DNA from: Lama guanicoe | Taxonomy: Eukaryota | Assembly (NCBI GenBank): GCA_013239625.1 | Contig: MU053561.1 | Span: 374,826-438,825, forward strand | Direction of reading: 5' to 3' | DNA length: 64,000 nt | Part shown: positions 1 through 64,000 of the stretch, in pieces | Numbering within the stretch: position 1 is the stretch's first letter | How the letters are laid out: each line of letters starts with the position of its first letter | The notes under the pieces: generated by a model | Databases searched by the model: none | What the model was told of the DNA's origin: nothing | The model's input: only the letters and a program-made list of their open reading frames with translations | Made by a program: the position numbers and the translations under genes

Positions 1-52
1 TGTGACAATCTGGTCAACGGATACAAGTGCACTTGCAAGAAGGGCTTTAAAG
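1..52 (+). CDS. NOTCH2: NOTCH2 coding exon (~exon 14, 5'-truncated by the window), EGF repeat
   Basis: Translates CDNLVNGYKCTCKKGFK(G); GT donor at 53. Confidence 0.93.
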
Positions 53-1082
53 GTGAAAGCAAAGTGCTTGTGTTTCTCTCCCTTCTCTGCCTTTTTGTTG
101 GTGCATATGGCTCAACTCACTTCTTTCTTTCTCTTTTTTTCCTGCTCATTCATATAGCAAATGTCACTTGAGCACTTAATATTTAGAAGGCACTTGGGAA
201 CTAAAAACATGAATAGATTTAGACATAGATTCTACTTTCAGACTAGCAGAGAGGTGAGCTATTGAAACAGGACTATTCAAGGTGAGCAGCTAGGGCGCCA
301 CTTAACACAGCTTTGGACAGGTGTTTGAATTGTAAGCTTCTTGGTGTAGGTTTGATTCTATCGTAATACAAGAGAGAGATTGGGAGCAGGATGAAAATAT
401 TGTTTACTATAATTGTAGCAATGATATTGTGGAAGAATCCATGTGTTCAAAGCCCTTCCAACAAATTCTCTTACACACTGAGATGTTCTTAGATACACAG
501 CCACCTGTGGCCTTCTGGAAAAGTGCATAATAGTGGGTATTGTGTAAAATCCTTTTTTGAGTTGCCACTGTTGTATTTCTCCCATCATTTTTTTTCTTAG
601 AAGCTCAAGAGAGAGAAATCTGTGGGTAAACCATTTATATTTGTACTCCTCTGTCTACTTAGTCACTGATTCCCCCACTCAAAAATTGTGCCAGACCACT
701 GTGATACATGAATATGATTGCAAGTCATTTTATTTGATTACTTGAAAGTTTTCTGAGACTGTACTTTAGTTATTAATTTTCTGATATTCAGATATATGAC
801 ATCTGCAAAGAAACTTACAGATTTAAAAGCACTTTATTTCCTTGTCTCATTGAGACTTGCTGCTCAGTGAACAAAATCAAAATCAAAATGTAAAATCCAA
901 AGTTGTATGGCTGTTGAGTAGCAGGGTGTGGTTTGCACCCAGACCTCAGTGCTCTCAGACCACCACTTTCTTTCTTGTAGGACGACAGCTCCTCAATTTT
1001 AAGGCTGTCTGCCAGACCGTTTTGAAGATGTAGCTAACAGGAAGTTTCGCTGTTTTTGTTTTTTCTTCTTTTCTGTCTACAG

Positions 1083-1196
1083 GCTTTAACTGTCAAGTGA
1101 ATATTGATGAATGTGCCTCAAATCCATGTCTGAACCAAGGGACCTGCTTTGATGACATAAGTGGTTATACTTGCCACTGTGTGCTGCCGTACACAG
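1083..1196 (+). CDS. NOTCH2: NOTCH2 exon ~15, EGF repeat
   Basis: Polypyrimidine tract + [44 protein letters not shown] donor; 114 nt, phase 1-1. Confidence 0.96.
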
Positions 1197-1559
1197 GTGA
1201 GTCCTGCAGGTGCAGGGACTAGAGGGGATGCTCGGTCCTACCTTGTCATTCCAAACCTCGGAGTCTCAGAGACGGGCTCCATGGGGCAGTGACGCTGCTC
1301 TGAGGAGTCACTCCCTGGTCACCCTTCTTGCCCTCACTGACCGAGTCTTGAGCTCTGAGAAGACACTCGGGCCTCTCTAGAGGCAAGTGGTGAAGAAATT
1401 CTTTTGCCTCCCTATTTACTCTTTAGGGTTTGAAATTTTTGAAAAATCATATGTGGCTGGAATTGATGCAGAGCCGATGGTTTAGTCCATTATTTGAGTA
1501 GACCCAGTGTTTCCGAGGCCTGTGCTCTTAGTCTTAGTTTCACTAGCACAACAACTGCC

Positions 1560-1790
1560 ACTTACTGGTAATTTACTGTGTGCCAGACTCTTTGGATTAT
1601 TTTAACCTAGTGCTCACAGTAATTTGACAAAGTAGACACTTCTAGCACCATTTTACACACCAGGAAGCTGAGGCTAGGAGAGGTTACTTGCTGAAGGTAA
1701 GTGGTAAGTGGTAGGTAAGTGGTAGAGCTAGGATTTGCCCCAAAGCTTGTCCTCTTAACTGTCATCCTGCTCCTCACATTCACTGCCACT
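1560..1790 (-). mobile_element. MIR SINE remnant
   Basis: Antisense MIR core-like text (ccattttaca...ctgaggct..agaggtta...ggtagagctaggattt). Confidence 0.65.
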
Positions 1791-2762
1791 ACGTCTCATT
1801 CAGAGAGGTGCTGCCCCTTGGATGGCGATCATACACACAGGACGTGGGTGTGACTTCATCTCACATCAGGTGTTCGTTTCAGGTGGTATTGTAGGAGTGT
1901 GCTTGGACACTTCTGTGTATTCTCCTGCCTCACTACTGCCACCTTGTGATTGGTTGTATTTGTGTGGCTTGTTAACCTCCTCGGCATCCATTGTCTTTAT
2001 CTGTGGGGAACAAAACAGAAACGTGGACAATGACTTTGCATGTTTCTCCAGTGCACAGCGTGCGGGCAGGAGCATGGCTCCCCTGGAGTCTTGGGCTGTC
2101 TATAGTAGCTGTGGCTGGTAACTCTAGGCTGTTTAGAGTAGCAGAGTGGCCAGAAGCATGACTCTGTTACCTGAAAGGCTTGATACTACGTTGTTACCTT
2201 TGCTACCTCTTTAAAAGTAATGTTCATGAAGGGAAACTGCATTTAGCCAGCCTGGTTGATAAAATCGAAGTTATTGCAGATCCCTAGCTATGCCCAGACG
2301 GACAGTCTAAATAATGTCATTCCATAATGTTAGTGCTGGTCACATTTGTTGGTACTGAGAAGATCGGCTCACAACCATAGGGCCTGGGAATTGATGGCTG
2401 CAGGGAGATGTAAGCAGGTGTCACTATGCTCTGGCCCATCATAGGCTCTCCTGAGTGTGACTGCGGAGCACAGCTCATCTTGAAAATGTTTTTCTTCTTG
2501 CTTTTCAGACACTGTTAAGAATATTTGACTAGAGGTTGGCTCTTGGTTTTTCTTCATTATAGGATCTTAATAAAAGAATTTACTGCATGTGAATTTTGAG
2601 AAATTATACTAGACCAAAAACCTATGCAGATTAAAATTTCAATGCTGAGTGTAGCTAAGGGTTCGAAGTGTCATTGAGTTTGGCCAGCATGAAGGGAACT
2701 AAGCAACTTTGCTTTCCCTTGTGAGCCGCTGTTCTGACCAGGCACATTAAAAACTGGTTGGG

Positions 2763-2884
2763 AGGGGGAGGATATAGCTCAAGTGGTAGAGTGCATGCTT
2801 AGCATACATGAGATCCTGGGTTCAATCCCCAGTACCTCCTTTAAGAGTAAATAAATAAATAAGCCTAATTACCTTCTCCTACCA
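2763..2884 (+). mobile_element. tRNA-derived SINE, camelid Vic-1-like
   Basis: A box tagctcaagtgg, B box ggttcaatcc, (taaa)n tail, target-site duplication aaaaactggttggg at 2749-2762 and 2885-2898. Confidence 0.85.
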
Positions 2885-2989
2885 AAAAACTGGTTGGGGA
2901 TATTGGTGAAAATTTGTGGTAATATTTTTTTCTTTATGAATACAAAATTTTAGGATAAAACTTTAAGTTGAGCTAGTTGTAACTTGACT

Positions 2990-3427
2990 TTATTTTTATT
3001 AAAGTATAGTCGATTTAGAACATGACATTAGTTTTAGGTGTGCAATATAGTGATACAATATATTTATAGATTAGACCCTATTTAAAGTTATTAGAAAATA
3101 ATGGCTATAGTCCTTGTGCTGTACATTATATCCTTGTAGCTTAGGTATTTTATACATAGTGGTTTGTATCTCTTAATCCCATACCCTGTCTTGCCCTCTC
3201 CTTCCCTCTCCCTACTGGTAACCACTAGTTTGTTCCTTATATCTGTGAGTCTGTTTCTCTTTTGTTATATTCATTTGTTTGTCTTGTTTTTTAGATTCCA
3301 CATAGATGTGATAACATACAGTATTTGTCTTTTTTCTGTCTGACTTATTTCACTAAGCATAATACCCCCTAAGTCCACCCATGTTGTTGCAAATGGCAGA
3401 ATTTCATTCTTTTTTATGACTAATATT

Positions 3428-3462
<35 letters not shown>

Positions 3463-3790
3463 ACCACATCTTCTTTATCCATTCATTTGTTGATGGACAC
3501 TTAGGTTGCTTCCGTGTCTTGGCTAGTGTAAATAATGCTGCTTTGAACATTGAGATGCATGTGTCTTATCAAATCAGGGTTTTCATTTTCTTTGGCTATA
3601 TACCCAGGAGTGGAATTTCTGGATTATATGGTAGTTCTATTTTTAGTTTTTTGAGGAACCTCTAGACTGTTTTCCATAGTGGCTGCACCAATTTACATTT
3701 CTGCCAATAAGGTTTTCTTTTCTCCCCATCTTCGTCAGCATTTGTTTTTTGTGTTCTTTTTGATGGTATCCATTCTGACAAGTTACAGTC
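2990..3790 (-). mobile_element. LINE-1 3' end fragment containing a (GT)n microsatellite at ~3430-3460
   Basis: Typical antisense L1 3' text (ttagattccacat..., gatggacacttaggttgcttcc, ccatagtggctgcaccaatttaca). Confidence 0.9.
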
Positions 3791-4553
3791 TTATAAGTTG
3801 ACTTTAAAAACAACTTTATCTCCCTTTTAGTAAAGGCATTCTTAATTTTTTTTGCTGGAATCTTATATTCAGTATACTAAGGTAGGAAATGTTGGTGGGC
3901 AACAATCAATGTCATGTTGTTGATGTTTATATAAGGAGAGATGTTACTAGACAGTCAGAATTACTTCACTGTTTTCCACCTCTGATGGCCTTCTGATCAA
4001 CTGCATTGCCGCAACAGGTAGCAGAGATTTTAAGGAGTAGGAGGCTGTGTTGTTGCTTCTTCCCTGCTCATGTGAAGTGGGATCTGTGTGGCTGAGCTTC
4101 TGAGTAGCTGAATCAATCTTATGAAGATGCAGAAACTATCACTCCTAATTGATGCAGGTGTCCAAATCCATGTAACCACTGGTGATAGTAACATGAAGAT
4201 GATAGCAGTCCAACAGTTGTTGGGTATTTATTTTATGTGCCCAGCTTTATGCTAATAAGGACCTCATAAGCATTTTTTCATTTAATCCACAAAAGCCTCT
4301 ATCAAGCCATATCATCCTAATTCCCATATTATTTATATGGAAGGCTCAAAGAAAATAAATAACTTGCCTAAGATCACACTGTTAGTAATCACATCAGAAA
4401 CAATGCACAAAGGACCATAGGTCTCTCATATTCCAAAGCTCTTGCCCATTACATTAGACCTGAATTCAGGGAGCATTTTTTGGTATAGAATTTGGGGAAA
4501 TTTCAATTTCCTTGAATAATTCTTTGTGATAAACCCTGTCATTTGCTTTACAG

Positions 4554-4673
4554 GCAAGAACTGTCAGACTGTATTGGCTCCGTGTTCCCCAAACCCTTGT
4601 GAGAACGCTGCTGTTTGCAAAGAGGCACCAAATTTTGAGAGTTACACCTGCCAGTGTGCTCCTGGCTGGAAAG
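4554..4673 (+). CDS. NOTCH2: NOTCH2 exon ~16, EGF repeat
   Basis: [43 protein letters not shown] boundaries. Confidence 0.96.
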
Positions 4674-5089
4674 GTAACAGCATGAGAATGGAGAAACCAA
4701 GAACGTCAAACAAAATGGTCAGGTTATCAGATGACAAGGAGGGCCTGGTATTTTGAGGTTTGCCCTTCTTTGTCAAGAACACAGGTCTTGCAGAGAATTT
4801 GCTAACTGGAAAGTCTTAGAAAGCTTTTCTATTTTACATGTCTTTGGGGCCCCCTAGTGGCTGGAAGACTCCAATCTGAGTCTGAAACTCTGATGTTCTA
4901 CAGGGAATTGTAGTACCTGGGCAGCCACTTGCCGGGGCACAGAAGCCTTACAGGGCTTCCCAAAGCAGGAGAACCACAAGAATATCCTTGGCGTAGCCTC
5001 ATCCACCCCAGCTGAAGCTCAGGCCTCAGGTACATTGCTGTGGGACTCAACTTCCAAGACTAGACCATTCATTGCCCCTGTGTTTCCAG

Positions 5090-5242
5090 GTCAGCGGTGT
5101 ACAATTGACATTGATGAGTGTGTCTCCAGGCCCTGCATGAACCACGGTCTCTGCCATAACACCCAGGGCAGCTACATGTGCGAGTGTCCTCCAGGCTTCA
5201 GTGGTATGGACTGTGAGGAGGACATCGATGACTGCCTTGCCA
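5090..5242 (+). CDS. NOTCH2: NOTCH2 exon ~17, EGF repeat
   Basis: [54 protein letters not shown] boundaries. Confidence 0.96.
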
Positions 5243-5519
5243 GTGAGTATGCCAGCCAGCTCCTAAGCCCCTGAGGGAGAGGAAAGCTTGCAGGGAGCAG
5301 AGAAGAAGTCAGCAGAGGCACCTGCCTCTCAGTACTGAGACTGGCCATCCAATAGTTTATCGCATGTCTTTAATATTCATATTTTTTAAAATCTTCATTT
5401 TGAAGCTAGTAGCTTTAGGATTTGAGGCAATAGAATCACTTTTAAACATTCACTTACTGATTTTTGTACATTGACGCAGTGGGGACAATGGTTTGAACAC
5501 CTTTGAAAAAAAAAAAAGC

Positions 5520-8500
5520 AGATCCATTAAGGTATAGTTACCATACAGTACGCTGCCAGTATTTAAATGTGTAATTCAGTAAGTTTTGATATATGACAGC
5601 TGAAAACAATACTCAAGATACTGAACATATCCATCCCCCTGAAAGCATTCTCATCTCCTTTGTCATTTAACTCTCCTTTCCACTTCCCTATTCCCACGCA
5701 ACCAGGGATCTCTACCTGTGTTACTATAGGTTTGTTTGAAAATGTTTATTTACAGTTTTATATAAATAGAATCATATAATGGAAACTCTTTTGAAAAGAG
5801 GGAATATGACTTCTCTCAGTCAGCATATTATTTGAGACTCATCCATGTTGTGTGTATTAATAGTTCATTCTGTTTTATTGCTGAGTTGTGTTCCATTGTT
5901 TGGATTTACTACAATTCACTAGTAGGACAGTTGGCTTTTTAACAGTTTTAGGGTATTACAGATAATGCTGCTACAAATGAGTCTGTGTGGACATGCAATT
6001 TCATTTCTCTTAAGTAAAATACCTAGGAGTGGAATAGATGAATAATGTGGTTGGCGTATGTTTAACTTTTCACAGAGTTGCCGAAGTGTTTTCCAAGGTG
6101 GTTGTATCATTTTCATTCCCACAAGCAGTAGAACCACATCCTCAGGGACACTTGATATGATTACTCATGTTAATTCTAGCTATTCTAGTGGATATGTATG
6201 GTATTTCATGGTGGTTTTAACTTGCATTTCCCTATTTATTAATGATGTTGGACATCTTTTCATGTGCTTGTTGGCCAGTGGTATATCTTAGTGTAGTGTA
6301 TATTCAAATTCTTTGCCTGTTCAGAAAATTGGATTGTCTTATTATTGAGTTGAAAGAGTTCATTTTATTCTAGATATAAATTATTTGTCAGATATTTGCT
6401 TTAAAACTGTTTTCTCCCTATTTATAATTTTATTTTAATTTGTTTTAAATTGTTTTAAATTTGTTTTAATTTTATTTTAAAGAGGAATAATTTAATTTTG
6501 ATTAAATTCAATATACTATAATTTCCATTCATAGTTCATGCTTCTTGTATCTTTAACAAACATTGTTTAACTCACAGTTACTGAGGTTTATCTCCTTTGA
6601 TTTCTTCTAAAAGTTTTATGCTTCTATCACTGACCTTAAGGTCCACGATCTATTTTGAGTTAATTTTTATGTATAGTGTGAGTTTTAAAGGTTTTAAACA
6701 GTAATTTTGTTTTGTAATCTTGCTAAACTCATTTATTATTAAATCTAGATTAGTGTAGCTTCTAGTTTAGTTTAGATTCCTAGAATTTTTTAGAGATAAT
6801 AAATTACGTTATCTCTAAATAAATATAACTGCTATGCCTTTTATTTCTTTTCTGTATTCTCTTATTTCTAAATCTGTATACATTTTATTTATTTTTCTTG
6901 CATTATTGCACTGGCTTCAGTAAATGCGGAGGAGTGGTGAGAGACACCAAACTTGCCATGTTCTTGATTCTAAGGGAAAAGCATGTAGTCTTTTGCCACT
7001 AAGTGTGATGTTACCTGTAGGTCTTTGGGTAGATGCCTTCTGTCAAATTGAGGAATTCACCACATACTCCTGACTTGCTGAGAATTTTCTTCTTTTTAAA
7101 TAATGAATGTTATTTCTGAAAATGAATATTATTTTTGAAAATGGTTTTTCTGTGCTAATACCATTTTTTAAGATCCTTTAAGCAAATTATGTTAACTGAT
7201 TTTTAAGTGTTGAATTAACCTTAAATCCCTGGAATAAATTCTACTTGGGTTATAATGTGTTATTTCTCTTTGGGATATTATTTCCCAAAATTTTGCTAAG
7301 AATTTTTGTATCTATGTTCAGAGGCATGTTATTCTCCAATTTCCTTATATTCGTATGGTTTTTATAAGGGGGCAATGCTAGTCTCATAGAACAATTTGGG
7401 AAGTGTTTCCTTTTTGTTTTCTGAAAGGATTTGAGTAGAATTAGTGTTATTTCTACTAAGCATCTGAGCCTGGAATTTTCTTTCTGGGAAGGTTTTTAAC
7501 TGTAAATTTAATTCCTTCCTTTAGTAGATGTTCAGGGTGTACATTTCTATTTTACTGCGTTTTGGTAATTTGCATCTTTCAATGAATGAGTTTTATTTGC
7601 TTTACCTAAGTTGTCAGAATTGTTGGTATTGAGTCATTCGTAATATTCCTTTATTGTACTTTTAACGCGCATTAAAGCTGTGGTGATTTCCCTTGTCTTA
7701 TTTCAGATATTGGTAATTTATGTCTTCTCTCTTTTTTTCCTGACTGCTCTTGGAAGAGGGTTATTGATCTTAGTAATCTTTTTAGTGAATCTGTTTTTAG
7801 TTTCTTGGTTTTTCTCAGTTGTTTTACTGTTTCCTGTTTCATTGATTTCTGCTCTTTATTCTTTTCATTACTTTGGGTTTAGTTTGCCCTTCTTTTTCTA
7901 GTTTTTTAAGATAGAAGTTCAGATTTTAGTTCTTTCTCCTACTTCTAACATAAGCATTTAATGCTATTTTTCCTTAAAGTATTGCTTTAGCTGTATTTCA
8001 CAGATTTTGATATGTCATGTTATTTTCATTCAGCTCAAAACACTTTCTAGTTTCCATTTGGATTTGTTCTTTGACTCGTTAAGTTATTTAGAAGTGTGTT
8101 CTTTGGTTTCCAGGTATCTTTCATTGCTGATTCCTTCCAGGTAGTTTTTGTTAACTAATTCCTAGCTTACGTCCATTGTGATCATTGAACATGCTTCGCA
8201 TGATTTGAATTACTTTAAATTTACTAAAATGTGTCTTATGGCCTAGTGTATGGTCTGTTTTGGTCAATGTTCTGTGTGCATTTGAAAAGATTATCTGTTT
8301 TTTGATGGAGTGTTTTATAAATGTTACTAATTCAAATTGGTTGACAGGAATTTTAGATCCTCTATATCCTCCCTGATTTTCTGTCTACTAATTCTGTCAA
8401 TTATTGACAGAGGAGTATTGAAATCTCCCCCATCATTGTAGATTTGACTATTTCTCCTTGCAGTTCTATCAGTTTTTGCTTAATATATTTTGAAGATTTC

Positions 8501-8710
8501 ATATTAAGTACATAAGCTTGAAGGATTGTTATGTTCTCTTGAAGAATTAAGTCCTTTGTCATGAAATGACCTTCTTTAACCCTTGTAACATCCTTTGCTC
8601 TGAAGACTGCTTTGCCTGATATTAATACCCTAGCTTTCTTTCGTTTATTGTTAAGGTGAATTTATCTCCCACCCTTTAACTTTTGGCCTACCTGTGTCTT
8701 TAAAGTAGAT
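5520..8710 (-). mobile_element. Old degenerate LINE-1 (3' end and ORF2 remnants)
   Basis: T-rich antisense L1 motifs; - strand ORF 5919-6137 (QPPWKTLRQL...SIPLLGI) resembles the ORF2 C-terminus. Confidence 0.85.
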
Positions 8711-9979
8711 TTCTCTTAATTCACAGTGTATACAATTTCAGATTATCATATGGATGACACCAAGTTTGATCCTCACATTGCCAAAATAAATAAAACCCAG
8801 TCCTTGCATTTATGAAACTCATAGTCTCTTAGGAAATAAAGACACGTAGACAAGTGATTTCAACATTGTGTGACTAATGGTGAAAAAAATATGTCCAAGC
8901 AACGTGATGGAGAAATTTAAAGGAGCGGAATCAAACTATTTTGATTCCTTTCTTACATTAATTAGTATATCAGTCAAATTTGCAGTATTTAAAATTTTTT
9001 CCTATTTGAAGTGGGACTAGCAATATTTACAATTAGCTTAAAATAATTTAGTAAATTCTTGTGAACTTCTTGAAAGGTGCTATGGAAATTGAAGTAGCTG
9101 GGTACTGTGTACTGTGGATAAGAAAGCTTAATAGGACTTTTTATAATTGATCCTTTAGAGATTGCGAATTAGCCTTAGGATGAAATTAGCATCATGGATG
9201 AATAAGGTATAAATATCCCTCTTATAAAATAAGGGCTACATTACCCACCTGGTGTTTAGTTTTATTTTTATGTTTATGACTTGTCTTTGCAATTACATTT
9301 TAAGGTCCTTAATACCAGGAGCTACATTTTTTGTATTTCTTGTTCTGATTTGTGTGCATCTGTATTGCAGAGGACAGTGCCATGATAGTAGCTCAAAATT
9401 TCTTGATTAATTGCTATGACTCTAAGGTGTTCTAAGATCAAACTATCTGATATTTAAAATTTCTTTTTAAAAATCTTGTTTCCTAATTCTATTTAAGTCT
9501 AAGAAAACAACAAACAAAAACAAGAAAGGAAGGGAAGAAAGAAGGGAGGGAGGGAAGAGAAAGGGAAAAAAATCAACACGGGGGTTGATTAATATGTATT
9601 CTCTTCTACCCCACCCACTTCACCACCACATACACCTTTTTGAAAATCTTTATTGTTATTTCTGAGATTCTCTGTGTTGGGGCATATATTTGATTTGCAA
9701 ATGTATATGGGCCCAGTACAAGTTTTATGACTTAATTTGGCAAAATTATTAGTGATGTATGTACAGTTTGTTCCAATTATCAAACAGGTTAAGAATTTCA
9801 GGCAAGTGTTACTGCATTCATTTTCATAAACGGAGGAGTCAGGGCAAAATCGACATAAAGAGAAAAGTCAGAATCGTTACTGTTCTTAATGTGACTCAGT
9901 TCAGGGTACTCACCATCATGATCTAAGATTAAATTGATGCTGCTGTTCAGAGTTCTAATTCTTCTGTGCAATGACTTAG

Positions 9980-10208
9980 ATCCTTGCCAGAATGGAGGTT
10001 CCTGTGTCGATGGAGTGAATACTTTCTCCTGCTTATGCCTTCCGGGCTTCATTGGGGATAAGTGTCAGACAGACATGAATGAGTGTCTGAGTGAACCCTG
10101 TAAGAACGGCGGGACCTGCTCCGACTATGTCAATAGTTATACCTGCAAGTGCCAGGCGGGATTCGATGGAGTCCACTGTGAGAACAACATTGACGAGTGC
10201 ACTGAGAG
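9980..10208 (+). CDS. NOTCH2: NOTCH2 exon ~18, EGF repeats
   Basis: [17 protein letters not shown]...[14 protein letters not shown] boundaries; phase matches neighbours. Confidence 0.96.
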
Positions 10209-10991
10209 GTGAGCAGCCCATGTTCCAGGCACCAGTGTCTTAGGGAAAAAGGCAGAAAGGGGAGGAAACTACAGAGCGCAATACTGGGATCATGGGGCAG
10301 GGATAAGGCATCCACTTGGATCCCACCCCACAGTCATCTCCTGTTGTCCGGTTCCTAATTCCTTGTAGACATGTGGGACAAACTCAAAGATCAGAGATTG
10401 AAAAGCTTAGTGGGATGGATCATCATTTATTTCTTGCTTAGGGAATAGAAAGAGCTATAATTCTATTCCATTCTCCTTTTGGTCTCATTCATTTCAGTTG
10501 ATAATTAAAAATTCCTGTTTCTTTGCAGATTTGTCATCCCTCTTTAAGTAATTTCTGGGCAGTTTGTTTCTTTTTTTTTAATCAACAAATTTGTTCTGTT
10601 TCTTTTTCACACAAAAAAAATCAAGAGTCAGGAGCTATTTATTTAACACTTTCCTTATAAATTAAATTGATTCAGGGATGAAATGAAATATGATACATGG
10701 AAAGCTACAGAAGGACTGGGTAAAACCTGGAAACCTTCACTTTCTTTAGAAATCTATAATGAGCTCAGTCTTTTAAATACTTCTCTAAGCTTCATGGTTG
10801 TGGAAAGGAAGCTGGGACTCAGGCTAATTGGCATCCCTTCTAGTTTGGAAAAAGGTAAAGCTTACTGGGTTTAGTGGTTCGGGAGTATTTGCCCATGTAC
10901 TATCTTAGATTCCAGGAACCTTCATTTTTCAAGAGCAGATCAGAGGAACCAGATCACAAAGCTGATGACATTTTCCCTGTTTGCTCCTTAG

Positions 10992-11193
10992 CTCCTGTTT
11001 CAATGGTGGCACGTGTGTCGATGGAATTAACTCCTTCTCTTGCTTGTGCCCCGTGGGCTTCACTGGCCCTTTCTGCCTACATGAGATCAATGAGTGCAAC
11101 TCTCATCCATGCTTGAATGAAGGAACGTGTGTTGATGGCCTGGGTACCTACCGCTGCACCTGCCCATTGGGCTACACTGGGAAAAACTGCCAG
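10992..11193 (+). CDS. NOTCH2: NOTCH2 exon ~19, EGF repeats
   Basis: [17 protein letters not shown]...[12 protein letters not shown] boundaries. Confidence 0.96.
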
Positions 11194-12618
11194 GTAATTA
11201 GATTCCATCACATTCACTCGGCTCCATCAAAGTAGTTGAGTATTACACCTGTTCCTTTTCTAGGCAGAAGCCCCACCTAGAAGAGAAAATTCTCTGTCTC
11301 AGGGATAAAGAGAAAATTCTGCATCTCAGGGATGTCCCCAAGATAAACCTGGACAACTTAATAGCTGAAAGATTCCAGAATGGTGACACTGACAAGATTA
11401 TGTCGATTAATAGACATAAGACTGTTTTAACAGGCTAACCAAGAACTGCAGGAAATACATGTGGGAAATGAGCACATAGATATCACTTAGGGAATACAAA
11501 AAGGGAAATAAAGAACAATCAAAATACAGTTTTTAAAGGTCAGATTTAACACCTAAGGGGATAATGATAATTATCATGTCTTGCAACAGTGTAACATTCT
11601 CAAATCCAAAATATTCACATATCTTTTAAATCCAAATATTTAAATATACGTTTTCATAGACTCTTAGGATGAAAGGATCCCTTCGAGCCAACTAGTCTAG
11701 CCTGTCATTTCATGGAAGAAGAGACTGGGAAGAGTCCCCGGGGGGCAAAATAACTTTTCCAGAGTTGCATACCAAACAGCATTTGTGTTTAATTTTATGC
11801 AATTTTACCTCTTAAACAGTGGTAAAATGATAAAATACCAGAAGTCCAACAATTGGGAACAAAGCCTTACAGGGTACACTTCAGTCAGGCTTTGGCTGGA
11901 TTGGCCGTGCAGATAAGCACGTCTGCATGTGAAAGAGCTGTGGCTGATTCTGCGGATGGGGTGGAATTCTTCGTGGGGCTCATGCTGTTGTCCCCGTGTA
12001 TCTCCAGGTGCTGGTGGAGCACACCGCCTCCCCTCAGCCGTTCTTTCACAAGCATTCTGTGAGATGCCCTTCCAATCCCGGGGGCCAGGCCACCACCTGT
12101 GAGTTAGGGGAAGGTGCTAGTCCACTGGCACTCTGTGCCTCAGGCCTGAGTTTCTCCCATCAAACTAAGCCCTTTGACAGTTTTTAGGTTTATTAACAGG
12201 CTTTAAGGCCTTTTATTCATATTCAACACAGCCAGATTTGATCAACCCCAAGTGGACTGCTCACAAAGGAGAAGATGTAGGTGCTGTCTGACAGTTTTAA
12301 CTCTTTCTTTCTAGCCCTGCAGGATGGTCGTGCTTCTAGACACAAGCATGTTATAGGGAATAACTTAACCTATTGGGCTTCCTCAAATTCTTAAACTTCT
12401 GTGGGAAGAATTTTTAAATAGCAGAGGTAAAAGGAATTAGACTGTATAAATGATTAGATTATCTGGGAACAGTGGATCTAGTTTAAAGCTTGGGTGAGGG
12501 CTCCTTTTTTAAAAAAATTAGTTAGTGTGCTTTCCTTAGGTTTCTTAAAATGCAGTGTAACTTCTTTTCTTCGTTTCTGGTGTTTGAATGTTGACGTATG
12601 TGTATGCCTCTGTTTCAG

Positions 12619-12772
12619 ACCCTGGTGAACCTCTGTAGTCGGTCTCCATGTAAAAACAAAGGTACTTGCGTTCAGGAAAAAGCAGAGTCCCGGTGCCTGT
12701 GTCCGTCTGGATGGGCTGGCGCGTACTGTGACGTGCCCAGCGTCTCCTGCGAGGTGGCGGCCTCCCACAGAG
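12619..12772 (+). CDS. NOTCH2: NOTCH2 exon ~20, EGF repeat
   Basis: [17 protein letters not shown]...[12 protein letters not shown] boundaries. Confidence 0.96.
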
Positions 12773-13161
12773 GTGAGCTCTGCCTGCGCGGACTCCAGGG
12801 TCAGTCCACCAAGTGTTGACTGACCAGCAACATTTTAGGGCAAGTATTGTCGTGGGAGGAGAGGGAAGGGCAGAGAGTCATGGATGGGCCAGACTCTGGA
12901 GAAAGGGACTGAAACAGAAGGTGACAGGCAGAGGAACAGGTTCAGAGGTTCCAAAGAGAACTGTATTAGAAATGACACAAAGGAACAGTCCACTTTCAGG
13001 GCTTGTTTATTTTTAATATAAAACTGGTGCTGAGGGTCTGAACTGAACAAAAATAAAATTTGATGTGTCAACAGGCTTAGATTAGTTTTCCCATTAGTTG
13101 GGCTGAACTTGACATGTTTTGTGCTCTTTGGTGATGTTTCTTCCCCCACTGGGTTTCCCAG

Positions 13162-13346
13162 GGGTGCCCGTTGACCGCTTGTGCCAGCACTCAGGCGTCT
13201 GCATCAATGCTGGCAACTCGCATCACTGCCAGTGCCCCCTGGGCTACACCGGCAGCTACTGCGAGGACCAGCTTGATGAGTGCTCGTCCAATCCCTGCCA
13301 GCATGGAGCCACCTGCAGAGACTTCATCGGTGGATACAGATGTGAG
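13162..13346 (+). CDS. NOTCH2: NOTCH2 exon ~21, EGF repeats
   Basis: [13 protein letters not shown]...[12 protein letters not shown] boundaries. Confidence 0.96.
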
Positions 13347-14962
13347 GTGAGTAAGATAAGCAGGCAGCGGTCAGAGACCTCCCAGAAGATGGCACAACTG
13401 TTACGAACACTAATATACTGAGTTTAGCTCCTTATGTCTTACTTTCACAATTTATAGTTTTGTTTTGTTTTGTTTTGTTTTAACTAACCACCATTACAGT
13501 GTTTGCTAATCACTGTTTCTTTCAGTCCCCCTGTGCCATGAGTTAACACAGCTCTGGTAAGGTTATTTTTACAGAAGTCTGGATCCATCTCACTCCCACA
13601 GGGTTGCTTCCAGAATTCAGAGCCAATATTCACTACCAGAGTGCCTTTCACAGGCCCACCCAGCTCAGCAGCCCCTGGTACTTCTGTGAATAGCAGTTGA
13701 GATAGAAGAAGCCACTTTGAGTAGTGTCCCTTTGACCCATGTCATCTTTGTATGCAGTCATTGATCAGTCAACTAATAATGCTCTCAAAACAATGATGCT
13801 CAGCCTGTTCTGTGTAGCATCACACATGTGTATATTTGAGGAAGTATGTGTCTTTTAAGGGACATGTCGTTGTCTTCTTAATGTCTGGGCCGACAATGGT
13901 TAGATCAAGATGTTAACGAAATACCAGAGACATGAATTTGATACCAGTTTAGGCCACCAACTAACACTGAGAAAAGCTTTGCTTCTCTGTTTCTCATAAA
14001 TGAGCCTCTGTATATTGGCTTCTAAGTTATTTCTTCACAGCAGGCTGGGAACTGTTAGCTGAAAAGCCACTGGCACCAAACTCAAATTTGCACACATTGA
14101 GCTGTTTTAAACATAGCCCTAATAGGTAGAATTTGGCCACGGACAGCCTGCCTGTTTTGTATATTCTGTAAAACAGCAGCCGATACCTGCTAGCTGGAGG
14201 TAAGATAAGCCCCAGGACAAGCCACTGCTGCCCTTCAGAGCTCTCTGACCCAGAGACTCTGGCTGGCTGCTGAGTGGTATCACCAACACGTCAGCCCCCT
14301 CTCTGTTACCCCTTCCCTCCGAGTTCATCTGCCCTCCTGTCCTTACCTTCCTCCTCCCTCCAGACGAGAGCATGCTGGGAGGGACTTCCCCATGTGCAGG
14401 CCTGTCAAAGATAGAGCCACTTTGTGGTCAGTGTCTTTTTCCTTGCTCAGCCCTCAAAGCCCTAAAACCCCTCCGTCTAGCCCGGCTAGCTAGCCCACTC
14501 TCTGTGCCCTCACCCCTGTATCGGCCAGTGTCTCACGCAGACATGTGGTTTCCTGAACCTGGAGATCGATTCATGCCGTATCTTTACTACCATCCACATA
14601 GACCACTTAGTGAGTCATAGGGTCCTGATCACATACACAGGACTGCATATTTTAAAGATGGGAAAACCTGCACACAGGAGGGACAAAAGTTTTGCACAAG
14701 GGACACATCTGAAATACCCCTCAGAATATTCAGTCCTTGTCTTCCCTTTCAAGTGGCTTTTTCAGCAGGAAGAGGTAAATACCAGTCAGCTACAAGTTGA
14801 CCCTACACAGGGCGATTAGTAGTGAGTGTGATGACGCCAGAGGAGCATACAGAGCTGGGAGAAGTCTGTGGGGAGAGGGCCACAGTAACTTACCAGATAC
14901 TCTCATGGTCTTTCCAACAAGGGTCTCTAATATTTCTTGTTCTTTCTGTTTGCTCTTGGCAG

Positions 14963-15095
14963 TGTGTCCCTGGATATCAGGGTGTCAATTGCGAATATGA
15001 GGTGGATGAGTGCCAGAATCAGCCGTGCCAGAATGGAGGCACCTGTATCGACCTTGTGAACCATTTCAAGTGCTCCTGCCCACCAGGCACTCGGG
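14963..15095 (+). CDS. NOTCH2: NOTCH2 exon ~22, EGF repeat
   Basis: [17 protein letters not shown]...CPPGTR; AG/GT boundaries. Confidence 0.96.
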
Positions 15096-15575
15096 GTATG
15101 AAGTTGGCCTTACCTGTCCTCCATCCAGGGCATTCTCTAAGTTGTAAATCCATTTTTAGTGTTGAGGGGGTTTTAAAAAATCAAACATTATTCTGAATCC
15201 TGGCAATTCAAGCCATTTCATTCATCTCCTGCTTAACTCTGATGCTCTGACTCCTGTTCTCAGTTCTGTCTGGTTATTGTTGAAAAAAGTGATACTAACT
15301 GCTCCGTAAGGGACTGCTTCATTGGGGTGTGTAGGAGAGAACATTTGAAGCCCTCAGCGTACTCCTCCCTGTGCTCTTTCTGGTGACCAGGAGGATGGCA
15401 GTTCTCATGAGTCAGAAGTGTGATTTTCCCTGCCCAATCTAAGAGGTCCCACCACAGATGGAGGAGTGTAACCTGATGAACCGTGTGAAAGTGTCGACCG
15501 AGGTGGTTCTCTCTTGCTGGAAGGCGGTGGTCTGAGGATTGTCATGTTTTTCTCTCTCTCCCCTCTTTCCTCCAG

Positions 15576-15812
15576 GCCTGCTTTGTGAAGAGAACATTGA
15601 TGACTGTGCCAGGGGTCCCCACTGCCTCAACGGCGGTCAGTGTGTGGATCGGATCGGGGGCTACAGTTGTCGCTGCTTGCCTGGCTTTGCCGGAGAGCGG
15701 TGTGAGGGGGACATCAACGAGTGCCTGTCCAACCCCTGCAGCTCTGAGGGCAGCCTGGACTGCATACAGCTTACCAACGACTACCTGTGTGTCTGCCGCA
15801 GCGCCTTTACCG
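15576..15812 (+). CDS. NOTCH2: NOTCH2 exon ~23, EGF repeats
   Basis: [16 protein letters not shown]...[12 protein letters not shown] boundaries. Confidence 0.96.
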
Positions 15813-16067
15813 GTGAGCGTCTCCCAGCCTCCCCGCCACTGTGCTAGGGAGAGGGGTTTCGGTGATGGTGTTAGGCCCTGTACGATCCAGCTTAGTTCAA
15901 GGGCCCAGTTTTTTCTTAGGTCTGAGCTCCATGGATGTTGCAGACACTCTACCTTTTGCTTTTCCTGAGAGATGCTTTCTCTTTTGTTATATATTGATTG
16001 TGTCATGTTGTAGCAGAAATATAAAAAAAGAAATAGAATTTTGGGAGTAGTTGAGCAAAATAACTTT

Positions 16068-16210
16068 TTTTTTAATTGAGGTAAAATATACGCAGCATAA
16101 AATTGATCATCTTAACCATCGTTAAATGTACAGTTCAGTGGTATTAAGTCAATTCACCTTGCTTTGCTACGATCACCACCATCCATCTCTGGAACTCTTT
16201 TCATCTGAGC
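16068..16210 (-). mobile_element. Short LINE-1 3' terminal fragment
   Basis: Poly-T then aattgaggtaaaat...tacagttcagtggtattaag...accaccatccatctc. Confidence 0.7.
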
Positions 16211-18062
16211 AAAATCACTTCTTCTTTTCAGGAATCTCACATCTAACTCTAGTTTTACCACCAGGCCTCATCTGGCATGTAGTGGCTTGAGTTACTGGGT
16301 AGTCACTGCCACCGTGACTTTCTTTCCTCCTCTGGGATCCAGAGAGGCTTAAGAGCTTCTAGGACACTTAAGGAGAGTAGGTTCGAACTGGGATGTGTTT
16401 AACCAAAAACAGGTTATGAATGTATGAACAGGAAAGCTTCAGTGGCCACACGTATGACCTGCACAGCTGAGACTTGGCTGTGCTCCCAGTCTTTTCTCAA
16501 GGTTTTGTTTTTTTTTTCATCCCAGATCATAAAGATGACCAAGTTCTGCCTCAGAATAGGGACTGTATCATAGGCACCTACTGATTACTTGTGCAGAAGG
16601 CCAGTTTGGTGACTTTGAGGAACTAAAGTTGTTGTTTATATATATACTGAATGTGGCAGTATCATCAGATGCTCAGAAATCTGTCTTGCACCTCTGGGCC
16701 ATTCCAAATCTTATGCCGTGGAAGTATTCATTAGGGGTCAGATAAGAGTCTGCAGTCGTCTGCTTTGGCAAGTTGGACTCTGCTGTGTTCTGAACCTATG
16801 ATATCCAGACATCCTTCCTTCGGTTTTAAAGATATGTTGCCTTTTAAAACTTTGGAATTTTATTTAAAAATGGGGCAGATTTTGAGATTTGGGAGATGCC
16901 TAGGTGTGTAGTATCAAAAGAGAAACAGTCCAAAACCTGGACAGAAAGGGTATGAACAGTCTGTCTGCAGTCTCATATTTGTCACAGTGTGCTTCGGAAG
17001 CCAGAGAAGTGGTTCCTTTCATTGCCTCTGAGGCTCCCTTTATCTGGAAACAAACACAAACAAAGAAGGAAGCAGATGAAGGAAGGAATGGACCACACCT
17101 TGAATTGGAGTCCCACAGCCAGGAAGTGGTGTTTCTGCATTTTCCACTCTTGTGAATAAAAAATTCTTGACTCATTGATTGCAATTATTGTGGGATGCGA
17201 ATACTGAGATGACCACCAGTCCCTGAGCCCCGTGCCCACGTGATGGCTGCTCCTGGTTATTGTCTGCTGCAGTGATGTGAAGACACGAACATTTGTAACC
17301 CCTGCCTCCTAATTCTGGTTGGCCAGAATTATTGCTGTTTTTCCCTTTTAAGTGCCTGAAGGCCAGATGGGGCCTGAAGCCTGCTATTTGCCAAGAGGCC
17401 CCAGCATTGCCCTACGTCTCCCCCGTGATTTCATTTGCTTAGTTCAATTTGTCATGGAGCGAGCAGTGGGCTCAAGGTGCCTTCTGTTTTAGGGCTGTGC
17501 CTGGAGATCACTAACTCTGGGATTATTAAGCTGTGTTTTAAAGCAGTGCCAATCAGGTTACAGAAAGGCTAGAAAAGACTGGAAAGCAATGCGAAAGATG
17601 AAAATTCGCTACAAACCACAAATCACCATTTGGACGTATTGGCCTGGGGTGGCCTTTCCTATGAAGTAGATGATGTTAACAAAATGCAGTGAACACTTTT
17701 GCTAAATGTTTCTTTTGACTCATGACAGCTAAAGTGCCTTCAAAAAAATGTTCAGGTGTCATTTTCCTTTTTTTTTTTTTTTTTTTTGGACCATCTTGTT
17801 CTGTGAGTCGATCCGGGCATGGTGCCATTGTGCTTAGACAAGACAGACGAGGGAACTGGCCTGAGCCAGTGGTGGGCCAGGCGTGTTGAGAGCCAGTGAA
17901 TGTCTCCATCCTCTCATGTTCCCTTTGGCTTAGAACTGAATTCTCACGCCTCTTGCTCCTTCTCTAGTCCTCTGACTAGCTCACATCCTAGTAGTGTTCT
18001 GTTTACCAACTTGCAATTACCACTTCTCCCTTTTAAAACCCCCTTTTATTTTCTACCCTGAG

Positions 18063-18175
18063 GTCGTCATTGTGAAACTTTTGTCGACGTGTGTCCCCAG
18101 ATGCCTTGTCTGAATGGAGGGACTTGTGCTGTGGCCAGCAACATGCCTGATGGTTTCATTTGTCGTTGTCCTCCG
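18063..18175 (+). CDS. NOTCH2: NOTCH2 exon ~24, EGF repeat
   Basis: [40 protein letters not shown] acceptor, GTGAG donor. Confidence 0.94.
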
Positions 18176-19099
18176 GTGAGTGCCATGCTGCCTATTGAAG
18201 GAGCGCGCTCTCATCCGTCCCTAAAGCCTGTGACAAAGCTGAGAGAGTAAACCTGATGTTTCCGGGCTCTGCAGAGAACGTTCTTGGTGGGGACATTTCC
18301 TAAGTTTAGCCTCTGTAGAAGAAAGTGCTTCCATTTTCCATTTAGAACTAAGAAATTCCCAGAACCGGCGAGCTCCCTCAGCTATGAGTGTCAGTCTTCA
18401 GAAGCACCAAGGAGGATGGAATGTTCGCTTGAAAATGGGGCTAGTGTCTCTGGCTTCTGGGTCCTGTGCCGAAGGGTAGTCTTGCTGCCCAGTTTGGGGC
18501 AGAGTTGGTTGGAAATGCCACTTTGCTCACGTTCCTTGGCTGGGCCTATTTGGGAGCAGGCTGCTGCTTCAACTCGAAGGAAGCCTAACGTTAGCCATTT
18601 GCTGTGCAAACGCTTTGCCAGAGGCTAAAACTTCCCTAAAACCGATCACTACACATGGAGCGATACCAAAAGGAAACCTGTCCAGTAACCCTGGCCTGGA
18701 CTAAGCATTTAAGAACAAAATGACATGGGAAAGTCTCCTAGGCACCCAGTCCTCTGAAGTGAGTTTCTTCCCCCTGTAAGGTCATTATAAGAGTGATCTC
18801 ACGGCGGCTAGGAAAGGCACTCATATGTCACCTGACTCCGGTCCTGCATGAACTGTGGACTTCATTTCTAGAAGTGATCTCTTAGAGTGAGAAACTTCTG
18901 TCTGCCTCCTATGGGACTGCCAGCCCTGACCTCCGGTTAACTTGAAGAGGTCTCTCCCTAGAACCTAGTCCAGGAGGCTACACAGAGGGATCTCAGCCAG
19001 GTGTCTCATCTTTGCCTCCCGAGAGGGGGTTGGGAGGGAAAATGGGGCATGCCCTCAAGAGTCGGCCTGCCACCCTCATTTGTTCACTGATTTCCACAG

Positions 19100-19605
19100 G
19101 GATTCTCCGGGGCAAGATGCCAGAGCAGCTGTGGACAAGTGAAGTGTAGGAGAGGGGAGCAGTGTGTGCACACGGCCTCAGGACCCCGCTGCTTCTGCCC
19201 CAACCCCAAGGACTGCGAGTCGGGCTGTGCCAGTAGCCCCTGCCAGCATGGGGGTAGCTGCTACCCTCAGCGCCAGCCTCCTTATTACTCTTGCCAGTGT
19301 CCTCCACCATTCTGGGGCAGCCACTGTGAGCTCTACACGGCCCCCACCAGCACTCCTCCTGCCACCTGTCTGAGCCAGTATTGTGCTGACAAAGCTCGGG
19401 ATGGTGTCTGCGATGAGGTCTGCAACAGCCACGCCTGCCAGTGGGATGGGGGTGACTGTTCCCTCACCATGGAGAACCCCTGGGCCAACTGCTCCTCCCC
19501 ACTCCCCTGCTGGGATTACATCAACAACCAGTGTGATGAGCTGTGCAACACGGCCGAGTGCCTGTTTGACAACTTTGAATGCCAGGGGAATAGCAAGACA
19601 TGCAA
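19100..19605 (+). CDS. NOTCH2: NOTCH2 exon ~25, last EGF repeats and LNR-A/B
   Basis: [11 protein letters not shown]...[13 protein letters not shown]...[19 protein letters not shown] boundaries. Confidence 0.97.
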
Positions 19606-20929
19606 GTAAGAGTCCAGGGTCCCCAGGACTGAGGGACACTGTCACTAACACACCTCGGTTTCTTGTTCCTGCTCCTAACTGCTCCAGAGCTTCAGCCCCG
19701 GTTGCCTCTGCTTTCAGGCTGTCAGTCTTGTCCCACTGCACACTACCCTGTGCTCTCCCTTGCTGACAGAGGCACAGGAACGCTCACTGCACAACCACCC
19801 TCTCTCTGCCTCTCTCTTCTTCCTCGCCTGCTGCTCTCACAACCTCCTGGGGGAAATCACTTTTGGAAGTGGTGTTACCTGCTCTCAGGCAGCCTCTCAC
19901 GTTACTTGCCTGCAGGATGGACGGAAGGTCTGTACCTCTCTCTGTTTGCCCCATTTCTTTCCCTAAGACGGGGTTTCCCCATCTGGTTTTATCAGGAAGC
20001 GTAAACTAGATTAAGCAACTTAAACCTCCTGGTCTTCATTGTTGCAGTTACAGGGAGCTTTGTGGTTTACGTAATAACTTTCCATTTAGTCATCCCATTC
20101 AATGTAACTTCATTAATTCTCAACAACCTTGTGAGGCATAGGTAAAGTTAATGGCCTTTCACAGGCGAGGGAACTGAGAAATAGGAGGTTCAAGAACTTA
20201 CCAAAGTGCGTACAGCTACTCCCGGCTCCTGATCGCCTCTTTGAGCTAGAGTGGCAAGTTGTACTAGATGGTGTAACTATAAGGGAGGGGAGTGAGGGAG
20301 GAGAGGAAATTGAAAATGAAATGACTTTTGCATCAATAGGTTTTGGGATCCAATTTTCTTTTCCCAATCTTTGAAAGATGCTGTACCAGTTAGATCTGGT
20401 ATCCTGTGTGGGAGACACTGCTCCCCGCCTACCTTCTGTAGTTGGGATTCAATCTTGTTTGGAAAAGAAATGGGCCACATCAACATGGTTGTCTGTGTAG
20501 CATCTCTTGATGGTACAGGGCTACTGTCCAGTTTCCAGAAGCACCCTCTAGAGTCACATTTTACTCCTGAAAGCTCAAGGACAATGTATACAAAAATAGC
20601 AGAAGCATGAACCGGTTGATTTTTGTTTCAGATTTGCTTGCAAATCTGATTTAACACTATTATAAGCTGCCTGGGTGTCTGTAAGCATAGTGAGCCCAGT
20701 GCTTTTTCTCATTCGGGGGCACTCACTGATGCTAAAGGGCATAGACTATCTATAGTCTAAGAAGTCAGGACTAGGAGATTCACAGAAGCCTTCATTTGGG
20801 ATCTAATCTGAGCCATAGAAGATGGGTAGGAAAACCCACATTAGTTCCAAGCAGAAAAATCACATAGAGCTCCAGTCTGGCCTGAGCCCCTTACCTCGTT
20901 CTCTTCCTCCTCTGCCTCCCTCTGCCTAG

Positions 20930-21277
20930 ATACGACAAATACTGTGCAGACCACTTCAAAGACAACCACTGTGACCAGGGATGCAACAGTGAGGAGTGTG
21001 GCTGGGATGGGCTGGACTGTGCTGCTGACCGGCCAGAAATCCTGGCCGAGGGTACCCTGGTTATTGTGGTGCTGATGCCGCCGGAACAGCTGCTCCAGGA
21101 TGCTCGCAGCTTCTTGCGGGCACTGGGCACCCTGCTCCACACCAACCTGCGCATTAAACGGGACTCCCAGGGGGGCCTCATGGTCTACCCCTACTACGGC
21201 GAGAAGTCGGCTGCCATGAAGAAGCAGAGACTGACGCGCAGGTCCCTTCCTGGCGATCAAGAACGGGAAGTGGCTGG
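20930..21277 (+). CDS. NOTCH2: NOTCH2 exon ~26, LNR-C, HD-N and furin S1 region
   Basis: [30 protein letters not shown]...[16 protein letters not shown] boundaries. Confidence 0.97.
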
Positions 21278-22138
21278 GTAGGTTTTTAATTTCTTCACTC
21301 CTTGAAGCTTAATTTTATAAGGCTGAGCACTTTGACACACAGAAGTCATAACTGAACATGTAGAAGAAAGGTCAGAGGATGGAACAGCCAACCAACTCAC
21401 ACAAACCCATCATCCCAGTATTTACGTTTAATGCCAAAGGTGTGCCTTCATCCTGGGACCCTGAAAAGTGGGCTGGAGCAAGTGGGAGGCAGGGTGTCAG
21501 GACAGCCTCCTTGAGTGCTAGACTCTCTTAACCATTGGCCAGAGCTGCCTCACACCCTCTAGCAGTGACTCCTCTTTGTATTAATCCTGGCCTTCTTTTC
21601 AGGCCTTTCATTTATGTCTCTTTGACAAGGGTGATATTCTGCAATTGATCTGTCACTTGCATCCCACTGTTTGTTAGTATATCTCAGAGTTCACCTCTAC
21701 AGCTCACTGAGGTGTGGATGCAGACACAGAGGAGAGAGAGGAATAAAAAAAGGGGGCAGGGGTGCATTTTCAGAGTCGCTCTGTGTGCCGTTGAGTACAT
21801 GGCAAGGGGAAAAAGAAGCCCACCAAAGTGGGGAGAGCTCCGAAGACCAGCTTCACCCCATTGTCTCACTTAGTCTTGTGTTGCCTAAATCAGAATGCTT
21901 GGACTCAGCCAGACCAAGGAAGGTGACACATGCCCTAAGTGGGAATTAGTGTTCAGGGTCTAAGACAACATCTTAATTTCTGAGATCTGTCTGAAGGCAG
22001 CGTCCCAGGGGTGGACAGCCTGCAGCTGAGGGTGAGGAATAAGGCTCATGTAACCCTCTCTAACTCAGATTCCCGAACGGGCAGCCGTCTGTTTTCTCAC
22101 CGTTTCCCTTTGCCCTCTTTCCCCTCGGCAACCCACAG

Positions 22139-22281
22139 CTCTCAGGTATTTCTGGAAATTGACAACCGCCAGTGTGTTCAAGACTCAGACCAGTGCTTCA
22201 AGAACACGGATGCAGCAGCAGCTCTCCTGGCTTCGCACGCCATCCAGGGGACCCTGTCCTACCCTCTTGTGTCTGTTGTCA
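22139..22281 (+). CDS. NOTCH2: NOTCH2 exon ~27, HD-C
   Basis: [51 protein letters not shown] boundaries. Confidence 0.96.
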
Positions 22282-22479
22282 GTGAGTAGCCCTGGAATTA
22301 GGGATAAGTGTGGGGAGAAAGGGGTCACTCGGGGGCAGAGAGGAAAGGGCACATTTTCAATGTGCAGCTCTCTATTACTCAGGGCTGGTGAGGGCAAAGC
22401 TGCTCCCTAGAGGAATTCAGTGGTCGTACTGAGAGGCTGAAGTTTTATTCATCGCTTTCCCGTCCCTCTGCCCTTGCAG

Positions 22480-22690
22480 GTGAATCCCTGACCCCCAAAC
22501 GCACTCAGCTCCTCTACCTCCTTGCCGTTGCTGTTGTCATTATCCTCTTTATTATCCTGCTGGGGGTCATCATGGCAAAACGAAAGCGGAAACACGGCTC
22601 CCTCTGGCTGCCTGAAGGTTTCACCCTTCGCCGTGACTCCAGCAATCACAAACGCCGTGAGCCCGTGGGACAGGATGCCGTGGGACTGAA
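22480..22690 (+). CDS. NOTCH2: NOTCH2 exon ~28, transmembrane helix and RAM motif
   Basis: [39 protein letters not shown]...; AG/GT boundaries. Confidence 0.97.
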
Positions 22691-23068
22691 GTAAGAGAGT
22701 TTGCCAACAAGCTAGTAATCTCAGTAGCAGTAAGTACGGTTAAGGGGAAAAGCAGATCTTGCTGAACCATGAGTTTAAATTCTGAGCTCTGGCCGAGCCA
22801 CATTGTCACACTTGACCATGATCCTGAGTGCTACGATAGTCAAGAGTCTGGATGCTCCGCTTCTGTGTGTATCATCCCAGTGGTGCTCCGCTTCTGTGAC
22901 AAGGCATACTTGCATGTAAGCTCTTGATTAGTGGGGAAGGAAAGGATATTTACTCAGGTAATGGAATGTAGTATTACCCATTTTTCCTGAGCCAAGGCCC
23001 CTGACAGTCTGAGTACAGCCATAAGACTGTATGACGGTAAAAAAAAAATTATTGAAAAGTCTATTTTA

Positions 23069-23335
23069 AGACTCACAGACAGAGAATACAGACTTGTGGT
23101 TACCAGGGGGGTGGAGGGTGGGAAGGGATAGACTGGGATTTTAAAATTGTAGAATAGATAAACAAGATTACACTGTATAGCACAGGGAAATATACACAAA
23201 ATGTTATGATAACTCACAGAGAAAAAAATGTGACAATGAGTGTGTATATGTCCATGAATGACTGAAAAATTGTACTGAACACTGGAATTTGACGCAACAT
23301 TGTAAAATGATTATAAATCAATAAAAAATGTTAAA
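23069..23335 (+). mobile_element. Young 5'-truncated LINE-1 3' end
   Basis: L1 3'UTR text, AATAAA and A-rich tail; perfect 14-bp TSD aaaagtctatttta at 23055-23068 and 23336-23349. Confidence 0.9.
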
Positions 23336-23404
23336 AAAAGTCTATTTTAGATTATGATATAACCTCTGCTCTTGTTTTACACCTTCCTCATTCCCTCATA
23401 TCAG

Positions 23405-23501
23405 AAATCTCTCAGTGCAAGTCTCAGAGGCTAACCTAATCGGTTCTGGAACAAGTGAACATTGGGTCGATGATGAAGGGCCCCAGCCCAAGAAAGCCAA
23501 G
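23405..23501 (+). CDS. NOTCH2: NOTCH2 exon ~29, RAM region/NLS
   Basis: [36 protein letters not shown] boundaries. Confidence 0.95.
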
Positions 23502-24049
23502 GTAAGCTGGCTGTGTCAGACTTTATCTGCTCACATTTCTTATTTCTGCCCTTTGGTATCTAGAGTGTCATGAATGGGAGAAAAGGGTGATAGTCTTTAC
23601 ACGCTGACCATCAGTGGCTATCCTAGGTTGTCTTCAGGTTATGGGTGGCTTTGGGTTACCTAAGTAAGTTTTTCAAAAAGAGCTCTTTAAAAATAATAGA
23701 AGAAACATGCTTCCTTCCTCAAGGGTCTTGCTGATGGTACTTGACTTAGGACTGCTGTGTGCAAATAGCAGTTTCCTTCATGGCTAGGTCTCTCTTTTAT
23801 CCTCTCTGGGCACTTCTCTTTCTGGAAGGGAAGGTGGAATTAAACAGTGGAAGAAAGCCAGTGACCATTGAGTTTGGAGGCTTCTCATCTTGAGCCCTGG
23901 ACACTAAAGCCACAGAGAAGTAAGAGGTAGAGTGAGCAGTGTCTGACATGGCAAAGAAGGCCATTCACCCACAGCGACACGTGACTGGGACACGCGTGTA
24001 TCCCGTGGATAATCTAAATCAGCTTGAGGAAACGAAAGCTGGAGGAATA

Positions 24050-24300
24050 CAGGCACGTAGTGCCTTATGATGGTTAAGAACATTGCCTCAGTTACAGTCA
24101 GAACTGTATTCGAGTCCAAAACTCTGCCACTTTGTAGCTGGCATGTTACTTAACCTCTTGGTAGTTAAATTATTTTTATCTGTAAGATAGGGATAATAAC
24201 AATAATTCTTTCTTCTGTGAGTTGTGAGGATTAAATACAGCAATTCGTGTTAATTGCCTTACGCATTTTCTATCACATACTAAGTATTCAGTAAAGGGCA
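24050..24300 (+). mobile_element. MIR SINE remnant
   Basis: tggttaaga...ctctgccactt..gttacttaacctct...tctgtaagatagggataata...tgtgaggattaaat. Confidence 0.75.
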
Positions 24301-24941
24301 GCTGCTTTTAAAATTGTAATAATAATAATTGTTCAACAAATATTTCCCGAGAGCTTGCTCTCAGGCTTGAATACAGGGTACAAGGAGGCAACCTTGGACA
24401 GGGTTTGTCCCTGTTCTGAGGAATCTTGCAGGTAGCAGTAGAGACTACCATGTCGTGCCATGTAAGTTCTTAACACGTGGTCGGTTAAGTAGAGTGAGCA
24501 GTGTGCTCTTTGGGACCCGCAAGAGGAATTAAAGTCTACTTTCTATTTGAAGGATAGCTAGGAAGTTAGTCAGACAAAGAACTGGGAGGGGCCGTGGCAG
24601 GCGGAGGGAACAACGTAGTCAGAAGCCCAGAAGCAGAAAAACGGTCCTGCGGGGAGTCTGTAGACGGCACGTTAGATAGGTAATACAGGTGACATATTAA
24701 GGCTGTCTGCTGCCTAGAGGATGGGATGGGGAGGCTGGGAGAGTTGTACAGATGATGCAGGAGAGATAAACAGGAACCACGTACCCCGAGCAGTGTGGAT
24801 AATAATCTGGAGAGTTAGATAGGAGGAGAGAGAAAACTGGCGGGAGGTTAGGAGAAGCGGTGTGAGAGTCTGGACTAGCTCCTTGGCTGCACTTCCCAGG
24901 GGTGGGCCAGGTTGACGGGGAGACTCGTCCCCCCCTTTCAG

Positions 24942-25110
24942 GCTGAAGATGAGGCTTTACTCTCAGAAGAAGATGACCCCATCGACCGACGTCCATGGAC
25001 ACAGCAGCACCTTGAGGCCGCAGATATCCGCAGGACTCCATCGCTGGCTCTCACTCCTCCACAGGCAGAGCAGGAGGTGGACGTGCTGGATGTGAACGTC
25101 CGTGGCCCAG
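24942..25110 (+). CDS. NOTCH2: NOTCH2 exon ~30
   Basis: [30 protein letters not shown]...DVNVRGP; AG/GT boundaries. Confidence 0.96.
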
Positions 25111-25727
25111 GTCAGCACCTGCAAGCCTTCCCTTTTTCACGCACCATGCCTCCCTGCCCTTAGTTCCGCCTTGTTGTCCCTGTGTTTTCCCCTCTTGGTG
25201 ATCTGCTCCCTTCTGATGTCATAGACTCAAAATCAGCTTGAGGAAATGAATGCTTAAGGAGCACAGGCTTGCAGAAATTATGAATTCATATGAGAATAAA
25301 GGGAAGTATTTCACATTGCTTCCCGTACAGCATGCTCGACCACAGACAGGCTCATTGTATGGGATAGGTTTTAGTGGGATGGAAAAATAACATCCCAAAG
25401 CAGAGGTATAGAGAATTAGTTTAGTTTATATCTTAGCGCATATAGTTTATTAATAGCGTATATTTTAAAATATCCAATAGGACTCAGAAACTTTAACAGA
25501 AAAGCTTATTTAACTTAGAGAATAGCTCCTCTTTACAGAAAGGACATTATCAAGGAAAAGTCAGTGGCAAATGGAAAGCTAATTGCCAATTACCACAAGA
25601 AGCACAGTTTATTTTTTTCCCCAAAAGAATAATTTTACTCAAATTGAACTATTCCAACAATAGAATTAATTGAACATTAATGTCCTTCTCCTCCTTAAAT
25701 GCCTTTTGGAATTTTCCTTTCTTCTAG

Positions 25728-26029
25728 ATGGGTGCACCCCACTGATGCTGGCTTCTCTCCGAGGAGGCAGCTCAGATATGAGTGATGAAGATGAAGATGC
25801 AGAAGACTCCTCTGCCAACATCATCACAGACTTGGTCTACCAGGGTGCCAGCCTCCAAGCCCAGACAGACCGGACTGGTGAGATGGCCCTGCACCTTGCA
25901 GCCCGCTACTCGAGGGCTGATGCTGCCAAGCGTCTCCTGGATGCAGGTGCAGATGCCAACGCCCAGGACAACATGGGCCGCTGCCCTCTCCATGCGGCAG
26001 TGGCAGCTGATGCCCAAGGTGTCTTCCAG
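25728..26029 (+). CDS. NOTCH2: NOTCH2 exon ~31, ankyrin repeats
   Basis: [13 protein letters not shown]...[21 protein letters not shown]...DAQGVFQ; AG/GT boundaries. Confidence 0.97.
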
Positions 26030-26846
26030 GTAAAGAACGTGAGAAGAGTTGGTTCCTTACAGATCAATAATATTTTACCTTTTTAAAAGCACTTAAGATC
26101 CCATTACATTTGTTCAGTAATTCTTTGAGACAATAAGGCAGATGATAGAGTCATGCTTGATGGACGGGAAAGCAGGAAAAGGGAGGCAGGCAACCAGACC
26201 TGACTATATACAGCCAGATGGTCGCAGAGCCAACAGCAGATAACACTAGTCTTCTGATCGTTAATCACCATTGTGTTTTGTTTTGCTTTGTTTTGGGTGT
26301 GGCAAAATACCTCCGAGATGAACAGATCAGATAGGAGTGATTTCTGTTATGAAGCCTTTGACTACTGTCAGCTTCTCCCTCTAGCCTTGTCTGACCATGT
26401 GGGATTCCAGCTGCTCGGTGGTGGTTTTCTTGACACGAGTTCACAGTTTACTCCTGATACCTTATTATTTTACTTTTATGAGGAAATTGGAAACATTCTG
26501 TGTCATCTTAAACTGTATACCATAAGTGAGGTTGTGGTATTTCCCCACATCCGTCTTCTTTGCTTTAGAAAGTAGAAGTACATTAGTTTACATAGCCATT
26601 GTCTCGAGCACTTACTTGTTTGCACGTTAACTCATTCCCTTTATTCCTTCCTTCCTCCATTCATTCAACAAGTATTTATTGATTGACCAGGGTAGAATCT
26701 TGGGCACAAAGATAGCAAGACATCCTCTGCCTTCCAGAAATTTACAGTGTAGCCTTAGCTCTGAAGCTCTTATTTCTTATCTTAGCACCATTATTACTAT
26801 TTTTAAATCCAGGTGTCTCTCTTTTCTGTACTTTCTCTTATTCTAG

Positions 26847-26994
26847 ATACTGATCCGCAACCGAGTAACTGATCTCGATGCCAGGATGAATGATGGCACT
26901 ACACCCCTGATCCTGGCTGCCCGCCTGGCTGTGGAGGGAATGGTGGCAGAGCTGATCAACTGCCAAGCAGATGTGAACGCAGTGGATGACCATG
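26847..26994 (+). CDS. NOTCH2: NOTCH2 exon ~32, ankyrin repeats
   Basis: [53 protein letters not shown] boundaries. Confidence 0.97.
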
Positions 26995-27660
26995 GTAGGA
27001 ATGAGAAGCAGGGATTCAGATTCCTACTGCAAAGCAAGCCTCTAGGGAGGGAGAATGGTTACCAGATCCTTAAAGAACGGTCTCATATCTGAATCCACTG
27101 AAGATTCCTTCACTCATTCGTTCTTCTTTTTCCCATGTTGAGTTCAGAGAACTGAGCCAGTGGGAGGTCCATATAGATGAAGCTGGGAAGGGATTTTTAG
27201 TGAGAGTTGTTGGATCTCAAAGCAAGTCCATGTAAGGTCTGCTTGTGTGGGTTCCCAAGCATCCCATTCTTGACATGAATATATGAGAGCTGACTTCATC
27301 ATGGAGGGCGGGGCTGTGAGATATTCTAAGTAGACATTCCGGCTTGTAATAAATAGGTAGGTTATTGTCTTCAGTGTGGGACAGGGTAGATTCTGTTGTA
27401 TGAAGGATGTGGCACCATAGATGATCCTTTTACCTAGAAGTTTTCTGAAGGCTAGACAGCCTGTACTGAAGTATTTCTATAACAGGGGGAAATGAAGATA
27501 ATACTTGGGTTTTTCCTGTGGGCCCCCAAAGAGAACTGGCTTCCTGCTGCTGCCTGAGAAGTTCAAGGTTTCCTTGTGCAGGTCATGATGCTTCCTTATA
27601 GGAAGGAGTAAGACAGGTCCTTCCACTGTGTCTGCTTATAAAAATGTTTTTTTCCTTCAG

Positions 27661-27758
27661 GAAAATCTGCTCTTCACTGGGCAGCCGCTGTGAATAATGT
27701 GGAAGCCACCCTTTTGCTGTTGAAAAATGGGGCCAACCGAGACATGCAGGACAACAAG
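27661..27758 (+). CDS. NOTCH2: NOTCH2 exon ~33, ankyrin repeat
   Basis: [36 protein letters not shown] boundaries. Confidence 0.97.
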
Positions 27759-27989
27759 GTACAGTCTGGGCTCTGAGCTGGAGGGCAGGCAGAGCAGTGC
27801 CTCAGATGATAAGGCCTTCCCTTTCCTCCCTTAGCTCCTCTTGTGATAAAGATAGAAAAGATGGAAGCAGGTTGGACAGGAACTTGGTCCAGCGAGCTTG
27901 AGGGCTCATATTGGGCTTCTCCAGGGGAGAGTCAGGGTTGAGCCCCCTGCCTCCTCAGTCTGCACCAGGCTGTCCTGTCAACAAGTCTG

Positions 27990-28330
27990 GTGCAGCCTTC
28001 TCTCCTCTCTCTCCTTTGATATTTCCCTTTCTCCTGCCTTCGTTCTCTTCACACTCATTTCCTTTTCCCTGGTTCGTTTTCATTTGTTTTCCTGCTGCCT
28101 TTTTGTTTGTTTGTTTCCTGTTCTTAGACACCACGATGTTCTCCTGTTTGCTTTTCTCCCTCTGGCTTTTATGTCATGCTTCCCCTCTCTTACTCATCTC
28201 TTTCTCTCTCATTCATTTCCTCCTTCCCCTTATTTTAGTTCTTTCTCTCGCATGTCTTGCATCTTTTTTCTTTTCCTTGCCCTTGTTTTTCCCATTTCTG
28301 CACATCCTGTAGGTTCTTTCTCATCTCTAA
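27990..28330. repeat. Long pyrimidine-rich (CT) low-complexity tract in the last NOTCH2 intron
   Basis: About 340 bp strongly dominated by C/T on the + strand. Confidence 0.8.
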
Positions 28331-28678
28331 CTGGTGTTCCTCTGAGAACCCTATTTTGATAAGCTCAGTGCTGTTTCAAGTCAGTCTCTGGCTCGGGGAC
28401 ATGCTTTATGTCACACATTCCCCCACAAAAGAGATATAGCCCTCAGTGGGTCGAAATTGGTTCTTGGGGATGAGCAGAATAATCTTGCTCTCTTTATGTA
28501 CAGAGCACTGATATCCATTCAGCATGCAGGTAGATATACATTTAATCTGTAGTATTAACATTTCATGTGGGGAGACACTAGGAAAAACATGTCTAAAGGG
28601 GTGATAGTAACAAAGATTGAGAAACACTGCTTTATTTTCAAGAGTTATTAAAATGTGCTCTGTGGGCCTTTTCTGTAG

Positions 28679-30067
28679 GAAGAGACGCCTCTGTTTCTTG
28701 CTGCCCGGGAAGGGAGCTATGAAGCAGCCAAGATCCTATTGGACCATTTTGCCAATCGGGACATCACAGACCACATGGACCGTCTTCCCCGGGACGTGGC
28801 TCGGGACCGCATGCACCATGACATCGTGCGCCTCCTGGATGAGTACAATGTGACACCGAGCCCTCCAGGCACTGTGCTGACCTCTGCTCTCTCACCTGTC
28901 ATCTGTGGGCCCAACAGATCTTTTCTCAGTCTGAAGCACACCCCAGTGGGCAAGAAGTCTAGACGGCCCAATGCCAAGAGTGCCGTGCCTACTAGCCTCC
29001 CTAACCTTGCCAAGGAGGCCAAGGATACCAAGGGAAGTAGGAGGAAGAAGTCTCTGAGTGACAAGGGCCAGCTGTCTGAGAGCTCAGTGACTCTGTCCCC
29101 CGTTGATTCCCTAGAATCTCCTCACACATATGTTTCTGATACCACGTCCTCTCCAATGATTACATCCCCCGGAATCTTACAGGCCTCACCCAACCCTATG
29201 TTGGCCCCCGCTGCCCCCGCTGCCCCAGTCCATGCACAGCATGCACTGTCTTTCTCTAACCTTCCTGAGATGCAGCCATTGGCTCATGGGGCCAGCACTG
29301 TGCTTCCCTCAGTGAGCCAGCTGCTGTCCCACCACCACGTTGCTCCCCCAGGCGGCAGCAGTGCGGGGAGCTTGGGTAGGCTGCATTCAGTCCCTGTCCC
29401 AGCAGACTGGATGAACCGCGTGGAGATGAATGAGACCCAGTACAACGAGATGTTTAGTATGGTCCTGGCTCCAGCGGAGGGCGCCCACTCTGGCATAACT
29501 CCCCAGAGCAGGCCACCTGAAGGGAAGCATTTAACCACCCCTCGGGAGTCCTTGCCCCCCATTGTGACTTTCCAGCTAATCCCCAAAGGCAGCATGGCCC
29601 AACCAGCTGGGGCTGCCCAGGCTCCATCCAACTGCCCTCCAGCTGTTGCAGGCACCCTGCCCACCATGTATCAGATTCCAGAAATGGCTCGTTTGCCCGG
29701 TATGGCTTTTTCCACTGCCATGATGCCTCAGCAGGATGGCCAGGTTGCTCAGACCATTCTCCCAGCCTATCACCCCTTTCCAGCCTCTGTGGGCAAGTAT
29801 CCCACACCCCCGTCACAGCATAGCTATGCGTCCTCCAACGCTGCTGAGAGAACGCCCAGCCACAGTGGTCACCTCCAGGGTGAGCATCCCTACCTGACAC
29901 CATCCCCAGAGTCTCCTGACCAGTGGTCAAGTTCATCACCCCACTCTGCTTCTGACTGGTCAGATGTGACCACCAGCCCTACTCCTGGGGGTGCCGGAGG
30001 AGGTCAGCGGGGACCTGGGACACACATGTCGGAGCCACCACGCAGCAACATGCAGGTTTACGCGTGA
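28679..30067 (+). CDS. NOTCH2: NOTCH2 last coding exon (~34): final ankyrin, NLS, TAD, PEST, stop
   Basis: [18 protein letters not shown]...[27 protein letters not shown]...NMQVYA*; C-terminus typical of NOTCH2. Confidence 0.98.
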
Positions 30068-33000
30068 AAGAGTCTGCCTCCAGTGTAGGGACAGAACTCC
30101 TACTGTAAATGCTGCTGAGGAACAAATGAAGGTCACCCGGGAGAGAAATGAAGAAATCTCTGGAACCAGCTTCTGGAGGCAGGAAAGAGGAGATGTTCTT
30201 ATCTTGTAGAAAATGCAAAAGAAGCAACTTTATTAGCTTCACCGTGTGTCTGCAGAGTTCTGGAGGGGGAGAGACAAGACTCCTTGTAATCTCTTGCCCA
30301 TCAAGCCCAAGTTCATGGAACTTCAGGATGAATACACGACTTGAGACTATGTTTTCTCTCTTCAGTGTGAAGATCAAGACGGATGCCTCTTGTAGCTCAG
30401 ACATTCTTGCAGCCTGGACTATATTTTCAGCCATGGGGGCTTCTGCCATATCCACGAGAAGATTCTACAGTAGACTCCTACTGGGAATTGTGCCTTGAAA
30501 TTCTCATCTTCTCATCCTTGGAAAGTCTTTGACTTCACTTGGTGCTTTAGTTGTTGCATCTCTCTGTGGCTGAAGCCCCACCTGCATGTTAGAGGCCAAG
30601 GCCTTTGTGCTTTTAATCATTCCTCCTCTGGAAAGCCTCCTTTTCCTCTCCTGTTTTCCCAGTGTCCCTAGGAGAGCCACAGGTTTACTTTTAGGGTCCT
30701 CAGCAGAAACCTTTCAAGTACGTTTCTTTAGAAAATGGACACAGTGTATTCTCCTGCATAACCATTCCTAATAGAAAAAGGAGAGCAAAATATTTTTCTC
30801 AGAACGTGTTCTGGGGACCAGAGCCCCCTTCAAGAGGCTTGCAGCTTAATTCTCTTGCCCGCACTCAGGCTTCCTTCAGATCTTACCAGGAAGAAGAAGG
30901 TGTTGTTTTTCCATTTCTGGACCTAGTCAGTGTGAAGGTTTATCCTTGCCCGTGTAGGTAATATGACCCCTTTTAAAAACAACCCAAACAGACAAAGGTT
31001 TGGAATGTTGGAATGACCAAGAGATAAGCTAACCCACGGGAGAAGTGGTTCCCCGCTGAGAGGTCCCCGCCAAGCCTTCCGTTGACTGCCACTGTGAAAC
31101 ACACTTGTGCCCAGGGGTTAGAGCCCTCGCCTACTCCACTCACGCATCAGCTCATGGAGACTGTCTTAGCTGTTGAGCTTTCCCCTGCGCACATCTCCAC
31201 AGAAGGAAATATTTCGAACAATATGCCCTTGCCATTTAGAACTGAAATTTCCTCAGCCCAGGGGCCCCCGTGACAGTCGTAGTCCCTTCGCCGGGTGTTC
31301 CGTCTCTATTTCCTGACGTGCCTTCTGACCTCGGGCCCCTTCACCTACCTTCCCTCCACACCGTGTGGTCTGATTACTGATGCACCCAGTGGGTCCTCAC
31401 CGCACACCTGGGTTTTCTGTGTTCAGCTGTGGAAACTGGAATGTTGACCTGGTTTTCTAGGGCCTAAGCCAGCCTTATAAGACAATTGGAAAGGGAGGAA
31501 CTGTGAGGTAGCCTCCCCTAGTTTTTGCTCTCACTCCTTTTCCTTTCAAGCAGTCATGAGATTCCCTTTTAGGAAACTGAAATAGACCCTTACCAGGGAC
31601 ATTTTCCGTTCATAGAGTCAGTCTCCTGGATGATAATGGACAATTAGAGACTCACTGCCTTGCCATCCTCACGTTCAGATTGTGATTGCATCTCATCCGA
31701 GTCAGCTTCCTTTATTTGTGTCTGGGCAGACTCCTTGATCCTCTGTCGAGGACAGAAGCAGTCTAGCCAACACTGGAATTAGGAGGAAAATAGTTCTCTT
31801 CCTCTTCTCCCTCAGTCAGCTAACAGTTGGTCCTGTCTCCACACTGTCACTTCTGCCTGGTGCTATAATATCATGACACATGAAAAATTAAATTAGTTCT
31901 CCCAGGACATTTTGTCGGTAATACCAGGGGGACTGCCCACGCGGGGTGTGCTGCGATGGTAGTCTTCATTCCTGCCTTGGCTGGGAGTGTTCATCAGGCC
32001 TTCCCATTTACCTGATTCATCTGCCTGTGGCCTCATATGGAAACTTTGTGTGTCTGTTAGCATGGAGTCTACAAAGGGTTTCTTCAGTCCTGCCCAAGGT
32101 CATTGAACCAACAAAAATATAATTAGTTCTGCCCTGATATAAGCAGAGTGCTTGTTCATTCTGCATTTCATTCTTTCATGTTGCACCTCTACCAGCCCCT
32201 TTCATAGAGTATAGCATTTTATCATTCTAAATGGTGACTCTCTATCCTTGGATCCATTTGTTGATTCACAGATGGGGAGAATCTACCTACATGGACCACT
32301 GTGGACCCCACCATTCTCTGTCATACTGCTCCAGCCCCACTTCCTGAAAGTGTCAGCTTCTGATCCAGAAGTTCCATCTTTAATAGCCTCTGCCTTCCCC
32401 ATGCACACTGTAGGCCTAACGTTCTTGTTCCTCCTCCTTGGGATCATTTGGGTTCTGGGGAAATAAATGTGAAGGCTGCCATTACAGACAATAGGCTTCA
32501 GTGATGAGGAGAGACACTGCCTTTCAAGCATTTATCAATCTCTTAGTAAGAACCCTTGTGTTGTATCGTAACTAATAGAGAGAAAGTAAGATGGACAATC
32601 ACTTTCTCCAGTTTCTGAATTAGAGACTAAGTTTGTATGGAATATGTGTTTTATGCCAGGTATAGGTCACCTTCCGTGCCCTGCACATTTTTGTTTTATC
32701 TTTATAAATTCTTCCTTTGATTCCTCTTCTGACTACCTTTGGGGATATGTTGTTTGTTGATTTGTTTGTTTCCTCTGTTGTGTGTTAAGCATCCTTTTCT
32801 GACTTACATGGTGTTGAGGGAGGGAGAGGTCTGAGGGAAGGAGAGACTGTGAGTTAGAGATTTCATGTAAGCAATCAGCTATAATGCACTAGTCCCTTAT
32901 ATTATTATTAAATTTGCTAGCTCATCATTCTTGCATAGAAAAGAACCAAAGGTGTAATGTTTCGTTGGCAGGTGGTTTGGGGGTTTCAGTCTTAACCCGC

Positions 33001-33295
33001 ACACTGAATGTATGACGCCTGTTGGAGAGGATGAGTTTATATGCCCTGAGGCTCCCACCTGTGCTGTGGTACTGTGGCTTCTCCCTTGTGTCGTGCCCCT
33101 TAAAAGTGATGTGATCTCTGTTTGTATGAGAAAGCCAATAACCAGTAAAATGACTGCATATTCCTAACTATACATGGTAAGGAAAATGCACAGTTTGTTT
33201 TTACTTTTCAAAGGTTCATTCTAAAAGTAGTTAAGGTGAAATTTATATGAAAGCATTTTTATCACAAAATAAAACGGTTACATGTCAAGCTCCAT
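30068..33295 (+). other. NOTCH2: NOTCH2 3'UTR (end approximate)
   Basis: Repeat-poor region after the stop codon, ending near AATAAA at 33268-33273. Confidence 0.7.
33268..33273 (+). terminator. Probable NOTCH2 polyadenylation signal
   Basis: AATAAA followed within ~30-45 nt by a GU/U-rich element (gtggtggtttttcttttcc). Confidence 0.7.
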
Positions 33296-35306
33296 AGCGT
33301 GGTGGTTTTTCTTTTCCTTTCTTCCATCCCTGGTCTTGCAGTGATTCCCCTCATGATGTCAGAATTTGCTGAGAGAGAAATAATTTTCTTTTCATCCTGA
33401 ACACCGCATTCATTCTGAATCCCACATAGCCTAGCGCTAGTCCTGTTTTTTCTGTCTCCAGGCAGAGAATAAATAAATGCTTCTGAGGAAAAAGCTTCTG
33501 TCCAATAGGAAGCATCACAAAACTGAGTTACTTTTCTGTGCACTAAATGGTGACAAATGGACAATTGCTCAGGACAACGTGCCTTCCAGTGGAAATGGAG
33601 GTTGTTTGCTAAAGACAGCATTGAGACTTGAGATATAACTAATAAAACAGATGTTAACTAAACCATAAGTTTCCAATATTATTCCTCATTAAATTTTGTA
33701 TAAAATTGACGTATACAGCTATAAAATATTATTTTGGGCATATATTTATATATTCGTTTCTAAGTACTTGTAAGTCAATCAGTGATCTGTTTGAGCACAA
33801 ATACTTGACATTGATTCTAAATATGGCATTTTCAACACAGCTGGTAGCATATATTGGTCATCCTGAGAGTGTTATAATTTTATATAAAACACATTTGAGT
33901 CTGCATGTTGGTTTTTGAAATGGTGGAAAAAGAAAATGAATTTCAGAGCTGAGGAATGTCCATCCAAGTCTGGTTCTCTGCAGGCTGGCTCCTCAGAGCC
34001 TTTCAGACTTGGTGGCAATGAAAACTTGCTCCATGGAAACCTCCTTCAGTGGATCTGGCTGCCCATCACATCCTACCCTGCAACTGCAGGCATAGAGACC
34101 TAGCCCTTGACCAGGGACTATGTGGGGCTCTCCCACGCATGAAATGCAAGAAGGGAGAGCAGGGCTGCACACTGTCCATGATGTGATGGGCAATGGCGAC
34201 TGTGAGCCTGTTACTGCCTCGGCCTCCGAGGACACCCAATAAACCCTGACTCAGGCTTGCTGAGCGGTGTTGGGTCATTCACCTCATTTGGTGACAGTAC
34301 TTATAAAATGAAATATGAATCAGGGTCTTGCAAAATCCTGAAGAGAGAGGCAGTGCCATGTGAACTGTGTGTGTGTGTGTTTAGTTGTGGTGTGTGTGTG
34401 TAGGTGGGTAAATGTGGGTGAATCAGAGAGTGAATACAATTTTTCCTTCTTTCAAAACAGACCTTAACAAAACACATTTAAAATATTTGCACCAGTCAAG
34501 TCCTGACTACAAACTCAAATTAGGGCAATTCAAGAACAGCTTATTTACCAAAACTAACTGTGAAGGGTGTGGGAGGTGTAGGGAGACCCTAAGGGGTGGT
34601 GCAGAAAGTCCTGGCTAGCATTAGCAGAGCTATCACCACTCCTTGATCCGAAGGGATGAAGGCTGGGTGAGGTTACTGGAACCTGGAAGGAGGGAGTCCA
34701 GTAGAGCAAGTTAACTGAAGAAGAGCTGTGACTTCTGCCTGAGGCACAGTGAGCCTCATGCCCCCTCACAACAGGGAAGCCACCTCACTCTCCACCACAT
34801 CTCACTCTCCACCGCACTATCTCCCCCACCCCAGACTTTCTATTTGTCGAATCCAAGTGGAAGTCTCAAAATACAGGAGCCTGTTGGACTTGATCCATTG
34901 ATACAAGTCTGCTTCCTGGGGCGGAGATCTTGGTGGAGAAAGGAAGAGGGTGGACCTGAAAGGTGCCAATACATCATTATCCCAAACATTTTCCTCCAAG
35001 GGTAACATTTCTAAAAAACTTCTGACAGCCTACCATTCATGTGTGAGGGCAGGAAACACAAAGTAAATGAATTTTGCATTGATAATCCTGACAACTTTTC
35101 CTGACTGACTAGTGTGTTTCTTTACCACTTTGTCTTTGAGCAACCACACCGAAGACAACCATCAGCAGTAGGATGGATCAGTTATGGTGCCACCATTGTG
35201 TGAGTACTACACGGAAATGAGAAAGAACAACATGGAACAATATGAAGTGGTGTCATTGACACAATGTTGAGGAGAATAAGCCGGACAACACCAAATACAT
35301 TGTTTG

Positions 35307-37175
35307 ATTCCATGATACAAATTCAGGAAACACAAATCAATGGTAAATAGGGATCTGAATGGTGGGTAGTTTTGTGCGAGAGGGACCTTGACTGAGAGAG
35401 GGCAGGAAAAATCTTCCTGGAGACTGAAAATATATTCACCTGGGTGGTGATTACATGAATGCACTCATACTCAAAATTCCATGTAAAATTTACTTAAGAT
35501 CTTTCAATTTTACTGATGTAAGTTATACTTCAATAAAATGTATCTATAATACTGACAGATGTATAAACACCTAGTAGTATAAAAATAATGTATAGACATA
35601 AAATTTTATATTAGAAAATTATAAAACAATGTTTTATAATATTGCAGGTGCTCAAAAATGAGGTAATATAGGTAAGGCTCCTATATCCCCTCTCTCCATT
35701 CCCTTCCCTTCCTTCCTCCCTCCTTCCTTTTCCAGTTACTTGTTTCCATAAATTGAATTTGTGGAGATTATTTTATGCTTATAAACTTTGTTATTTGCAA
35801 TAGGTGATCCATGAAGCAAACACATTTTCAAATTCAGTGGTATAAAATGTGGGACTGCAGAAATGCAAAATTAATTAGTTAAGTGAGCAAGGCAAGCTAG
35901 CTGTTGCCTAGCTGGGTAGGAGCTCTGGAGTCCACCTGTAGGGTCCTGGCTGCTCTTTGGCACCACCTGGTGGCACTTGGCTGCCTCAGCATAAATATGT
36001 TCGGGTTGAGTCTGGGTTCTAACATCAGACTGGGATTTGCAAGCTCTTCACTGGAAATCATCACCAGCTTCAACATGCCTATTTCAGATGAGAGAGACCA
36101 GCAAACACTGGGATGTAAGGACCCAGCTCCTGCCTCTGTTATGGAACTGGCTCATGTTCTCCATCTCTCTTTCCTTTCTCTCCACCATGACCCCTTTCAT
36201 TCACTCCCAGAAAAGGTTTAAGAACAGTAATTTTCAGAGGATGCACACCAACCAGTAATTGTGTTGTATGAGAATCTAGTTACTGTGGTTATTGCAGGGT
36301 TTTACATTTAAAAACCGGAAATGAGGAAGAGAAGATGTGTTCATCTGAGGGTAACAAGCCTACACACGTGGACAACTCAAGAAAACTTGCTAAAAAGACT
36401 ACCCTAAATCATTAGAAATTTAGTAAACAAAAGAATGGAAAATTTATCAACAAAATCCAATTTGGGGATGTAATTGAGGAGAAAAGCACATTTACATAGC
36501 AAAGATACACCCCCCCCAAAAGATAACACATGGGTAATCCAAAGAAACAACCTTTAAAATAATTACTAAGTGCAAATGTTACCAAATATCCCCCACTCCT
36601 GACTTGTCATTGCTGCTTCTTTATCAAAAAGCTTTAGTTCTGCTCTACTCTTCCCACCTAGTAAAAATCATGAATATCTGACCATGCCTGTAACTTTGAT
36701 AAAATTCATTAAGATACTCAATTTTTTAACCTGCCTCAACATCATCAAACACAAGTACAAGTCCCATAATAAGCCCTCCCTAACACTCACTTACTGAGAC
36801 ACCACATCTCCCCTTAGTGTGCAACGTTCCCTGCAGCAAAAAGCATCAATAAATCCATCTTTGTTTGACTTGCCAGGGTGCTCCTGGTGGTTTGACTGAG
36901 GGACGTCAACAGAGCCTGTGCTGACACTCGGAGAGAGGAAGGATCCCCCGTAACACCTGTCATACACGCGGCCTGACTGTCACAATGACAGTTAATGAAC
37001 TTTTCAAGAATACCTGGAACGTTCATAAAGATGGTACATATATGAAGCCATCATAAATCTTAGTGTAGCTTCCAGAATCAGTATCATATAGAGAGTTATC
37101 TCTGTACAGAGGACTATCAAATTAGAAACAAAAGTCAAAATCTAACCAACATCCCTGCACATTTGAAAAAAAATT
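35307..37175 (+). repeat. Segmental duplication block A, copy 1 (paralog at 52223-54091)
   Basis: Direct by-eye alignment; ORFs 36037-36258 and 52971-53192 translate identically. Confidence 0.95.
36577..36911 (+). mobile_element. ERV LTR-like remnant, duplicated at ~53511-53845
   Basis: TG...CA ends; AATAAA at ~36848 followed by a U5-like ctttgtttgact...tcctggtggtttgactgaggga...aca. Confidence 0.5.
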
Positions 37176-38574
37176 TTAATGTATACATAAATCAGTTATT
37201 AATAAGAAAGAAGACATTTAGTAACCATGCAAAATTTTGTCAAATAGTACCACTGTTTTTGAAATACAAATTATTTGAACTGGGAAAGCAACTAAAGTTT
37301 TTAAGTAGAGAAACTCTCATCTAAATACTTACATCACAGCAGAAAGACTGAGTCAATAGCCCAAGCATTTTATTCAAGAAATTAGACCAAAAAACCACAA
37401 ACTACATCCAAAGAAATAAAACATAAGCATAATCAAGACAAGCAGAAATGAATGAACTAACTGAAAGAAGGTAATAAAGACAGTTAAATTAAATAAAATT
37501 ATAAAGAAGGCAAATGAACAAGTATTGGGGAAGTAAAAGTAGAATGTTTTGGCAGATACAATAGACAAAAGTCATGAACATAAAACAAATTTATTCTAAT
37601 ATGTTCGGAAACTTTGAAAGAACAGATAGCGTCTTTCATAAACCTTCCAGAGAATCAACAAGAGAGAAAACACTCTCCAACTCAACACATACATCTAATA
37701 TAACTTGGACAAAAAAACCCCCTAGGATAATACAAGTTAGGAAAATTATGGATCTACCTACTAGCAGAGAGACAAAAATTGTAAACCAATGACTACCTAA
37801 CTAAAACTAGCAATGAATTCATAATGATAAATGTAAACCCATCATGACTAATGATTTTTTTTTCTTCAGGAAAGAAAGAACGGTTAACACTAGTAAATCA
37901 ATTACTAGATGTCACCACCTTAAAAAGACCCATACAATCATTTCAATAGACTCAACAAAATATTTGGTAAAATTAAATCTTCATGATAAAAATTATGAAA
38001 TATAACAGCAAATTAGAAATAGAGAGAAAATTCCTAAAATTAAAAAAGGGTATCTACCACAATCTATAGCGAACATCATACTTAATGATAAACAAGTAAT
38101 TTGTATCCTTTACTTTTTAAAATTTCCATATATATTATTTATTTTTGTATCATTAAATCTTTGAGTGATCTAAACAAGACCCCCTGAATCTGAAAAGTAA
38201 AATTAGTCAAAATCTAATTTCCTACTGATAGGTCAGGTTCTACCTCCAGTGACAGGTTCTTGACACTGTCCACCTGTCTTTCACCTTAGCCAAGACTTCT
38301 TATTATTTACCTTGTCCCAGCTTATCATTCTGGAGTTATTCTTTCCTCCATAGGTGTTGTATAAAAGCCTTGAATCTGTTAATTTTATACTATCAATTCA
38401 TATGAACTTGCCTGTTACTTTGCCTTAAACCTTGACTTCGTGTTATGTATCTCACTCTTTCTTTCCACTTGTGCAGGTTTCTTGGTCATTTTTTACTGGA
38501 CTCTGGAGAAGAATGAGTGTGGCAATGCTCTTCTTTGTAAATAGTATTGTTTTAAAATAGGTGTTTATTGATTG

Positions 38575-38679
38575 ACTGATTTATAATTTTTTATATTGAA
38601 GTATAGTCGATTTACAATGTTACATTAATTTCTGGTGTGCAGCATAGTGATTCGGTTATATATATATACACACATATAC

Positions 38680-38710
<31 letters not shown>

Positions 38711-39010
38711 TATACATATATATATATTCCTTTTCATATTCTTTTTCATTACAGGCTATTACAAGGTATTGAATATCGTTCCCTGTGCTATACAGAGAAA
38801 CTTGTTTTTTATCTATGCTATGTATTGTACTTAGTATCTGCAAATCTCGAACTCCCACTTTATCCCTCCACCCCGCCCTTTTCCCTCTGGTAACAATAAG
38901 TTTGTCTTCTATGTCTGTGCATCTCTTTCTGTTTTGTAAATATGTTCATTTGTGTCATTTTTTTAGATTCCACATATAAGTGATATCCTATGGCATTTTT
39001 CTTTCTCTTC
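38575..39010 (-). mobile_element. LINE-1 3' end with expanded (TA/CA) microsatellite at ~38657-38728
   Basis: attgaagtatagtcgatttacaatgt...ttagattccacatataagtgata. Confidence 0.9.
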
Positions 39011-39529
39011 CAGATCTCATATGTTCTATTCAACTTGATCTAGAAGTCCTAGTTCTAGCAAGAAAAGAAAAAAAAGTCATTGCTTCTAGACCCACTGATT
39101 ATATACATAAAACGTCCAAGAGATCATATAAACTAATATATTCTGTTGCCATTCAAGAGGACGAGAGAACATTTTAAAGGAATCAGAACTTCTCCTGTTG
39201 ATGATTAACTGAATTCAAACAAATTATGAAGGAGATTACACGTATTCTGGCTATAGGGTTCAGGAGTCTATTTACCCAAGTCAGATGAGAAAAATGGAAT
39301 AATTGAGGGTATGGATTTGAAGACCTCTGTTGACCAAATGGAGAACACTCGTGGGGAAAAAAAGTCATTCAAATAGCTGTTCCATCAGGTGCTCCAGGAA
39401 GAATCATCCTTGAGGCGTGCCATCCACACACCTTGTCCCGGCCTCAAACAACTGGATGAGAGCAAATAGAGCTCTCACTAGAATTCTGTAATCTTGCCTG
39501 CCCTGACTGGCAAACCGAGAAAGTAGACT

Positions 39530-40380
39530 TTCTAGATTATCCATTTATTGCCAATTAGCTCCAGAATCATTCTTTCTGCCTGCTCTGTGCAAGTGGATCT
39601 GGGCCCTTTAAATATCTCAGCTTTGTTGGCTGGCACCATGCTAGGCTGTATCAGTAGAGGGTGCTGGAGAGAAATCTTAGGTGCAGGAGGTTTTCCCTCC
39701 TGGTTCCAGTGACTCCCCTGACAGGCTCCTCCTGCAGTGTAAGTAGTTTCCCAAGTGTTAGTCCTGCAATGCAGGCAGCCAGAGGCGCCCAGAGGCCAGC
39801 AGCAATCTCAGCCACTTACTTTTCCCAGGTGGTTGTACAGTAGAATGTATTAGAGTGCCTCAGTGCTGCCTCAGTTGTCTCAGACGATCCCCTGAGCAAC
39901 CTTCTCCAGTGCGCTAGAGTGCCTCGGAGAGACACCTTCTTGGAAACCTGTACCTCAGAGGTTGGATTTCTGGCAACATCCAACTGCGTGTACCTCAGTG
40001 ATTTCTCTGCCATTCAGGGAGCCAAGGCTGTTCCCTCCAACAAGATGTGGATCTCAGCCCTAAGACGAGGTTCACTCTTCCTCCCATGCATGTTCTATTT
40101 CACCCCAAAAGTGGTGGCCATGTTACATGTCATAACATATCCCATCACACTTCATCCTATTTTATCATATCACTTATCATGTCATATATCATATCATATC
40201 TGCTTTATTATGTATTAAAGCCACTGTTCCAATAGTCTTTAAGTTCTCTTAACATTTTAATAGCCCATCTCTAGTTATTCCATTCTCTTGTTACAGTTAA
40301 TAATTTTTTACATTACATTTTCCCTTTTCAATTACTGTAGGATTTCTTTCTACTGATGGAACCCAGACTGACAGATTCAG
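39530..40380. mobile_element. Old ERVL/MaLR-type LTR remnant (LTR41/LTR33-like)
   Basis: tcagtagagggtgctggagaga near the start and gaacccagactgaca at the end; family recalled from memory. Confidence 0.45.
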
Positions 40381-41544
40381 AAGTTAATGTTTGTAGAGAA
40401 ATGTTACTTTTTGTTGTGCTTAGTTTTATCCTACTATGAATAATTCAGAGGCATTTTAGAATCCATAAAATAACCTTTTCATTAATTCACTAGCAAAAGG
40501 GATATAATGAATCATGAGGGCCATCTCAAAAATTTGAAGCTTTTTTTTAACTTTTAGGAAAAACATAGAAAGGAACACAATACACTTGTGATATAAATAT
40601 TTTTCATTGTGAGTAAAAAAATCTAGCCATATGTAATCTACTCACACTATCCCTTCAACAATATCTTTATGACTCCATGCTAATCTGTCAACCTAAAGAT
40701 TAATGGTAATAAAGCATATTTAATTGTCTAATTTCAGAAACAGGTAAAAATTATGATATTAAAATTTTTTCATAATGAAATGTAATATGTACAGAAATGA
40801 GCTTAAAAGTCTTAGGAATGGTTTAACAAATATGTACAGCAAACAATAGTTCTGAGGAAATATATTACCAACACCAGAGCCATCTGGAAGCTAAAGGAAC
40901 TATACCCTGCCCCTCCCCCATCCATTCCTGATTATAGCCCCTTCCCTTCACCCTAGAAGTAACTACTTTCCTGACACTTCTGGTCATTATATCCTTGATT
41001 TACTTTTACCAACTGTGCATGTACTCCTAAAAATAAAGTTGTTTTGCCTGATTTTGACTTATAAATTCATTTGTATTTTGTCTTTAATATTTACCCATGT
41101 GGTTGCATATGATTCTGATTCATTATCTCCATTGCAGTAGTCATCACAGTTGGAAATTAGGATTATTCCCAGTTTGGGGAGTAATACTACACCCGTGTAT
41201 CCTGGTGTACATTTGTACACATTTCCGTAGGGTAGGAATGGAATTTCTGATCATAGAGCATATTTTCAACTATATGAGATAATGCCAAGCAGGTATCTAA
41301 AGTGGTCTTATTGATTTATATTGCCCCTGAAGTGTAAGAGATCTCCTATCATTCTACACCCTCACCAAAGCTTCACGTTATTACTCTTGAGTCATTGCTA
41401 ACACGATGGGTGTAGCATCAGTCAGCAGCTTTAATTTGCAGTAGTCTGTCTGATAATGTGGCCAGGAACCTTTCCATTTGTTTTTTGGGTTTTTTTTTTT
41501 TTTGGCTACCTGAATTTTCTGTTATGTGATGTGCTTGTATTTTA

Positions 41545-42961
41545 TCCATTCCCACCCCCTTTCCCCTCTGGTAACCATAAGTTTACTTTCTATATCTGTG
41601 AGTCTGTCACTGTTTTGTAAATAAGTTCATTTGCGTCCTTTGAAAAAAAAGATTCCACATATAAGTGATATCATGTGGTATCTTTCTTTCTCTTTCTGGC
41701 TTACTTCACTTAGTATGATGATCACCAGGTCTATAGACCCCGAATAGCCAAAACAATCTTGAGAAACAAGAATGGAGCTGGAGGAATCATACTTCCTGAT
41801 ATCAGGCTACACTACAGTAATCAAAACAATCCAGTACTGGCACAGAAACAGACACGCAGCTCAGTGGAACAGAACAGAGAGCTCAGAAATAAACCCATGA
41901 ACTTCCGGTCAATTAATCTATGACAAAGGAGGCAAGAATATACAACGGAGAAAAGACAGTCTCTTCAATAAGTGGTGCTGGGAAAACTGGACTGTTACCT
42001 GTAGAAGAATGAAATCAGAACATTCTCTAACACCATATACAAAAATTAACTCAAAGTGGATTAAATACCTAAATGTAAGACAGATACTATACAACTCTCA
42101 GAGGAAAACATACGCAGAACACTCTTTAACATAAACTGAAGCAGTATTTGTTGGTCTGTCTCCTAAAGTAAAGAAAATAAATAAAAAATAAACAAATGGG
42201 ACCCAATTAAATTTAAAAGCTTTTGCACAGCAAAGAAAACAATCTACAAAACAAAAAGGCAACCTACTGAATGGGAGAAAATATTTGCAAATGATTTGAC
42301 CAATAAGGGGTTAATATCCAACATATATAAATAGCTCTTACAACTTAACATCAATAAAAGCAAACAGCCTGATTAAAAAATGGGTAGAAGAACTGGATAG
42401 ACATTTTTCAAAAGAGGAAATGCATAAGACCAACAGGTACATGAAAAAATGCTCGGCATCACTAATCATCCTGGAAATGCAGAATAAAACCACAGTGAGA
42501 TCTCAACTTCACACTGGTCAGAATAGCTATCATCACAAAGAACATAAAAAACAAATGTTGGTGAGGATATGGAGAAAAGGGAATCCTTGTACAATGTTGA
42601 TGGGAATGTAAATTGGTGCATCCACTATTGAAGAGAGTATGGAGGTTTCCAAGAAACTAAAAATAGAATTATCATATGGCTCAGCAATTTCACTCCTGGG
42701 TATACATGCAAAAAAAAAATGCTAATTTGAAAAGATACATGCACTCTAATGTTCAAAACAGCATTATTTACAATTGCCAAGGTATGGAAGCAACCAAAGT
42801 GTTGATCAAAAGGTAAATGGATGTAGAAGATGTGATATAATATATATGTATAGTATATACGTGCAAACACACATTGTATATATACACACACCCACACAAT
42901 GGAATACTACTCAGTCACAAAAAAGAATAAAAATTTGCCATTTGCAGCAACATGGATGGAC
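41545..42961 (-). mobile_element. LINE-1 with 5' inversion (twin-priming-like structure)
   Basis: 41545-41732 is an antisense 3' part and 41733-42961 a sense ORF2 part; the two ends are consecutive L1 sequence (catggatggac | ctggtgatcatcatactaagtgaagtaag). Confidence 0.8.
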
Positions 42962-42964
42962 TTT

Positions 42965-43222
42965 TTTTGAATTTGGCAAAAGGAGGTTGTGGTCACTTCA
43001 GTGTGAACTTTTCTAGGAAATGCATAGGAGACACATGCCAGAGGGCTGTGACATGAATGGCAGATGAGGAAGAAAGATCACAGATCTAGACCACATCTTC
43101 AAGAAGTTGGGTGTGAAACAGAGAAAAGAAACAGGAAAGTCGCTGGAGGGTTCTATGTGGTAGAAAGAGGGTTTGTTAGAATGAAAGGGTCCTGGCCATT
43201 CTCAAGTGCTGTTAGGAAAACT
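42965..43222 (-). repeat. Left arm of imperfect inverted repeat (partner 44194-44449)
   Basis: Reverse-complement alignment; homologous ORFs MRKKDHRSRPHLQEVGCE (+) and MRKEDHRSRSHLQEAGCE (-). Confidence 0.93.
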
Positions 43223-44100
43223 CCCAGCAGATATCCCTGCTCAGCCTCCAAGAGAGGATAGGGGATCCCTTCAAAGGGATCCTCCTCAAGGATCAGCAAA
43301 GGAGGAGGCCTGTGCACTGTGGAGATGACCCGGTTGGCAGGCAGGGGAAGCTGTGAGTGTAGTGAGTAGACAGTCAGGGAGGGCAGGTCTGAAGTCTCAG
43401 TTTTCCTGTAAAGTCAGGGGCTGAGGTGAGGGCGTGGAAAGAGTGAGAGAGATGAAGGGGAGAACTCAGGAGAGAGCTGACTAGGGACAAATGGAAGCAT
43501 CACCAAGTGTGCTGAGCTCCTAGTTCAGGTTGGAAACCAGAAATGACAGTTTCCCCCAGTCTGTAAATCTGGTAGATTTTCTCAAGCACCCAGCAGCCTA
43601 AACTGGGGAGGGTAGTTGGAATCTATCTTTTGTATCCATTTGATTTTATCGTTTTCAAATCTATACCATTTTCTTTAGGCCACTGGAGGATTTCTTGATG
43701 AAAAACTCCTAATTCATCATCTAATTCATCAACTCCTATTGCTACAATATTGTCTGTGGGCTAAACTCTGTAGCATCTGTTTGATAACACAAAGCCTTGT
43801 GGAAATAGCCTGCTTTGACATAGTTCTTCTTATTTACAAAAATGATATTGTAAAAGGTGGGAATAACTCTTAGTTCCATAGAGTAGAAGATGCAAGCTTC
43901 CTTATCCTCAACCTGCATATGTCTCCAGTAAACTCCTCCCAACCCCCAGACAGAACTCTCAATGTTTCTCCACCTGTTGATACGCCATTAAAATACAGAA
44001 AGTATGTTGTATTTTAAAATAGCATATACTATTCATGTATTTTTGACACTGCTATTTTCACAATATATTTACTGCTAATTTTACACAACATATTGTAAAT
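43200..44100 (-). repeat. Duplication block B, inverted relative to 61190-62098
   Basis: e.g. tgtctgtgggctaaactctgtagcatctgtttgataacac is the reverse complement of 61507-61546. Confidence 0.95.
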
Positions 44101-44129
44101 TATTTTCTAAGTCATTGTTTTTTTAACGA

Positions 44130-44137
44130 CTTTTGTT

Positions 44138-44182
<45 letters not shown>
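44130..44182. repeat. (GTT)n microsatellite
   Basis: About 14 tandem GTT units. Confidence 0.97.
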
Positions 44183-44193
44183 TGGTCTCCTAT

Positions 44194-44449
44194 GGGTTTT
44201 CCTACCAGCAATTGAGAATGGCCAGGACCCTTCCATTCTAACAAACCCTTTTTCTACCACACAGAACCCTTTAGCGACTTTCCTGTTTCTTCCCTCTCTT
44301 TCACACCCAGCTTCTTGAAGATGCGATCTAGATCTGTGATCTTCCTTCCTCATCCACCATTCACATCACAACCTTCTGGCATGTGTCTCTTCAGCATTTC
44401 CCGGAACAGTTCAACCTAAAGGGACCACGACTGCCTTTTGCTGAATTCA
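44194..44449 (+). repeat. Right arm of inverted repeat, part of the ADAM30 upstream region
   Basis: Reverse complement of 42965-43222 with scattered mismatches. Confidence 0.93.
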
Positions 44450-44859
44450 GCGTTTCTCCACTTTGCTCACCAGTTCATCCGTTGACCACGGGCGCTGCCC
44501 TGGGAGGCTGGGGAGGCAGAGCCTCCTCTGATTTTCTCACACTCATGCTCCTCCTTCCTTCCACTGTAAGCCAGCCCACCAGGAAACTGGGGATGGCTGG
44601 ATGACGTGGGCTCAGAGTGCTATTAAGCATCCGAGTCAACCGATGCAAACATCATGTGTGCCCGAGGGCCGCTAGAAAGAGAGTAAAAGGCACACGATAC
44701 ACTGAGCTTTTTATTTTTTTTTAAACAAGTTCTCTTTTGTTCCTCCCCTTCTTTATTCCGTCTGTTTTGCTCACGCCACTCTCTGCCCTTCTCCTTCCCT
44801 CCTGCAAAGAGCCTCGTTCTGCAAAGAGCTTTTCATTCTCTTCTCGCTCCTTCCCTGGA

Positions 44860-45330
44860 TCCTTCCACGTGCGCCTAACGGCCCCTCTCGGAAGAACTAC
44901 ATGCGTTGGACACGGGGGCGCGCACCTGTCGTTCGCCTGTTGTGAAAATCGGCTGCGCTGAGCCGGACCCAGCTCAGGCCAAGGCGGGCGCCCCCACACC
45001 CCGCGCTCGGGGAGCCCGGCGTCCCTGCAAGTCCGACCCGCAAGGCCACCGTTGCAGGGGCTGACTCGCCAGCGAACAGGCGATGCCATGAGGTCAGGGA
45101 GGCCCTTCCTCTCCCACGGCCGTTCGCTCCCGGTGCTGCTCCTGGCGCTGCTGCTGGCTGACTGTGTTGGCAAGGATCCAGTTTTCCACCCGGAGTGGGG
45201 CTTTGATTCCTATGAAGTCACCATCCCCAAGAAGCTGAGCTTCCGACGAGAGCAGCAGGGTGTGGCCAAGCACGTGTCCTACCTCCTGCAGGTAAAAGGC
45301 AAGAACCGCGTCCTCCACCTGTGGCCCAAG
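44860..45330 (+). promoter_or_regulatory. CpG-rich promoter/5' region of ADAM30 copy 1
   Basis: Dense CpG and high GC around the ATG compared with CpG-depleted flanks. Confidence 0.75.
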
Positions 45331-47241
45331 AGGTTTCTGTTAGCCCGAACTCTGCAGGTTTTCTCCTTCACGGAGCAGGGGCAGCTCTGGGAGGATCACC
45401 CTTATGTACCCAGCGACTGCAACTACATGGGCTTGGTTGAAGGAAATCAGGATTCCGAGGCTACTTTAAGCACATGCACGGGGGCGCTCCGAGGCATATT
45501 GCAAATCGATGCCAGGCATTATCAAATCGAGCCCCTCAGGGCTTCTTCCACGTTTGAACATGTGGTGTATCTCCTGAAGAAAGAGCAGGAATTTCCTAGT
45601 CACATCTGTGGCTTAAGTCATGACGACACAGTAAAGCAGATGGCCCAGCAGGAGAACGTGGCTAGGATAAGCGACCTCACTGAGTCTTACATGCACCAGA
45701 AGTACTTGGAATTAGCCCTGGTCTTCGATCACAGTAGGTATTTGTACCTGAACTCCAATCTTACTCTAGTCGTGAATGACGCCATTCTTCTGACTGCGAT
45801 CGCAGACTCTTACTTTCAAGATGTCCGTATGAGAATACATCTATTTGGTGTGGAAGTATGGACAGATGAAAACAAAATAAAAGTGACTTTTTCAAAGTTA
45901 GACCAAGTTTTAGGCCAATTTATGGTATACAGAACAAGTGTACTAAATGCTCGATTTCCGGTAGATTGGGTACATCTATACATTAAACAAACTTACACAG
46001 ATTTTCTTGCACAATCCTGGGGAACTGTGTGTAGTACGTTTTATGCTGGATCTGCAAGTGTTTTTCTAGATATGAATGTCCTCACACCTGCCACTTGGAC
46101 TGCTCATGTATTGGGCCATAGTGTGGGAATGAACCATGATGCAGAATATTGCCAGTGTAAGGGTAGGCACAATTGCATCATGGGCACTGGACGAACTGGG
46201 TTTAGTAATTGTAGTTATGCTGAGTTTTTTGCACACGTCTATTCAGGAGCAAAGTGTCTAACTAATATCCCAGGACTAGGCTTTGTGGTTAAGAGATGTG
46301 GGAACAAAATTGTGGAAGAGGATGAGGAATGTGACTGCGGTTCAGGAGAGGACTGTAAAACAGACCAGTGTTGTCAACCAGATTGTAAATTCAAACAAGG
46401 TGCCAATTGTAGCACTGGACTTTGCTGTCATAACTGTCACTTTCGTCCATCTGGGTACATGTGTCGGAAGGAGGAAAATGAATGTGACCTCGCAGAGTAC
46501 TGCAGTGGGACCTCAGGACTCTGCCCAAGTGACACTTACAAGCAGGATGGAACCCCTTGCAAGTACGAAGCCCGTTGTGTCAAAAAGGGCTGCCAGGCCA
46601 GATATATGCAGTGCCAAAGCATTTTTGGACCTGATGCCAGGGAGGCTCCTCTTCAGTGCTATGATGTCCTTAATGTAATAGGTGACCAGTATGGGAACTG
46701 TGGTGCTTCAGGAGTCCGTGAATATCGGAAGTGTACCAGGAAAAATATATTATGTGGCAGGATACAGTGTATAAATGTCAACACCATCCCTGATATGCCA
46801 GATCATACTCTTCTAATTTCCACTCATCTGCAGGAGGAAAACCTCATGTGCTGGGGCATAGGCTACCATTTGTCCATGGTAGCTATGGGGATACCTGACC
46901 TGGGAGTGGTAAATGATGGGACCTCCTGTGGTACGGACAAGATATGTTTTAATAGAAATTGCGTGAATAGCTCAGTCCTGAAGTTTGACTGTTTGCCTGA
47001 CAAGTGCAACCACCGAGGCGTTTGCAACAATAAGAAAAACTGCCACTGCATGTATGGCTGGGCCCCTCCCTTCTGTGAGGAGGTAGGGTATGGAGGAAGC
47101 ATTGACAGTGGGCCACCGGGACCTCTAAAACAGGGGGTGCCCACCTCAATTCAGGTCGTGTCCCTTTCGTTAGTACGCCTTATTTTGTTAATTATCTCAG
47201 TGATTGTTGTGTTTTTCAGGAAAATCTTAGGAAACGTATAA
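45088..47241 (+). CDS. ADAM30: ADAM30-like protein, copy 1 (intronless, 717 aa): signal peptide, prodomain, metalloprotease-like domain with HVxxH, disintegrin, Cys-rich, EGF, TM; cytoplasmic tail truncated
   Basis: Single ORF with full ADAM architecture (CGNKIVEEDEECDCG, ECDLAEYC, GYGGSIDSGP); position directly 3' of NOTCH2 on the same strand matches known ADAM30 synteny. Confidence 0.93.
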   Translation: MRSGRPFLSHGRSLPVLLLALLLADCVGKDPVFHPEWGFDSYEVTIPKKLSFRREQQGVAKHVSYLLQVKGKNRVLHLWPKRFLLARTLQVFSFTEQGQLWEDHPYVPSDCNYMGLVEGNQDSEATLSTCTGALRGILQIDARHYQIEPLRASSTFEHVVYLLKKEQEFPSHICGLSHDDTVKQMAQQENVARISDLTESYMHQKYLELALVFDHSRYLYLNSNLTLVVNDAILLTAIADSYFQDVRMRIHLFGVEVWTDENKIKVTFSKLDQVLGQFMVYRTSVLNARFPVDWVHLYIKQTYTDFLAQSWGTVCSTFYAGSASVFLDMNVLTPATWTAHVLGHSVGMNHDAEYCQCKGRHNCIMGTGRTGFSNCSYAEFFAHVYSGAKCLTNIPGLGFVVKRCGNKIVEEDEECDCGSGEDCKTDQCCQPDCKFKQGANCSTGLCCHNCHFRPSGYMCRKEENECDLAEYCSGTSGLCPSDTYKQDGTPCKYEARCVKKGCQARYMQCQSIFGPDAREAPLQCYDVLNVIGDQYGNCGASGVREYRKCTRKNILCGRIQCINVNTIPDMPDHTLLISTHLQEENLMCWGIGYHLSMVAMGIPDLGVVNDGTSCGTDKICFNRNCVNSSVLKFDCLPDKCNHRGVCNNKKNCHCMYGWAPPFCEEVGYGGSIDSGPPGPLKQGVPTSIQVVSLSLVRLILLIISVIVVFFRKILGNV

Positions 47242-47447
47242 ACCCAAAGAGAAAGAAACACCACGAATTAACACTGGAGTAGAATAATTCAAGGCAAAAA
47301 ATGTCAAGAAACCAAAAAATAATCAGGCAATGCACAGTCACTCTGTAACCCAGGGTCATAAACTGAATGAGGTTCTCATTTATCCTAACAGCTCTTCCTT
47401 CTTCCCTCAATTCTTTAATTGAATTTTCTTTGAGGTTTTGATCAGCA

Positions 47448-47453
47448 AATAAA
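47448..47453 (+). terminator. Polyadenylation signal of ADAM30 copy 1
   Basis: AATAAA ~200 nt after the stop with downstream GU/U-rich sequence. Confidence 0.7.
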
Positions 47454-48469
47454 AAGTATTCTTGGTTTGGAAACAAATTGTTGCATTTTTGTTTCCTACT
47501 TCACTTGCCCCCTAGTTTGTGATCAAGTTCTGGATATCCTTAAAAAAAAAATGCCCCGATGGCTTTCTGAACCCTAAAGTTGTGAGTGTCACAGAAGTAC
47601 AGTGGATTTCAGAGAAGAGTCCTGCCTGTCAGTTCCCAGCAAACAAAGCCATAGTCTGCCTTTGCCTCTGCCTCCCTCAGCATCATCAGTGAAGTCACCT
47701 GTGCCATTGCCCCATGCTGAGCCATAAATGGTGACTACCACATTTTACATTCAGAAAGCGGTAGTTGACAAGGGTGTCCCCAGTTAAGGACATCCCCCTG
47801 TTATAGTCACTGCATGTTTCACTGTAGCTCCGTATACGTGTGGTCTCTGACTCAGTGTTTGGGGTGACCTCAGTTGGGTTAAGGACTCTAGTCTACCATA
47901 ACTTGTGCACTACACCACAGTCTACCATTGATGACAAGACCTGGCAGTGTCCTGGGGTCCAGGCTCTTAACAGAATACCATGCTTTGGGTTTCTGCTTGC
48001 TAAAACAATCTTCTATGAACATGTGCTGGGGGACATCTGGCCCTTGGTTTGCCACACCCCTAACTAAAGCAGAGGAGAGTGAGGAACGCCTTTCTTCCCA
48101 GGTACACCCATGTCTGCCCCCAAATATTCTCCCCTCTTTGCCCGGTGCTTTGGCTGGGAGGAGAGGAGGACTGAGTGCCCCCTTCAGAGGAGCATGTGCC
48201 CACGTCTTTACCAATGAGGGTCTCATCATCCCAGACTTGTGTCAGCCCCCAGCGTTTTCAGGTTTATTCTGGCCTGAGCCCTCCTGCAGTTCCCTAGCCT
48301 TCCCCAGGGCTGCTCCTTCCGCAGGCAGCACTGCAGGACCACTGTACCCCACCGCACTCTCCACTTTTCTTAGCCACACAGTCTTCTAACTGAAGAGGTG
48401 GTGGGAGGCTCATGATAAAGAGTGGTGCCCTTAGACTGTTCGGGGACAGTTCTTACTATAGATGCAATA

Positions 48470-48660
48470 CTGATAATGGTGGCTACCATTTACTGAACAG
48501 TCACTGTGTGCTGGGCAAGGTTCTAAGTGCTTCACATGTTTTAACGTGCATACCCCTGAGAATAACTCTGTGAGGTAGGTGTTATCATTTTCCTGTTTTC
48601 CGAAAAAGAAATTGAGGACAATGAGGTTAAATAACCTGCTCAAGATTACATAATTTATGA
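48470..48660 (-). mobile_element. MIR SINE remnant
   Basis: catttactgaac...ctgtgtgctgggca...tgaggtaggtgttatcat...gaggttaaataacctgctcaagattaca. Confidence 0.75.
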
Positions 48661-48764
48661 TTAATGACATTATTCAGTGTAGCTTTCTGTGCATATTAGG
48701 AAATTAAATTTGGGGAGGAGGATTTATTTTAAAAATTAAGGGTACTTACAGATTATAAATATTT

Positions 48765-51700
48765 TTAAAATTTTAATTGTGATAAAATATTCTAATATAA
48801 TTTTATATATTTAAAGTGTACAGCTTGATAATTTGACAGACATACATTGTGGAATGACGACCAAAAACAATTAACACATCCATCACCTCACATAGTTAAA
48901 TTTTTCAGGAGGTGAGGATGCTTAGAAGAAATCCTCAGCAAAATTTCAGGTATACAATACTGTATTGTTAACTACATTTACCATGCTTTACATTAGATCT
49001 TCAAAACGTATTTAATTATAATGGAAAGTTTGTACCCTTTGACTTACATCTACTCATTTTCCCCTCACCACAGCCCTTCACAACCACCATTCTATTCTCT
49101 GTTTCTATGAATTTGTCCCTTTAATAGAACTTTCACATGTAAGCGATACCATGTAGTATTTGTGTATCCTTGTGTGACTTTTTCCTTAGCATAATGCCCT
49201 CTGGATTCAAGCTTGTTTTTTCAAATGGCAGGATTTTTTATGGCTAAATTGTATTCCAGTGTGTGTGTGTGTATTTTATTCATTCATACTTTAAATGACA
49301 TCTAGGCAGTTTCCAAGTCTTGGTAATTGTAGATAATGCTGCAATAAATGTGAGAGTGCAGATATCTTGGAGGTAATAACTTAACTTTCTTTGGATGTAT
49401 AACCAAGAGCGGGATTGCTAGATCATAAGGTAGGCCTATTTTTAATTTTTTGAGGAAACACCATAGCATTTTCCATAGTGGCTGTACCCTTTGCATTCCC
49501 ATCAGCAGTGTTAAAGTGTTCCTTTTTTTTTTTTTTTACTACTTAGCAATGTTTGTTTTCTCTTATTTTTTTGATATAGCATTTCTGTCAGATATGAGGT
49601 GATATCACATTGTGGTTTTGGTCTGCATTTCCCTGATGATTAGTGGTAATGAATGCCTTTTCATACAATTAGTGGCCGTTTGAATGTCCTCTTTAGGAAA
49701 ATACCTGTTCAGGTCATTTACCCAGTTTTAATTGGATTATTTGCTTCTTTGCTGTTGACTTGTAAAAATAGTTCATATATTTTGGATATTAACCCCTTAT
49801 CAGATACATTGTTTGCAAACATTTTCTCCTACTGTGTAAGTTGCCCTTTCAATTTATTGTTTCCTTTGCTGTGCAGATTTTTAGTTTTGTGCAATCCCAC
49901 CTCTTTATTTTAGCTTTTGTTGCCTGTGCTTCTGGTCGGCCTTATCCAAGAAATCATTGCCAAGGCCAGTGTCAAGGATCTTTTCCCTGTGTTTTCTTTT
50001 AGGAGTTTTACACTTCCAGGATTTATATTTTTAAGAATATAGTATAGTAGTGTTAGACACATTCACATTGTTATGAAACCAATCTCTGGAACTCTTTACA
50101 TCTTGCAAAACTGAACCACTATTCCCATTAAATAGAAACTCAACCCTTTTCCCTGTGGCTGTGAAACCACTATTCTACTTTAAGTCTCTATGACTATATG
50201 TCTCTGTTTAAGTACCTCATCTAAGTGGAATCCTATAGTAATTGTTTGTGACTGGCTTATTTCACTTCGCATAAAGTCTTCATGATTCATCCATGTTGTA
50301 GCATGTCAGAATTTCCCTCCACTTTAAGGCTGAATTATATTTTATTGTATGTATATACCACATTTTATTGATCTATTCATTCCTTGGTGGACCCTTGAGT
50401 TGCTTCTATCTTTTTCCTATTGTGAGTAATGTTTGTTGTGAATATGGGTGTACAAAAAAATCTGGTTGTTTCCCGGCTCATATCCCTTAGGGTAAATACT
50501 CAGATTTGCAATTTCTAGGTCATATGGTAATTCTATTTTTAATTTTTTGAAGCCACCATTTTGTTTGCCATAGCAATTGCCTCCTTTCACATTCATACAA
50601 GCAGCTCCCAAAGATTCCAATTTCTCTATATTCTTGCCAACACTTGTTATTTTCTGGTCTTGGATAATAGCCATCTTAATGGATGGAAGATGCTATCCAT
50701 TGGTGTATTGATTTGCATTCCCCTAGTGATTGCTGGTGTTGAGCATATTCTCATGGGCCAGTTGGTCATTTGCATATTTCCTTTGGAAAACTTTCTGTTC
50801 AAGTCCATTGCCCATTTTTAAATCCAGTTGTTTTTGGTTTTGTTTTTGTTGGTGTTGAGCTGTAGGTGTTCTTTCTTTATTACCATTCTTTACCTCGTAT
50901 CAGATACATGATTTGCAAACATTTTTCCCTACTCTGTAGGTTGCCTTTTTCCTCTGCTGACTGTGTTCTTGGTTTCATTTTGTTTGTTTAAAATTAAACT
51001 TGTATATATTTAAAGCGTACAATATGATGCTTTGATATACATGTAATAGTGAAGTGATTACTACAAACGAGCTAATGAAGAACTGTCTCCTCACATACTT
51101 ACCTTTTCTCTGTGTTCTGAGAGCACTGATATGTAGTCTCTTACAAATTTCCAGTACACAGTCCAGTATTATTTATAGTCATCATGCTGTACATTAGATC
51201 TCTAGGTCTTATTCAACCTATGTAACTGCAACTTTGTACCCTTGGACCAAAATCTCCCTGTCTCTCCCCCCGCCCCCCAGACTGGTAATCACTGTACTAC
51301 TCTCTTCTTCTATGAATTCTACTTTTTGAGATTCCATATACAAGTGAGATGATGCAGTGTTTTTTCTTTCTGTGTTTGGCTTATTTCACTTAGCATAATG
51401 TCTTCACAGGGTCACAGATGGCAGGGTCTTCCTTTTAAGGCTGAATATTTCATCGTATATGTGGATCAGTTTCTTTATCCCTTCATCTCTTAATGGATAT
51501 TTAGGTCGTTGCCTTATCTTGGGTATTAAAAATGCTGCAGTGAACTCGGGAGTGCATGTGTCTCATCAAGACACTGATTTAATTTCCTTTGCAATAAGTA
51601 CCCAGGAGTGGGATTGCTAAGTCAAACAGTAGATGTATTTTTAACTTTTTGAGAAACCTCCACACTGTATCCAAAATGTCTGTATCAATTTACATTCCCA

Positions 51701-52220
51701 GCAGTGTGCACGAATTCCCTTTTCTTGCCAGTATTTTGCCAGTACACGTTATCTTTTATCTTTCGTACAATGGTCATCTTATCCATTGTGTGAGGTGCTA
51801 TCTCGTTGTGGATTTTATTTTTATTTCTCTGATGATTAGTGATGCTGAACACCTTTTCGTATGCCTGTTGGCCATTTGTAAGTCTTCTCTGAAGAAATGT
51901 CTACTCACATCCTTACCCATTTTTAAATAGGGTCACTTGTCTGGGGTTTTTTGCTGCTGAGTTGTATATTACGTATTTTAGATATTAACACCTTATCAGA
52001 GGTGAAGTTAGAAAATATTTCCTACCAGCTTGTAGATTGCTTTTTTATTTTGTTCATCATTTCCTTTGCTTTGCAGAAGATTTTTAGCTTGATGTAGTTT
52101 CATGTGTTTATTTTTGCTTCTGTTGCCTGAGCTCTTGTTGCCATATCCAAAAAAATCACTGCCAAAACCAATAGTAAGGATCTTTTCTCCTATATTTTCT
52201 ACCAAGAGTGTTATGGTTTC
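48765..52220 (-). mobile_element. Cluster of three antisense LINE-1 3' fragments (~48765-50030, ~50035-50970, ~50985-52220)
   Basis: L1 3'UTR/ORF2 C-terminal text repeated three times; - strand ORFs such as VQPLWK...LPYDLAIPLL. Confidence 0.88.
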
Positions 52221-52222
52221 AA

Positions 52223-54091
52223 TTCCACGATATAAGTTCAGGAAACACAAATCAATGGTAAACAGGGATCTGAATGGTGAGTAGTTTTGTGCGAGAGGGA
52301 CCTTGACTGAGAAGAGGGCAAGAAAAATCTTTCTGGACACTGAAAATATCTTCACCTGGGTGGTGATTTCATGAATGTATTCATACTCAAAATTCCATGT
52401 AAAATTTACTTAAGATCTTCCAATTTTACTAACATAAGTTATATTTCAATAAAATGTATCTATAATACTGACAGATGTATAAAAACCTAATAGTATAAAA
52501 TTAAAATATACAGTTATACATAATTTTATGTTACAGAATTTAAAACATTAGTGTTTTATTATATTTGTTTCAGATAATTCGAAGATAATGCAGTAAGACT
52601 CTTTAACCATCTCTATTCCATTCCCCTCCCTTTCCTTCCTCCCTTTTTCCTTTTCCAGTTACTTGTTTCCATAAATTGAATCTGTGGAGATTATTTTATG
52701 CTTAAAAACTTTGTTATTTGCAATAGGTGATCCATGAAGCAAACACATTTTCAAATTCAGTGGTATGAAATGTGGGACTGCAGAAATGCAAAGTTAATTA
52801 AGTGAGCAAGGCGAAGCAGCTGTTGCCTAGCTGGGTAGGAGCTCTGGAGTCCAGTTGGAAAACCCGTACCTGTGGGGTCCTGGCTGCTCTTTGGCACCAC
52901 CTGGTGGCACCTGGCTGCCTCAGCATAAATATGTTGGGGTTGAGTCTGGGTTCTGTCATCAGACTGGGATTTGCAAGCTCTTCACTGGAAATCATCACCA
53001 GCTTCAACATGCCTATTTCAGATGAGAGAGACCAGCAAACACTGGGATGTAAGGACCCAGCTCCTGCCTCTGTTATGGAACTGGCTCATGTTCTCCATCT
53101 CTCTTTCCTTTCTCTCCACCATGACCCCTTTCATTCACTCCCAGAAAAGGTTTAAGAACAGTAATTTTCAGAGGATGCACACCAACCAGTAATCATGTTA
53201 TATCAGAATCTAGTTACTGTGGTTATTGCAGGGTTTTACATTTGAGAACCGGAAATGAGGAAGAGAAGGTGTGTTCATCTGAGGGTAACAAGACTACACA
53301 CCTGGACAACCCAAGAAAACTTGCTAAAAAGACTACCCTAAATCATTAGAAATTTAGTAAACAAAAGAATGGAAAATTTATCAACAAAATCCAATTTGGG
53401 GATGTAATTGAGGAGAAAAGCACATTTACATAGCAAAGATACACCCCCCCCAAAAGATAACACATGGGTAATCCAAAGAAACAACCTTTAAAATAATTAC
53501 TAAGTGCAAATGTTACCAAATATCCCCCACTCCTGACTTGTCATTGCTGCTTCTTTATCAAAAAGCTTTAGTTCTGCTCTACTCTTCCCACCTAGTAAAA
53601 ATCATGAATATCTGACCATGCCTGTAACTTTGATAAAATTCATTAAGATACTCAATTTTTTAACCTGCCTCAACATCATCAAACACAAGTACAAGTCCCA
53701 TAATAAGCCCTCCCTAACACTCACTTACTGAGACACCACATCTCCCCTTAGTGTGCAACGTTCCTTGCAGCAAACAGCATTGATAAATCCATCTTTGTTT
53801 GACTTACTGGGGTGCTCCTGGTGGTTTGACTGAGGGATGTCAACAGAGCCTGTGCTGACACTCGGAGAGAGGAAGGATCCCCCTGTAACACCTGTCATAC
53901 ACGCGGCCTGACTGTCACAATGACAGTCAATGAACTTTTCATAAAGATGGTACATATATGAAGCCATCATAAATCTTAGTGTAGCTTCCAGAATCATTAT
54001 CATACAGAGAGTTATCTCTGTACAGAGGACTATGAAATTAGAAACAAAAGTCAAAATCTAGCCAACACCACCGTACATGTGAAAAAAATTT
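52223..54091 (+). repeat. Segmental duplication block A, copy 2
   Basis: Same sequence as 35307-37175, offset ~16.9 kb. Confidence 0.95.
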
Positions 54092-54784
54092 GATCCAATG
54101 ATAAGGCAGAATAATACCACACTTGGAAGACAGCATTGCATTCCATACAAAAAACCAGAGATGTACTAGAAGAAAATTTTAACATGCACGTTATATAGAT
54201 ATTTTTTATGAGATAAGCAAGAAGAATGACACAAAAACCAGGAGCTAGAAGAGTTTAAAATGTCCTGTACAATAAGGACACTGTAAAAGTGAAGTGACAA
54301 ATAACAGATTGGCAGAATTGATTTGCAATATACAAGCAGCTCCATTAAGTTGAAAAACAAAGCAAAGTAATAGAAGAATGGGCAAAGGATATGAACAGGT
54401 GAATATAAACACATTTAATAATGTGTATCAGAAAGTTGCTAACAGAGTAAATCCTAAAATTTCTCATCACAAGGCAAAAAACATAATTATGGGTGGTGAT
54501 AGCTATTAACTGTACTTATTATGGTGATTATTTTGCAGCATACACATAATTAAACTATCAAGATGAGCACTTAACTAATACAATGTTATATATCAGTTTT
54601 ATCTGAATTTTAAAAATAATTTTAAAAAGTAGATTGGCTGAGTTACTATATATGTTCAACCTCACTAATAATCAGAGAATGCAGTTTACAATCTTGAGCT
54701 ATGTTCTTTTTCTAATGTAAGTCTAGATATAGGAGCTGGATATTAAACACTGCTGGAAAGTCTATAGAAATACAGGCTTTCTAT

Positions 54785-54985
54785 AGCTGTGCTGTCTAAC
54801 ATGGCAGCTAGTAACCAATAGTTAGTGGCTATTTAAGTTTAAATTATCCTAAAGTTAAATTAATTTGAAATTCAGTTGTTCACCACAATAGCCACGTTTC
54901 AAGTGTTCAGTAACTTCAGGTCATTAGTGTCTACAGTATTGGACTTTATTAGCATATCTATTATTACAAAAAGTTCTACTGAACA
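54785..54985. mobile_element. MER3-like hAT DNA transposon remnant
   Basis: ctgtgctgtctaacatgg...gccacgtttcaagtgttca...aaagttctactgaacag; family recalled from memory. Confidence 0.7.
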
Positions 54986-57900
54986 GACTAAAGACATAGG
55001 TGACATGGCAGATCAGAAAGCCCCAACACTCCTTCTCCCGCTATAGATGAACCTCTGGGAGGACTCTGGAAATCAGTTAAAGGACTTCTGCACCGCAGGT
55101 GAGCATGAAACAGACTGCATGGAAGTTGGATATGGAATCCGCATCACTATTCACTTTGTCTCCTCAGAGGTCTACTCCCCACAAAACTCTCACCTCCACC
55201 ACCACACATACACATATGATGCATCGTATTTGGAAGAAAACCCTCGACCTCCAACTTTTCTTGGGGTAGGAGGGAAAGGAGTTGAATGAAAGTCCAAATG
55301 AAATTAAAGGGCTGGTCTGAGGGACTATATCTATCTTGACTGTGTTTCAGTACTGACAGGAATGAGAATGACAGGTTTAAAGTCTCTGATGAAAAAGAGA
55401 AAAGCCATGCAACAGGGTGTGCAGCACCACAGGCAAAAACTACAATGGAGCCCCAGGATGGAGCCCCAGCATTGCAGACAGGCTGCAATACTGACAACAG
55501 TCACCAGTGGGAGCTCCTGAGTAGAGATTGGCAAATCTCTTCAAATAGCTTATACACACAAGCCCAGAAAGGATCCACACTGGGCACACCCACATGCAGA
55601 AAGGACTTCAGAGGACTCCAGAATCTAGCCTGGCTGTGCAGAGAAAATCAACCCTGTATGGAACCAGATAGCAATCTGGGAGAGTTAGCTGTTCAAAATC
55701 CAAAACAGAACAACAGAAGCAACATACACAAATGTACAGGCAACCCTGACATGTTTAAAGGAAGCAATTACATCTCTAAAGTGAATATAAAGAAATGGAG
55801 ACATAGGAATTGCCAGACAAACAACCCAAAATTACTGTTAAGAAGATATTCAATGAATTAACTGAGAACACAGACAGCCAGCTAAATAAAATCAGGAAAA
55901 TGATGCATAAACAAATGAGAATATCAAAAAAGAGAGAAACTATGAAGAAGAACCAAAAGGCAATTCTGGAAATAAAGAATACAATACCTGAATTGAAAAT
56001 TTCCCTGGAGGGACTTAATATCAGACTTAACCAGGAAGAAAGAAGAATCAATAAACTCAAAAACGAGAGAAATTTCATAATTAGTGAAACAGGAAGAAAA
56101 GGAATGAAAAAAAAAATGAAGAGAACCTAAGGGACTTACAGGATACCATAAATAAAACAATGAAAATCACAGAAGGAGAAAGCAGAGAGAATGGGGCAGA
56201 AGAGTTATTTGAAGAAATAATGGCCAAAATTTCCCCAAATCTGAGGAAAGAAATGGACATAAATATTCAAGAAGCTCAAAAACTATGATTAGGGATAAAT
56301 CCAAAGAGACCTACAGTCAGGCCATTTTAGACATCATCATAATCAAATAGTCAAAACTCAGAAATAAAAAGATAATCTTGAAAGCAGTAAGAAAAGTAAA
56401 TTTACATACAAGGGAGGTCCTATTAGATTGTCAGTAGATTTCTCAGTAATAATCTTGCAGGCTAGAAGAGAATGTGATGACCGATTCAAATTACTAAAAG
56501 AAAAAACTGCCAGCCAAGAATGCTATGTTCAGAAAAACTACCCTTCCAAAATAAGGAGAAGTCAAGAGTTTCCCACGTAAGCAAAGGATGAGGGATTTCC
56601 TCAACACTAGACCTATCCTACAAGAAGTGCTGAAAGGAGTACTCAAGTTGAAGTGAAAGGCTGATAAACAGCAACCAAAAAAACTCTATAAAATGTATAA
56701 TTCTCTAATAAAAGTAAAATATTTAGACAAATAAAGACTCCCATAGTATTGTCTTATAGATGAGTTACTAACTTATAAATCAAGTATAGATCTTTTTAGA
56801 AAGCTTAAAAACAATTATAAATCTATGTTAATGAATAAGCAATATTAAAAAAGGTAATTTGTGTCAATGACAACATAGTGGGAAGGGGATAGAGATGTAA
56901 AAGAGCAGGGCTTTTATATGTGATTGGAATTCTTATCAGCATAAAATAAATTGTTATAACTTTAAGTTGTCTTAGTAATTGCAATCATAACCACAAAGAA
57001 AGCTTCTATAGAATACATACAAAGGGAAATGAGCAGGGAGTCGAAACACGTCACCACAAAAATCAATGAAACAGAGAAGGAGACAGCAAGATATAAAAAG
57101 AGGGACAAAAAGGCTAGAGGACACACAGAAAACTATTTTTAAAATGGCAACAGTAAGTTCTTCCTGGTTAGTAATTTCTTTAAATGTAAAGAGAGGAAGC
57201 ACACCAATTAAAAGACATAGACCAGATGAATAGAAGAAAAACCAAACAAGATTCAACTATATTTTGTCTATAAAAGACTCACTATGGATTTAAGAAGACA
57301 CATAAACTAAAAATTAAAGGGTGGAAACATATTTCCTGCTATGGGAACCTACAGAGAGAGAGGTGGCGCAGTTATATCACACAAAATAGACTTTAAGGCA
57401 AAAACTGTCACAAGAGACAAGAAAGAACACTATTAATGATAAAAGAGTCAATTTACCAAGAAAATGTAACAATTTAAAATATTTGTGCACCTAACATTAA
57501 AGCACCCAAATATATGACGCAAACATTGACAGGACTGAAGGCAGAAATAAGACAGCAACACAATAAAAGTAGGAGACTTCGACACCTCAGTCTCAGTTAT
57601 ATATATGCTAACAAATTGGATAACCAAAAAATGGATGAATTCCTAGAAACATACAACCTGTCAAGGATGAATCATGAAGAAATAAGAGATTAAGCAGGCC
57701 TACAACTAGTGGGGAAATTGAAGCAGTGATCAAAAGCCTGCCAACAATGGAAAGACCATTTCACTGGAGAATTCTGCCAAACATTTAAAGAATAATTGAA
57801 AACAATCCATCTCCAACTCTTCCAAGGAACTGAAGAGGAAAGGACTCTCCCAAACTCATTCTCTGAGGCCAGCATTACCCTGATACCAAAACCAAAACCC

Positions 57901-60642
57901 AGTAAAGAAAGAAAACTACAGATCGATCTCCCTGATGAATATTGATACAGAAATCTTAAACAAAACACTAGCAAGCTGAATTCAACAGCACATTAAAGGG
58001 GTCATAGTTCATGACCAAATGGGATTTATACCTGTAAGCAAGCACGGTTTGACATAATGAAAATCAATCAATGTAATATATCTCATTAACAAAATGAAGG
58101 ACAAAACACATATGATTCTCTCAATGGATGCAGAAAAAGCATTTGACAAAATTCAGTACCATTTCATGATTTAAAAAAAAAACCCTCACAGACTAGGAAG
58201 GGAAGGAAACTATCTCAGCATAATGAAAGTCATATATAAAAAGTTCGTAGTGAACATCATATTCAAAGGGAAAGCTTTTCTTTTAGTATCAGGAGCAAGT
58301 GGGCAAGAACATTCACTCTCACTACCACTGTTCAGCATAGTGCTAGAAGTTATAGCCAGTGCAATCAGACATGGAAAAGAAAAAAAAGGCATGTAAGCTG
58401 GAATAGAAGTATTGAAATAATCTGTTTGTACATGATATGGTCTCACATACAGAGAACCCTAAGGATTCCACCAAAAAAAAAAACCCACAAAAAACTTGTC
58501 AATTCAAGAAAGTTACAGACTACAGAATCAACAGTGAAAAATCAGAGTTGCTTCTATATATTAATAATAAACAATCTAAAATGGAAATTAAGAAAACGAT
58601 CTCATTTACCGTAGCATCAAAAAAGATAACCAAGGACGTAAAAGACTTACACACTGAAAACTACAAAACATTGCTGAAAGAAACCAAAGATGCTTCAAAT
58701 TAATGGAAAGGCTACCCATGATCATGGATTGGAAGACTTCATATTGTTAAAATGTAATAATTAGTAGTCATTATGACAGTTTAGAATTAGCGTAAAGATA
58801 AATATATTGATCAATGGAGTAGAATTGAGAACCCAGAGATAAACCCTTTCATATATGGCCAAATAATGTTCAACAAGAGTGTCAAGACTACACAATAAAG
58901 AACAAACAGTCTGTTTAACAAATGGCATAGGAAAAATTGGATATCCACATGCAAAAAAATAAATAAAGCTGGATCCTTACCATACACTTTACATGAAAAT
59001 AACTTAAAATGGACTAAAAACATATGTATAAGAACAAAACATATTATCTCCTAGAATAAAACACAGAGAAAATCTTCAGGACACTGAATTTACAGTATTT
59101 CCTGAATATGACACCAAAAGCACAGGTGTCAAAATAAAAATTATGTGAATGGGACTACGCCAAACTTTAAATCTTCTGTACACCAAAAGAAACGATCAAC
59201 AGCGCAACAGCGTGAAAAGGCAACCTACAGAATGGGAGAAAATAATTGCAAGTCATGTATCTGATAGAGGTTAATTTTCAGAATATATAAGAAAATTCTT
59301 CAACAACTAAGAACCAAATAATTCCGTTCAAAAACTGGCAAAGGACTTGGACACAGGCATATCTTATTTTATTGCATTTTGCTTTGCTGCACTTTGCAAT
59401 TATTGCATTCTTTACAAATTGCATGTTTGTGGCAACACTAGGTCAAGCAAGTCTCTCTGTGCCATTTTTCCAACAATATTTGTTTACTTTGTGTCTTTGG
59501 GTCAGATTTTGGTAACTCTCACAATATCTCAAACTTTCTATTATTATTATATTTGTTATTGTGATCTATGATATGTGGTCTTTGATGTTACTATTGCAAA
59601 AAATTCCTATTTCCTTAAGGTTCAGAAGATAGTTGGGATTCTTTAGCAATAAAGTATTTTTAAATGCATACATGTTCACTGGTTTTTTTAGACATAATGT
59701 TATTTCCCACTTAATAGACTACAATATCGTGTGAATATAATTTTTATATAAAAAATGTGTGACTTACTTTAATGCAAATTCACTATATTGGAGTGAAACC
59801 AAAAATTTTGTGTGATATACTTTATTGCAATACTCACCATATTGCAGTGGTCTGAAATCGAACCCGTAATATCGTCAAGTTATGCCTGTAGATATTTTCC
59901 AAAGGAGATATAGAAAAAATGGATCAACACATGAAATGATGATCAATACCATCATTAGAGAAATGCAAATCAAAACCACAAAGAAATACCTCTTTACACT
60001 AATCAGAATGGTCTTATCAAAAGAACAGTAAATAATAAGTGTTGGTAAGAATGTGGAGAAGTTGGAATCCTGTGATATGTTGGTGGGAAAGTCAAATGAC
60101 AGAGTCATTATGGAAAACAGTATGGAGGGTCCTCAGAAAGTTAAAAATAGAATTACATATGATCCAGCAATCCCACTTCAGGATATATACCCTAAAGAAC
60201 TCAAGGTAGGATCTCGAAGAGATAATTGCACATCCATTTTCATTGCAGCGTTATTCACTGTAGTCAAGAGGTGGAAGTAACCTAGATGTTCATCAGCAGA
60301 TGAATGACCAAAGCAAGTGTGGTATAGACATACATGGATCAGTATGTGTGCTTAAAAAGAAGGAAACCCTGTCAGAAGCTATAACAAAAATGAACCTTGA
60401 AGACATGCTAAGTGAAACAAGGTCGTCACAGAGAGGAAGTAGAAATGTAGTTTCTTCAAAGAGCAGGGGAGAAGGGGTAAAATTATTGTCTAATATGTAT
60501 AGAACTTCGGTGCTGCAAGATGAAAAAGTTCTATACAGATCTGTTGCACAAAAATGTTAGCGTGCTTACACTATGGAAATGTACGCTTTAAAATGGTTAA
60601 TGTGATAAATTTAATGTTATTTACTTTTTACCAAAAGTTTTT
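54986..60642 (+). mobile_element. Near full-length degenerate LINE-1 (5'UTR, ORF1 ~55780-56660, ORF2 ~57140-60300 with deletions and stops)
   Basis: ORF1-like coiled-coil ORF 55810-56130; endonuclease and RT remnants; degenerate TSD aaaagttcta(c/t)tg(a/g)aca at 54969-54985 and 60643-60659. Confidence 0.9.
59354..59888 (+). mobile_element. Tigger1-like internally deleted DNA transposon nested in L1 ORF2
   Basis: Terminal inverted repeats caggcata...tatgcctg; Tigger1-like end sequences; flanking L1 sequence rejoins across it. Confidence 0.85.
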
Positions 60643-60734
60643 AAAAGTTCTATTGGACAAGCAGCTTTGTACATAGTTTGCAAATCAATACAAGATTTTA
60701 AGAAATTTATTTGACTTTTCATTGATTTCCACTT

Positions 60735-60810
60735 GGAGGAGGTACTGGAGACTGAACCCCGACTTCTTGGGTGCTGAACATGCACTCTACCACATGAGCT
60801 ATACCCTCCC
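60735..60810 (-). mobile_element. tRNA-derived SINE, Vic-1-like
   Basis: Reverse complement gggagggtatagctcatgtggtagagtgcatg...ggttcagtctccagtacctcc is homologous to 2763-2840. Confidence 0.8.
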
Positions 60811-61189
60811 TACAGAGTTTATGGTGATTTTTAAAGAGCTCAGTCAATCTGAGTACTTGCTTTCTCTTTGGCCTAACAATTTCAATTCTAGGAACCCATC
60901 AGAAGAGGCAAAAAATATGTGTGTGTATACATGTATATACACGAATGTGTACACGTGTATATTTACATATAAATACATAAGTTCTTTAATACATATATAT
61001 GTATATGTATTGCCATAATATAAAATACTTGTCAAAAAGAAAAATGTAGAAATTTGAAGCAATACTATTGTATCGTCATCCATCCATAAAGGAAATAGTT
61101 AAATAAATGATTATGTGAATACTATAATCTGAATATAGTATCTGTTATGGGCAATAATCTACATCTGATATTAACAACGACCTAGAAAA

Positions 61190-62098
61190 TTATTTACAAT
61201 GTATTATGTACTGAAAAGTAGCAGTGTCAAAAGTATATGAACAGGATGTACTATTTTAAAATATGGCATACTTTCCATATTTTAATGGCATATGAACAGG
61301 TGGAGAAACATACATAAGAGCTCTTTCTGGGGGTTGGGAGGAGCTTACTGGAGACATATGCAGGTTAAGGATAAAGGAAGCTTGCATCTTCTACTCTATG
61401 GAACTAAGAGTTATTTCCATTTTTTATAATATATATTCACCTTTTACAATATCATTTTTGTAAATAAGAAGAACTATGTCAAAGCAGGCTATTTCCACAA
61501 GGCTTTGTGTTATCAAACAGATGCTACAGAGTTTAGCCCACAGACAATACTGTAGCAACAAGAGTTGATGAATTAGATGATGAATTAGGAGTTTTTCATC
61601 AAGAAATTCTCCAGTGGCCTAAAGAAAATGGTATAAATTTGAAAACGATGATAAAATCAAATGGATACAAAAGATAGATTCCAACTACCCTCCCCAGTTT
61701 AGGCTGCTGGGTGCTTGAGAAAATCTACCAGATTTACAGACTGGGGGAAACTGTCATTTCTGGTTTCCAACCTGAACTAGGAGCTCAGCACACTTGGTGA
61801 TGCTTCCATTTGTCCCTAGTCAGCTCTCTCCTGAGTTCTCCTCTTCATCTCCCTCACCCTTACCACGCCCTCACCTCAGCCCCTGACTTTACAGGAAAAC
61901 TGAGACTTCAGACCTGCCCTCCCTGACTGTCTACTCACTACACTCACAGCTTCCCCTGCCTGCCAACCGGGTCATCTCCACAGTGCACAGGCCTCCTGGT
62001 CTGCTTATCCCTGAGGGGGGCCCCTTTGAGGGGATCCTCTGTCCTCTCCCGGAGGCTGGGCAGGGCTGTCTGCTGGGGCTTTCCCACCAGTACATGAG
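61190..62098 (+). repeat. Duplication block B, copy upstream of the second ADAM30
   Basis: Reverse complement of 43200-44100, with a near-identical core and more diverged ends. Confidence 0.95.
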
Positions 62099-63469
62099 AC
62101 AGACACCTTAAAATTTCCACCTCCTGGGAAGAACTTCTCATATTTCTTCCCTTCACGAGAGTCAACTTCTTTTGCTATTTTCTCCTTCCCCGTGTGACTG
62201 GACCATGATACAGAAGCCAAAAACGTGAATATTCTTTTTGATTCTTACTTCTCTCCTGCTGGAAGAATCCATTCAATCGTTAAGTCCAGCAGAGTCTGCT
62301 TTATTCATATTTTTTGAAGATGTCCACTTGTGTCCTTCCCCAGAGGGTAACAGAGGTGACTGGTAAGGAGGCTCCAGGAGGGAAGTGCCTAAATGTGTGT
62401 GGCAATGGTGTCACCTAGCATCACCATCGAGTGCAAATACAGTTTCAGTCTCCTTGTGTGTGAACTATGGAAGATAATCATAGAGTTACCATCCTCTGCA
62501 AAATAGGGTTCTTGCGAAGACTTAATGGGCTGATTCACGCAGAGAGCCTGGAAGAGTGGCTGGCACACAGTAAGCCTTCCATAAACACTGAATTTTATGA
62601 GCTCCAATGCCATTATTTCTGGCCCACTGACAACATCGCTTGACTGGATTGTTACATGAAGTTAACTGGTCTCCCTGATTCAGGCCTGGTCCTTTTTAAA
62701 CCTTTCCCTGTAATGCAGACGTAATTAATTCCCTAAGAACATAATTGAAAATGTTCCTTTTGAGTCAAAAGTTCTCAACAAAATCATAAGACCCTGTAAT
62801 TTATGGATTCCACAGACAACTAGTTCTTTTATATTCTGAGCAGGGATCTTGGATGGAGCTTTGCAGTCTCCTCTCTCAGCCATCACTCATACTAGAAACA
62901 TATATAAACTCTTCACCTTGCTCTGAAAGCTCCTGGGTTTTGCTCTTTTCACGGATATTTTACTCTTTCTAGATTCTTCCACCACTGCACACCCACACCA
63001 GAAAATCACGCTGATCCCTGGCAACCCAAGGACACAGAGCAGAAAGAACCACCTGACCAAATGAAACTTTCCCTTGCCTGAAGCCAGGCGCTGCCCGGGG
63101 GGCGGGTGGGGATATGAGTCTGCACTGATTTTCAGTTCCGGCGCTACCCATGCCGGCTCCTGTGCGCCTTCCCTTTGCTGCAAGCACCGCAGCTGAAAAC
63201 GGAATGGTGGAATGGAAAGGTGGGCACAGTGGCCTATGAATCACCTGATTCAATCAATGAAAAACCATCAGGTGTGCCCGAGGGCCTCTAGAAACAGACT
63301 AAAGGGCACAAAATACAGCGAGTTTTTTTTTTTTAAACAAGTTCTCTTTTGTTCCTCCCCTTCTTTATTCCGTCTGTTTTGCTCACGCCACTCTCTGCCC
63401 TTCTCCTTCCCTCCTGCAAAGAGCCTCGTTCTGCAAAGAGCTTTTCATTCTCTTCTCGCTCCTTCCCTG

Positions 63470-63940
63470 GATCCTTCCACGTGCGCCTAACGGCCCCTCT
63501 CGGAAGAACTACATGCGTTGGACACGGGGGCGCGCACCTGTCGTTCGCCTGTTGTGAAAATCGGCTGCGCTGAGCCGGACCCAGCTCAGGCCAAGGCGGG
63601 CGCCCCCACACCCCGCGCTCGGGGAGCCCGGCGTCCCTGCAAGTCCGACCCGCAAGGCCACCGTTGCAGGGGCTGACTCGCCAGCGAACAGGCGATGCCA
63701 TGAGGTCAGGGAGGCCCTTCCTCTCCCACGGCCGTTCGCTCCCGGTGCTGCTCCTGGCGCTGCTGCTGGCTGACTGTGTTGGCAAGGATCCAGTTTTCCA
63801 CCCGGAGTGGGGCTTTGATTCCTATGAAGTCACCATCCCCAAGAAGCTGAGCTTCCGACGAGAGCAGCAGGGTGTGGCCAAGCACGTGTCCTACCTCCTG
63901 CAGGTAAAAGGCAAGAACCGCGTCCTCCACCTGTGGCCCA
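63470..63940 (+). promoter_or_regulatory. CpG-rich promoter/5' region of ADAM30 copy 2
   Basis: Identical to the copy-1 CpG-rich region. Confidence 0.75.
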
Positions 63941-64000
63941 AGAGGTTTCTGTTAGCCCGAACTCTGCAGGTTTTCTCCTTCACGGAGCAGGGGCAGCTCT
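63700..64000 (+). CDS. ADAM30: ADAM30-like protein, copy 2 (5' part only; runs off the window)
   Basis: MRSGRPFLSHGRSLPVLLLALLLADCVGKDPVFHPEWGFDSYEVTIPKK..., identical to 45088-45388. Confidence 0.9.
   Translation, partial: MRSGRPFLSHGRSLPVLLLALLLADCVGKDPVFHPEWGFDSYEVTIPKKLSFRREQQGVAKHVSYLLQVKGKNRVLHLWPKRFLLARTLQVFSFTEQGQL

What the first reader, a model, noticed from the sequence alone, without database searches (positions are those of the whole stretch)
44450..45388. Sharp identity step between ADAM30 paralogs, suggesting a gene-conversion tract over promoter and 5' CDS
Seen: 44714-45388 and 63326-64000 show no difference by eye over ~675 bp, including CpG-rich non-coding sequence. Just upstream, 44490-44713 vs 63085-63325 is alignable but heavily diverged (e.g. 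gtgggctcagagtgctattaagcatccgagtcaacc vs gtgggcacagtggcctatgaatcacctgattcaatc). The step falls at a poly-T run. Inference: an old duplication with recent or ongoing interlocus gene conversion.
Basis: partly seen in the sequence, partly recalled or inferred. Interest (0 to 1): 0.72.

Follow-up and report, generated by a model that had tools for sequence, protein, structure and literature searches.

The report
Mosaic gene conversion between ADAM30 copies
Two old neighbouring copies of a camelid protease gene, one with an intact cutting site and one without, keep overwriting each other's promoter and front end while two short stretches stay very different; the process is well known, but the same pattern recurs in this gene in many mammals and seems undescribed.

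Summary
Confirmed: 44714-45388 and 63326-64000 are identical over 675 bp (the right end is only the window edge); the flank upstream is 76% identical. The window holds a tandem ADAM30 pair of a South American camelid (inferred). The full proteins are a mosaic: 0 differences in aa 1-252 and 386-493, but 33/78 in a metalloprotease island (253-330) and 26/61 in a cysteine-rich island (494-554). Copy 2 keeps the catalytic Glu, copy 1 has Val. Seven N-terminal residues are shared by both window copies and differ from both Camelus paralogs, while the islands group by paralog: recurrent interlocus gene conversion on an old duplication, probably as old as artiodactyls (not firmly shown). Two more patchy tracts lie upstream. 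The same pattern (near-identical prodomain, divergent protease core) appears in 21 of 25 within-species ADAM30 pairs from about 10 mammal lineages, including a parallel active/dead pair in bats. No read-level test was obtained, so polishing could have turned about 99% into 100%. Whether selection or mere divergence protects the islands is open. Known mechanism, new case. The scan's notes showed no ADAM30 case on other DNA.

The parts
35307..37175 (+). Upstream tract T1, paralogous to 52222-54091; patchy identity (88-90% at the 5' edge, identical runs of 453 bp at 36378-36830 and 237 bp at 36023-36259)
   Evidence: 0 of 10,000 permutations reach the 453-bp run
52222..54091 (+). Partner of T1, about 11.5 kb upstream of copy 2
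42968..43231 (-). Left arm of a 264-bp inverted repeat (86%) with 44186-44449 that brackets T2 in unit 1; no match in unit 2
43195..44122 (-). Upstream tract T2, inverted relative to its partner 61170-62104; core 43303-43900 98% identical (10 substitutions in 598), edges about 79-82%
61170..62104 (+). Partner of T2 upstream of copy 2
44186..44449 (+). Right arm of the inverted repeat
44483..44713 (+). Old, unconverted paralogous flank (76% identical to 63079-63325)
63079..63325 (+). Old flank of copy 2
44714..45087 (+). Non-coding part of the identical tract: starts in a poly-T run; CpG-island-like presumed promoter and 5' UTR (transcription start not determined)
45088..47241 (+). ADAM30 copy 1, one uninterrupted ORF, 717 aa (P0001): propeptide, metalloprotease, disintegrin, ADAM_CR, transmembrane
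45088..45843 (+). Codons 1-252, homogenised: DNA-identical to copy 2 up to 45388, protein-identical throughout; holds the 7 residues shared by both window copies but not Camelus
45844..46068 (+). Island 1 (aa 253-327), core of the upper metalloprotease subdomain; 33 of 75 residues differ; GC3 0.23
46108..46110 (+). Codon 341: Val in copy 1, catalytic Glu in copy 2; the only difference in aa 328-384
46069..46566 (+). Codons 328-493, homogenised (zinc-binding helix, lower subdomain, disintegrin); 2 differences
46567..46749 (+). Island 2 (aa 494-554), first half of the cysteine-rich domain; 26 of 61 differ
46750..47163 (+). Codons 555-692, homogenised; 3 of 138 differ
47164..47241 (+). Transmembrane helix and short tail, small third island; 7 of 25 differ
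63326..64000 (+). Identical tract in copy 2; ATG at 63700, the gene runs off the window.

Best explanation
An old tandem duplication of ADAM30 (older than the Camelus / South American camelid split: shown; probably at or before the artiodactyl radiation: inferred) whose two copies, 18.6 kb apart, still exchange DNA by recurrent interlocus gene conversion. Conversion keeps the CpG-rich promoter region, signal peptide, prodomain, disintegrin and most of the C-terminal ectodomain the same, and has done so separately in both camelid branches since they split (shown from shared lineage-specific residues). Two islands and the catalytic codon stay different. Most likely conversion there is removed by selection, because it would erase the difference between an active protease (copy 2) and a non-catalytic binder (copy 1), and accumulated divergence now also blocks pairing (inferred).
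For: 675/675 identity beside 76%. Mosaic protein profile. 7 residues in aa 27-172, plus H642, shared by both window copies and different in all 3 Camelus rows used; by outgroups about 5 are derived on the window's branch and 1 on the Camelus branch; 3 of them (codons 27, 74, 88) lie inside the DNA-identical tract. 22 camelid-only residues shared by all 5 camelid rows fall in homogenised segments (556 aa), 0 in islands (161 aa). Segment trees and AU tests. In the islands copy 1 shares 20 derived residues with a pig/hippo/ruminant type, copy 2 only 2. GC3 is lower in islands than in homogenised segments, 53/161 vs 311/556, p 3e-7; island 1 vs aa 555-692, far from the CpG island, p 3e-6. Two more patchy tracts. 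The island-1 border has moved in C. ferus/bactrianus copy 2, which carries copy-1 residues at 253-255. Same pattern in 21 of 25 testable within-species pairs; in bats the protease domains group by paralog across families (100/100) and the prodomains by genus or species.
Against: No read-level confirmation and no DNA for copy 2 beyond 64000, so synonymous sites and the 3' tract end are unseen. A camelid-only duplication is not firmly rejected on the islands (AU p 0.19 both islands, 0.046 island 2; 0.073 island 1). Island 1 is also among the fastest parts between orthologs (1.2-2.6 times the prodomain in 13 of 14 comparisons, 7 times in one), which favours escape without paralog-specific selection. 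The lower subdomain and the C-terminal half of ADAM_CR, which PMC4885070 links to substrate recognition, are homogenised in camelids, against a simple specificity reading. The GC contrast has no single-copy control, and at four-fold sites islands vs downstream homogenised segments give only p 0.09. Post-split conversion is not shown for aa 328-493, where orthologs barely differ. Four pairs do not fit (elephant, bilby, tree shrew, African wild dog).
Confidence: 0.87

Rival explanations
1. Assembly collapse or mis-polishing made the two 5' ends identical.
For: Exact identity with no variant; no read-level test obtained. An older C. bactrianus model of copy 2 (P0099) has copy 1's Val341, which may be a chimeric assembly. 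A collapse in every assembly would also make the segment group by species.
Against: Reads cross-map only if the copies are already nearly identical; unconverted copies of this age would differ at about a fifth of N-terminal residues (camelid vs hippo 57/252, vs pig 58/252). C. bactrianus copies differ at 1 of 252, so are not merged; hippo, fox, vampire bat and others show the same in separate assemblies. At most this changes how recent the last event is.
Confidence: 0.04
2. Conversion is real, but the islands are neutral: the fastest-evolving stretches crossed the identity threshold first and have been locked out of conversion since. This competes only with the selection step of the best explanation.
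For: Island 1 is fast among single-copy orthologs too. PMC3924837 states that substitutions and indels end concerted evolution. The non-coding flank also escaped with no obvious function. Glu341 is lost in all sampled non-camelid artiodactyl rows, so Val341 may be a later independent change.
Against: Island 1 of copy 1 is unchanged between the window and C. bactrianus (0/78, against 7/252 upstream). A one-codon Glu/Val difference persists in both camelid branches with camelid-only shared residues 8 codons away on each side (T333, N349). An active/dead pair recurs in bats.
Confidence: 0.35
3. Unequal crossing-over (duplication and loss of chimeric genes), not conversion, homogenised the segments.
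For: Ruminants have three types, and type c joins the protease island of type b to part of the cysteine-rich island of type a, so chimeras do arise here.
Against: Three homogenised coding blocks alternate with three islands, and three non-coding tracts of different identity (88-100%) lie in otherwise unalignable spacers, one of them inverted. Two types are seen in each of three camelid assemblies with both. This needs many double crossovers, which sequence cannot tell from conversion.
Confidence: 0.06
4. Recent separate duplications in each camelid branch, with fast change in the islands.
For: Explains species grouping of most of the protein.
Against: Islands are nearly identical between orthologous copies across genera (0/78 and 2/78) and 33/78 apart between paralogs; AU p 2e-52; flank only 76% identical; spacers not alignable.
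Confidence: 0.01

Closest known systems
Long-lived mosaic concerted evolution in mammalian gene pairs BMP8A/B, DDX19A/B, TUBG1/2 (PMC2720389, passages seen)
   Same: Neighbouring pair; some segments group by species and others by paralog; higher GC3 in concerted segments; boundaries similar across species.
   Different: ADAM30 is not in that paper's main text (0 hits for 'ADAM'; supplements not read). Its screen needed two exons plus an intron in human pairs, whereas this ORF is uninterrupted. Here islands lie inside one exon, and the pair differs at the catalytic residue.
Peaks of divergence under conversion: primate red/green opsin exon 5 (PMC3924837, passages seen; it cites RHCE/RHD and protocadherins)
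   Same: Tandem genes about 20 kb apart, homogenised except at short peaks that may hold functional differences.
   Different: In opsins the key residues are validated and introns are the converted part. Here the island residues are untested, and the homogenised part includes promoter and prodomain.
ADAM30 (human protein studied in PMC4972530, passages seen)
   Same: Domain order and 60-79% identity to mammalian ADAM30; copy 2 has the full zinc motif that the paper reports to be needed for activity.
   Different: Two copies; copy 1 lacks the catalytic Glu; tail of only a few residues. That human has a single copy is recalled, not checked.

Membership tests
Interlocus gene conversion / mosaic concerted evolution | Paralogs closer than orthologs in the segment, sharing lineage-specific changes | tested here: met
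   0/252 between window copies, 7/252 to Camelus; AU rejects paralog clades, p 0.0095 and 0.0032. Protein level except for the 675 bp.
Interlocus gene conversion / mosaic concerted evolution | Neighbouring segments show the duplication is older than the species split | tested here: met
   Islands group by paralog across camelid genera, 100/99 and 100/100; window-copies clade rejected, p 2e-52.
Interlocus gene conversion / mosaic concerted evolution | Raised GC3 in concerted segments | tested here: met
   Copy 1: 0.56 vs 0.33, p 3e-7. No single-copy ortholog DNA as control; the 5' part overlaps a CpG island.
Interlocus gene conversion / mosaic concerted evolution | Stable copy number (conversion rather than unequal crossover) | tested here: inconclusive
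   Two types in the window's assembly, C. bactrianus and C. dromedarius; DNA beyond the window unseen; ruminants show three types.
Interlocus gene conversion / mosaic concerted evolution | Identity is in the molecules, not only in the assembly | tested here: inconclusive
   Indirect only. 14 of 24 listed runs hold 92-95% of sampled words of copy 1, which says nothing on copy 2.
Interlocus gene conversion / mosaic concerted evolution | Non-reciprocal transfer; polymorphisms shared between loci | not testable with these tools
   Needs phased population haplotypes or sperm typing.
Selection-maintained peak of divergence (opsin type) | Local divergence peak between homogenised flanks | tested here: met
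   33/75 and 26/61 between blocks with 0-3 differences.
Selection-maintained peak of divergence (opsin type) | The peak holds sites that change function | tested here: inconclusive
   Codon 341 is the catalytic base by motif (PMC4885070 section 3.1) but lies outside island 1; island residues mapped only to secondary structure.
Selection-maintained peak of divergence (opsin type) | Synonymous divergence also peaks; neutral escape rejected by model | not testable with these tools
   No DNA for copy 2 beyond codon 100.
ADAM30 | Propeptide, reprolysin, disintegrin, ADAM_CR, transmembrane; nearest named relatives ADAM30 | tested here: met
Catalytically competent ADAM | HEXXHXXGXXH motif with Glu | tested here: not met
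   Not met for copy 1 (Val341); met for copy 2 (P0095). Activity not assayed.

The most novel reading that the evidence does not exclude
ADAM30 works in many mammals as a two-gene enzyme / pseudo-enzyme module. A conversion hotspot at the CpG-rich promoter keeps promoter, signal peptide and prodomain of the partners interchangeable, locking their co-expression and maturation, while selection preserves a few ancient 'cassettes' in the protease core, some older than the split of bats and artiodactyls (camelid copy 2 groups weakly with the active bat clade: 88 SH-aLRT, 66/76; artiodactyl monophyly on island 1 rejected at p 0.035). The islands would then be a natural map of the residues that set ADAM30 partners.
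Probability: 0.2. Interest if true: 0.68.

Novelty: new member of a known kind. Interest (0 to 1): 0.45.

Why it matters
It is a clean, long-lived case of mosaic concerted evolution with what look like repeated trials across mammals, useful for testing whether divergence islands are kept by selection or by drift past a pairing threshold. It points to two short regions and one codon as the likely functional difference in a poorly understood protease. It also warns that ADAM30 gene trees, orthology calls and selection scans are misleading in artiodactyls, bats and canids: whole-gene trees would show false recent duplications. Among the artiodactyl ADAM30s sampled here, only camelid copy 2 keeps the catalytic Glu.

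Tried and rejected
DNA of relatives: the metagenome scan gave 10 loci from 101 pattern matches, best-segment identity 25-39% for nine and 56% over 31 residues for one; none is ADAM30 and none was used. Sigma-70 promoter and terminator scan: not suited to a mammal, ignored. Tandem repeats: nothing at the boundary; a (TTG)n array at 44133-44181. Sensitive searches found no homology between the two spacers beyond T1, T2, the flank and dispersed repeats. Dating from the flank (JC 0.29; 57-95 My with recalled rates) is given little weight: the alignment is gappy and has 20 transitions to 33 transversions. Which outside lineage copy 2 belongs to is unresolved: island 2 joins it to the whale/hippo/ruminant b type (95/91), island 1 weakly to active bat copies. 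The model's disintegrin and cysteine-rich parts have pLDDT mostly under 50, so island 2 was not mapped on structure. Two MYB-like and one E-box hexamer in the tract were not tested against chance and are not used. Pfam found nothing in the 28775 ORF. Literature: ADAM30 + gene conversion gave 2 unrelated papers; ADAM + concerted evolution + prodomain + gene conversion 0; ADAM30 + copies + bovine + tandem 0; listings showed no title on ADAM30 paralogs. One search was badly framed (its 15 listed papers had no ADAM30 hit) and does not test ADAM30 in camelids. The library lacks most subscription journals, and no supplements were read.

Full report
Observation. The window aligns to itself at 44483-45388 vs 63079-64000. 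The last 675 bases are identical and stop only at the window edge. The flank upstream has 170 matches to 53 mismatches; 675 matches at that rate has a chance near 1e-80, and none of 10,000 permutations came near. The step begins in a poly-T run that differs in length between the copies, after a short shoulder of higher identity. The tract holds 374 non-coding bases (60% GC, CpG o/e 0.93) and the first 100 codons.

What the genes are. The ORF 45088-47241 encodes 717 aa with propeptide, reprolysin, disintegrin and ADAM_CR domains; the 93 proteins returned at E 1e-200 are, where named, ADAM30 or unnamed products. Its 90% cluster has 7 members: five named Camelus proteins and two unnamed ones on a contig of the same length, P0001 and P0095. 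I take P0095 as the product of copy 2 (ATG at 63700); this is inference, since the DNA past 64000 was not available. P0001 differs from its C. bactrianus counterpart at 13 residues, so the window is most likely from a South American camelid (inference). The two camelid branches split about 11-25 My ago (PMC13751797, passages).

The mosaic. P0001 and P0095 differ at 0 of aa 1-252, 33 of 78 in 253-330, 2 in 331-400, 0 in 401-493, 26 of 61 in 494-554, 3 of 138 in 555-692 and 7 of 25 in 693-717. The C. bactrianus pair has the same profile (1, 29, 1, 1, 25, 1, 7). Seven residues in aa 27-172 and one at 642 are shared by both window copies and differ in all three Camelus rows; outgroups suggest about five arose on the window's branch and one on the Camelus branch. 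So exchange went on separately in both branches after they split. All 22 camelid-only residues shared by the five camelid rows lie in homogenised segments, none in the islands. Trees of 23 rows agree: homogenised segments group by genus and reject paralog clades (AU p 0.0095, 0.0032); islands group by paralog and reject a window-copies clade (p 2e-52). With recalled rates of 1.5-2.5e-9 per site per year, zero differences bound the last homogenisation of the tract at under about 0.9-2.2 My, if the identity is real to the base.

Age of the duplication. In the islands, copy 1 groups with pig, peccary, one hippo copy and ruminant type a (83/96; 96 SH-aLRT on island 1), sharing 20 derived residues with them against 2 for copy 2. 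This points to a duplication at or before the artiodactyl radiation. It is not proven: a camelid-only clade is rejected only marginally or not at all (p 0.19, 0.046, 0.073), and the flank clock (57-95 My) rests on a poor alignment.

More tracts. 35307-37175 vs 52222-54091 runs from about 88% at one edge to identical stretches of 237 and 453 bp. 43195-44122 matches 61170-62104 inverted, 98% in the core and about 80% at the edges, and is bracketed in unit 1 by a 264-bp inverted repeat. The rest of the spacers does not align. These AT-rich tracts show that exchange is not confined to the promoter.

GC content. In copy 1, GC3 is 0.56 in homogenised segments and 0.33 in islands (p 3e-7); island 1 alone is 0.23. 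PMC2720389 (passages) uses this as a mark of biased conversion. There is no single-copy control here, and four-fold sites give only p 0.09 against the downstream segments.

What the islands are. In the AlphaFold model of P0095 (metalloprotease domain pLDDT mostly 72-97; it matches ADAM8 and ADAM33 domains at rmsd 2.0-2.2) island 1 covers the end of strand 248-257, helix 271-289 and strands 294-299, 308-311 and 321-325. That strand 308-311 is the edge strand lining the cleft is my recall of metzincin topology, not a measurement. Island 2 is the first half of ADAM_CR, in a low-confidence part of the model. Against a simple specificity story, the lower subdomain and the later half of ADAM_CR, which PMC4885070 (passages and section 3.1) links to substrate recognition, are homogenised. 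Codon 341, the catalytic base by motif, is Val in copy 1 and Glu in copy 2 in both camelid branches and is the only difference in aa 328-384. An older C. bactrianus model of copy 2 has Val there (allele or chimera). Human ADAM30 needs its catalytic site for its reported effects (PMC4972530, passages).

Other mammals. I compared 26 within-species pairs (21, 5 more); one lacks an N-terminus. Of the other 25, 21 differ at 11% or less of aa 30-180 and at 33% or more of aa 253-327 (thresholds set after seeing the data; one mole pair has only 50 N-terminal residues). They come from about ten lineages: camelids, hippo, ruminants, vesper bats, leaf-nosed bats, canids, golden mole, mole, wombat, echidna, and are not independent within them. 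Elephant, bilby, tree shrew and African wild dog do not fit. Among 14 ortholog comparisons island 1 is 1.2-2.6 times as diverged as the prodomain in 13 and 7 times in one, so part of the contrast is intrinsic. In bats, a Glu-bearing and an Asn-bearing copy group by paralog across families in aa 200-400 (100/100; vesper-bat monophyly rejected, p 5e-58) while prodomains group by genus or species. Tandem position in those species is inferred from shared contig lengths and adjacent accession numbers.

Mechanism. Shown: old duplication, lineage-wise homogenisation, stable islands. Inferred: conversion rather than crossover; selection against conversion in the islands, helped by divergence itself (framework in PMC3924837, passages); a promoter-side hotspot as the reason the 5' end is the most consistently homogenised part. 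Assembly error cannot make the high similarity but could hide a few differences; no read-level test was obtained.

Novelty. The process is textbook. I found no paper on ADAM30 paralogs or their conversion (listings and abstract starts only, apart from PMC3849967, whose passages mention Adam30 once and conversion not at all). The library lacks most subscription journals and I read no supplements. The scan's notes held two findings on this same window and no ADAM30 case elsewhere. Verdict: new member of a known kind, interest 0.45.

Noticed in passing
window 42968-44449: About 1 kb upstream of copy 1 is inverted relative to unit 2 and bracketed by a 264-bp inverted repeat (86%), with a (TTG)n array at 44133-44181; it looks like a local inversion with duplicated ends. 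Its core is still 98% identical to unit 2.
   Followed up: partly
window 36114-36955 and 53048-53890: An element of about 840 bp inside tract T1 starts with TG, ends with CA and has a poly-A-signal-like site, as a solo LTR would (recalled features, no library test). Present at the same place in both units.
   Followed up: partly
window 28775-30067 (+): 430-aa ORF that reads like the last exon of NOTCH2 (recalled; Pfam gave no hit), consistent with the usual position of ADAM30 beside NOTCH2.
   Followed up: no
window 47230-47290: Copy 1 stops a few residues after the membrane helix; the DNA after the stop still reads like the short tails of pig, hippo and cattle ADAM30. All six full-length camelid proteins end at 717 aa, and several whale, hippo and ruminant copies are cut similarly.
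   Followed up: partly
P0114, P0115, P0116, P0119, P0120, P0126 (ruminant type c): Ruminants carry a third, chimeric type: protease island of type b, first half of the cysteine-rich island of type a, and its own transmembrane region.
   Followed up: partly
P0094 and P0099, aa 253-261 and 341: C. ferus / C. bactrianus copy 2 has copy-1 residues at 253-255, unlike dromedary and the window: the island border has been eroded. The older model P0099 also has Val341.
   Followed up: partly
P0002, P0058, P0096: Gene models from sheep and dromedary assemblies splice pieces of neighbouring ADAM30 copies together or skip the protease island; probably annotation errors caused by the repeats.
   Followed up: no
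Talpa P0053, Condylura P0065: On island 1, mole ADAM30s group with the whale/hippo/ruminant b type (95; inside a 100/100 group). Either an old shared paralog or long-branch attraction.
   Followed up: partly

Follow-up and report, generated by a model that had tools for sequence, protein, structure and literature searches.

The window analysed here is a stretch of 64,000 nucleotides of the Lama guanicoe genome (contig MU053561.1) that carries two ADAM30 genes, both on the forward strand. Exons of a Notch receptor (EGF, LNR and ankyrin domains) occupy positions 4.9-30.1 kb on the same strand, the last of them lying approximately 15 kb and 34 kb upstream of ADAM30 copy 1 and copy 2, respectively; in human, ADAM30 is a single-copy gene with NOTCH2 as its neighbour. 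Copy 1 is an intronless, uninterrupted open reading frame of 717 codons plus stop (45088..47241, +). The frame of copy 2 (63700..65853 in coordinates extended past the window; G000:C1182:438525-440678, +) is also uninterrupted over 717 codons, and its first 100 codons, which lie inside the window, encode the same 100 residues as those of copy 1. The two same-strand starts 18,612 bp apart (63700-45088) described in the earlier note are therefore confirmed. A self-BLAST of the window, extended by 30 kb on its downstream side, delimits a duplicated segment of ~3.3 kb, comprising the upstream region, the open reading frame and the 3' flank, at 44606..47940 (+) for copy 1 and 63220-66538 (+; 63220..64000 inside the window) for copy 2, with 94.9% identity over 3,343 columns. 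A tandem repeat unit of 18.6 kb was ruled out, since only ~3.3 kb matches and 18.6 kb is the spacing of the copies. The 374 nt preceding the start codon (44714..45087, +; GC ~0.61), which would hold the proximal promoter and 5' UTR, are identical between the copies, as are the 300 coding nt of copy 2 inside the window, an identity beyond chance, so that the shared proximal upstream region, signal peptide and prodomain start claimed previously hold up. On the 5' side of 44714 the similarity falls to ~80% for ~110 nt and then ends. An AATAAA poly(A) signal is found ~207 nt past the stop of copy 1 (47448..47453, +) and is kept in copy 2 at 66058 (extended coordinate). The best named protein relatives are nearly all ADAM30 or ADAM30-like down to ~41% identity, with ADAM20/21/9/1a-like names at 40% or less.

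Both copies display the same Pfam domain set in the order of an ADAM, with scores above the curated cut-offs. In copy 1 these are the propeptide (residues 47-118), Reprolysin (205-395), Disintegrin (410-482) and ADAM_CR (487-596) domains, followed by a C-terminal transmembrane segment, with the strongest hydrophobic 19-residue window at residues 690-708. The Cys-switch PSHICGLSHDD and the Met-turn RHNCIMGT are present in both. The C-terminus of copy 1 lies 8 residues beyond the FF of ...IVVFF, and copy 2 has an equally short tail. The zinc motif of copy 1, HVLGHSVGMNH at residue 340, reads HVLGHSVGMNHD; the three zinc-binding histidines are retained and the glutamate that acts as general base is replaced. 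At codon 341, the catalytic-base position (46108..46110, +), copy 1 has GTA (Val) and copy 2 GAA (Glu). The description of copy 1 as a 717-codon open frame with an intact ectodomain and transmembrane segment and without the catalytic Glu is thus borne out, and copy 1 is predicted from this motif to be proteolytically inactive because of the Val at the catalytic-base position. The earlier note had also raised the case of a dead or disrupted copy 2. Read past the window in the same contig, copy 2 is intact, with the zinc motif HELGHSVGMNHD, which is a full HEXXHXXGXXHD, and the Met-turn; from its complete HEXGHXXGXXHD it is predicted to be an active protease.

The divergence between the two copies is highly uneven. 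They differ at 120 of 2,154 coding nt, with no indels, and every difference falls within three islands. Island A (45843..46111, +; residues 252-342) covers the metalloprotease core up to the zinc motif, with 71 differences in 273 nt (dN 0.30, dS 0.40) that are spread over the codon positions as 25/24/22, and the Glu codon of copy 2 stands at its very edge. Island B (46567..46747, +; residues 494-556) is the first part of the Pfam ADAM_CR match and differs at 38/189 nt (dN 0.23, dS 0.26), and island C (47139..47236, +; residues 684-717), the transmembrane segment plus the last residue, differs at 11/102 nt (dS 0.13). Divergence within the islands is 11-26%, and dS in the identical tracts is 0. 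The stretches free of differences measure 1,129, 455 and 391 nt, the first being made up of 374 nt upstream and 755 coding nt; 10,000 shuffles gave no run above 249 nt, whereas the coding runs measure 755, 455 and 391 nt. The dN/dS of the islands (0.74-0.91) is compatible with either early relaxed constraint or positive selection. GC3 is 0.66, 0.41 and 0.55 in the homogenised tracts and 0.25-0.41 in the islands, save for 0.50 in island C of copy 1, and the higher values in the tracts are what GC-biased conversion predicts.

Both ADAM30 types are already known genes, annotated in RefSeq in three Camelus species and from other assemblies. The C. bactrianus protein P0125 (XP_010967043.2; 717 aa) has islands of the copy-1 type and is 98% identical to copy 1, with HVLGH in both and all island residues equal but two. 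The proteins P0121 of C. ferus and C. bactrianus (XP_032344086.1/XP_010967055.2) and P0124 of C. dromedarius (XP_010998201.3), also of 717 aa, have copy-2-type islands and HELGH; at 253-255, copy 2 of C. ferus has the residues of copy 1, the edge of the tract being shifted. Over residues 30-200 the identity is 1.00 for the paralogue pair and 0.96 for orthologues, and in the protease core the order is inverted, with 0.63 for the paralogues against 0.98-1.00 for the orthologues. Within residues 1-251, the 7 residues that distinguish the genera are all (7/7) common to both paralogues of each genus. Island trees conflict strongly with those of the identical tracts: in the homogenised blocks the sequences cluster by species, and AU tests on these blocks reject both the grouping of copy 1 with P0125 (p-AU 0.0055) and a type-1 clade (p-AU 8.6e-77), and the island tree joins copy 1 and P0125 with warthog and Bos P0007 (support 80/79). 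The Camelus orthologues, the seven genus-shared residues and the conflict between trees therefore indicate an old tandem duplicate evolving in concert, in which the 5' ends would be identical because of gene conversion rather than recent duplication. The lineage-specific pair of the earlier note does not survive this comparison, given that Camelus carries both types and Bos has a comparable pair; nor is the pair young, given the dS of 0.26-0.40 in divergent islands.

Comparison with other mammals changes which of the two copies appears exceptional. All the ADAM30 proteins found in whale, hippo, warthog, Bos and horse lack the Glu, and among the cetartiodactyl sequences sampled the catalytic Glu occurs solely in camelid copy 2. 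On the proteins compared, ADAM30 of cetartiodactyls and horse usually has neither the Glu nor a long tail, and it is camelid copy 2, with its Glu, that stands out; retention and reversion of this residue require about equal numbers of changes when counted by hand. The statement that copy 1 has no catalytic Glu is accordingly right, though not as a departure from the norm. Likewise, the absence of a tail stands insofar as the tail of copy 1 is very short, and fails as a peculiarity of copy 1, for copy 2 ends at the same place, as do the proteins of whale and hippo and one of the Bos paralogues. Primate ADAM30 representatives, of 758-800 aa, carry at least 54 residues in the C-terminal stretch that is 12 residues long in each camelid copy. 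Human and primate ADAM30 resemble copy 2 in domain order and in HEXXHXXGXXHD, and a Notch receptor gene adjoins the camelid pair. In the sections consulted of a study on human ADAM30, the enzyme is described as an active protease whose catalytic site is required for its known effects (PMC4972530). The Bos pair (P0006/P0007) shows the same mosaic as the camelid one, with 99% identity in the disintegrin block and 53% in the protease core; its prodomains are 90% identical against 100% in the camelid pair, and both paralogues have HVLGH. The protease core of Bos P0007 is nearest to warthog, and that of Bos P0006 to whale.

On the sequences compared, the duplication took place before the camelid genera separated; with moderate support, it probably dates to the base of Cetartiodactyla. 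In the island tree camelid copy 2 joins Bos P0006, whale and hippo with a support of just 69/84, each type has four shared-derived residues, and forcing the two Bos paralogues together in the islands is rejected (p-AU 3.75e-5). A younger duplication on the camelid stem, with islands pushed apart quickly by positive selection or by relaxed constraint on copy 2 and with a separate Bos pair, would account for the long stem branch of the camelid copy-2 clade (0.46), for the three island positions at which both camelid copies alone have a residue in common, and for the dN/dS and the even spread of differences over codon positions; nor is camelid monophyly in the islands rejected (p-AU 0.179). The silent sites speak against it: a dS of 0.26-0.40 in the islands against 0 elsewhere is a sign of age more than of selection, and the younger duplication is at odds with the best tree, the shared-derived residues, and the Bos pair with its matching mosaic and rejected island monophyly. 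We consider it improbable, though the most serious of the competing accounts.

An assembly artefact, in which a single gene was entered two times or the assembler copied the identical 5' end into a second locus, is very unlikely for the pair as a whole, even though an unplaced contig, C52589 (1,129 bp), corresponds exactly to the maximal identical block (44714-45842 / 63326-64454), as collapsed repeat nodes typically do. The loci are distinguished by 120 coding nt, with islands 11-26% divergent, three Camelus species have annotations of both types from other assemblies, and records exist of the exact copy-1 protein (P0002) and of a copy-2 protein, each from a 77.9-Mb contig. Moreover, at least 0.90 of the words in the copy-1 stretch occur in each of 14 DNA-type read runs, which come from four organisms and six studies. 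The copy-2 protein from the 77.9-Mb contig (P0122) differs at residues 385, 616, 618 and 655, at all four of which Lama guanicoe copy 2 equals copy 1, and the older C. bactrianus copy-2 record P0126 had Val341, later revised to Glu. To judge from P0122, the identity of tracts 2 and 3 would be less than perfect in another assembly, and the exact identity seen here may be partly an assembly effect; at most, an artefact would concern the exactness of identity in these two tracts. Least credible of all is the view of copy 1 as a young pseudogene, a duplicate in decay or without function whose frame is still open. The missing Glu and the evenness of the island differences over codon positions would suit such a gene, but the frame of 717 codons is open in two genera, and residue changes between the genera number 0/91 in island A and 2/63 in island B against 7/251 in the prodomain block. 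In addition, copy 1 retains the zinc-binding His, the Met-turn and the Cys-switch, its islands are the more orthodox ones, nearest to warthog, Bos P0007 and horse, and the Glu-less state is that of ADAM30 throughout the other cetartiodactyls and horse named above. Five RNA runs, labelled as reproductive system or by organism, hold 0.35-0.47 of the sampled copy-1 words, shares that cannot separate the copies because the identical tracts alone could explain them.

We thus favour, with a probability of roughly 80%, an old tandem pair of functional-looking, intronless ADAM30 genes that was homogenised in three tracts by non-allelic gene conversion while the islands escaped. Repeated conversion would have homogenised a first tract that runs from the upstream region through the signal peptide and prodomain into the protease domain, a second formed by the last part of the protease domain plus the disintegrin domain, and a third in which the last part of the Cys-rich domain joins the EGF-like domain. 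It would have spared islands A (protease core as far as the zinc motif), B (first part of the Cys-rich domain) and C (transmembrane segment), each of which is conserved between the genera. A search of the Lama guanicoe assembly for a third ADAM30-like locus that could have acted as donor for the islands found none, the next match being 41% identical. The common promoter would imply co-expression of copy 1 and copy 2, and selection may keep the islands distinct; the adhesion or decoy role that the earlier note proposes for copy 1 is a conjecture. The same domain-wise mosaic, with homogenised prodomain and disintegrin domains and a distinct protease core, occurs in the ADAM30 pairs of bovids, a vesper bat, a golden mole and a wombat. 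That a protease and a pseudoprotease have been held apart by selection for tens of millions of years despite steady conversion, as a general rule of ADAM30 diversification, is a tentative extension which we hold to be rather doubtful.

Under the favoured history, gene conversion can keep the promoter, prodomain and adhesion domains common to intronless reproductive genes in tandem, with short islands staying distinct. An easy misreading is corrected as well: identical 5' ends do not mean a young duplicate here, and the copy without the Glu is the conventional form for these mammals. For annotation, such pairs can be blurred by short-read assemblies, and it is precisely at the edges of the tracts, the catalytic residue included, that assemblies and successive versions of a record conflict. 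Provided that both genes are expressed in testis, the role of the protease activity could be probed in camelids with a natural pair of active and inactive ADAM30, and if selection does maintain the islands, a sperm-type ADAM would be diversifying its working surfaces and sharing the rest.

Tandem expansion after retroposition has been described for the intronless group I testicular Adam genes (Adam1a/1b, Adam4/20/21 and the testases), in a paper whose consulted sections mention neither gene conversion nor ADAM30, and in which the mosaic homogenisation of the camelid pair has no counterpart (PMC4550289). Literature searches on ADAM30 with gene conversion returned only unrelated work, those on ADAM30 testis duplication or positive selection nothing about an ADAM30 pair by title or abstract, and those on ADAM30 in camel, in the portions of the sources consulted, only a hystricognath rodent gene loss and a passing mention; none of the papers listed under camelid names contains ADAM30. 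ADAM22 is a somatic, multi-exon gene. Its structure (5y31/3g5c) is the closest one solved and aligns with the ectodomain over residues 204-664 (E 1.6e-57), covering the metalloprotease-like, disintegrin, Cys-rich and EGF parts; ADAM22 has no HEXXH at the motif position in this alignment. PDB alignments of ADAM30 to venom enzymes end at residues 563-568.

Using an ORF listing we confirmed the two ADAM30 starts described in the earlier note, 18,612 bp apart on the forward strand. Copy 1 (45088-47241, +) is an open frame of 717 amino acids beginning with ATG and carries the full ADAM domain set in Pfam (propeptide 47-118, Reprolysin 205-395, Disintegrin 410-482 and ADAM_CR 487-596), with the zinc motif HVLGHSVGMNH and GTA as codon 341; its description as a copy without the catalytic Glu, otherwise intact, is correct. 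The frame that begins at 63700 runs to the end of the window, its 100 residues there being the same as those of copy 1. In the source genome (2.05 Gb in 55,231 contigs, with the window at C1182:374826-438825), copy 2 lies at C1182:438525-440678 as an uninterrupted 717-codon frame with HELGHSVGMNHD, a C-terminus that reads ...FFRKILGNL, and the Pfam domains, Met-turn and Cys-switch of copy 1. Reading past the window thus gave an intact frame, zinc motif and end, and the possibility that copy 2 is also dead or disrupted does not hold. Each gene has an AATAAA about 207 nt past its stop codon. No third ADAM30-like locus was found in the genome, where the next matches are 41% identical and lie in other intronless ADAM clusters.

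Self-BLAST of the window plus 30 kb downstream showed that the duplicated segment comprises only 44606-47940 and 63220-66538 (94.9% identity over 3,343 columns), the remainder of the 18.6-kb spacer being unrelated except for repeat-like pairs. The two open frames differ at 120 of 2,154 nucleotides and 67 of 717 residues with zero indels, and every coding difference sits inside three islands: A (aa 252-342; 71/273 nt, dS 0.40, dN/dS 0.74), B (aa 494-556; 38/189 nt, dS 0.26, dN/dS 0.85) and C (aa 684-717; 11/102 nt, dS 0.13, dN/dS 0.91). Island differences are spread evenly across codon positions; between the islands there are none, and dS in the identical tracts is 0. The difference-free coding runs measure 755, 455 and 391 nt; when the differing sites were shuffled 10,000 times, the longest run obtained was 249 nt. 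Ahead of the start codon the first run continues for another 374 nt. Before position 44714 the copies are still about 80% alike for some 110 nt, beyond which similarity stops, and the 3' flank up to 47940 diverges by a few percent. GC3 is 0.66, 0.41 and 0.55 in the homogenised tracts versus 0.25-0.41 in islands A and B, and this higher value is in the direction that GC-biased conversion predicts.

The exactness of the first tract bears on the assembly. An unplaced contig of 1,129 bp (C52589) is exactly equal to 44714-45842 and to 63326-64454, the maximal identical block, and ends on both sides at the first differences between the copies. It looks like the leftover node of a collapsed repeat, which shows that the assembler handled the block as a single sequence, and it argues that the two copies of the sequenced animal are truly the same, or nearly so, over these 1,129 bp. 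The protein record P0122, a copy-2 form, departs from copy 2 of the assembly at four residues (385, 616, 618 and 655), each of which in the assembly is that of copy 1. A slight excess of homogenisation of tracts 2 and 3 in the assembly, or polymorphism, may account for this.

Both copies have counterparts in Camelus. Named matches down to about 41% identity are nearly all ADAM30 or ADAM30-like, and by cluster look-up and alignment the C. bactrianus record P0125 ('ADAM30-like') has the copy-1 islands and HVLGH, while P0121 (C. ferus and C. bactrianus) and P0124 (C. dromedarius) have the copy-2 islands and HELGH. A 77.9-Mb contig is, moreover, the recorded source of P0122 and of a protein (P0002) identical to copy 1. 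The pair and its Val are therefore older than the split of the camelid genera and are not errors of the guanaco assembly. Mammalian neutral rates are around 1-2e-9 per site per year, at which a dS of 0.26-0.40 suggests an age of tens of millions of years. With orthologues of both types in Camelus and this island dS, the lineage-specific pair proposed earlier gives way to an old pair, not a young one.

Trees of the two classes of columns group the sequences in different ways. Homogenised blocks group by species (the window species together, Camelus together, and the two Bos paralogues together with support 100), and on these columns a grouping of copy 1 with its Camelus orthologue is rejected (p-AU 0.0055), as is a clade of all type 1 sequences, those with copy-1-like islands (p-AU 8.6e-77). 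Of the 13 residues at which copy 1 and P0125 differ, island A holds none and island B two; seven lie in aa 1-251, and at each of these the two paralogues of a genus agree. On island columns, copy 1 and P0125 cluster with warthog and Bos P0007 (support 80/79), camelid copy 2 groups weakly with Bos P0006, whale and hippo (69/84), and placing the two Bos paralogues together is rejected (p-AU 3.75e-5). A camelid-only origin of the duplication nevertheless passes the AU test on island columns (p-AU 0.179) and could account for three island residues common to the two camelid copies only, but shared-derived residues, of which four back each type, speak against it. The mosaic is best read as an old tandem duplicate with non-allelic gene conversion ongoing in three tracts, the islands by now being too divergent, or too selected, for conversion to overwrite. 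The pair is a well-marked case of concerted evolution with conversion-resistant islands, real but ordinary in kind.

Tract edges shift, and one lies at the active site. The Glu/Val codon forms the 3' edge of island A, 42 nt beyond the preceding difference, so the catalytic residue sits at a place where it can be switched by conversion or by a chimeric assembly. At this same edge, successive record versions give camel copy 2 different catalytic residues: the older C. bactrianus record (P0126) has Val341 and Ser481, the newer one (P0121) Glu341 and Ile481. Copy 2 of C. ferus has copy-1 residues at 253-255, which C. dromedarius does not.

The catalytic base is Glu in all representatives of primates (8/8), rodents plus the lagomorph (14/14) and carnivores (7/7). 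It is replaced in the five scorable non-camelid cetartiodactyl sequences (Ala in whale and warthog, Ser in hippo, Val in both Bos paralogues), in horse (Cys), in 13 of 20 bats (Asn) and in three of four eulipotyphlans, which makes camelid copy 2 the sole cetartiodactyl form with Glu in the sample. The Ovis aries record P0001 was left out of this scoring, its protease domain being absent; this 'hypothetical protein' of 937 aa has three ADAM30 prodomain-like segments followed by disintegrin, Cys-rich and TM regions, and is probably a gene model merged over several sheep ADAM30 copies or fragments. The missing tail ascribed to copy 1 is real as a short end but not peculiar to it: taken as everything from the column aligned with residue 706 onwards, the tail has 12 residues in Bos P0007, whale, hippo and the two camelid copies, 6 in horse, 21-22 in warthog and Bos P0006, and at least 54 in full-length primate representatives. 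Given the short ends in camelids, whale, hippo, Bos P0007 and horse, this is a trait common to the group.

Human ADAM30 has HEXXHXXGXXHD, and a mutant of its catalytic site no longer affects APP products or cathepsin D (PMC4972530); a report of testis-specific expression is among the references of that paper. By this standard copy 2 is predicted to be active and copy 1 to bind zinc without cleaving. Copy 1 is not decaying: its islands are the more orthodox and nearly unchanged between genera, which makes an ordinary young pseudogene unlikely. With 374 identical nt upstream, the copies are likely to be co-regulated. Of the words sampled from the copy-1 stretch, 0.35-0.47 occur in five RNA runs that carry the label reproductive system or 'organism E', showing that an ADAM30 transcript of some kind exists, with either copy as the possible source.

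Similar mosaics occur in within-species ADAM30 pairs of Bos (P0006/P0007), Eptesicus (P0028/P0035), Chrysochloris (P0037/P0050) and Vombatus (P0080/P0081), where prodomain and disintegrin are nearer to the own paralogue and the protease core, in most, to another species. Prodomains are 0.90-0.98 identical within pairs and 0.79-0.89 identical to those of the nearest other species, and protease cores are 0.49-0.69 identical within pairs, with higher values to another species in most. This recurrence may be the most interesting lead. Both camelid genes are already annotated in RefSeq, and published work describes how intronless testicular Adam genes expanded in tandem (PMC4550289); a literature search, mostly at the level of titles and abstracts, found no paper on an ADAM30 pair, its gene conversion or its Glu pattern. 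Elsewhere in the genome, intronless ADAM loci at C55228:34083822-34085930 and 34136448-34138556 score 461.1 bits each against the query, and those at C7688:1352623-1354629 and 1326265-1328271 score 386.6 and 386.4 bits; such pairs, equal or nearly equal in score, hint at additional near-identical testis-ADAM duplicates or at duplication by the assembler.

Transcribed in the direction of the ADAM30 copies, the 3' exons of a Notch receptor gene occupy 4894-30064 (+). They encode EGF repeats (about 4.9-5.3 and 14.8-15.2 kb), LNR repeats (19.1-19.6 kb) and ankyrin repeats (25.7-26.1 kb), and the last open frame, of 462 codons, spans 28679-30064. Three further repeat pairs are probably interspersed repeats: 35307-37176 and 52222-54091 (direct, 92.5%), 43200-44060 and 62099-61212 (inverted, 91.3%; 889 bp, its members preceding the two ADAM30 copies by 1-2 kb), and 42968-43221 and 44449-44196 (inverted, 86%). 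Identical 122-codon antisense frames, 44721-45089 (-) and 63333-63701 (-), overlie the GC-rich region upstream of each copy; base composition most likely explains them.

Follow-up and report, generated by a model that had tools for sequence, protein, structure and literature searches.

A camelid ADAM30 copy with valine at the catalytic glutamate position as a probable pseudoprotease with an intact zinc site

Can an ADAM whose zinc motif has lost the catalytic Glu still be regarded as a protease? This question is raised by an ADAM30 gene of Lama guanicoe, called here copy 1 or type 1, found in a stretch of 64,000 nucleotides of contig MU053561.1 (the window, to which all positions refer). The gene is a single exon carrying an intact ORF of 717 codons and a stop (45088..47241, forward strand). 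Its zinc motif HVLGHSVGMNHD (residues 340-351; 46105..46140, +) is written CAT GTA TTG GGC CAT AGT GTG GGA ATG AAC CAT GAT, with GTA at codon 341 (46108..46110, +) giving Val where the catalytic Glu would stand. The Met-turn CIMG (residues 363-366; 46174..46185, +) is identified from the translation and the alignment. The replacement of Glu by Val described in an earlier note is confirmed by sequence and translation, as is the retention of the three His and of the Met-turn; the Asp and both Gly are kept as well, so that H340, H344, H350, D351, both Gly and M365 of the Met-turn are all present. The motif is no chance match, since it lies inside a 717-aa open frame with Pfam propeptide, Reprolysin, Disintegrin and ADAM_CR domains. 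To our knowledge, the Glu acts as the general base in all characterised metzincins, and copy 1, with Val341, is devoid of this feature of a competent metzincin.

Directly upstream of copy 1, on the same strand, lies the 3' portion of a gene for a Notch receptor (1..30067, +; last-exon ORF 28775-30067), with exons for EGF, LNR, NOD, NODP and Ank. This gene is presumably NOTCH2, and comparison of the upstream ORF with a protein atlas returned 'NOTC2' at 0.84, a weak lead. Human ADAM30 adjoins NOTCH2, according to an excerpt of PMC11641350. A Pfam scan of the ORFs 47931-48386 and 15545-16006 found nothing. The assignment of copy 1 to ADAM30 is based on its intronless ORF and on its nearest relatives, named ADAM30 among the matches listed: of the first 98 matches listed after the query (setting P0003-P0099 and P0117 aside), nearly all bear the name ADAM30 or ADAM30-like, the best identities to named artiodactyl ADAM30 among the matches listed are 75-79%, and identity to primate ADAM30 is 66-67%. 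As copy 1 is intronless, contigs from RNA runs could represent DNA carry-over.

The domain order is that of the ADAM family. Pep_M12B_propep (47-118), Reprolysin (205-395), Disintegrin (410-482) and ADAM_CR (487-596) each score above the curated Pfam cut-offs, with an E-value of 2e-37 for Reprolysin, and a C-terminal hydrophobic segment evident in the translation provides the membrane anchor. Copy 1 is thus, as read from its sequence, a complete membrane ADAM including a signal peptide, a propeptide, catalytic-type, disintegrin and cysteine-rich domains, a transmembrane helix and a 7-residue tail. Cys174, in the context HICGLSHDD (45607..45609, +), is taken here as the cysteine switch of the propeptide; its region is the same in both camelid copies, as codons 1-251 are without differences. 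An AlphaFold2 model of residues 200-400 reached a pLDDT of 93.9 and a pTM of 0.90, and a Foldseek search with this model returned the catalytic domains of adamalysin, ADAM33, ADAM8 and ADAM22 with TM scores of 0.84-0.91 and rmsd of 1.5-2.4 Å. The catalytic domain of copy 1 is therefore confidently modelled as an adamalysin fold.

The second copy implied by the earlier note does exist. Copy 2 lies 18.6 kb downstream; its ORF begins at 63700 and continues past the end of the window, and the full gene (L002) encodes 717 aa with HELGHSVGMNHD, a HELGH motif with GAA at codon 341. The duplicated unit covers 44606..47940 (+) for copy 1 and begins at 63220 for copy 2 (63220..64000, +); outside the gene itself, the two can be aligned over no more than about 480 bp on the upstream side and about 700 bp on the downstream side. 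From about 44800 to 45840, including about 290 bp before the ATG, the copies are 100% identical, and about three quarters of the copy 1 ORF is the same as that of copy 2. Such long identical tracts indicate gene conversion. Some of this complete identity may also result from assembly collapse, since copy 2 of another assembly (P0124) differs at 4 residues at which copy 2 of the present assembly has the residue of copy 1.

Differences between the copies are gathered in three blocks, with dS between 0.13 and 0.41. Block 1 (codons 252-342; 45841..46113, +; dS 0.41, dN/dS 0.73) corresponds to the upper half of the catalytic domain, that is the end of strand 248-257, helix 271-289, three strands and the first half of the active-site helix, and codon 341 stands at its edge. 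Block 2 (codons 494-554; 46567..46749, +; dS 0.27) spans the final part of the 'wrist' and, in the cysteine-rich 'hand', the N-terminal half, including the V-loop region, as placed by numbering. Block 3 (codons 684-717; 47137..47238, +; dS 0.13) comprises the transmembrane segment and the 7-residue tail. The identification of block 2 with the hypervariable region (HVR) facing the catalytic site is ruled out by numbering: NECD 464-467 corresponds, on numbering alone, to 466-469 in catrocollastatin, where the HVR spans 561-582, and the HVR thus lies within a stretch where the copies do not differ.

The position of codon 341 at the border of such a tract requires that the Val itself be scrutinised. 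A sequencing or assembly error, in which the true base at 46109 would be A and copy 1 an ordinary HELGH protease, could be suspected because the codon adjoins a 455-nt tract identical between the copies, where short reads are unassignable to either copy. Moreover, an unplaced 1.1-kb contig (C52589) ends exactly at a tract boundary, a sign of repeat trouble in the assembly, and a superseded Camelus bactrianus record (P0128) has HVLGH on a copy-2-type block 1, that is Val on the background of the other paralog. From this record, phasing at codon 341 went wrong or varies at least once. However, the check in further species proposed in the earlier note gives the same answer in C. bactrianus, whose 'ADAM30-like' protein XP_010967043.2 (P0127) reads HVLGH on a block 1 that is 100% identical to that of copy 1, with 97% identity in block 2. 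The exact copy 1 protein (P0001) is also recorded from a second assembly (77.9-Mb contig), both states, Val in copy 1 and Glu in copy 2, are present in the assembly, and 14 DNA runs under 5 organism labels contain 0.93 or more of the words sampled from 45800-46200, one of these runs being possibly the source. A single miscall is also unlikely because the adjacent codon 342 differs synonymously (TTG in copy 1 vs CTG in copy 2). Since C. bactrianus shares the motif and the block and a second assembly has the exact protein, the Val is not a sequencing error, and an error at this base is considered extremely improbable.

In both camelid genera, 59 residues including 341 are paralog-specific, and these genera split more than 11 My ago, according to the part of PMC13751797 at hand. 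Judged from these comparisons, the Val is real and old. The GTA codon is indeed one substitution away from GAA, as previously pointed out, and the Val stands; the idea of a recent one-base slip private to copy 1 does not.

An old change may also signal decay, and copy 1 could be a functionless duplicate whose frame is kept mainly by conversion from copy 2, which covers about three quarters of the ORF with identical sequence. The dN/dS of the unconverted blocks (0.73-0.91 between the copies) is as compatible with relaxed constraint acting on either copy or on both as it is with functional divergence. Intact copy-1-type proteins are recorded, among the matches listed, only for L. guanicoe and C. 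bactrianus; the cluster searched holds no intact copy-1 record of C. dromedarius and no copy-1 record of C. ferus among those matches, and the sole dromedary copy-1-type record listed (P0059, 487 aa) has a gene model from which the catalytic domain is missing. Yet the unconverted blocks, which are beyond repair by conversion, have kept an open frame, and their identity between genera is 100% in block 1 and 97% in block 2. All Cys (44 of 44 at positions matching the Glu-bearing copy 2) and all zinc ligands are kept, and the catalytic domain does not score lower in Pfam than its counterparts in copy 2 and marmoset, with 129.5 bits for Reprolysin in copy 1 vs 121.1 bits in its Glu-bearing twin. 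The nearest non-camelid relatives, equally Glu-less, are full-length in warthog and cattle. Decay is therefore held to be improbable.

These relatives lead to the question of how exceptional the loss of Glu is within ADAM30. Conservation was assessed on a hand-picked alignment of 58 rows; a 77-row set was left out as evidence of conservation because its rows had been chosen among motif-matching sequences. Sampled primates, rodents, carnivores and marsupials retain the Glu. The HELGH ascribed to human ADAM30 in the earlier note agrees with the primate sequences, and the human motif is given as HEXXHXXGXXHD in an excerpt of PMC4972530. The Glu is absent in 22 of the 58 rows, being replaced by Val in cattle, Ala in warthog and whale, Ser in hippo, Cys in horse and Asn in ten bats, and the replacing residues across lineages are V, A, S, C, N, L and D. 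Among the artiodactyl sequences listed, only camelids have a Glu-bearing ADAM30, namely copy 2; additional copies may exist in other species beyond the matches listed. The loss of Glu is less unusual than the earlier note implied, as it is shared with C. bactrianus and frequent in ungulate and bat ADAM30.

In a tree inferred from blocks 1 and 2 with column 341 left out, copy 1 clusters with warthog (A) and banteng (V) with support of 99/95, and a 22-residue run of block 1, QVLGQFMVYRTSVLNARFPVDW, is identical in camelid and warthog. The groups submitted to AU tests were named after inspection of the tree; a single clade of camelid copies 1 and 2 was not rejected (p 0.17), nor was a clade of all non-camelid cetartiodactyl rows (p 0.23). 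An age of the pair preceding the artiodactyls is not secure, given the former value. The sole grouping rejected was the pairing of the two cattle forms (p 0.0005), whose clusters have 101 and 83 members. No paper describing an ADAM30 that is duplicated or lacks the Glu emerged from the literature searches, and the main texts of PMC6191284 and PMC9114714 carry no ADAM30 passage.

The same alignment bears on whether the Val form might still cleave through another residue or mechanism, as a protease of altered chemistry. All 22 Glu-less rows keep the three His and the Met-turn, and with the zinc ligands and the fold maintained long after the loss of Glu, the metal site could still be used. Against this stands the general-base role of the Glu noted above, as well as the classification as inactive of ADAMs lacking the Glu only (PMC11266112). 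The position drifts between lineages through the residues listed above, which is unlike a new catalytic residue, and retained cleavage is deemed very unlikely.

The reading that we judge likely is that copy 1, the Notch-proximal member of an old tandem ADAM30 pair, is a pseudoprotease like ADAM7 and ADAM29, with an intact zinc site but no cleaving activity, and that it acts in male germ cells. Val at 341 would supply no carboxylate, and the zinc-bound water would not be activated. Having no general-base carboxylate, copy 1 is most likely a zinc-binding protein able to bind substrates or partners without cleaving them, zinc binding and inactivity being suggested by the sequence and the model. 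Expression in testis is predicted too. In the pig, mature testis shows a strong induction of ADAM30, and human ADAM30 is testis-specific, as stated in excerpts of PMC11354776 and PMC11641350, respectively. For copy 1 itself, a lead comes from four RNA runs (one of them RNA by guess only): of the words sampled from a stretch about 80% specific to this copy, they contain 0.52-0.64.

Copy 2, with its Glu kept, would be the candidate active enzyme of the pair. Gene conversion would keep both genes and about 290 bp of upstream flank identical, and the three blocks, one of which ends at codon 341, have been paralog-specific since before the split between Old World and New World camelids. A bolder proposal is that of a matched live (Glu) and dead (Val) pair, held identical by gene conversion, together with the proximal upstream flank, in all but three modules. 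These would be the half of the catalytic domain that forms the substrate cleft, the portion of the 'hand' with the V-loop, and the transmembrane helix. Selection would keep the modules apart because the dead copy assists or opposes the live one in germ cells that contain both, whether as a partner, as a decoy or by trapping substrate, and cattle, whales and hippo would be Glu-less in both lineages. This proposal is given a rather small chance of being right. If it held, ADAM30 would offer a natural series of transitions from protease to pseudoprotease in a single gene.

The novelty of the pseudoprotease reading is modest, as copy 1 joins the known ADAM7/ADAM29-like pattern, and knowledge of the metzincin mechanism is unchanged. 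Its interest lies in ADAM30 having been treated as catalytically competent from human and mouse, whereas, in the sequences compared, many ungulate, bat and mole ADAM30 are without the catalytic Glu and keep the zinc site. The camelid Glu-less gene and its Glu-bearing neighbour constitute a clean natural comparison for a dead, zinc-site-intact ADAM domain in sperm, and the pair illustrates in compact form how gene conversion can spare blocks that are function-specific. In annotation, the label 'ADAM30' should not be taken to designate an active protease in Glu-less species, and short-read assemblies can mis-phase codon 341.

Among known ADAMs, the closest parallels in operation are ADAM7 (HQLGH) and ADAM29 (HHLGH), listed as pseudopeptidases in Table 2 of PMC11266112. 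As in these proteins, the three His, the Gly, the Asp and the Met-turn are kept in copy 1 (HVLGH) and the Glu alone is replaced, within a multidomain membrane architecture and with a tie to male reproduction. The likeness to non-catalytic sperm ADAMs put forward in the earlier note is thus supported at the level of this Glu-only change, inactivity and zinc binding being predicted. Copy 1 would fall in this class of pseudopeptidases, which groups proteins by way of working and not by clade, with the Glu lost, the His triad and Met-turn kept and the ORF intact in two camelid genera. ADAM7 and ADAM29 nevertheless belong to other ADAM subfamilies and are Glu-less in all mammals described, whereas ADAM30 is often Glu-bearing and a Glu-bearing twin adjoins copy 1. 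The intronless, testis-expressed human and mouse ADAM30 (HELGH) share with copy 1 the gene family, the single exon, the location downstream of a Notch gene and the domain order. They differ in that the camelid gene is duplicated. Monkey ADAM30 reaches 791-800 aa, whereas copy 1 has 717 aa and almost no cytoplasmic tail. For human ADAM30, a cellular effect required the catalytic site, according to the excerpt of PMC4972530. The ADAM30 or ADAM30-like proteins of cattle, warthog, whale, hippo, horse and bats are Glu-less like copy 1, with HVLGH, HALGH, HSLGH, HCLGH and HNLGH motifs. Finally, the nearest solved structure by sequence is that of ADAM22 (whole ectodomain, E 4e-59), a non-catalytic ADAM that acts by binding, as receptor of LGI1. 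ADAM22 is without zinc ligands as well (QSLAH, Table 2 of PMC11266112), whereas copy 1 keeps them.

The Notch-proximal copy of ADAM30 (copy 1) is an unbroken open reading frame of 717 codons from ATG to stop on the forward strand (45088-47241). Its zinc motif, HVLGHSVGMNHD, is encoded by CAT GTA TTG GGC CAT AGT GTG GGA ATG AAC CAT GAT (46105-46140, forward strand), and re-reading the sequence confirms exactly the earlier note's description, with Val in place of the catalytic Glu and the Met-turn CIMG retained at residues 363-366. Pfam assigns a reprolysin-family propeptide (residues 47-118), a Reprolysin domain (residues 205-395, E 2e-37), a Disintegrin domain (residues 410-482) and an ADAM cysteine-rich domain (residues 487-596). 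A chance match is ruled out, as the motif lies inside this 717-codon frame with its ADAM domains. Among the matches listed, the best named relatives are artiodactyl proteins called ADAM30 or "ADAM30-like", from warthog (79%), humpback (77%), hippo (76%) and cattle (75%). The C-terminus of copy 1 (47209-47241) has only 7 residues past the membrane segment, for a total of 717 aa; ADAM30 measures 713-727 aa in other ungulates versus 791-800 aa in monkeys, and ungulate ADAM30 essentially lacks a cytoplasmic tail.

A Notch receptor gene occupies 1-30067 on the same strand with its 3' half; EGF, LNR, NOD, NODP and ankyrin exons were found among the 98 stop-to-stop frames of 55 codons or more (forward strand, 1-28800). 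Ser, Pro and Ala abound in its last coding exon (28775-30067, forward strand), which gives no match in a Pfam scan. The gene may be NOTCH2, to which a weak protein-atlas lead points. In human, NOTCH2 adjoins the testis-expressed ADAM30 (PMC11641350).

Searched against the window, the copy 1 protein has two matches, one at 45088-47238 and one at 63700-63999, the latter covering residues 1-100 with 100% identity. This second match opens a tandem twin, copy 2, which is complete in the same genome (L002), with 717 aa, 91% identity to copy 1 and the motif HELGHSVGMNHD. The alignable duplicated unit (44606-47940 versus 63220-66538) comprises only the gene, some 480 bp of 5' flank and some 700 bp of 3' flank. 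Comparison of the two ORFs shows 120 mismatches in 2154 bases and 67 residue changes, strikingly clustered. Codons 1-251, 343-493 and 555-683 (1593 coding bases) contain no difference at all, and the first identical tract extends about 290 bp 5' of the ATG. These tracts alternate with three blocks of 68-92% base identity, namely block 1 (codons 252-342, 42 codons differing, dS 0.41), block 2 (codons 494-554, 29 codons, dS 0.27) and block 3 (codons 684-717, 10 codons, dS 0.13), within which dN/dS between the copies is 0.73-0.91. The block boundaries recur at the same places in Camelus proteins, and no third copy of block 1 is present in the whole assembly. Because zero differences in 1593 coding bases stand beside blocks with dS up to 0.4, the mosaic bears the mark of gene conversion between old paralogs. 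Block 1 ends with differences at codon 341 (GTA versus GAA) and codon 342 (TTG versus CTG, synonymous), which lie 40 bases past the preceding difference and immediately 5' of a 455-base identical tract. Since their proximal upstream flanks are identical, the two copies may be regulated alike.

An 889-bp segment lies just upstream of each copy in opposite orientations (43200-44060 versus 61212-62099, 91% identity) and could be either a repeat element common to both sites or a piece of the old duplication that was inverted. A 1.9-kb direct repeat (35307-37176 versus 52222-54091, 92.5% identity), offset by 16.9 kb against 18.6 kb for the gene pair, is probably an interspersed repeat. In the same genome, contigs C7321, C55228, C6178 and C7688 carry several other groups of single-exon ADAM genes with 36-42% identity to ADAM30, spaced from a few kb to about 55 kb in both orientations, all with open frames of 739-908 aa.

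The protein cluster of copy 1 includes records from Camelus ferus, C. bactrianus and C. dromedarius, which places the animal among the camelids but apart from these Camelus records, presumably in a New World lineage. The C. bactrianus record XP_010967043.2 (P0127) reads HVLGH and is identical to the window at 100%, 97% and 100% of blocks 1, 2 and 3, with 13 of 717 residues differing overall; the copy-2-type Camelus records P0123, P0125 and P0126 read HELGH. Between two camelid genera separated for more than 11 My (PMC13751797), 59 residues, position 341 included, are paralog-specific in the same way. Another 11 (8 if P0124, the copy 2 of another assembly, is used), all outside the blocks, are common to both paralogs within a genus and differ between genera. 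This distribution points to concerted evolution around stable paralog-specific blocks.

That the Val is a sequencing error is very unlikely, since it recurs in C. bactrianus on an identical block 1 and belongs to the 59 paralog-specific residues. Moreover, another assembly yields the identical protein on a 77.9-Mb contig, and 14 DNA runs under five organism labels contain at least 0.93 of the 31-mers sampled from 45800-46200, these being word shares of unaligned reads with one run possibly the assembly's own source. Some records call for caution. The superseded C. bactrianus XP_010967055.1 (P0128) shows HVLGH on a copy-2-type block 1, and the sole dromedary record of copy-1 type (P0059), a 487-aa model, skips the catalytic domain and has a block 2 that is half copy-1 and half copy-2 type. 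Neither C. ferus nor C. dromedarius has an intact copy-1 record in the protein cluster. More generally, the public Camelus records P0128, P0123, P0059 and P0125 are chimeric or odd, P0123 having copy-1 residues at 253-255 on a copy-2 gene plus Glu at 261 as in Camelus records, and dromedary GenBank ADAM30 models are truncated. Copy 2 here (L002) has copy 1's residues at 385, 616, 618 and 655, where P0124 is Camelus-like, so part of the perfect identity between copies may reflect very recent conversion in this animal or collapse of near-identical tracts in the assembly. The unplaced contig C52589 (1129 bp) fits this view, as it duplicates residues 1-251 and breaks off precisely where the first identical tract ends.

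Loss of the Glu is commoner than the earlier note assumed: Glu is missing at position 341 in 22 of 58 aligned ADAM30 rows and present in 36. These rows were hand-picked from the camelid cluster and the matches listed (the best 120 of 141, with 8000 candidates scored), so that any species may have a Glu-bearing copy besides those aligned; the selection dropped fragments, ADAM20/21/9/1a-like outgroups and many primate, rodent and marsupial rows that were near-duplicates. The position is Asn in 10 bats, Val in five rows (two camelid copy-1, two cattle forms, one mole), Ala in three (warthog, humpback, star-nosed mole), Ser in hippo, Cys in horse, Asp in armadillo and Leu in a mole. Glu is present in the sampled primates, rodents, rabbit, carnivores, marsupials and platypus. 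The His triad and the Met-turn are intact in 22/22 Glu-less and 34/36 Glu rows, and the block 1 and 2 tree requires at least five Glu/non-Glu changes. Two ADAM30 lineages exist in bats (P0010-P0033), one with Asn in 10/10 sampled rows from both suborders, the other keeping Glu (Glossophaga, Sturnira, Myotis brandtii, Eptesicus); in one Eptesicus copy, two zinc-binding His are also gone.

In a maximum-likelihood tree built from 150 columns of blocks 1 and 2 (without column 341), camelid copy 1 groups with warthog and one cattle form (P0007; support 99/95), and camelid copy 2 joins humpback, hippo and the second cattle form (P0008; 93/91). Block 1 of copy 2 is otherwise nearest primate and rodent ADAM30 (56-61% identity). 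Sister pairing of the two cattle forms is rejected (AU p 0.0005); grouping the five camelid rows (p 0.17) or the five other cetartiodactyl rows (p 0.23) is not, these groups having been chosen post hoc with the tree already known. Given the dS of about 0.4 for block 1, the best-supported reading, though not proven, is a duplication older than the artiodactyl radiation. On that reading, the Notch-proximal type 1 gene would have lacked Glu already before the split of camelids, pigs and ruminants, and the copy 2 of camelids would be the sole Glu-bearing artiodactyl ADAM30 among the matches listed.

The catalytic domain of copy 1 scores 129.5 bits against the Reprolysin profile, versus 121.1 for copy 2, 118.6 for marmoset and 125.7 for warthog, and 44/44 Cys and 4/4 N-glycosylation sequons are co-located in both copies. 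An AlphaFold2 model of residues 200-400 (77-row alignment; mean pLDDT 93.9, pTM 0.90) matches adamalysin II, other snake-venom catalytic domains, ADAM33, ADAM8 and ADAM22 in Foldseek (TM 0.84-0.91). Block 1 begins in this model where strand 248-257 ends, takes in helix 271-289 and three strands (294-299, 308-311 and 321-325) and reaches into the active-site helix (residues 332-345); because of this span, it presumably covers the domain half that lines the substrate cleft from above in metzincin structures. A 22-residue run of block 1 is identical in camelid copy 1 and warthog, which argues for constraint on the Glu-less domain. That copy 1 is simply a decaying duplicate is possible but disfavoured, and we consider it rather improbable. 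By numbering against catrocollastatin (PMC4885070), block 2 spans the final part of the wrist and, in the hand subdomain, the half with the V-loop, and the hypervariable region falls in a copy-identical tract.

Expression of copy 1 is only indicated. Four RNA or presumed-RNA runs, some labelled reproductive system, contain 0.52-0.64 of the sampled words of the copy-1 stretch, of which at most about one fifth is common to copy 2; the words are unaligned, and DNA carry-over is possible for an intronless gene. Pig ADAM30 climbs steeply in mature testis (PMC11354776). The sequences themselves are not new, being publicly annotated as "ADAM30" or "ADAM30-like", and no report of a Glu-less or duplicated ADAM30 was found in the literature searched. 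The available text of a Mus study describes purifying selection on the Adam30 adhesion domain and nothing further (PMC3849967). More than the single Val, the chief interest lies in a Glu/Val pair homogenised by conversion save for three blocks, within a gene family with repeated or ancient Glu loss in Laurasiatherian mammals.

In metzincins, the Glu following the first His polarises the zinc-bound water. ADAM7 (HQLGH) and ADAM29 (HHLGH) are classed as pseudopeptidases with sperm-maturation roles (PMC11266112, Table 2), in a review whose available parts make no mention of ADAM30. From the role of this Glu and the ADAM7/ADAM29 class, copy 1 would most likely bind zinc and ligands without cleaving and act through binding in male germ cells, which supports, as we infer, the earlier note's interpretation of a zinc-binding, proteolytically inactive domain. 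Like ADAM7 and ADAM29, copy 1 keeps the His triad and the Met-turn while the Glu is gone, and it is a further case of an already known kind, the ADAM pseudoprotease that has lost only its Glu.
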